Origin: Gonapodya sp. JEL0774
Lineage: Eukaryota
Length of the DNA: 32,204 bases
Assembly: GCA_027604505.1 (NCBI GenBank)
Contig: JADIIX010000011.1
Coordinates: 248,001 to 280,204 of the forward strand
Reading direction: 5' to 3'
The notes beneath the pieces were generated by a model, which was not told the origin of the DNA, did no database searches, and saw only the letters and a list, made by a program, of their open reading frames with translations. Position numbers and translations under genes: made by a program. Of the stretch, positions 1 through 32,204 are shown piece by piece. The number at the start of each line of letters is the position of its first letter. Position 1 is the stretch's first letter.

Positions 1-1202
1 AAAGGTGGCGCGATTCTCTTATATGTGGAGTGGAAGTTTCTTCTTCGGATCTACCACGATTGCGAGAACCGGGATCTTTTCTCAACGACTCAACTCTTCA
101 TCGTTACTTGGTCGCTCGAAATTTCTCCGCTGACAACGCACTAAAAATGCTTCAAGGAAGTCTGGAATGGAGAAGGACATCGGGATTGATACCAGAGACA
201 CCTATTGACTTTTTGTGAGCATGCTCAGTCTTGAGGAACTTCACTAAAGCGGTAGGAACTTCAAGCACCCCCCTGTCCAGATGTGAAGTCTGCGAGAAAG
301 TGCCAGCATCCCACTCCATTTTGCCCATCGGTGAGAATGCAAATTGGATGCCAACTAGGTGTCAATGTGCTTCACTCCATTGTCTGATATGCTTTTACAA
401 GGATGGGACAGGGAACGGAGACCTGTTGTCTACGGGTGTCCGGCACGGGGGTGAGTAACTTTCTGCACCGAATTCGAGAGCATTCATGTAATCTTTTACT
501 AGGGTAGATACAACTGTCCCTCATATACTACAACACTTAACGCACTGTCTGGAGAAATGCTTTCTCCATCCTCGATCGAGTGGCCAGGTGAGATCAAGTT
601 TTGCTCAGGAGACGTGTTCTTCTACTATTTAAGTAGTCCTCTCTCTGTAGTGGGTTTGGATCGTTGACTTTAATGGGTTTGGGATTGCTCAGGCGTAGGT
701 TCCGCTTCACCGCACTTGAAGCAGTCTTCCATCAATTCTATTGAGATTTGTTCCCAGGATGCAAACGCGCTTGGCAATAACATTTGCCACTACGTTCTCG
801 AACCATATGCCCGAGCGACTTGGTCGAATCGTTCTCCTCAATCCACCCGCCATCTTTTCGCTTTTGAGGGCTGCAGGCAGTCAACTCATCGACAAACGAA
901 CTATGGACAAAATGGTCATCGTGAATGGAAGTCCTGATGATGTCGTTCACCGATTAAATACAGATAAAACGCTGGAGCTCTGTCCTTTAACGGAAGTGGA
1001 GGCTAACATAGCGATGGGCCACGAAATGCGTTTGATGAACGAATGGATCGGGAGAGTTCTCAAAACGAGTACCACAGCTGAACATTTGCCAGAACTGTAC
1101 GATTCACAAGAGTTGCGTGATTTGCAACTCGTTAAAAGCGCACCGTGGAACCCGTCTTCTTGGAGAGACGTCTCAATTTTGCCGCCTTGGAAGGATTCAT
1201 AG
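1..1202 (+). CDS. Sec14/CRAL-TRIO lipid-binding protein (5' end probably outside window)
   Basis: Phase-consistent exons (..214, 281-330, 402-450, 503-587, 651-~694, ~759-1202). They give DSTLHRYLVARNFSADNALKMLQGSLEWR (CRAL-N), GWDRERRPVVY, WVWIVDFNGFG and NHMPERLGRIVLLNPPAIF, which are the standard CRAL-TRIO motifs. Stop TAG at 1200-1202. Confidence 0.9.
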
Positions 1203-1298
1203 TACTTAAGTAGAAAGCTTATACTTGATAGACGAAACATTTCATTGTGCTATGAACAGATATTTTCCTGCAACCAATCTGTTCGTTCTTTCCACACA

Positions 1299-2547
1299 TC
1301 ACTCCGCTTTCACTCCATTCACGGTAGTTTTAGGGGATATTTCGAATAAGGCCTCGAAGACACAAGTCAGTACTTTTTTTTCACAAGCACATCCATTCGA
1401 GACATTATTCAGACTCACATCCTTCATTGCCTTCGTGGTCTTTTCGATGAGTGCGTCCATGTCCTTCACCTCCAGGCCCTTTGTTTCGATTGGTTTTAAA
1501 ACCCTTACTCTGATTGTTCCTGGTGACAATACATTCGCCTTTGGACTGTAAATATTGCTGTAGTTCTGCACAACGATAGGGACGATCGGGTAGCCTCCAC
1601 CAATGGCAACGCGGAACGCACCCTTCTTCAAAGGGAGGAGGGATGGGGTCAGAGAATTCGACCTTGTTCCTTCTGGATAAATAAAGAGCTGAATGCTGGG
1701 TCATCAAGCATTGTACTGCCGACAGTGAACACTGATGCGTCACCCACTGAGAGTTTCTTCTGCGCCATTGACTTCGCCAATTTCTGTGGCCGCACCAAAT
1801 TGCAGTTAGTCAAAGAAGTCGCGAAATACAGCAATAATTGAACGTGACACCAACCGTCATAGTTGCCATGGCGTTATCGTGATTGCCGCGATCAATCAAA
1901 AAGGTTTCCGCTTTTTGTAAAGCGGTGCTCAATCTTCAACGAATGTAGACCACGGGCGGATAAACCTACTGAAAATAAGGTAGAGGTTCAAAAGTGGGAT
2001 ATAAAGAAGGTCCCTCTTCGCCAGGCCGACGCAGTTTCTCGGGGAGAGCACAGCTTGGATGTGCATGTCAATGGTTCCCTGTGAAAGTGGAGTAGACAAG
2101 TGTAGATTAGAAGTTCGAAAAAACAAGTCTCATCACACTTCCTTACCTGGTGGTTTGAACAGAACACTGCCGGGGAAGGGGTTCCCAAGTTCTCCTTGCC
2201 TTCAATCTCGATTTTCCAACCCATGAGCCAGACAATAATCGATGAGATGAACCGTCCCGCGTAGTACTGAGTATCACGACCACGCCCAAAAATGTAAAAT
2301 ATAGCACTAACTTTAAGGTGGATGGTACAGTTCCCAGAACTTAACGAACATTCTCGAAACAAAACGAAGCGACGGATGCCATACTAACCAGGGATTGTAA
2401 GTGCCAGAAAAAGAAACGTGAGCCCAGCTAGCAGCATGTTCTTTATTTTGAACACAAGAGAGGACACGAGTCGCTGTGAAGCATTTGACATCCGCCTAGG
2501 TAAGGATGACACGGCATCAATGTAACGACAGCAATGCTGACCTCCAT
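1299..2547 (-). CDS. SLC1: 1-acyl-sn-glycerol-3-phosphate acyltransferase (PlsC family)
   Basis: The spliced product has NHQ|GTID (HxxxxD catalytic motif), FLIDRG, FIYPEGTRS and LLPLKKGAF..PIVPIV. Likely start is ATG GAG|gtcagc at 2547, which is tentative. The last intron is in-frame with a TACTGAC branch point. Confidence 0.9.
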
Positions 2548-2750
2548 GGTAATCAAGAAGTAGCTTTCGAGGCTGGTTGATCGACAAGTTTCTTACGAGG
2601 GAGATGTGGGTTTTCACATCTGTCATCGGGCTGTGGCCTAGCGGGCCTTGAACTGTTTGCGTTGTTACTGATTGATTCTCACTCAAATACTGACAAAAGA
2701 AAGAAATCGGAATGAACCTTAACAATTCTAGTGGGGGCACGGTGCACATC

Positions 2751-5700
2751 TTACACGGAGAACCCGGTCGGAAACAAAATCCCATCTTTTCTGACAATAA
2801 TCACTTCCATTGTGTCGTCCACCAACGGTTCTTTCCTCCCGGCTCTTATCACTGCAGCTTGAGCAGGTAGCCTCGTCACCAAATGTGTGTCTGAGCGGAC
2901 GTCGCAAAGATCTGACTCGTAAACTCCAAAGAAAACTCTGATCCCACGATGTTCTGAAAACCCTTCCCCGTAGATGTTAAGGATATGTCCGTTCAGAACA
3001 AGTTTGTGGAATATAAAGGGACGTGGAGCGAACGGGGAGCAAATGGACGAACGGTGGTTAGTCGGAGGGATGAAGAAGGAAAACGTCGATTCGGCTGATG
3101 AAACGATCAAGATCATCAGGCCGACAAGAAAAAACATGATTTTCAATTCTGTTAGTCCGCAAGCAATCGGTAATGGGGAACTCACAAACTCCCGCAACGA
3201 ACCACGCCGCTTCCTCCCCAACTTTTAAGAATTTTGGGTTATCTTTCTGAACCCTTCCTTTTACCATTCGCACTCCAATTTCAGTGTTGGTGAGGAACCA
3301 GCCTGGTTTTTCCTCCCACTCAAGTGCTACCTTCTGTAGCTCTGCAAGAGTCGCCTCCTCAGAACTTCCGTGATCCGTCTTCAAAATCTTGTTCGCACCA
3401 TCCAGTTTGATGGATTTGGAATAGTCACTCAAGTGAGACGAGGCGCTCCCATTTTTTGCAGCTTTGCGGGTCCGCTTTCGCGGTTGTGGCTGGGCTTCTG
3501 CTTCTTCATCAAAACTCTCACTCCCATCGTCAACCACACCTTCATCATCACCATCCACTCTCTCAATGGTTACCATCTGTCTTCCGATCACTTTCCTTGT
3601 CAACAATCGCACACTCGTTATACCCGTTTCCACGTGACGCAGCACCACACTTGCGCCGTACTGCACACACTCCTCCTCCCGCCCTTCCGGCGCTTCCACC
3701 CCCAATTCCCCGAGCAACAGGTCCACCACTCCTGGTGTAACTTCTTTGGATGCCCTTGCCACCGGTGGTGCGCCAGGAAGCCACGACACAGGAATGACTT
3801 GCCACTTGTCCCACCTCTCTGACCTGGCGAGGAACGACTCGAAAGATTTGCCCAGGCAAAGGTAGCGAGTGGAGGAGGACTGTGATCTAGTACGATTGAA
3901 AAGGCAGAGATAAGTGTTGGGTGTCACGGACACTGACCATGATCGATGAGGGACGGGTCAGGGGTAAATGGGGGAAAATGTTCAGAATGAGACATCAGAT
4001 AACAGACCACCAATTACGAAACTAACTCTTGATGTCATTTGGGGTGTTTTTGGACGCTTTTGAGATCTGGGTTGGTTGGGGGCGTTGCTCACATGGTGGT
4101 GTGTTGAACTCCTGACCACTCGGAGTGCACTCACCAACCTCAAAGAGGTCGAATCTAAGATCCCAATCAGTTGACCAGTTTCTGTCTTAACCTTGGCACA
4201 GTTTTAGTCAGTTTCACTAACATTCATCTGAGCCTCATTTTTACCTTCGTTCACAAACTCACTTTGACCCTCACCAGTGCCTCTCCATCCCCTCTGGCCA
4301 CACCCCACCACAAACCCTTCATCAAACCTATCCCTTCAATTTTTTTCCCGTCTTCGCAAGCCTCCACCAGCTGCCACTTGTCGCACATCGAGGCGTTACT
4401 TGTGTCACTGATACCGTCTTGTTGGGTACTGACGCCGGCTTCTCGAGAAGGGGTGATTGGGCATACAAAAGCAAGAGCGGCGCGCGTGGATGTCACTTCT
4501 AGCGTAGCTGTGCAAATGATCTGCGGAATGTCGCTGATGGAAGTGTGTGGTGAGTTCCGCGCAAGCGTCCATGCAGAGCCGGTCAGGCGGATTTTAGGTG
4601 CCGGTACGAGAAATCTAGAGAAGATTTGCATCAATGATTTGCAAATTATAGAGAGTCAAACTCTGGTGCGCGGAAGACCCCACCGCTTCTCAGACCCATA
4701 GCTCTTGGGCAAAACTAGCGGGACGGCGATGTGGATTGCTGACGCTCTAGTTGGATCAGCTATATAGGTTGCAACTGATACTCTGTTGACGTATAGAAGA
4801 TGCCAATGAATCATAAATGGTAGTGGGCATGCCAAACCCTTCATAACAAAACACTCACCCCACTTCTCCGGCCGCACTCCCATCGACTTGCGATGGGCTC
4901 ACCGCCCCCGCGCCGAGTCCACTGTTGGATTCACGTTCACTATTCGCCAAACTTGGACGATGTACCGGCATCGCCGTATACCTTCCATACCTCTCGGCGG
5001 GGCGCCGAGCGGGAACACTTGGGGCATAGGTTGTTGCTGGTGAAGAAATGGGCCACGCATGACCCTGACCACTCGCTACGGAGGAAGCAAGCACAGGAAT
5101 GCGGGGAATGGAAATAGGAGATGAGGGCTGGCCGTGGTGGTTTGCGGGTGTGGCAGGTGACTGAATCGCCCCTCGAGGCGGCGTGTGCACGGTATGGAGA
5201 GCTAGTGTTGCGGTGGCAGCGGAAGCGTAACACTCAGGTAGTGGCACCGAATCAGTTGTGGTAGAGAAGTTGAGGCTTGTCGTTGATGTGCGAAAAGGAG
5301 AAGGAGACGGAGTTGAACGGGAAGGAACCCCGATCTCAGTCAAACTCGGAGCTTGTGGGGGGGAAGGTGGAGATGAAAGAAGAAACTAGAGGATGGGAAA
5401 GGATGAATGATGATTATCAATGCCGTTAGCAGGAACCCGGGTGGTAACGCTTGTCACCACTTCGGTTCCATGACAGCTGTGCAAAACCCCTGTATCCGAA
5501 CCGCCGCAAAACACGGCACCACGAACCTCCGCCAGCATATCTAGTCCATTATCTCCTTGCCACTCTTGGCTGGCAGGTACCGCTGGTGAAGAAGCACCGT
5601 ACCGATAATCGCTGTATTGGGTTTGCGAGTGGTATTCAAGCCCATGAGTGTTGATGCTGCCGTAACCGGCAGACGATCCACCAGTAGTGGACGAGGAGCC

Positions 5701-6429
5701 CTCGGGAAGTGGGAGAGGGAGAGATATTGTGCCAACTGCAATGGAGAATTGTTGAACAGCAACCACACGCGAATCAGTTCAGACAAAAATCCCACGCCGA
5801 CCTTCAACAAACGCTTATTCACAACCTCCAAAAAATGAAAAAGAACTGTATGTCGTTTACTTTGTCCCAAAGAGGGTTGTGAATGCTGTTGTGCATCGTG
5901 TGAATTGACGACACCAATGCGATCGATCCTCCAGGCCGAATCCGATCCAGCCCTAAAGATCACTCTCCAGCAAGGGAAGCTTTCATCGTTGACCAATTTG
6001 TCCAAATCGACTCCAAGGGGGGATGGGGCGGTACACTGTTCCCCGACCATTGTGAGAATCACTATTCCGGCACTCACTCATCTCACCAGGAGCAAAGTCT
6101 CTCATTTGGCCCTCAGGCCTTTGCACCACTGAGACTTCAGAGACAGGGACGAGTTGCCCGTCCGATACTCTTTGATAGAGTACACTTTTGCCATCGCGAG
6201 TTGTTCCCAGAAAGAAACTTTGAGCGAGAGGAGAGGATGATGACTGAGCATCGGAATGATGCGCAGATGTTGATACGCGAGAGAAAAGGGGGGTTCGAGA
6301 GACTGGCTGAGAGTGGGAAGGGGAGAAAGCGGAGGATGACGTAGGCGGTTCCGCCGTTGGGGAAGAAGGAAATAGAGAGCCTCCATGGGCCAAAAACCAC
6401 GACGGAGACGCTGTAGACAAATAATTCAT
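2751..6429 (-). CDS. CSL-family (LAG-1/Su(H)/RBPJ, fungal Cbf11/Cbf12-type) transcription factor with long low-complexity N-terminus
   Basis: LAG1 DNA-binding domain: VLPKSYGSEKR|FLVPAPKIRL and ISKASK. Beta-trefoil: LCLFNRTRSQSSSTRYL, VQYGASVVL..TG..RLLTRKV, LAELQKVA and EEAAWFVAG. C-terminal IPT/TIG: LNIYGEGF..VFFG..IVRKDGILFPTG, then TAA. The N-terminal Ser/Pro-rich exons (4855-6429) and the start codon are less certain. Confidence 0.9.
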
Positions 6430-6735
6430 GACAGACAACGAGAAATATGGTCATTTTGCGTTGAAAAGACTTCGGATCAGAAGGACAACGACAAAGGGGA
6501 CGAAAGAGGGATGGAGTCTCGGTGCCCACCACACGACCCGGCTTCTCTGAAGCTCAGACTCACTTTGCCAGCCACGTTCAACACTCTCTATATCCTTTCT
6601 CACGCTGAGAGGTGTATTGGTTTGCATTATGGAATGGATGAATGGAAATAAGTACAAAATACTAGGCATGGTAGCCTAAACCACGGCGCTCTGAGGAGGT
6701 GTCGACAGCTGGGGAGCTCGCCAAATGAGAAGTAG

Positions 6736-6788
6736 GATACAACCGCGCGTTTCGGCGCACGGATGATACATTCCCGCGTTTCGGCGCA
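6736..6788. promoter_or_regulatory. Imperfect 24-bp direct repeat with CGCG/E2F-like cores upstream of the CSL gene
   Basis: gatacaaccgcgcgtttcggcgca (6736-6759) and gatacattcccgcgtttcggcgca (6765-6788) are 21/24 identical. The repeat is seen directly; a regulatory role is inferred. Confidence 0.35.
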
Positions 6789-7058
6789 GTCGGGTGTGTG
6801 TTCGTGGTACCTTCACGATCCAGGAGGAGTGGTTACCCTTGGATGAGCATATTCCAACAGATCATTCAAACCCTCGTGTATTCGGGAGGTATTATTCTAT
6901 CGCATGGAAACAAAGAAAATTGCATCGACGCAGATGGAAAACAAACTGCAAGTCCCGTCTTCCTTCGTCGTACCATGCTTGCGCAATGCGCATCCAGCAT
7001 TGCCACCATCGCGTCCTCATCCCGACAACACCCCTGCCTCGATTTCACACCCTCTGCT

Positions 7059-8250
7059 CTACTTCCCTGTCTTCTGCCCCTTTCCACCCTTTCCCCCCTT
7101 GGGACCCATTCCCCCCTTCCCACTCTCCACCCCACCGCTCGCCAATCTCTTCCCCACCGCCTTGCGCACATTGAATATGCCATCTGGATTCGCACCCGAA
7201 CCCGAACCCGAACCCGAACCACCGGATCCTGATCCAGATGCGGTCCCGGTCCCGAGTTTGGAAAGCACCTTGAGTGCCCGGAAGCGTTCGTCAGAGACAG
7301 AGGTAGGCAGGTCGTGGAGTTTTCGGACGCCGCGGGATTTGAGGAGGGGTTCCGAAGGGTCTAAGTGTGGGGGGGTGGAGTGTGGTGTGGTCGTGGTGTA
7401 ATGGGTTGGGGGATGGGGAAGGTGAGAATTCACAGAGTGAGATTGCGTACACCTTGCACAAAGTGGCCTTATCATGATGACCCGGTCGTGATGTAAAGGT
7501 GCGCATAGCCGGCGTGGTCTCATGTCCCAATTCCCCTCATACGCACCTTGTCGAATTTCCCCATGGACGCTGTAGATTTCCCCGTGGATGCCAGGGCAAG
7601 ATCGAGTTGTGCCTTCCGTTCGAGCTTGGCCTTTGTGCCCACCGCCTTTTCTGCAAGTGGTGTGCCGATACCGACGGAGCGGTTGCGCAAAATACCCAGG
7701 GCCGCCTCCTCATTCCCACGTTTCCGCTTGTGGCTCTTCTCAACGCGCTCCTGCTTCGTATCGCGTTCGGTTTGGAGCATGTCCTCCATAGGGTCGGCGT
7801 TGGCGGGAACTTCCTTGAGCCAGTTGCGGTCGAGCTGATGTGTGCGGGATTTGTACCCGTACGCGGGTCGGTATTCCCCGGATATGGAATCAAACGTCTT
7901 GGCGGTTTTCTTCTTTTTGGTGATTCCCTTGGTTTGAGCAAACTTTTCCCAGCGGGTCATGGGTTTGGGTTTGGGGATGGGCTCTTCGCGAGGTAAGGTG
8001 GAGGTTGGGGCGGGTAAGGTGACGAAGGTGTGGTTTTAAACGGTTGATATAGGGAGGGCAAAGACGTGGTTTACGATGAATTGCGCGCAGTCGCGGGTGT
8101 TGGATTGGAGGAGGGAGTTGGCAGGGGACCGCGATTTTGACGATGAGGAGGACAGTTGGGGTAAAGTGTCGAGAGGGTTCGGGTTGTCGGAGAGGAGGTC
8201 TCCCAGGTCGAGAGATATAGGGATTGGGCGGATGACCTGGAGTGATTCAC
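7059..8250 (-). pseudogene. RRS1: Ribosome biogenesis regulator RRS1 homolog with internal stop (pseudogene or assembly error)
   Basis: Reads VIRPIPISLDLGDLL..NPLD..TRDCAQFIVNHVFALPISTV*NHTFVTLPAPTSTLPREEPIPKPKPMTRWEKFAQTKGI..YGYK..STASMGKFDK, with a last exon containing ERFRALKVLSKL..FNVRKAV. In-frame TAA at 8036-8038. The 5' exon was not located. Confidence 0.75.
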
Positions 8251-9183
8251 TGATGCGAGTTCACAGATTCGATGGTGGAGTGGGATAACAGAAGGGCAGA
8301 AGGAAGCGGACCGAGGAAGCGGGGCGGACAAGCAATAGAAAGGATCAAATAGAGATAGCAGCACCGGAGCAGCGCGGGGTGAGTGCATGAGTGGGGGCAG
8401 CAGCAAAGAAGGTCCAAGTTGAGCGACACGTTCCCCCCCCGCATCGCCCACCCCGTATCATCACTGCGACTTGATCAAAAGACACGTCATTGCGACTTCA
8501 ATATTGCGGATGGCCATCTTCAAAAAATTCATGTTTCCTTGGAGCATAGTGGTTCAGGGAAACGTCATATGACCCTCATTCCAACATTCTGTGACCGTAT
8601 ATTTTTGTATCACATCTCCGCCTGTGTCCCCTGTGGATTCACTCGGTGCTGAAAAGTCTCGCCACGGGATTGATGCATCGCTGCTGAATCAGTCACCGTC
8701 ATCAAGGTACAAATCTCCTAGAGTCTGCGACAAATCTCCCACAGGAACTCGTCACCGCGTCGAATCAGTGCAAAACGCTCATCATCCACCATCCCCCGTT
8801 GATGGCAGGATTCGCTGCAAATCGATCGATTCCTCCCCACTACCGTTTCATTCATACGGCATATCGCTTGCCCACGGCAAATCTCTCGTTTCGCGGCGTT
8901 TTCTCTTGGAGGAGGCCGAATCGCGCTACCAGTCAACACTTGGTTCATTGGTTGGTGAGTTATTTAACCTTTGCTCGTTGATTTTTTCTTGACATCTTAC
9001 CAAGCTTCATGTTGCGACCTTTCCTACTCTACATCTCCCTTTGGCCCCGGCATCTGCATCGCTCAACTCCCTCTCACCCAATCAACCCTCCCCATACACT
9101 TGCTAGCGTTTTACCTCCCATCATCCCATTGCCCCATCCCACCTTCTACCGAGAACCCTCAACCTTGGCCACCCACCAACCCC

Positions 9184-9193
9184 NNNNNNNNNN
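9184..9193. other. Assembly gap (10 N) in a C-run
   Basis: N run flanked by poly-C. Confidence 0.95.
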
Positions 9194-9215
9194 CCCCCGC
9201 CCTACTCAGACAAAT

Positions 9216-10700
9216 ATGTCTCGCAGAAGGAGAGTGGCCAGGCAGAACAGCACTGCCAAGGAGAGAAAGACAATGAACATCCAATCTATTGGGCGAACTG
9301 CTGAGCAAGCTGCCCAATACATTGGATCTTCATCCTCTAAGAGCTAGTAGCCTGCCCTAACAAAGGGAGGAGGGGTGCTGTGGCTGGCTTGTGGGATTTA
9401 TGTGCAGATTACCAAGGAAGCACTCTTGGAAGCAGAAAACAAGTTTGAGGCTGGGAGAACTGTGAGTGATGTTTGCATTGCATTCTGTCCACCAGATGAT
9501 GGTCACCAACTCCATGTCCCATACGTCTGGTAAAGGTGGAGTTGCCACCACAGCCACCATTAACAAGCAGAGCCAGGGAATCTCCCGCAGTGATGGGTCA
9601 GAGGAGGAATGGAAAGGGCCTCCATCACCTACACTGGATCAACTGAAAGAGGAGCAGGGGTACGCAATGTTTGGTGATCATGCGCCAGTGGTGAACCAGA
9701 TGCTCACAGACAGCCACAGCCAGGTGCTTGGCATGCAAGTTGCCGGTGCCATACTGTGGAGCAGCATGACCTTTTCTACAGAGGGCTCAAGGGGCATCGC
9801 AATTTTCAAGATGGGAACAACTATTCCCACAGGGTAGGTAAATGGTTTATGTACTGTCCAGTTCCCGAACCAGTGGCCTATCAATCACAGTGCAAAGCAG
9901 AGCTCAATTACACTTCCACCAGCTCAGAGACCAAGGAGAGGGTTCAGACTATATTCACTGTTGCTGATGCACTAGCTCTGCAAGTCCAGCACACAGGGTT
10001 GGGTATTGACTGCCCCTCTATGGTCAGATTGCTATTGGAAAGGTGTGGAACAAGTAAAGTGGACAAAAAGTACCAGAATTGCAGGCAGGCTCCAGTCCAT
10101 CATCTGGCATCACCAGCTTTGCCAACTTGCAACTTTTATTTTGGAGGAATCACTTGCTCTTGTCTGGGCCTCCACACAATATACATGATAAAACGTACTC
10201 CCATTCCTTTATCTACACATTCAATGAGCGTTATGCAGTCTCCTGTCAGATCTGCAAAGGGAATGGAGTTGTGCTGGCAGTCTTAATGCTGGGCCCATCT
10301 GGCAACCCCATGGTGCTGTTCTTCAGGGCGGCAGCAGGGGACCTCATCATGATAATGGCCAGGATCATGTGCCACAAAGTCATTTGAACTTGCCCCTTCT
10401 GTGGACCCTGAAGGATCAGTCAGGTAGTAGTATTTAACCCTGGGTGAGTACATGTACTCCCTGAAGTTCTAGGGACAGTCAGTGGAGGAGAAGGAGACCA
10501 GTGTGGAAAAGTACCAACTCCACTTGAAAAAGCGCAGAGGACTTTCAAAGGTGCAAAAGAATAAGGAGATGGATGCCCTGAGAAAGGTGAAGCAGGGAGA
10601 AAACTCCCAGGATCTGGAAGAGGAAGAGGAAGGGCAATGACAGGAAGAAGCAGGAAAGGAGGAGACAGGACCACATGACTGGGTGTTAGAGGTTGGTTTG
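9216..10700 (+). pseudogene. Decayed TET/JBP-family 2OG-Fe(II) dioxygenase
   Basis: CTC CAC AC- AAT ATA CAT GAT (10170-10189) reads L-H-T-[D>N]-I-H-D with a 1-nt deletion (HxDxxD/N; compare TET HKDIHN). GDLIMIMARIMCHKVI*TCPFCGP*RISQVVVF (10337-10435) supplies the distal His and RxSxV (compare TET GSxLIECARRELH...RISLVFY). One intron at ~9462-9495. The 3' end is approximate. Confidence 0.75.
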
Positions 10701-11243
10701 CTAGCGTCAGACAGTTGATGGGTGTGGAAGGCCACATTGGTGGAAGAGGAGTGGCGATGGGGAAGTAAGATGTTGGAGCAGAGCCCCTGTGGTTGGAGGG
10801 CACTGGCTGTAGCAGGCACTCTGCTTTGAGTATGAAACAGCGCACGGGAACTGCGAGTCGGCCATGAGGGGTTATTTGAATCATGGGAAACAAAATTATT
10901 TGAATGTGAAAAGCTAGATATGTGTGACCCGTCTAAGGGTCACTACCAGAGTCGATCATAAAGCAGAATACTGTGACAGAAATGTAATGAACGAGAGCAA
11001 AAGCCAATACAGACAAGCCTCTGTCTCACCTGTGACAGAGTGGACTCTATCAATATCCCATTTTTTACACCCCCCATGCAACTGACCACCCCCACCCTGC
11101 AAACAGGTACCCCCATCATCAAATCTGGAGCAGTGTTAATGTATTTTATGATGACAACCATAATAAATCTGTGAAACTGCTGAGGCTAGATTGTGCCAGT
11201 GTTCACATCACAAGTTGAGATGATTCTGATGGAGATGAATTAT

Positions 11244-13722
11244 TCAAACGCAAGGTTTATACAAATGAAGCATAGGCGATCTTCCACCTCTACGTGTCAT
11301 ACGTGCAGGGCTGGGCTCTGTGGGCACTTGGGGGGCCTGTTGCCGACACTTTGGAGACGATTCTTGTGGGACAGATAAGTGGTTGGGATATGAATACAAT
11401 GAACACAACCTAAAAGTACTCACCATCTTCATTTGGTGCTTGACGTCCATGCTGTAGTGTCCTTGGTTCAGGCTTTGGAGCTGAAAGGGCAGCATTCAAT
11501 CTAATTAGTTGAAGGGGTACATGAACACTACAACAGATCAACTTACGTTCAGGTTCCTTTTCCTCTTCTTTCCCTTCTTCCCCTCCATCCCCATCTTCGT
11601 CATCTTTGTCATCACTCTCATCTTCTGAAGATGTGATGTCTGGGTGCTTACTGAGAGAACTGTCAGAATCTGTCAGTGTAGCACAGTTAGTAAGCACTTA
11701 CAATAAACATGGATTGTGAGAGGGCACTTACCACTGTCCTGAGTACCAGCAACCTTGGCCTGGAGGTTGAGGTACTTAGTGACATCTGAGGAAACACATG
11801 TCAGTCCCTTCAGATATTCATTGCTTTAGTATGTCAATGAGAACTCACCTAATGGAGCGCCACGGCTTTTTCTTTCGGACTGAACCTACCATGGTGACTA
11901 CAAACATTGAAACAGCAGTGATGTTATGCATATGAATGTGTTGTAATAACAGACTCACGTGCTTTAGGGACTTTGATGGACACATTGTTGTCAGCTTCAA
12001 CAACATGCACCTCAGACTTGCTCTTTGCAGTGTGTTAAGGTGTCGTTGCCATGCAGAATGTTGACTTGACATAGCTGAGAAAATCGCGTTTGCGAATCAG
12101 TCTAAACAGAAGAACATTGTAAGAATGTCACAGGTAACAACAGTAAAGTTGGCCTCACTTGTCAAAAACCTCTCCCATGTCTTCAGTGGACTTGGTCTCC
12201 AGGTCCATTAAGTGGCTGTCAAGTGAGGAGTTAAGAAGATCATCAAGTACCCACAATGTGCACTTCCTGCCAAGAAGCTTCATCATGCCACGACCAAGTT
12301 CCCAGTGCTCATACTTGGAACTGCAATGTTGCTGTCGGAGTTGCTGATGAGGGTGAGAACCTTCATCCAGAATGCTGTTGGGAGAGGTGGAACGGTGAAG
12401 AACAAGACCTTCTTCAGGGCTTTCTTGGACTCTTGAGGGGCAGTATAAGTCTATATGACAAGAACAAGAGAAAGCATCAAAATGTAATGAGTGAAGAGAT
12501 ACATTTGAAATTGTAACTCACCAACATGTGGACCCAAGACATTGGCCAATGCGCACGAGCAGCGCCACTTGGAACTTCACCAGTTTAGAGACAAGGGAGA
12601 TTTCAAGGAAAAAAGCAGGTGAGCAACAGTGTTGGTGGTAGTGTAGGGCGAAGCTTCTTCCCGCAATCCTTGGTTGATTTGCAAGAATGCTGTTCATACG
12701 CAAAGTGGAGGAGCGAATGCACGTGAACCCCAGCAGAAGTGAGGTGCTTCAGAACCGCCTCGTACTGCAGAAGATCCAATTGCTGGAGCACAAAACTTGT
12801 GAGTGAAACGTCCACAAACAAAATTGCAATAAACCTACCTTAATGAGTATTCCTTTCAGCAAGAGCAACTTGATGCGTGTAATGTCATGTGGCTGTCAAA
12901 GTTGTGTGTGAAGTGGAGGGTGACAGAGCAGTGAACCTGTTGTTGATTGTTCTTTCTAGGAGCGATGTCTATTAGATATTGAAAGAACATGAAGTACAAG
13001 AAACAACTCACTGTTGACGTACTCTTCGGCAAGTCCTGTTTCTGGTGACAATGAATGCTGGTTACTCAAAACAAACTGCCACCAAATCGGTGGACAGCAA
13101 GATTCACTTCACCTTTTTCCTCGCCTTTGCTCCCAAGCCCAAGATGGTCTTTGCATCCCTGAATTACCTGGGCACATGTTGCAGTGCCAGGAAATGTATC
13201 TTAAAGAGCCACATGACATAACAAAGCTCTGATGTGCCAACAAACGTCTTCTGGAGTATCTTTCTGCAAGCGAGAAGCATGGTAGGATAGCAAAGCGAAA
13301 GTGAAACTTGAGCTCACCTTCAACACAATTGCACTGACCTCAAGCAAACCGTCCAACAACCCCGGAAGAGTTTGGTACTCAACTCCGTCAGCCTGCAGAT
13401 GGAAAATGGCAATCAGTCAGTAGTTTCCATTGACAATGCCAGAAAAGCATCTGCCAAGTGGGAAGAGGATGAAAATGGACATAGCAACAAAGCCTTGACC
13501 AATGAGGATACCCCTGCCAGATGCAGTGTTACACAAGCTTCCTCCATGCAACACCAACATGGTGAACACATACTTCAGAACAGTGATCCTGGCTTCATAA
13601 CGTTTGCGAACAGGCATGCACGTGTTCATCTTGATCTTCTTGATTGGGATTTGCCTCAATTCTGGCTTGTGCTATCTCCTTAGGAGTTCAGCAATAGAGG
13701 TGGATCCACAGACGTTCGACAT
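11244..13722 (-). pseudogene. Decayed multi-exon gene: ParB/Srx-like N-terminal domain + degenerate beta-class (N6A/N4C) DNA methyltransferase fold + acidic tail
   Basis: ParB-like part: IPIKKIKMN..VRKRYEARITVLK|GILIGQGF..IFIL..SGIV[N<D]GNY[*<R]LIAI (GxxR signature). Phase-0 exon chain 13263-13012, 12955-12839, ~12764-12522, 12450-~12159. It contains LLCHPPL and PTAFWMKVLTLISNSDSNIAVPSMSTGNLVVA(C)MKLLGRKC..LD, which is in register with the PxxLxxxLI..SNPGDxVLDPFMGSGTTxVACxxLGR consensus. Start ATG at 13722 is tentative. Confidence 0.65.
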
Positions 13723-13849
13723 GATGCTGAAGTGAAAGATTGGACAAGAGTTTTTTGGAAATGCTTTTGAGTGGCGATAATAAATGTTGCTGCACTTTTA
13801 CGTTCCAAGATGGCAGTCAGTAAAGCAGATTGTTTTGAAGAGAACTGCA

Positions 13850-16270
13850 GAAGACTCACACCACAGCAAACATTCCCACACCTTTTTTACAGCCGCCAAC
13901 CCACCCTCAAGTCCCCACTCTGCGAGTTGATCACGTGTCTTGTTTTTGAAAGAATTTGAAGGACTGGGGAAGGCAATTGAAGGATATCAAACAACTGTCA
14001 GTAACACAGAATGTTTTGAAGATAATTACAGAAGACTCACCACAGCGCGTACTCCCACACCTCTTTTTACAGCCACCAAGCCCACGTGACATCCCCACTC
14101 TGTGCATTGCTCAGGTGTCGAGATGTGGTATGGGGGTTGCAAGTGTGCTGATATTACAAACTAAAAGAGTTTCAAAAACAACCAAGCACTCACTGTTCTC
14201 TCCATGAGGCTGTAAGGGCCAAACTTGTATGCTAGCAGATCATCTGAGTGCTTGGGTCTCCACCACTTCTTGAGAAGGTCGACATGTTGATTGGTGCTAG
14301 GCAGCAATTTGAGCACCTGGACTGCTTTTTCCAATTCGCCTTTGGACTTGGGGTTTCAGAGTTGAAAGAACTTTGTTGCTTTGAACAAGTTGCCAAGAGA
14401 ATCCTGTATTGCTAGGATCACTTCCAGGAAGGCCAGAGTTTTATCAAGTAGAAACATGAGCACATCACTTGATGGGGTGAGCTCCCCCTCCAGTCAAAGG
14501 GACTTCTCGTCAATCAACAAGTGCAGTATCATTCTGATTGAGTAGCAGATCAACATTCCTGGGCGACAAGAAACAGATGCAATGGTTTTCTCACAATACG
14601 AGCATCTGGAACGCCCCTCTTGCAAATCCCAATGTCACTGGGGACTTGCCCATACTAATGTGTTGTGTCGTGCTGGCAAATATTATGGCACTTCCAGGAT
14701 CACATAGGTCCCTGACGTAGAGGACCAGACACGGTTCAGTTGATGACCTCAGAGGGCACTGCCATTCACTAAAGCAGGGCTCAGTTTAGCAACATGTCGC
14801 TTATGCAGTCAGAAAGCCCATAGTTTGCTCACATTGAGCTAAAATGCTTGTATGATACTTGTACCCTCCAACTTCCGGAGACATGCCAAAATGGTCTATT
14901 GATCCTGTACTTGCCTGGTGGGCCAGCCACTGTATGTACCAATCCACGATCCACACTTTCCCATGCAAATGCCTTTTCAGTGTCTGTGGTGAACACAGCT
15001 TTGATGGAGTAATCAGAGGTGGTGAACAGAACAGCATCAATTGCATCAGACATGACAACATCTTGCATGCTGGTTTCCTTGATCCCCTCCAACACAGCAG
15101 CAACCACCTTGTTGGAGTAAGATCCAGTTGGGGATTGAAATGGGCCCTGATGTAACAGACAGACAATTGACATGAGATAAATACCTTGTTGCATGCCTAT
15201 GGGTTATCAAATCAGCTTGGTGTGGTAGTCCTTGTTCCATGCAAAGGCCCCGTTCACTCCAATGGTGGTGGAGAAGTCACCGCTCCAACCCATTTAGATT
15301 TTCCTCTGGCTTTTGCAGATGCCTGCCCAAATAAGGTTTGCTGCATCCGTGTCCCAAAACAATATGGATCATTACCATTTTTCATACTGGTTATTATTGG
15401 TAAAGAAACCTTGAGTCAACTTTCTCACTTGGCAGTCATTCATCAATCATTCTCACTACTTTACGCAGACGTCATCCTCGCATTTTACTGCTCGCAATTT
15501 CTTTATTGAGCCACACGGCGATGCTTTGAATGGTGGGTGCGAGGTTTTGAGCCAGATGGCTGCCTGCCAACGTTGGAAATTGGATATGGCCCATTGAAAC
15601 ACAAAGTCAATGGATGAAAAACAAGGTGGGCAACACCAAAAGATATCTACATACCTTTTGTGTCCTGGATACTGGGAGGTCCCTAGACATTTTCCTGGCA
15701 GATACAGTGACGCAGACATCTTCAAGGGTGGGGTTAATTGTGTGGTTGAATGGCATGACCTCGTTGTTGTTGCCCAACTTGGTGTGAATAAATGTGGACC
15801 AAATTGCACCTGATGGCAGAATTTGTGAAATGATGTTATCAGTATGTAAATCAGTTGGTTGACCACTGTGAATGAACACCAAGCAGGAATATCTTACCTT
15901 GCGATCTCTTTTGCCCCAGATATCAGCCAAAGGTGGCTGGCATGGGTGTTTTATTCTTTTTCTGTGTGATGACCTTTGATTCGCGAAGCACCTGCCCAAG
16001 ATTGTATCCTATCAGAAATCAATGAATCATGACTCAAATATACAGGGAGTGTCACCATCTTACAGAAACTGTATTGGCGTTTGAGATTTCACCTTCTTAA
16101 CCAGTCCACCCTAAAATAGATGGGGCAAGGAGAAAGGGAAGGTCTGTTACTCTTCCATTATTTGATCATTCTTCAGATCAAAGCTACATATTGCTGACTC
16201 ACGTCGTTGTCCCCTGGTCTTTCCGTCCCTGCTCAGTTGCTCCAACCTGTGGCATGTCACCAAGAGCAGT
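13850..16270 (-). pseudogene. Decayed multi-exon gene of unknown function within the island
   Basis: Repeated gtgagt/gtaaga/gtatgt donors and (c/t)ag acceptors on the minus strand flank interrupted reading frames, e.g. ORFs 15607-15999 and 14829-15194. No family recognised. Confidence 0.4.
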
Positions 16271-17723
16271 CCTTGTCAAGATTTTCTATAATGGGTTCAG
16301 TCGCCATCAAGATCCACCATGGACAGACATTCAATAGTACAAATGGAAGTGGGTTGGGAGGCACATATGCAAGAGAGACAAAGTTATGAATGAGGTTCAG
16401 AAACAGTTGCATATTACAGAATCACAGAGCGGTACACAGGTGTTTGATATGATCAAATCCGTAGGAGCATTACATAGAATAACCATTTGAAGGATTTGGC
16501 GAAGAAAACTCCAGATCTCCAAGAAACGCAAGCGTGCAAATGTCTGTCCAACAGAAAACAAAGGGGTTGTACCTGCCCTTTGCTTCCAACATACTCAGGG
16601 AGGTGCTTGGTTTCTGAGTGTATTGGAAGGTCGCAAGTCAATGTATTTAGCTTTAAATGCGTCTGTTTTGCACACCAAATGGATTCGTAATGTTGTGGTT
16701 CGCGGCGGAACTGTTGGGTATCTGTCCCGAGACTCAATGTGTATATCTGAACTCTAGTACAATGTGTTCACTAAGCAGCTGCAGCTGAGCTGCCGGCACA
16801 ACTAAGATCACTAGGAAAATCTCAAAACTACTCTATATGCATTTATATACTAATAGATATCACATCTATCCAAGGAACGGGTGCCGCGACCAGGGGTGAC
16901 GCGTGGGGGTGAACGGGGACGACTGCTGTCGTGCTTGTGGGGTCACGTGACTCCGGCTAAACTCCCGCCTTTAGTTGTCGTCTCACAACAGTAACGAGTC
17001 GTTTATTTGCCGTTCACGATCGTTTACCCGCCATTCAAAGCAGAAAATATATGAATGTAAACACCAAAACTCACATGTTACAGTTCTTTGAACGTCCCAC
17101 TCCCACTTCCAACACGCCCCACCTTCTCCTCCCTCATCGCAGACAGTCACAGGCAGCCCCCGCCCACCCGCTCCACCCTCTGCATGACCCCAAGCCAGTC
17201 TTTCTCCGGATACTATTAGTAGCACGGACCCCGCAGACGCAACACCGGTGCCCGGGAACGTCCTACTAGCCGGTAGCGCCGCCCCAGACCCCGCAGCCGC
17301 GGCCTCCCTGGCTGTGTCGCCTCCATGACCGCGACACTCACCCGAACCTCTCTCCGCCACGCCTCACGTTTCACCTCGCGCTCTCCAAACCCCTCTGCCC
17401 ACGACGATGGAGTTACATTGGGACTTGTGTGTTGTAGTTTGATACGGCGGCGACATTTCTCTTGTCATGATTTTGATTTTATGATTTCAAAGTTTGTTAG
17501 TTTCACGGGTCCTCGTATCATTTTAAAAAGAGGGAGAGAGAATTACATGATTTGAAAGCTGATGCGAGTATCAAGACGCGAGTATCAAGAGCAGTCACCA
17601 GACTTCTCATCCCTCTGAACACAACAGACTCTCAGTGACAGTAACTCGTCCCTCCCCACGGCCTGTGATCTACTATCCTGAAACTGTATTCTGTTGGTGC
17701 TTCTAGCGAGATTTTGCGGTTAC

Positions 17724-20700
17724 ATGGACACTTTCTATGGCGAGCAGTGTTCTTCGTCTGAGCGTCTTGCTGCTCTGCTGACAGCAAGCATGTTACCTCC
17801 TGCACGTCCTTCAATCTCGTACAAGCACACGGACTTGTCTTCTGCCATCCCACTCGATACTGCAACAGCTGCAAAGACTCAACGAGCTCAACGAGTTCAC
17901 GAGGTTCTCAATTCATCCCCTTCATTCTCACACACAAATCTCGCGTCTCCCTCAGTAATAGATCGAAACCAACTTGATGGATCCTACAGGGCCGTAGTGG
18001 ATGAGATTCGGGCAGGGAACGCTGGAGCCAACTTCCCTGGAGGTGAAGACGCATGGTCCACAGACTTTGACGGTGTTTTGGGAGATCCTACGCCCAATAG
18101 CAAATTGATTAGGGCTCCAGATGATTCGGTGAGACATTTTTCAACGAAAAGCGTCGACGTGAGCAATCGAGGACTCCGTGGCAGCGGATCGAGCCCCTCT
18201 TCGTTATCTCCGACTCCAACTCCATTCGTCCACAAAGGCTCCGCGGGTGTTCTGGGCCTCGCCAATAGAATATCAAAGGCGTTAGGTGTGGTGCAGTGTG
18301 ACAGTGTTGGGCAGAACGGAAGTGGTGGTGGGGAGCACGTCCGCCCGCAACCGCGAGATACTTCAACTGCCTCAACTACCTCCAACCACCTCTTTACCGT
18401 CACCACCAAACACCTTGCTCTGACGTCTCTCGGCTCCCTCTTTCTCCTTCTTGTGTACCTCATGTTCCCTCTATCTCGTGATCCTCCCTTCGCGGGAGCT
18501 CCCAATATCTTGACATCGTTCTCCCTGTCGCGCAACCCGTTTGCCGACCTTTCTGCAGAGCGATGGGAAAATGAGTGGCGTGGCATGGGAGCCGATCCAG
18601 ATGTCATTGCGGCCGGATATGACATGGATGGGGAGAGGGTGGGATGCGTACCAGGCGGCAGTTCATGCTGGGAATGGGAGACCAGATTTTACGTACCCAT
18701 GTGAGTGACTGGACCGCTCCACTTGATCTAAGAACGCTCACGATCGACAGAACATCACTCCAAAAGCACCTGGCAAAGGATCCTACAACCTTCCAGCCCC
18801 AACACCGTCGCACTCGTATTTGGAGAACGCGGAACTGGCAAATCTACTCTGCGCATCTTGGCCGAGCAGATTTTTCGGCGACGGCAGGGAGAGGCGGGCG
18901 TCGTGGGAGATGGGATGGGATTCGGAAATGTGGACGTGGTGCGCGCGACGCAGCGTGGCGCTGGGTGGTTTCGGAAGTCGGAAAAGGAGTTTGGGAAAAA
19001 GAACGCAAAGCGGAAAGGATTAATGATCGATATTACTCCTGAAAAGGTTCGCGCCCGCTCCTGATATCCACAATTCGTTTTCCCTGTAAATCCGCATTGA
19101 CAGTCCCCTACATCTGCAACCGTAGCACTCTCTCAACATCTTCTTCCCCGCTCTTAAGCACCATATGTGGCATACGTGCACACTGCTACAGCGGATCATT
19201 CATACTCCGGAGTCATATTGGGGACTGGAATTTGACCGCGAGTTTACACTGGCAGATTTTGGGGACATGGTGCTAGCGAGAGGAATCAGTTTGATCGTGG
19301 ATGAGGCTGTAGACAGGTGAGCTCGGGAGGAGATCAGTAGAAAAAAACCTTGTTCGATCCGCGTATCCCAGTGCACGCACGCTGAACGTTTGCCAGTGTT
19401 CGCAAAACCAACCAATGCTCTCGTCACTGCACTTTGTCTTGATTCGCCAACTTTCTTTGTGCCCTCGACGACTCCCGTTATGTCTCCCCTCTTTTCGTTC
19501 GCACTGTCCGGTGACCTCACCCTGAATCTCCCGTGCCCAGTTCCGCTCGCATCCGCCCACCAGCCGTTCGCGCCTTTCGACTCCTCGGATTTTCTTCCAC
19601 CGAGAAGAAATTGGACAATTATCTGGGTGTGGGGGAGGCCACGGCGGCACAGGTGGGCCATTTCTTGATTTTTGTCACGAGTGATACCTGCACTGTTAGG
19701 ACCCGTCCACATCCACAGCTGGGGCTCTTCGCCGCAACCTACTACATGGGACCCTCTGACCGGCTTGAAACCTTTTTGGCCCTGCTTCGCCCGAGCAATC
19801 AACCAACCACATCCTGGCCCGCTCTCTGGACACTGTTCACCTCCAACATCATCCACCTTTCGTCCCAAGTGATGCTTCTCTGGGGCCGCTGGTCCGTAGT
19901 GATAGGTGTGACTCTCTTGGTCCTTTGGGCTAACTTCGCCGCGGGGGATGTGGTGGATGTGGCTGCGAAAAGTAACAATGTCCTCACAAAGACCGTCGTA
20001 GAGGTTCTAGTGCTACTTTGGTGTGTTTGGAGGGGAGTTGCTCTGTACAACTATGTCGCCAGTCTGGGCGCGAGCCCAGCGGCGCTGTGGTCCTGGGCAA
20101 CGGCGCTGTTGTCCCCCATAATCTCTGTGCGCTCCCAAAAGCCGTATGGCATTGCTTCTCTGGACCAGTCGTATGCTCTGCCACCACCTACAGGCCCCGT
20201 CGATCACCTCCCGTGGACACCACGCCCGGTGCGAGTTGTCCCACCTTGGCAGGGCAGAGAGGAGGCGGGTTCGCGGTATGCCGAGGCGTGCAGGAGGTTG
20301 AATTTAGGGTGGGAGGGGGACTCAGCGATGGGGCGATTGAAAAGGTTTCGAAGCGTCGTGGACGAGTTAGGAGTGGGGGAAGTGGTGAGTCGGAGAAGTG
20401 CGAGTTGCTATTTAGGGTGCTTGCGAAATGATTTTCTTTGCCTCCATCATGCAACACTACGACCGTCAAGGCCATTCTCGTCGACGGTGTTGACGAAACG
20501 TCGCTCTCCTCTATGGCAAGTTATCCACGCGTTTTGCCCCGGTTTGCTACCACCGTGATGGACCACGCCCTGTTTGAACTGTCTATGGATCGAACCATGG
20601 ATACGAGGTGAGGTGGCTCAATCGATATTTATGGAGTTGGAAGAAGTGCGAAGTTGACTCGCTCTCTGCTGCACAGCTTTTGGTTCTTCTTTCCGTTCAG

Positions 20701-21509
20701 TTTCGATACCGTGGGGAGCAGGAGGGTCAAGGAAAAGGGGAGACTGGATAAGTATGGATGGATTGAGCGTGAGTAGTCAGGGCGAGCGAAGCTGGAACCG
20801 CACCTTTTGAGCATTGCTCGGTCACATAGTGTTGACTGTTGTTGGCAAATCTCTTTCTTATCTTTGTTCCCTGACTTGAACGCTTCCTGGATACAAAATT
20901 CATGCCCCCCCAAAATTCAACGGGTACATACATTCCTTCAACACCAGTCCACTTCGACTCTGCCGATCTCATCCGAATAGCTTCGAAACGATTTTCTGCG
21001 TACCAATTGTGTCGGAACGCGGTTACTTTTCCTACTGGCACCGGAATGCAAGGGGCGGCCTTGAAGAGCGGGGGTGTACGGTGGTGGTTGTGGGGAAAGG
21101 AGAGTGGGAAGGAACAGCGACAGGGTCAAGCATTGGGATTCAAGTACAGTGAAGTGTGTAGGAAGGGGTTTTGGGATTTGTTTTGTGAGGAGAGTGAGAA
21201 TTTTGCAGGATCAAGGGATGGTGGGGACCGAACCAGTGGAGTTGGAAGCGACTCAAGTAGTGAAAAATCGTGGGTTTTTGATGTGGTGGAAAGGACCGAC
21301 TGGCTGAGGACGCCGAGGTAAGTTGTTTCGGTTTTTGGTTTTGATATGTGGCTGGCACAGCACACAAAATAAGCATGACTGTCGACGACCTTTCCTCGCT
21401 CTGTTCTTTTGTGTGTGTTCATGTACATAGACTCATGTTGAGTGTGATGAGAACCGTTTTTGAGCGAACCGCGGGTGTGAGTTATTTGCAAATTTGTCTT
21501 GAGGGGTAG
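17724..21509 (+). CDS. Membrane-anchored P-loop NTPase with TM segments inserted between Walker A and Walker B
   Basis: Phase-consistent exons 17724-18700, 18767-19046, 19126-19316, 19541-19652, 19719-20384, 20471-20607, 20677-20768, 20948-21317, 21431-21476/21509. Motifs: RNPFAD, FYVPITWQRIL..TVALVFGERGTGKSTLR (Walker A), EVAILVDGVDE (Walker B), RLDK..IELHF and LRTPR. Hydrophobic spans: LALTSLGSLFLLLVYLMFPL, WSVVIGVTLLVLWANF and VVEVLVLLWCVWRGVAL. The 3' end is uncertain. Confidence 0.8.
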
Positions 21510-22789
21510 GTAGGTATTTGCCTCTCGTCTCATCAACACTACCCCACAAATGCAACACAGAAATACCAAAACTCAACCATGAGTCCAACTGATCAGTGCG
21601 TGACGCGAGAAGAGCTTATGCGGGTATTGAAAAGTGTGGGTGTGATTTGCTCTGCTTTTGTGTAAGTTAACCTCACCCGAACTTGCATTTGACACCCCCA
21701 GCCACCCCCCGAAGCTCTGGTGTAGGGAGGCTGATATGCACTGTATTTTCATTTTCGTTTTCAATGGAGCACCAATGCAAGTGCAGTTTTGCGAGATTCA
21801 TGTATTAATTACAACAGGGCTTCAAAATGTAAATGGGCTCTGCAACTGTCTTACCAAAAATTAAAGACAGGCATACTAGGAGAAGAATATCTTGTCACTA
21901 GCGACCTATGAGCAACTTTGAGACTGGTATGCTGTCCTTTAACTGAACAACAGCATAAGACGATTCTCTTGTGAGCAGCAACGGTTCCGAAAACGGAATG
22001 TCCGTGATAATTTGTCCATGAATATTATTGCGTTTTTGTCCATGAACAAAACCAAACAGCAGAGAAAGAGTGTGGTACTTCTCTCGGCGCATATCATTGA
22101 CGACCGGAACTTAACTGTGGAGTGTCTCTGTAACCATGCGGCGGGGCATATCCAAGAGGGTTGTTGTAACCGTGGCTAGACATGATTCAGGGAAGAGAGC
22201 GGGCAGTAAGCTTCCGGGGAGACAGAGATAGGTCCCCGAGTGCAGAGTGCGCCGGCGTTGGAGATGCGACACAGTGGCAAGCAGAGATGGTGTTGATGAT
22301 GATAAAGCGGGAAAGACAGTTACTAGGTACATCCTGTAATAGTGGTACTCGAACTGGGAAAGAGTCTTTTACCAAGACTACCAGAAAAGTGGCAATGACA
22401 AGACAATTACATAGACTAAATGTATATGATTATGGAAACACAAGAAGCGAGTGGCGATAGTACCAAATGCATGTGAATGCTTGTGTGATTCGAGGTCGGT
22501 GTCCAGCGGAAAGACAGCTATGATAACTCCAATCAGAATCAAGCGAAGCGGACTCATTCGACCGGGCAAAAGAACGGAAACTCGTGAGAGAACTGGACGG
22601 TGCCCCTTGTTTACGTGCATTATGGGGTTTGTAATAGGGACTTTTTTGATGTGTTGAGGCCACTTCCTTCCAGCAACCCTCGCGAGCGCCCGTGCTCAGG
22701 TTCAGCCACAACCCCTAAGACCGTTCTTATTGGGCAACAGATCGCAATTATAAAATCAGATCGAATTGCAGACAACGAGAATCAGAGCG

Positions 22790-25700
22790 ATGCTCAACCG
22801 ATCCACGTCATCATCCAAGCATTTGGTTAGAGCGCCCGTTGTGCTCCTGTTGATTGTTGCGGCTTTCGGGACGTTTTTCCGCGCTACCGCCGTCGCCGTG
22901 CATACGCAAATTGGACGTAAGTACAGAGGAGGCCTCGAGCGATTTATACATGAAGCGCTTTCGCAGTGCCTTTTCACCTTGCAGCCGAAAATGCAAGTAA
23001 AATCAGGGGTCGAGCTCCCATCGTGTCTCCACTCCCGCCCGATGATCCTGGCCCAACCCCTCCGCCTCCCCCCCCCCCTCCTGATCCACCATCATTTGTG
23101 AATCCTCTGATAATTTCTTCGTCGCCAGTAAGCTCGCCGGTCACACTTGCTCTTTCCCCACTAACCTGCGTCTTTGTCCTTCTCACCAGACTAGTACGTC
23201 GTGTTGTTCCCTATCAAGCTGCAACAATGGGGCATGCAGATCGTGTACAGCTCCTGGATACCCCTTTCTATGTGTTTGTGGGTCGATGCATATGAATGTT
23301 CTACTCCTGCTCAAGCGTATTAACTTGGAAGCGGTTTACAACAGCTGGAGTTGGGGGATCAACATCAGGAGATCAATGCTGGAACTCCCCATGCGAGGAT
23401 AATGGGCTACAAAGCGCGATTCAAGATGATGGAACATGCTGTGTGAGTGGCACCAGTGCCTTCATCCTCAACTCCGATTTTAAGTGTTTCACCCAAACCG
23501 GTTGAACTTCAGGATACTAGACCTTTGATACAAAAAAATGCATCGGTAAGATTTTGTTTTGCAGAACGCTATGTGAGCCATGCGGCTCAAATGGAACTTC
23601 CTGCAGAGTGGCTGTTGTGCAGTGGGATCCGTGTGCTCGTCGGGATATTGCTACAAATGCCCTCCAAGTCTAATAACTTATGAGTTTAGTTGCCTATGTG
23701 AGGCATGGCTCTTCAGATTTGCATTTCACGCAGTTACTCAATCTCTTATTGCTCGCTCTCTCGCTCAGTTCCGATTAACGTCATTCCCAGAAAGCGCCAG
23801 CTGAATCAGGAAATCAGATGTTCTCGAACGAGTTGCGCTGTATTGGGTTATCCACCAGCTTTTACTGCATGACGGCACGTGTTGTGTGAGTAAAGAGAAA
23901 AGTTTGCCGCTTTTCCCACACTGAACTGTGTGTGAACGGGGATATGAAGCCACCCGTCACAACATCTGTTATAAGCACCCTCACGACAACGAGTTTCACA
24001 CCCACATCATCCTCGACAACGAGTTTCACACCCACATCATCCTCGACAACGAGTTTCACACCAACATCATCCTCGACAACGAGTGTCACACCCACATCAT
24101 CCTCGACAACGACTGTAAGCACGACCGCCACCTCTTCCTTGACAACAAGCTTCACTCCATCGACATCCGTGACGACATCATTGACCACAAACGTCACCGC
24201 AGCAACATCCGCGACGAGCACCAGCGCTATATTCGTAATAACGACTATCAGCCCAACGGCATCTGCTTCAAGCGTTCTCACGACTACGGTGACAGTGGCT
24301 GTCACCACAACTACGATGGTACTCGGCCCATCTACTTCTTCAGCAGTGATAACTACACCAATCGGTCAGACCTCTCCAGCTTTGCCCCCAGCTTCGTCAA
24401 TAGCTGGGCCGCCGCCGCAGACTACAACTGTCCTCGCAGCACCTCCAAGCACCACACCTGGTCCAGCGGTATCCTCGCAGCCTCAGTTCTTTTCCGCTGG
24501 AGTGTTCCTACCCTTTCCACCCTTGGATCTTTTTCCGACAAGTTCTTCGGACACACCCACTATCACAGTTCCTCCTCAAACGGCATTGCTAATACCTCCA
24601 CCCTCATCGTCACTCTCGTCTAGTTCAGTTGTTATTTTACCATCGCCAACAGTATCTGCGAACGCGGTGGCGCCAGAGTCGCCTCCCAGCAACCCGCCGC
24701 CTCCGACCACTGTTGGCGCAAACGGAAGTGCCGACACACCGAATGCGCCGAACACTCCCGCAATCGTGGGAGCTGTTGTGGGGAGCTTGGTTGGAATTTT
24801 AATAGTTGGAGGGATTGTGAAATATGTGTCTCAGAAGCCGAATCCGAATGCGTGTGTAGTCGCTGCAGCCAAATCGATTTATTGGTATTCTCAGGTGTCT
24901 TCTTTTGTTGTTCAGCGATCCATCCACGCCGCCAGGTCCACCCGACTCAACGCCTACAGGCGCACACGCAACGGAAAATGGCATCGCACGAGCTGTTGTT
25001 AGCGCTCCGATCGCCACAGGTGCCGGTTCGGGTGCTAGCGCTGGTGGGAGCACGAGCGGAGGCGGACTGGCTGGAAACACGGCGTCCCCACAATATTCCG
25101 TACCACACGCTCCCTCTGGCGTTGGTACAAGCATAGCAGGGGCTCCTGGACAGGTTGCAAGTCCGGTCGGTGTGGGTGGAGGTGGAGGGGGAACGGCTGG
25201 AGCGATCAGCGGAGCTCACACAACAGGAACGGTATCGGCGACCGCCACTAGCGGTGCTACAATTCCAGGAACGGGAGTCAGTGGTACAACAACTGGTACC
25301 GTCGGAGGTCTCGGTGTGCACGGAAGTGCAACTTCGGGATTGGCAACCGCCGGTGGGAACCCTGCGACATTTACACCGGGCTGGGGAGCGGCTCAAACAG
25401 CCACTGGGAGCGCCACCACAACTTCGGGTTTGGCAACAGCAGGAGGTGGGAATGCCGCAACAATTACACCGGCCTGGGGGGCAGCTCAAACAGCCACTGG
25501 GAGCGCCACCGCAACTTCGGGGTTGGCAACAGCTGGAGGTGGGAATGCCGCAACAATTACACCAGCCTGGGGGGCGGCCCAAACAGCCACTGGGAGCGCC
25601 ACCACTGCAATTTTGCCTGCGAATGCCGCCACCGGGCTCGCGAGCACAGCTCCCACTGTTGCGCACTATGCCACTGGCGCAGCCTCAACGACGGGCGCAA

Positions 25701-25954
25701 TCGCCTACCTGCCATCTAGCATGGCCGTTACTGCAGGAGCGGCTTCTAAATCTGCGGTGGGAGCTGCCTCTGTTGGGCCAGGTGGAGCATTCAGTGGCAT
25801 GGGCCCTGTTGGATACACAGCCGTAGGTGTTGAGGGGCAAGTTGCGAGGGCAGCATTGATGGGAGCTGGTGTGGCAGCTGCGACGACGAAGACTACTGGT
25901 ACTGGAGCGAAGGGTGATTCTTCAAGAAGGAGAGACTATGGTGGACCCAGATGA
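22790..25954 (+). CDS. Type I cell-surface protein: signal peptide, Pro-rich linker, 2 Cys-rich modules, Ser/Thr mucin stalk, TM helix, Gly/Ala/Thr repeat tail (one apparent frameshift)
   Basis: Signal-like APVVLLLIVAAFGTFFRATAVA. Cys exons 23190-23277, 23345-23442, linker 23513-23545, 23607-23697, 23769-23885. Stalk exon from ~23950. TM helix AIVGAVVGSLVGILIVGGIV. Intron 24852-24915. TGA at 25952-25954. Exon 23769-23885 is 1 nt too long. Confidence 0.75.
23986..24110 (+). repeat. 30-bp coding tandem repeat (TTSFTPTSSS) x~4
   Basis: acaacgagtttcacacccacatcatcctcg repeated nearly perfectly. Confidence 0.9.
25331..25605 (+). repeat. 90-93 bp coding repeat x3 (TSGLATAGG(G)NxATxTPxWGAAQTATGSAT) in predicted cytoplasmic tail
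   Basis: Units start at about 25331, 25421 and 25514. Confidence 0.85.
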
Positions 25955-27004
25955 AAGGTGATCAGCAGTCTACGCCAAGGATCCAGTGTTACTCCAATCC
26001 TATCTTACTTGGACATTATATGTTTGTGTGTTGGTAATTTATGAAGAATCAAGACGTCTGTGATGATACCATCGACCAGTGCCCCCCGTCCCCCGGCCAT
26101 TCCCTCTTGATCTTCCATCTGCTGTGTGCACACGCATTCGTTTTTAACGTGTTTCAACCTGAGCGTCCCAAATTATGAGATTGCGATGCAGGGGTGGAGC
26201 CAGAGCCTGAGGATATGGTGAGGTTTCGTGAGAAAGGCGTCAGGGTTGTTGCTTCGCGACCTTCAAGGAGCGGCTAGTTTTAGTGTCTCCGACGCAGATC
26301 AGCTCTTGGAAGCCAAGTGCCATGATGGATGTATTTGGCGCAACAGCTCCATGGGTCGACGACGGCAACAACGATTTGGAACATTCACTCAAATGAGAGC
26401 TTGTGCAACCACAACCAAGTAGGTGCTCCTACTTTGTAAATTTATTGATGGATAATTCATTACATGTTAACTTAGTGCACGTCCGTACTGTCTTGTGTCC
26501 ATCACCTTTAACATTCACGCCTGTATTGCTGCGCTCCCTTTTGCGGTTACTTCTGCAGATTATTTGCCGGATTCTTTATTTGAATGGCGAGTCATCAGCC
26601 CGCGAGAGGTAAGTCACAGCAGAAGAGAAATGCAAATGTACTTCGAATCAACCTCATTCGCTGCGATTCGTGTCTTCCAGGAATCTTTCGTTGTGACCAC
26701 CGCACTAGCTTCATTCGCCTGAGATACACGGGAATGGTGCAAGACACGTTCATTCGATCACTTCCGTACCCAGAAATCATGGACGAACACGCTCAGAGCA
26801 AAATATTCACAGGTCCATCGATATCGATCCGCTAGAAGAAAGAGATAGCCTTGATGTGGGCTTGCAGGAACGGAATCAGCGTGTTTCGTCCGATATCGAT
26901 ATTCGAATACATATCGCGGCGAACACAGAACGCAAAATGGATTCGGGCACAGAGAAAGGCACTCTCGACGACTTCTGCAAAAGTTGTCGCAAACACCAAT
27001 GACT

Positions 27005-27016
27005 NNNNNNNNNNNN
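27005..27016. other. Assembly gap (12 N) next to a C-rich tract
   Basis: N run followed by gcccgtgccccccccgccccgcccgccc. Confidence 0.95.
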
Positions 27017-28600
27017 GCCCGTGCCCCCCCCGCCCCGCCCGCCCACACCGCATGTCACGATACTAGGGTGCCATCCAACCAAAGGAATCACTTTGTTCAT
27101 TAAATCGAGCAAGCAGGGTTTGTTATAAATTCAAGAGCCCAACAGGTTCGTTCTAGTGTAAATGAGCCCCAAGATATCGCGGGTTCGACTGGGGTGTGCC
27201 GTCGTGGCAATTCACCCTTCCTTCTTCTCGGTGGGGCTCAAGCATTTCAGGTTTGTTCCTCACAAAGTAATCGAAGATCCATTTGATCGATGACGAAGAG
27301 GATGTAGAAAAGTCAATGCTCATGATATGGTGGATATCGACGAATCGCGTCGCGGTCATTCTTCCCCCACGCGATTCCAAGCAGACACACAGAGAGAACC
27401 CATGCAATAGGTCAAGCTCGAGGCCTCAAATCCTAATAGTAGTTGGCGGCTTGCATCCACCAACAGCAATTTGGAGGTGACAAATGTCGAATTGCTGGAG
27501 ACTGCTGATCGCGGACATCTCCTCGTGAACGACTCACAGAAGCTGTGAATGGCTGGACAAGAAACGAGCGATCCGTCTAATTTTTTTTTTTTTGGACCCA
27601 GGGTTTAGGTAAGTAAGGTTTCTGAGGTCCAAAGCCGATCGAGCGAGGTGTTGCTGACATGATATGCTTCCTGGTTCCCTCCTGGGGACCACTGCAGGCC
27701 CCAGAAGCCAAACATTTACGCCAAGAGAGGTTCGGAGTCGCAAAACCCATGCATATCGAGAAGATTGCTGTGGAACCCCATTGAGCGTCACACGATAGCT
27801 GCTACGTCTCGCGCAATGACGTTGAGCGCCAAGGAGCGCCGCTTGATTGGTGCCCAACACAACACTGTGTTGGTGTTGGGTGTTCCGTCGCTCTCAGTCA
27901 TCTCACTCCAACTCCCGTCGCCTAATTTTTCCTTGAGCTTCTCCCTTTCTTCAACCCTTCTAACCTTGAACCATCCGGTGTTGGCTCTGCGAGACAAAAG
28001 CTCACCGAGGGTCCAGGGACTGACTCGGGCAAGTTCCGCAAGAACTTTCTCAGGTCTCATTGAGAATGACAGGCAAAGAGTGCAGGGAATCATGTGAGTG
28101 CTCGCAGAATGTGATAGGGGATGTTCAGCGCCGGGTATGTGTTTCGATCTTCTCCCCAAACAGCCGTAGATGTGTTCGTCATTCCGTGTTGCCGACGGTT
28201 CAAAACCAGAAAGTATAAATTCATTGTTTATTCTGGCGCATGAAACGTCGGGCTCCGACTTGCACGAAAGACTTTCATGTGTGTGGGTAGCGATTTGTGG
28301 ATCTGATGTGGTGACGGTCCGACGATGAACGCACAGCCCGATCCCGAAGCAAAGAAATCTTTCGTCAATCAATGAAATCATTGTGATGAGGGAACAAAGG
28401 TGGTGGGAAAAGGAGGATCGATTTCTCTCTCGTCATCTTGTTTTCCGTCATATCCGGGTGTTGTTGGCCATGGGTTGAGGAGAAACCCTTTTGTGCCTAA
28501 GTGAGGCGGTACTCCTGGGGTTGCCGTTCTGCATTCCTATAATACGGTGAAAAACCTTTACGAGTTTTTCGATTTTAAGAGCATCGAGTGGATCAGAAGA

Positions 28601-31600
28601 ATGCGACATCAGCCCTCTTATCGAGCCTCGTATCGGCCTCCGCTGACCCGTATCGTACTTTTGCTCGTGCTGCTGCACGTGGTGGCCCTGGTCTCAGTGT
28701 CAGCGCAACACCCGCAAATACGACACGAACGCGTCCAGGAAAGAAGTCGTGAGTGCGATTTTCTCTCCAAAGGGAGTTATTGCGCGGCTCTGACTTGTCT
28801 CGTGTTTGATTTGCTCCTTCGCTCAATGGTTGCTAGCTCACAAAAATGTTCTGGTGCTGCGAGACGTGAGTCACAAGGTTTCGCAATTTTATGCGAAAGC
28901 CGCATTTTCGACAGTGCTGTCTCACTGTGGTTGCTTGCTTTTCTCCTCGTAGCCACCGAGTCCGCCAAACTCCCCTCCATCTGGGGGACAAACCCCATCT
29001 GTTCCACCCCCCACCTCGCCCACAAATCCCCCACCGACGCCTCCAGACCCACCTTCCGCTCCTCCATCCACTCCTCCATCCAATCCACCGCCTTCTCCGT
29101 CCGAGGTCCCACCATCTCCACCTACTCCCCCACCACCTCCACCTACTCCCCCACCACCTCCCCCACCACCAGCACCGAGTCCACCGCCCCCAGACTTGCC
29201 ACCACCTCCCGCTCCGACCCCTACTTCATCTCCACCACCTCCCACACCTCCTCCCCCTTCACCGTCGCCCCCAGACTTGGCACCTCCTCCCACTCCGACC
29301 CCACCTTCAGCTCCACCAACTCCCCCCCCACCACCGCCTCCACAACCGGCGAGCTCACCGTCCCCAGCCTTGCCGCCTCCGCCCGCTTCTACGCCTGCTT
29401 CATCTCCACCAACCCCCCCTCCACCGCCGCAAGTCCCACCCCCCTCGCCACCTCCAGCCTCAGCGCCCCCGCCGCAACCCTCTGGGCCGTCGCCAATACC
29501 ATCCGCGCCTTCTCCGTCACCAGGTGACTCCTCGGTGAATGCTCCATCTCCGTTTCCCACGGGAGTTGGTATTGCTGCTATCGTTCCAGGGAAGCTACCA
29601 CCGTTCAACCCCGGAGGAATCCCTCCTCCCCCTCCATCGTTCCCAGACCCAGCCCAATGGGTTCCCGAAACATTAACTCCATCTCCCTCCGTGAGTCGAG
29701 ATTACTTCCAAGTCATTTGTTGTCAGTCGAGAATTTCCTGTGCTTCCCTTTCCACCAGTCGAGCACCACCTGTTGCCCCTCCCAATCGGTTTGCAAGGAC
29801 AGTATATGCAGATCGTGTCCGTCCAACTACCCTAATTCCTGTCGCCGTGAGTTGAGTGCACTCCTCCCTTCGAATAGAGCTCACAGGTAACCATTTACGT
29901 TTCACCAAAATAGAAACCCCGACATCTGAGGTTGAATGCCATAGAGAGAATTGCCTGGCGATCGGATATGTATTCGCCTATCCAAGTCTGAACGACGGAA
30001 GTTGCTGCGTGAGTGATTTCGGCCTTCGTTGTTTAATAACGTGACGAGAACTGCCAACCGCAAAAGATTGTAAATAATCCTCGCAGGCTAATCTCAGTCC
30101 AATCCAAGCGTCTCCAGCTGTATGTTTCTCGGACCTTGCGCTCGTGGAAGTTAATCATATACGCTTATCTTCTTTCTTCTGCGGGCTTAGGGTGGTGCTT
30201 GTTGCGCGACAGGTTCCTGGTGCCAATCAGGCACTTGCTACACGTGCCCTCCTGGACAACCAAACAATTGCTTTAGTGAGTTGCTCCCTTTGCATTGTCT
30301 CCTTCTCCTTTTGCATCTTTTGGTGATCTGCGGTGTATCAAGATATGCCCCCGGTTCCTCGGAAGCGCCAAGTAACTCCGGAATACATATGTTCGCGTCT
30401 TTCATGTAGCCCTTCCTACCCGACAGCGCTGTTCAACCAAGAAGATGGCACGTGCTGTGTGAGTTTGCTGAACACGAAGACGATGCCCTTCCTTTTGTGC
30501 ATTTTGTTTCTCACTTGAATTTCTTCGCAACCTTGTGATCACAAGCCAAACGTGCCACCGACCATAACAACAGCGGTAAGCAGTTGCTGCGTGTCGACTG
30601 ATTTCATATTTGAGGAAATTCAGTTGCTTTGGTTTTTCTGGTGTCACGACACTAGACCGGTTGCTGTTCCGCAGGGGCGTATTGCGCTTCCAAGAAATGC
30701 TACACTTGCCCGAGCGACAAACCCTACTATTGCATTAGTGAGTGTGGTAAACTGGAACGTCTGCGATGCAACACATAGCGTTGGTTCGGGGTCGTTGATC
30801 TCTGCATCCTGGACGCAGGCAATTCGGACGATGCATGCTACGCGGTAGATTGCTACAAGATTGGATTACAGCGGGGGTTCCCCTTTATTGATGACGGTAC
30901 CTGTTGTGTGAGTTGTTACTGGCTCTTGGCCATGATCACTCGAACTCACCACCACGTCCATGATGATCACAGCCGGCGCCCGTGCCCCCTCCCCCAATCA
31001 CAAAAACACCTTCGGTGAGTTGAGTCCTCTGTGGAAAACAGATATATTAATTCGACCCCCCAACCTATTCTTCTTTGTTGTGTCTTTTCTGCCACAGGCT
31101 GGTTGTTGCCCAAGTGGATCATGGTGCTCTTCTAAAGCATGCTATACATGTCCTTCGGACTCGCCTTATGCATGCTATGGTGAGCTTCGATTATTGGAAA
31201 CCGCATAGCGCCAACAAGGCCACAAATTCACTCTTGTCTGTATTCCTATATTGTGCACCATCTGTCAGATCGCCGGGTCTTCAGGAAGCGCCAAACTGAA
31301 TCTATATACTGCTACAAGAGTCCTTGCGACCCAACACAATATTTTTATGATGCATTCTCATCAAGAGATGACGGCACATGCTGCGTGAGTTCTCGAGTTC
31401 GCCCGCCATCGACAACACATTAAATTCCCTTGTATTCTCCTTCAAAGTATCCTACGACCACTACCACCAATATCCCAACGACTACTCTCACAACGACCCC
31501 GGGACTGACATCCACCGAAACCAAGACGACAACTGTAACGGTCACTCCAACTCCAACTACTTCTCTGACCGCAACGCTCACCCTAACCTCATCCACCACG

Positions 31601-32204
31601 ATGACAATCACCCAAACAACTTCCGAGACGACGACGGTCACTCCTGCGACATCCACCACATTGACAATCACCCAAACCACTTCGGAGACGATAACAGTTA
31701 GCCCCACAACCTCCACCACAATGTCAATCACCCAAACAACGTCGGAGACGATGACAGTCAGCCCAACGACATCCGCAACAATGACAATCATTCCTACAAC
31801 ATCGGAAACGATGACAATAGATTCATCCACCTCCGAGATAGTCACTTCCGCAATTGCACCAACCACATCACCACTTCCACCAATCACCTCGATCCCCACG
31901 CCTCCTCCGACAACCGCATCTGCATCGGCACCACCAAGTCCCATGCCAAGTCCAGAGACGACGTCTTTTGAATTCTTCGGGGTCACAGTTTCGTTTCCCT
32001 TTTTCCCACCACCGGATGCTACAAGTCCTCCGGCTCAGCCGACATATCCTCCCCAAACCGCACTGTTGACACCTCCACCTCCACCTCCACCTCCACCTCC
32101 ACCTCCACCTCCACCTCCACCTCCACCTCCACCACCACCACCACCACCACCGCCAACTCATCCACCTCCACCTCCGCCACCACCGCCCCCTCCACCCCCA
32201 GCTA
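28601..32204 (+). CDS. Paralogous secreted/cell-surface protein: signal peptide, long Pro-rich region, 4 Cys-rich modules, Thr-rich stalk, poly-Pro (3' end outside window)
   Basis: Signal-like RIVLLLVLLHVVALVSVSA-Q. Exons 28601-28748, 28837-28865, 28953-29690, then 29759-29846/29914-30008/30087-30119, 30191-30275/30343-30458/30546-30575, 30656-30737/30819-30907/30973-31014, 31098-31179/31269-31384, and 31448-end. All phases are consistent. Confidence 0.8.
31590..31825 (+). repeat. 60-bp coding repeat (STTMTITQTTSETxTVxPxT) x~4
   Basis: Recurrent atgacaatcacccaaacaacttccgagacg-like units at a 60-nt period. Confidence 0.8.
32071..32153 (+). repeat. (ACCTCC)n then (ACC)n microsatellite encoding poly-proline
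   Basis: Directly visible in the sequence. Confidence 0.95.

What the first reader, a model, noticed from the sequence alone, without database searches (positions are those of the whole stretch)
9216..13722. Fossil DNA-modification cassette: TET/JBP dioxygenase convergent with a ParB-methyltransferase fusion
Seen: two convergent, intron-containing relic genes that the ORF track hides because of stops and frameshifts. Reverting CpG-type changes restores HxDxxD...H...RxSxV on the + strand. On the - strand it restores a ParB IVDGNxR signature followed by a beta-class amino-methyltransferase fold. Established: TET/JBP enzymes oxidise 5mC or thymine, fungal TET/JBP genes are carried by KDZ-type transposons, and ParB-N plus DNA methylase fusions are common in phages and prokaryotic mobile elements. 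Inference: this is a eukaryotised mobile cassette pairing a base-oxidising enzyme with a DNA-binding (pseudo)methylase, possibly to mark or protect its own DNA against host methylation.
Basis: partly seen in the sequence, partly recalled or inferred. Interest (0 to 1): 0.92.

Follow-up and report, generated by a model that had tools for sequence, protein, structure and literature searches.

The report
Decayed fungal TET and ParB-methylase island
A 7.5-kb, CpG-depleted stretch of what is likely an early-diverging fungal genome holds two broken genes, one predicted to be a TET/JBP DNA-base oxidase and one a ParB protein fused to a likely inactive DNA-methylase fold, and is likely a dead transposon whose cargo would have countered host methylation; each cargo type is known from other transposons, but I saw the pair together only here.

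Summary
Both relic genes are real and convergent, and they lie in one CpG-poor island (about 9.0-16.6 kb; CpG o/e 0.30 vs 0.87 outside). The + gene matches a Gonapodya protein (152 of 251 residues identical) that keeps HxDxxD...H...RxSxV and further TET/JBP residues; it has no Pfam hit. The - gene has five GT-AG introns. It matches three G. prolifera proteins with a weak ParB-like N-terminus (GNHR) and a beta-class N6/N4-methylase fold (Atlas model, TM 0.62-0.68). Their catalytic DPPY reads DFPS in 3 of 3, so a pseudo-enzyme is likely. The window copy also lacks about 110 residues. A third, unidentified relic gene fills the rest of the island; I found no termini and no proven transposase. Linkage elsewhere is untested, so 'cassette' is an inference. 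TET-carrying fungal transposons, ParB-methylase cargo in a brown-algal Sola1 element, and methylase plus ParB-2OG-oxygenase cargo in red-algal Plavaka are all published. Verdict: a new variant of a known kind, dead at this locus.

The parts
9000..16620 (.). CpG-depleted island, likely one methylated and decayed mobile element; edges approximate (left 8900-9200, right 16300-16900)
   Evidence: CpG o/e 0.30 inside vs 0.87 outside, TpG and CpA both 1.47, log-likelihood 140. Sub-regions 0.15-0.40, flanks 1.15 and 1.04. No TIR or TSD found.
9216..10640 (+). Decayed TET/JBP-like 2OG-Fe(II) dioxygenase gene; start at 9216 inferred, 9840-10589 aligned; 3 stops, 2 frameshifts
   Evidence: tblastn E 1e-74 to P0001; 152 of 251 identical. 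P0001 matches a TET residue pattern met by 21 of 27 phage TET/JBP proteins and 0 of 200,000 shuffles (pattern written after seeing P0001). Atlas feature lead Tet_JBP at 0.90.
9273..9333 (.). Imperfect hairpin with arms of about 22 bp near the left edge of the island; role unknown
   Evidence: Self-blastn E 7e-8; -16.4 kcal/mol, z -3.8, 1 of 200 shuffles as stable (stretch chosen after the blast).
11244..13722 (-). Decayed ParB-like plus beta-class amino-methylase-fold fusion gene with an acidic low-complexity tail; introns 13317-13264, 13011-12956, 12838-12765, 12521-12451, about 12158-12102; about 110 codons deleted near 13230; 6 stops, 3 frameshifts
   Evidence: phmmer hits P0002-P0004, E 2.6e-12 to 2.7e-5; spliced alignment 173 of 436 identical; intron ends; fold of P0002; 3' end from a weak match to P0004.
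13318..13722 (-). ParB/Srx-like N-terminal domain, IVNGNY* at about 13440-13420
   Evidence: P0004 hits GmrSD_N at E 0.0023, below the curated cut-off, and is named ParB/Sulfiredoxin domain by UniRef. hhalign score 21.7-23.8 vs a maximum of 16.8 in 40 shuffles, probability only 13-19%.
12161..12955 (-). Beta-class methylase fold; motif IV region about 12930-12910 (reads LLCHPPL), motif I region about 12330-12290 (reads IAVPSMSTG)
   Evidence: Score 336 vs a maximum of 56 in 20 shuffles for the methylase part; alignment to P0002; P0002 DFPS aligns to phage DPPY.
13816..14177 (.). Two tandem copies of a unit of about 180 bp (78% identical over 125 nt) just upstream of the ParB gene; each holds a GTGAGT donor, so probably a duplicated exon-intron unit of gene 3
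   Evidence: no third copy in the window.
14190..16310 (-). Third relic gene with splice signals, unidentified; a Mutator-like motif pair (TDTEKA...FWH, resemblance recalled) makes it a transposase candidate only
   Evidence: Six-frame reading and splice sites; no Pfam hit below E 0.1; an IS256/MULE profile ranks it 3rd in the window, within noise.

Best explanation
This is a CpG-depleted island holding three broken genes, and it is likely a dead copy of a multi-gene DNA transposon of a Gonapodya-like fungus, whose predicted TET/JBP enzyme would have oxidised host-laid 5-methylcytosine on the element while the ParB-methylase-fold protein likely acted as a non-catalytic DNA-binding partner. Shown: both genes, their decay, the island and dispersed relatives. 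Inferred from relatives: the domain identities, and loss of methylase catalysis (DPPY read as DFPS, SAM-loop D and F replaced). Inferred from published fungal and algal elements: that it is a transposon, that the genes travelled together, the anti-silencing role, and targeting by the ParB domain. The host appears to have methylated this copy, which then decayed by CpG deamination, frameshifts and a deletion.
For: All three genes sit in one island with sharp edges; the only other CpG-poor 300-nt window is a single one at 4001. Three relatives of the - gene are three separate G. prolifera gene models on contigs of different lengths, and two of them share the window's N in the DGNHR motif, which fits a repeat family. 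P0001 keeps the Fe-binding triad and the 2OG-binding R. P0002 265-545 matches N6_N4_Mtase models in 10 of 10 structure rows, TM 0.62-0.68, with Pfam E 0.016 and hhalign E 3e-4, score 32.9 vs a maximum of 22.8 in 40 shuffles. Motif IV is DFPS in 3 of 3 relatives, against DPPY or SPPY as first match in 54 of 56 phage ParB-methylases. Precedent: TET genes in 11 fungal transposon lineages (PMC12730594); ParB-methylase in Ectocarpus Sola1-1 (PMC12477816); methylase plus ParB-2OG-oxygenase in red-algal Plavaka (bioRxiv 10.1101/2025.02.11.637652).
Against: No second locus with both genes was found. The TET relative came only from Gonapodya sp. JEL0774 and the ParB-methylase relatives only from G. prolifera, though the word-based search is insensitive: it missed P0002-P0004. 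No TIR, TSD or transposase hit. CpG loss is uneven: 13 of 87 expected in the TET gene, 47 of 127 in the ParB gene, which separate insertions would also give. P0001 has no Pfam or PDB hit to TET/JBP and its hhalign probability against phage TETs is 2.9%. The Atlas model of P0002 has mean pLDDT 0.48. The relatives are probably decayed gene models themselves. Substrate (5mC, T or 6mA) is untested.
Confidence: 0.5

Rival explanations
1. Chance neighbours. A TET-carrying element and a ParB-methylase-carrying element (with gene 3) inserted next to or into each other in a methylated patch, and the pairing has no function.
For: Relatives came from different species. CpG o/e is 0.15 in the TET gene vs 0.30-0.40 in the rest, and identity to the relative is 61% vs 40%. 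TET genes move passively between fungal transposons (PMC12730594, section 4.1).
Against: The 600-nt spacer is also CpG-poor (0.31) and no internal terminal repeats were found. A methylase and a ParB-oxygenase do travel together in red algae (bioRxiv 10.1101/2025.02.11.637652).
Confidence: 0.27
2. The fusion was an active, atypical amino-methylase that wrote 4mC or 6mA on the element, with the TET enzyme erasing 5mC or processing the new mark.
For: The fold and the motif IV aspartate are kept, as is GTG in motif I. CcTET oxidises 6mA as well as 5mC (PMC12730594, PMC13297926). Eukaryotic permuted methylases with unusual strand-4 motifs exist (PMC4738411, section 8).
Against: The base-stacking aromatic of DPPY is S in 3 of 3 relatives, and in P0002 the DPF of motif I reads IPS and the SAM-ribose acid is replaced. 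The window has no D/N/S-P-P-aromatic in the P0002-guided or the P0004-guided register.
Confidence: 0.13
3. The island is a methylated fragment of an endogenous large DNA virus or phage-like element rather than a transposon.
For: Both gene types are common in viral contigs; TET-ParB pairs are a phage feature (PMC13229309).
Against: Five spliceosomal introns. No relative in viral contigs or annotated phages. No viral family hit in PHROGs for the nine sequences tried.
Confidence: 0.05

Closest known systems
TET+ DNA transposons of Dikarya (Kojima 2025, PMC12730594; KDZ, Plavaka, hAT7, IS3EU, EnSpm, Helitron)
   Same: Divergent TET/JBP gene with HxD...H...R in a repeat-like, methylated context; proposed anti-silencing role.
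   Different: Reported from rusts, mushrooms and Pezizomycetes only; the text has 0 occurrences of 'chytrid', 'Gonapodya' or 'ParB'. No transposase or termini are proven here.
Sola1-1_Ec32 accessory gene of Ectocarpus (PMC12477816)
   Same: ParB-like domain fused to an N4C/N6A methylase domain as transposon cargo, proposed to bind and modify its own element.
   Different: Brown alga, 1104 aa, opposite strand to the transposase; no TET partner in the passages or supplement rows seen. Here the catalytic motif is DFPS and a TET gene faces it. Sequence kinship not tested.
Plavaka accessory genes PAG2 and PAG3 of red algae (bioRxiv 10.1101/2025.02.11.637652)
   Same: The same three domain types on one element: PF01555 methylase, ParB, and a 2OG oxygenase; repeats beside the ParB gene.
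   Different: There ParB is fused to the oxygenase and the methylase to SET; the oxygenase's best HHpred hit was 2OPW, not named as TET/JBP. Here ParB is fused to the methylase and the TET stands alone.
ParB-dependent phage thymine dioxygenases (O'Toole et al. 2026, PMC13229309)
   Same: A TET/JBP gene beside a ParB-fold gene, with no C5-methylase seen next to it.
   Different: Those ParBs are stand-alone NBD plus dimerisation-domain proteins in phages; activation is untested here and P0001 is far from the phage proteins.
Chlorophyte-type Dam family 2 with ParB-type HTH in chlorophytes and chytrids; phage ParB-terminase-locus methylases (Iyer et al. 2016, PMC4738411)
   Same: A ParB-related domain fused to an amino-methylase in chytrid fungi; phage ParB_N-N6_N4_Mtase fusions have the same domain order.
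   Different: The chytrid family belongs to Group 2 (M.EcoKI/M.TaqI-like) and carries the ParB HTH; this one is permuted (beta) with the ParB N-terminal motif and a degenerate active site.

Membership tests
TET/JBP dioxygenase (PF12851) | HxD...H Fe-binding triad and 2OG-binding RxS with family spacing | tested here: met
   P0001 H138, D140, D143, H206, R219-x-S-x-V-x-F; H-to-R spacing 13, the commonest among phage TETs. Broken by a frameshift and D-to-N in the window.
TET/JBP dioxygenase (PF12851) | Family-specific residues beyond the generic 2OG-Fe motif (PxxxxxQ, TxNxN, second D) | tested here: met
   Pattern met by 21 of 27 phage representatives and by P0001, 0 of 200,000 shuffles (built post hoc); the P...P...Q helix found independently by hhalign, score 22.5 vs a maximum of 18.2 in 30 shuffles.
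TET/JBP dioxygenase (PF12851) | Profile hit above the Pfam cut-off | tested here: not met
   No Pfam family at E 10 for P0001; Atlas lead only (0.90, 19% of cluster). Divergent fungal TETs also needed structure-level evidence (PMC12730594, section 3.2.3).
TET/JBP dioxygenase (PF12851) | Double-stranded beta-helix fold | tested here: inconclusive
   Single-sequence model pLDDT 38; no Atlas model.
TET/JBP dioxygenase (PF12851) | Oxidation of 5mC or T in DNA | not testable with these tools
   Needs an assay.
Beta-class amino-methylase (PF01555) | Permuted fold, motif IV before motif I | tested here: met
   10 of 10 Atlas structure rows are N6_N4_Mtase, TM 0.62-0.68 over 207-236 residues; Pfam E 0.016 and CcrM E 0.0077, both below cut-off; hhalign.
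Beta-class amino-methylase (PF01555) | Catalytic (D/N/S)PP(Y/F/W) | tested here: not met
   DFPS in 3 of 3 relatives; LLCHPPL in the window.
Beta-class amino-methylase (PF01555) | SAM-binding DPFxGxG | tested here: inconclusive
   IPSVGTG in P0002 and VPSMSTG in the window: the last glycine kept in both, D and F lost.
ParB/Srx N-terminal domain (PF02195 clan) | Hydrophobic strand plus (D)GxxR motif in a ParB-like profile | tested here: inconclusive
   GNHR in 3 of 3 relatives; GmrSD_N E 0.0023 below cut-off; hhalign probability 13-19%, above 40 of 40 shuffles; window DNA itself within noise.
DNA transposon (KDZ, Plavaka, Mutator or other) | Recognisable transposase | tested here: inconclusive
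   Gene 3 has no Pfam hit; IS256/MULE profile 24.8 bits, 3rd in the window; no homolog search was left for it.
DNA transposon (KDZ, Plavaka, Mutator or other) | Terminal repeats and target-site duplication | tested here: inconclusive
   Best edge-to-edge inverted score 28 vs null mean 34; no TSD with a TIR inside among 22 candidate pairs. Decay and an N gap at 9184-9193 could hide them.
DNA transposon (KDZ, Plavaka, Mutator or other) | Dispersed copies and host silencing signature | tested here: met
   Three separate G. prolifera relatives; CpG o/e 0.30. Copy number in the window's own genome could not be tested.
ParB-dependent T-dioxygenase system | Cognate ParB needed for oxidation of dsDNA | not testable with these tools
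   Defined by assay in PMC13229309.

The most novel reading that the evidence does not exclude
A eukaryotic, transposon-borne counterpart of the phage ParB-activated dioxygenases: the ParB-pseudomethylase fusion binds the element and switches on its cognate TET/JBP enzyme, which writes 5hmU or oxidised 5mC on the element's own DNA as a two-gene anti-silencing module in an early-diverging fungus.
Probability: 0.15. Interest if true: 0.8.

Novelty: new variant of a known kind. Interest (0 to 1): 0.5.

Why it matters
If the linkage holds, it extends TET-carrying mobile elements from Dikarya to zoosporic fungi. It would also show the ParB + amino-methylase + 2OG-oxygenase cargo known from red algae in a different fusion arrangement with a likely dead methylase. 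That gives a test of whether ParB domains target or activate transposon TET enzymes, a role so far demonstrated in phages (PMC13229309) and only proposed for algal transposons. The locus itself is dead, and the sharp CpG-poor island points to CpG methylation of repeats in this lineage.

Tried and rejected
Pfam on read-through frames and pieces of the window gave no relevant family; PHROGs likewise. The word-based search with the ParB exon found nothing, and with P0001 only itself. PDB sequence searches gave only weak nucleoside diphosphate kinase matches for P0001 (E 0.06 or worse, rejected) and nothing for alignment A1. tblastn in phages gave no match. Metagenome and viral scans found no relative. 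AlphaFold models were unusable (pLDDT 38 and 26), so no fold search was run. Own profiles of phage ParB-methylases, chromosomal ParB, phage TET and IS256 did not pick out the window DNA, even with CpG-aware scoring. Tet_JBP was found in 0 of 401 and 0 of 401 bacterial genomes searched. No sequencing run was listed (not evidence). No Rfam match in 8500-17500. My by-eye readings of gene 3 as KDZ, hAT or Fanzor were not supported; Mutator is the best lead but stays within noise. A ParB-type HTH that I first read near 13050 was dropped after the alignment to P0002. An alternative motif IV register (FVDVSL, from P0004) is less likely because P0004 lacks the KVLHPDG segment that the window matches. 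No complex prediction was sent: the two intact relatives come from different species and model poorly.
Full report
Context. The window is eukaryotic, with intron-split host genes (CRAL/TRIO, acyltransferase, RRS1). No whole genome is held. All four database relatives of the two relic genes are Gonapodya proteins, so a monoblepharid fungus is inferred; I did not confirm this with a host gene. The finding lies in a CpG-depleted island. The best segment is 8924-16614, with CpG o/e 0.30 against 0.87 outside and TpG and CpA both 1.47, while TpA is not raised. This fits deamination of methylated CpG, not RIP. By part, o/e is 0.15 (TET gene), 0.31 (spacer), 0.37 (ParB gene), 0.40 (repeats) and 0.30 (gene 3), against 1.15 and 1.04 in the flanks.

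Plus-strand gene. A read-through of 10058-10450 found one relative among 282 candidates, P0001 (KAJ3335122.1, E 5e-39). It aligns over 9840-10589 at 152 of 251 residues, score 719, against a maximum of 62 in 20 dinucleotide shuffles. P0001 is open and reads HVDVHD...CHKV...RRISAVVF. The window has a 1-nt frameshift and D-to-N in that motif, two TGA where P0001 has R, and one TAG. P0001 has no Pfam hit, no TET hit in PDB sequences and an unusable model. The Atlas gives Tet_JBP as a lead (0.90; 10 of 10 family-bearing hits agree; recognition 2062, below its 2300 bar). I fetched phage TET/JBP proteins by motif, kept 27 representatives of 152 usable among 239 motif-bearing ORFs, and confirmed 4 of 4 tested as PF12851. 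Their HMM does not score P0001. hhalign finds only the P...P...Q helix (score 22.5, above 30 of 30 shuffles, probability 2.9%). A pattern of the shared residues is met by 21 of 27 representatives and P0001, and by 0 of 200,000 shuffles; I wrote it after seeing P0001, so it overstates significance. TET/JBP is likely, not proven. No intron is needed in the aligned part.

Minus-strand gene. phmmer over 1.84 billion representatives returned three proteins (E 2.6e-12, 2.2e-9, 2.7e-5), all G. prolifera gene models. P0002 aligns colinearly over 13704-11966 at 173 of 436 residues, score 554 (shuffles at most 67, opposite strand 69). Five introns are placed consistently, four of them checked as GT-AG at both ends. 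There are six stops, three frameshifts and a loss of about 110 residues after the ParB domain. The N-terminus has GNHR in 3 of 3 relatives. P0004 hits GmrSD_N at E 0.0023, and hhalign against ParB sets scores 21.7-23.8 against a shuffle maximum of 16.8, at 13-19% probability. ParB-like is plausible but weak. The methylase fold is better supported: 10 of 10 Atlas structure rows for P0002 265-545 are N6_N4_Mtase at TM 0.62-0.68, on a model of mean pLDDT 0.48, with sub-cut-off hits to PF01555 (E 0.016) and CcrM (E 0.0077). ANLIVLDFPS aligns to the phage AnlvvTDPPY (relaxed alignment). DFPS stands in 3 of 3 relatives, against DPPY or SPPY as first match in 54 of 56 phage fusions (56 full-length of 120 ORFs). 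Motif I reads IPSVGTG. By established methylase chemistry (my knowledge), loss of the stacking aromatic and of the SAM-loop D and F points to a pseudo-enzyme. The window reads LLCHPPL there.

Rest of the island. A third spliced relic runs from about 16310 to 14190 or beyond on the minus strand. It has no Pfam hit, and a profile of 20 IS256/MULE proteins ranks it third in the window, within noise. Two units of about 180 bp precede the ParB gene, and a hairpin lies at 9273-9333. I found no terminal inverted repeat or target-site duplication.

Linkage. No eukaryotic contigs were reachable, and scans of metagenome and viral contigs found no relative. The TET relative came from one species and the ParB-methylase relatives from another. 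That is weak evidence, because the word search missed P0002-P0004 and P0001 was searched only that way.

Mechanism. Most likely (0.5) this is a dead multi-gene transposon. Its TET/JBP enzyme would oxidise host 5mC on the element, and the ParB-methylase-fold protein would serve as a non-catalytic DNA-binding partner. Genes, decay and island are shown; domain identities are inferred from relatives; mobility, co-travel, substrate and targeting are inferred from precedent. Rivals: chance neighbours (0.27), an active atypical 4mC/6mA writer (0.13), a viral relic (0.05).

What is known, and what I saw of it. Kojima 2025 (PMC12730594; parts 1-4 of 7, term search, supplement part 1 of 20): TET genes in 11 transposon lineages of Dikarya; no mention of chytrids or ParB. 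[quoted passage not shown] Bostrychia preprint (10.1101/2025.02.11.637652; passages only, supplements not seen): PAG2 methylase-SET and PAG3 ParB-2OG-oxygenase on Plavaka. O'Toole 2026 (PMC13229309; parts 1-4 of 7): ParB activates phage T-dioxygenases, with no stable complex detected; I reached it through earlier scan notes. Iyer 2016 (PMC4738411; passages and section 8): a ParB-HTH Dam family in chlorophytes and chytrids, of another methylase group. Passages only: PMC8885841, PMC13297926, PMC10538959. Iyer 2014 was not held and Iyer 2011 was not seen; both, and the Bostrychia supplements, may already list such fungal elements. Searches for the combination returned 0 papers or only papers cited above plus one off-topic review.

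Verdict. The reading of the sequence was good and holds. The parts are known kinds of transposon cargo; their arrangement and host lineage appear new, on one dead locus with linkage unproven. New variant of a known kind, interest 0.5.

Noticed in passing
window 14190-16310 (-): Third intron-containing relic gene in the same island, unidentified; Mutator-like TDTEKA...FWH stretch at about 14990-14870; a transposase candidate.
   Followed up: partly
window 13816-14177: Two tandem units of about 180 bp, each with a splice donor, directly upstream of the ParB-methylase start.
   Followed up: partly
window 9273-9333: Imperfect hairpin with arms of about 22 bp inside the presumed TET 5' end, near the island's left edge.
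   Followed up: partly
window 16776-16794: Short GC-rich palindromes (CAGCTG repeats) just right of the island; could be a terminal hairpin, not tested.
   Followed up: no
window 720-8035: Host genes left of the island: CRAL/TRIO domain (E 6e-9), acyltransferase (E 4e-8), RRS1 (E 4e-34), and a weak beta-trefoil hit at 3058-3957 suggesting a CSL transcription factor (E 0.057).
   Followed up: no
window 23890-25954, 28953-29855, 31420-32200: Thr/Ser-, Gly/Ala- and Pro-rich repeat ORFs with 30-, 93-, 81- and 60-bp tandem units, probably cell-surface proteins.
   Followed up: no
P0002 265-545: The top Atlas feature hits (0.94-0.95) are unnamed clusters of 81-109 members, 330-368 aa, taxa not recorded; they may be a wider family of these degenerate beta-class methylases.
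   Followed up: no
P0001 residues 128-137 vs window 10160: The window has six fewer residues just before the HxD motif than P0001, in a GL...GL context.
   Followed up: no

What the first reader, a model, noticed from the sequence alone, without database searches (positions are those of the whole stretch)
17724..21509. Intron-rich gene for a bacterial-type membrane P-loop NTPase
Seen: the ORF track fragments this gene, but nine exons splice in phase. The protein has an N-terminal disordered region and TM anchor, NPF, Walker A GERGTGKST, two to three hydrophobic segments, then Walker B ILVDGVDE, RLDK and LRTPR. Established: TM helices inserted inside the P-loop domain are the hallmark of KAP-family NTPases, many of which act in prokaryotic anti-phage or membrane complexes. 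Inference from memory, not from a search: the motif order (NPF..P.W.+I..P.T..VFGE+G.GK..LR..D..L..G+..+VD..VD.VDE..RLDK..LR.PR) resembles an uncharacterised Planctomycete ATPase family. That would suggest ancient horizontal transfer or patchy retention.
Basis: partly seen in the sequence, partly recalled or inferred. Interest (0 to 1): 0.78.

Follow-up and report, generated by a model that had tools for sequence, protein, structure and literature searches.

The report
Bacterial-type membrane ATPase in aquatic fungi
This is a real, intron-rich gene of an early-branching aquatic fungus whose membrane-anchored ATPase has its only detected outside relatives in bacteria (an unstudied Planctomycete-rich family and the anti-phage protein DS-41), so it was likely gained from bacteria long ago, and it is predicted to now face the inside of the endoplasmic reticulum.

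Summary
The gene is real. Its exons match NCBI protein P0001 (Gonapodya) letter for letter. Orthologs support both AAG acceptors, but the best model has 11 exons and ends at 21725, not nine ending at 21509. Named orthologs are all Monoblepharidomycetes (Gonapodya, Hyaloraphidium). The recalled Planctomycete family exists and is homologous end to end (hhalign 99.7%, 20% identity). It is single-copy and sits in stable housekeeping synteny. The KAP label fails its tests. The family is instead a distant branch of the Sll1717/DS-41 ATPases, below both cut-offs; DS-41 is a validated anti-phage gene. The fold is Cdc6/Orc1-like AAA+, and the catalytic motifs are intact. Trees reject nesting the fungal clade inside the sampled Planctomycetes and cannot choose between them and DS-41 as sister. 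An old bacterial acquisition is therefore likely, but the donor is unresolved. The added N-terminal anchor, a partly reversed charge bias around the membrane hairpin, and two fungus-specific cysteine pairs suggest the ATPase now faces the ER lumen, like torsins. That topology is predicted only. No RNA evidence was available.

The parts
17724..18700 (+). Exon 1 (aa 1-326): disordered N-terminus, TM anchor, NPF..L.AE motif. The start codon could also be the later Met used by P0001.
18414..18470 (+). N-terminal transmembrane anchor (aa 231-249); absent from bacterial relatives; predicted N-in/C-out
18767..19046 (+). Exon 2 (aa 326-419) after the AAG acceptor at 18766; Walker A GERGTGKST at 18822-18848
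19126..19316 (+). Exon 3 (aa 420-483); conserved D..D..L helix shared with the bacterial family
19541..19652 (+). Exon 4 (aa 483-520)
19719..20384 (+). Exon 5 (aa 521-742); transmembrane hairpin inserted in the ATPase domain (19896-19946 and 19995-20045)
20471..20607 (+). Exon 6 (aa 743-788) after the AAG acceptor at 20470; Walker B ILVDGVDE at 20474-20497
20677..20768 (+). Exon 7 (aa 788-819); strand 4 and the GRLDK motif (20738-20752), inferred arginine finger
20948..21317 (+). Exon 8 (aa 819-942); lid domain, Cys840, Cys889, Cys898 and the TPR motif (inferred sensor II)
21431..21476 (+).
21561..21635 (+). Exon 10 (aa 958-982); new here, carries conserved Cys970
21702..21725 (+). Exon 11 (aa 983-989 plus stop); new here, weakly supported

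Best explanation
This is a spliced fungal gene for a membrane-anchored AAA+-fold ATPase of the Sll1717/DS-41-like group, likely acquired from bacteria before Gonapodya and Hyaloraphidium split, and predicted to sit with its ATPase domain in the ER lumen, where it would oligomerise and use ATP to remodel membrane-protein complexes.

Shown: the exon structure by homology; orthologs in two Monoblepharidomycete genera; end-to-end homology with a Planctomycete-rich bacterial family carrying the same membrane hairpin; weaker homology to DS-41; intact Walker A, Walker B, RLDK and PR motifs; and a Cdc6/Orc1-like fold in the model.

Inferred: horizontal origin (about 0.7); inter-subunit catalysis through an arginine finger, hence a ring or filament (about 0.7); a three-pass topology with the N-terminus and hairpin loop in the cytosol and both ATPase halves plus two disulfides in the lumen (about 0.5); and a housekeeping membrane-remodelling role rather than defence (about 0.55).
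For: Homology. hhalign of fungal against bacterial profiles gives 99.67%, E 2e-25, over 464 columns (99.07% with the window model). With Walker A masked, 8 of 10 fungal proteins still score 12.7-23.9 bits (the paralogs P0007 and P0011 score 0.1 and -3.0), while reversed controls score at most 1.5 bits. In 10 of 10 searched carrier genomes the fungal profile found a match at E<=0.01, lying on this gene.

Distribution. A search of 1.84 billion representatives returned 11 hits. The named ones are all Gonapodya or Hyaloraphidium, four are unnamed family members, and one is a repetitive false hit.

Fold. The AF2 core has pLDDT around 90. The top VIA matches are Cdc6/Orc1 (Z 13.9, rmsd 3.9, 253 aligned).

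Luminal side. The 15 residues before the anchor are net basic in 6 of 8 distinct proteins, and those after it are neutral or acidic in 6 of 8. The hairpin loop is net basic in 6 of 7 fungal versus 19 of 69 bacterial proteins. The hairpin flanks have net charge of +1 or less in 5 of 7 fungal proteins, versus +3 or more in 69 of 69 bacterial proteins. One Cys pair is present together in 5 proteins and absent together in 3. A second pair is present in all 7 fungal proteins that reach the region, leaving aside the divergent P0009; it flanks a predicted beta-bridge, F885-V938 in P0002.

Housekeeping. The bacterial gene is single-copy in 22 of 22 positive genomes. In 25 of 70 loci it has a conserved phosphomannomutase neighbour, and in 14-15 of 70 a DinG or UvrD neighbour.
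Against: No transcript, localisation or activity data exist. P0004 and P0005 keep basic hairpin flanks (+8, +5), and the window protein's own loop is neutral. N-glycosylation sequons are not enriched in the core: 15 per 130 Asn, versus 5 per 46 in the N-termini and 92 per 979 in bacteria. The bacteria also keep two conserved cysteines in the lid (69 and 63 of 70), so cysteines alone do not prove an oxidising compartment. The fungal stem branch is long (2.37), and fungi plus the TM-type bacteria have only 74/39 support. The single-sequence search missed even the bacterial homologs, so equally distant eukaryotic ones could also be missed. There is no polar sensor-1 residue; strand 4 ends in Pro.
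Confidence: 0.4

Rival explanations
1. Same origin and fold, but the ATPase domain stays cytosolic as in bacteria. The extra N-terminal hydrophobic helix is re-entrant or has an N-out orientation, and the protein remodels complexes on the cytosolic face of a membrane.
For: Two of 7 orthologs keep strongly basic hairpin flanks. Sequons are not enriched, and the bacteria also conserve lid cysteines. ATP supply is simplest in the cytosol (established knowledge).
Against: The charge bias of the first anchor, the long hydrophilic N-terminus without an evident signal peptide, the basic hairpin loop, and two fungus-specific Cys pairs.
Confidence: 0.27
2. It is a co-opted bacterial immune ATPase. Like DS-41 or Tmn, it senses a viral or parasite protein, oligomerises, and opens or disturbs a membrane through its hairpin.
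For: The best family match is DS41_1_antiphage (27.8 bits for P0001, 62.6 for P0005). DS-41 is a validated single-gene system (PMC13092281 passages and supplement rows). A fungi plus DS-41 clade is not rejected (p 0.39). Gonapodya carries degenerate paralogs. Tmn, an unrelated hairpin NTPase, works this way (bioRxiv 10.64898/2026.03.01.708804 passages).
Against: Scores are far below the 370-bit cut-off. DS-41's C-terminal extension is absent, and DS-41 lacks the hairpin. The hairpin-type bacterial genes are single-copy in stable synteny, not in defence islands. There is no PADLOC match beyond weak Walker A hits. No repeat sensor domain is present.
Confidence: 0.15
3. It is not a fungus-specific acquisition but an old eukaryotic gene, retained patchily or too diverged to detect in other lineages.
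For: The fungal clade is not nested in any sampled bacterial subclade. P0009, an unnamed metagenome fragment, joins the fungal clade on a long branch (97 SH-aLRT, quick tree). Search sensitivity was limited.
Against: All named eukaryotic hits come from two genera of one class. Retention would need very many losses. G. prolifera is reported to take up foreign genes often and to intronise them (PMC11291939 passages).
Confidence: 0.14
4. It is a KAP-family NTPase.
For: Two TM helices lie between Walker A and Walker B. One ESM Atlas cluster is auto-named KAP, and lower-ranked clusters carry PF07693 on 10-61% of members.
Against: There is no PF07693 hit in P0001, in 10 homologs or in 70 bacterial members. 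PF07693 does not ring at this gene in 5 carrier genomes. Walker B reads hhhhD[GR]hDE, not the KAP-type DDLDR (recalled).
Confidence: 0.04

Closest known systems
Unnamed Planctomycetota-rich hairpin ATPase family (about 500 aa, annotated 'hypothetical protein'; loci L001-L114)
   Same: Collinear NPF..E[ED]A, Walker A, D..D..L helix, TM hairpin, D[RG]hDE Walker B, RLDK, W....L......R and PR motifs; no C-terminal extension.
   Different: The fungal proteins add a 100-240 aa disordered N-terminus and a TM anchor, have 10 introns, carry different conserved cysteines and show a shifted charge bias. Identity is only about 20%, and the fungi are not nested within this family.
DS-41 anti-phage ATPase (NCBIfam NF053860; DefensePredictor, PMC13092281)
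   Same: Homologous ATPase core (hhalign 97.7% over 158 columns; E 1e-6 to 3e-17 for P0001-P0005).
   Different: No TM hairpin or anchor; has a C-terminal extension of over 100 aa; sporadic and sometimes plasmid-borne.
P-loop ATPase, Sll1717 family (NF047389)
   Same: Same N-terminal [DN]AE-type motif before Walker A, same Walker B type, W and PR motifs.
   Different: Scores are below the 75-bit cut-off (best fungal 45.9); these proteins have no TM segments and form the outgroup in the trees.
Cdc6/Orc1 initiator-clade AAA+ ATPases
   Same: Best structural matches (Z 13.9-11); arginine-finger-like and sensor-II-like arginines at equivalent places (inferred).
   Different: No sequence match; no winged-helix domain; membrane-anchored; no polar sensor 1.
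Tmn/YobI and KAP NTPases
   Same: Two TM helices inserted within the P-loop domain (passages for YobI).
   Different: No profile match and a different Walker B; the shared hairpin is likely convergent.
Torsins
   Same: Analogy only: membrane-attached AAA+ ATPases of the ER lumen with conserved cysteines, stated to be absent from fungi (bioRxiv 10.1101/2025.11.07.687155 passages).
   Different: Torsins are Clp-related, and no sequence or family match was found. This protein keeps its own RLDK arginine, and its luminal location is only predicted.

Membership tests
KAP NTPase | Match to Pfam PF07693 | tested here: not met
   0 of 1, 0 of 10 and 0 of 70 proteins; no ring at this gene in 5 carrier genomes
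KAP NTPase | TM helices inserted between Walker A and Walker B | tested here: met
   Hydropathy and AF2 helices. The criterion is recalled; the preprint assigns this trait to YobI instead.
KAP NTPase | Walker B of the DDLDR type (recalled; source paper not held) | tested here: not met
   Reads ILVDGVDE / LVDRVDE
KAP NTPase | Structural match to a solved KAP domain | tested here: inconclusive
   None listed; library coverage of KAP unknown
YobI/Tmn | [quoted passage not shown] | tested here: met
YobI/Tmn | Profile match | tested here: inconclusive
   None listed in PADLOC, NCBIfam or Pfam; presence of a Tmn model in those libraries was not verified
DS-41 (NF053860) | Score of 370 bits or more | tested here: not met
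   27.8 (P0001) to 62.6 (P0005); control P0037 scores 414.7
DS-41 (NF053860) | C-terminal extension after the lid; no TM segments | tested here: not met
DS-41 (NF053860) | Antiviral activity | not testable with these tools
   needs an assay
Sll1717 ATPases (NF047389) | Score of 75 bits or more | tested here: not met
   P0001 not listed; orthologs 21.1-45.9
Sll1717/DS-41-like wider group | Significant collinear homology of the ATPase core | tested here: met
AAA+ fold | Alpha/beta P-loop core followed by a helical lid | tested here: met
   VIA Z 13.9, rmsd 3.9, 253 aligned to Cdc6, on the model of ortholog P0002
AAA+ fold | Arginine finger after strand 4 and sensor-II Arg in the lid | tested here: inconclusive
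   R794 and R910 of P0002 are at least 90% conserved at the expected positions; function in trans not tested
AAA+ fold | Polar sensor 1 on strand 4 | tested here: not met
   The strand reads FWFFFP / KMLLP
STAND/NACHT | Walker B hhhhD[GAS]hDE (recalled consensus) | tested here: met
   ILVDGVDE
STAND/NACHT | Effector plus repeat sensor domains and winged helix | tested here: not met
   None in Pfam scans or the model
Widespread eukaryotic ATPase family | Orthologs across eukaryotic groups | tested here: inconclusive
   None found, but the searches also missed the 20%-identical bacterial homologs
Torsin-like luminal AAA+ (works like) | ATPase domain in the ER lumen | not testable with these tools
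   Only indirect charge and cysteine evidence

The most novel reading that the evidence does not exclude
An early aquatic fungal lineage captured a bacterial membrane ATPase from the group that includes the DS-41 anti-phage system. By adding one signal anchor it flipped the whole enzyme into the ER lumen and stabilised it with new disulfides. The result would be a second, independently evolved torsin-like luminal AAA+ machine, in a kingdom thought to lack one.
Probability: 0.3. Interest if true: 0.85.

Novelty: new variant of a known kind. Interest (0 to 1): 0.58.

Why it matters
It identifies a eukaryotic branch of the Sll1717/DS-41-like ATPases that I did not find described (searches; the G. 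prolifera accessions are absent from the two held supplements of PMC11291939). It also defines an unnamed, conserved Planctomycete membrane ATPase family. BLAST-based transfer screens would miss the link at about 20% identity. If the luminal topology holds, it is a clean case of topological inversion after gene transfer, and an enzymatically complete analogue of torsins. If the defence reading holds, it adds a bacteria-to-fungus immune link. Both readings can be tested simply. It also corrects the public gene model at two acceptors (18766, 20676) and at the C-terminus.

Tried and rejected
RNA runs: no RNA holder was listed, which is no evidence either way; junctions rest on homology. No whole genome is held for the window, so synteny and copy number could not be checked; DNA context for the unnamed proteins P0004-P0006, P0009 and P0013 was not obtained.

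Pfam gave no hits for P0001. PDB sequence searches found nothing meaningful. The single-sequence AF2 model was unusable (pLDDT 36). Foldseek had no match at E<=0.001. Word-based searches did not reach the bacteria. Plasmids gave no match for P0001 or L010. Viral contigs gave no relatives with A3 or A2. The metagenome scan covered 11 of 64 parts and returned one divergent bacterial member, L179.

One search was meant to sample Bacteroidota but re-sampled Planctomycetota (32 of 301 positive). Bacteroidota, Actinomycetota, Bacillota, Cyanobacteria and archaea were therefore not surveyed.

The 50-row careful tree did not finish; the 26-row tree did. Left out of the 26-row tree were the partial proteins P0006, P0008, P0009, P0011 and P0013, most near-redundant bacteria, and L135. 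The hairpin and C-terminal columns were dropped from both trees.

The sequon test was negative. The original KAP paper is not held. Earlier scan findings: none. No complex prediction was run. Rejected: assembly contamination or chance splicing (eukaryotic neighbours, 10 canonical introns, orthologs in two genera), and a recent transfer (long stem, host-like GC).
Full report
Observation. Splicing nine exons between 17724 and 21509 gives an open 956-aa frame with canonical GT..AG introns of 66-224 nt. A search with exon 2 returned P0001, named by its source as Gonapodya sp. JEL0774 hypothetical protein HDU93_000617. P0001 is identical to the window's exons and differs only in splice choices. The neighbouring genes are eukaryotic: RRS1, CRAL-TRIO and TIG_SUH. 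The finding is a genuine fungal nuclear gene.

Gene model. A search of 1.84 billion representatives gave 11 hits at E<=0.001. They are P0001 itself, the G. prolifera ortholog P0002 (43% identical), Hyaloraphidium P0003, unnamed P0004-P0006 and P0009, the Gonapodya paralogs P0007, P0008 and P0011, and a repetitive false hit, P0010. A profile search added P0013. I scored every alternative AG acceptor near each junction, and retention of each intron, against a profile of nine other members. The best model has 11 exons and 989 aa (517 bits). Both AAG acceptors win, as do 20676 and 20947, and the gene runs on to 21725. The nine-exon versions score 465 and 500 bits. Introns 4 and 10 are only weakly favoured. 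P0006 and P0013 end exactly at the residue where the window's intron 6 falls, which suggests a shared intron position; this is inferred, as their DNA was not seen.

Bacterial relatives. The ESM Atlas pointed to Planctomycetota clusters of 509-534 aa (score 0.93). A degenerate Walker A motif retrieved 114 loci from 5 of 64 parts of the genome collection; 107 of 114 are Planctomycetota by title. Of these, 113 translate to one family. 70 were full length, 39 ran off the locus end, and 4 were short or lacked the N-terminal motif and were dropped. Because the motif selected them, I tested homology without it. With Walker A masked, 8 of 10 fungal proteins still score 12.7-23.9 bits (P0007 and P0011 do not), P0009 (which has no Walker A) scores 28, and reversed controls score at most 1.5. 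Profile-profile alignment is end to end: 99.67%, E 2e-25, 464 columns, 20% identity. In 10 of 10 carrier genomes the fungal profile's matches lie on this gene. The family occurs in 22 of 151 sampled Planctomycetota genomes, always once. It also occurs in some Verrucomicrobiota, Myxococcota and one gammaproteobacterium. Its neighbours are lineage-stable housekeeping genes, and the sources that name it call it hypothetical.

Family placement. KAP fails: PF07693 hits none of the fungal or 70 bacterial proteins, and it does not ring at the gene in five carrier genomes. NCBIfam instead lists DS41_1_antiphage and ATPase_Sll1717, both below cut-off. DS-41 is a single-gene P-loop defence system validated in E. 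coli (PMC13092281, passages and supplement rows). The fungal profile scores the 70 hairpin-type proteins at 29-66 bits and five DS-41-type proteins at 26-47 bits. An AF2 model of ortholog P0002 (50 sequences, mean pLDDT 68, core about 90) best matches Cdc6/Orc1 AAA+ modules (Z 13.9, rmsd 3.9, 253 aligned), followed by TnsC/MuB, DnaA and STAND proteins.

Origin. With the hairpin columns removed, a 26-row LG+C20 tree gives three supported groups: fungi 100/100, hairpin-type bacteria 98/96 and DS-41 96/92. Fungi plus hairpin-type has only 74/39. Nesting the fungi with Planctomycetia, with the Phycisphaerae/Verrucomicrobiota/Myxococcota group, or with the divergent pair is rejected (p 0.003, 0.0007, 0.02). 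Fungi plus DS-41 is not rejected (p 0.39). The fungal stem is long, so these tests share the model's weakness. The shared hairpin, the lack of a C-terminal extension and the higher profile scores favour the hairpin family as sister. An old transfer from an unsampled or stem bacterial lineage fits best. Patchy retention remains possible, because the searches were too weak to exclude eukaryotic homologs at 20% identity and P0009 is of unknown origin.

Mechanism. Walker A Lys, the Walker B acidic residues, the RLDK arginine and the PR arginine are intact in the window protein and at least 90% conserved across 50 fungal and bacterial rows. By position, the two arginines correspond to the arginine finger and sensor II of AAA+ proteins (established knowledge; inferred here), which implies oligomeric ATP hydrolysis. 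In bacteria the hairpin flanks are strongly basic and the loop is neutral, the positive-inside pattern for a cytoplasmic enzyme (69 of 69 with flank net charge of +3 or more). The fungi add an upstream anchor with an N-in charge bias after a long hydrophilic region, which would place the ATPase in the lumen. In agreement, 5 of 7 fungal hairpin flanks have lost their charge and 6 of 7 loops are basic. Two fungus-specific Cys pairs also appear: one co-varies, and the other flanks a predicted beta-bridge. Against this, two orthologs keep basic flanks, the window's loop is neutral, sequons are not enriched, and the bacteria have their own conserved lid cysteines. I put the luminal topology near even odds. 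I favour a membrane-complex remodelling role over defence because the closest bacterial family behaves as a stable single-copy gene.

Literature seen. PMC13092281: passages and three supplement rows. The Tmn preprint 10.64898/2026.03.01.708804, the torsin preprint 10.1101/2025.11.07.687155 and PMC11291939: passages only. A search of the two held supplements of PMC11291939 did not list the G. prolifera accessions. The bioRxiv supplements could not be seen and might list such homologs. The original KAP paper was not available, so the KAP and NACHT Walker B consensus motifs are recalled. Searches listed no paper on this family.

Verdict. The gene is real, and its bacterial homology is solid. It is a new eukaryotic variant of the Sll1717/DS-41-like ATPases, not KAP. 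The donor and the function are unresolved. The most striking feature, inversion into the ER lumen, is a testable prediction.

Noticed in passing
window 9001-16000: A 7-kb CpG-depleted block (observed/expected 0.23-0.40, versus about 0.9 elsewhere) directly upstream of the gene. It has only short ORFs, no Pfam hits in 8 tested, and a degenerate duplication of about 181 nt at 13816-14119. It is likely a methylation-decayed transposon or pseudogene region.
   Followed up: partly
window 7059-8222 (-), 720-1202 (+), 2751-3224 (-): RRS1 ribosome biogenesis gene, a CRAL-TRIO domain exon and a TIG_SUH (CSL-type) domain exon: ordinary eukaryotic neighbours.
   Followed up: partly
window 28600-32204 (+): A proline-rich, likely secreted gene with repeated mini-exons ending in a GTCC-coding stretch before GT donors, plus Thr-rich and poly-Pro tracts; no Pfam hit in the ORFs tested.
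   Followed up: no
window 22800-25950 (+): An intron-containing gene or genes with Ser/Thr-rich tandem repeats (about 23970-24110, 25370-25600) and a hydrophobic segment near 24760-24830; mucin-like.
   Followed up: no
window about 9184-9193 and 27005-27016: Short assembly gaps (N runs) beside C-rich tracts.
   Followed up: no
P0007, P0011, P0008: The Gonapodya paralogs are degenerate. P0007 and P0011 lack the hairpin and the RLDK arginine; P0008 as annotated lacks Walker A and has an altered Walker B. They could be inactive partners or incomplete gene models.
   Followed up: partly
P0009: An unnamed 194-aa metagenome fragment that groups with the fungal clade on a long branch; the only hint of a member outside Monoblepharidomycetes.
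   Followed up: partly
L072: The record title says Chitinophaga, but its genome falls in the same phylum sample as the Planctomycete G001.
   Followed up: partly
L179:6294-7781; L158; L166: A divergent basal subgroup of the hairpin family; L179 lies after a nucleoside-utilisation gene cluster.
   Followed up: partly
L017, L032, L034: Bacterial copies with early stops or frameshifts, possibly assembly errors.
   Followed up: no
L148:3007-4515: A DS-41 member (414.7 bits; same 1509-nt length as the paper's CDS) on a conjugative E. coli plasmid, near RES-domain and RelE/ParE genes.
   Followed up: partly
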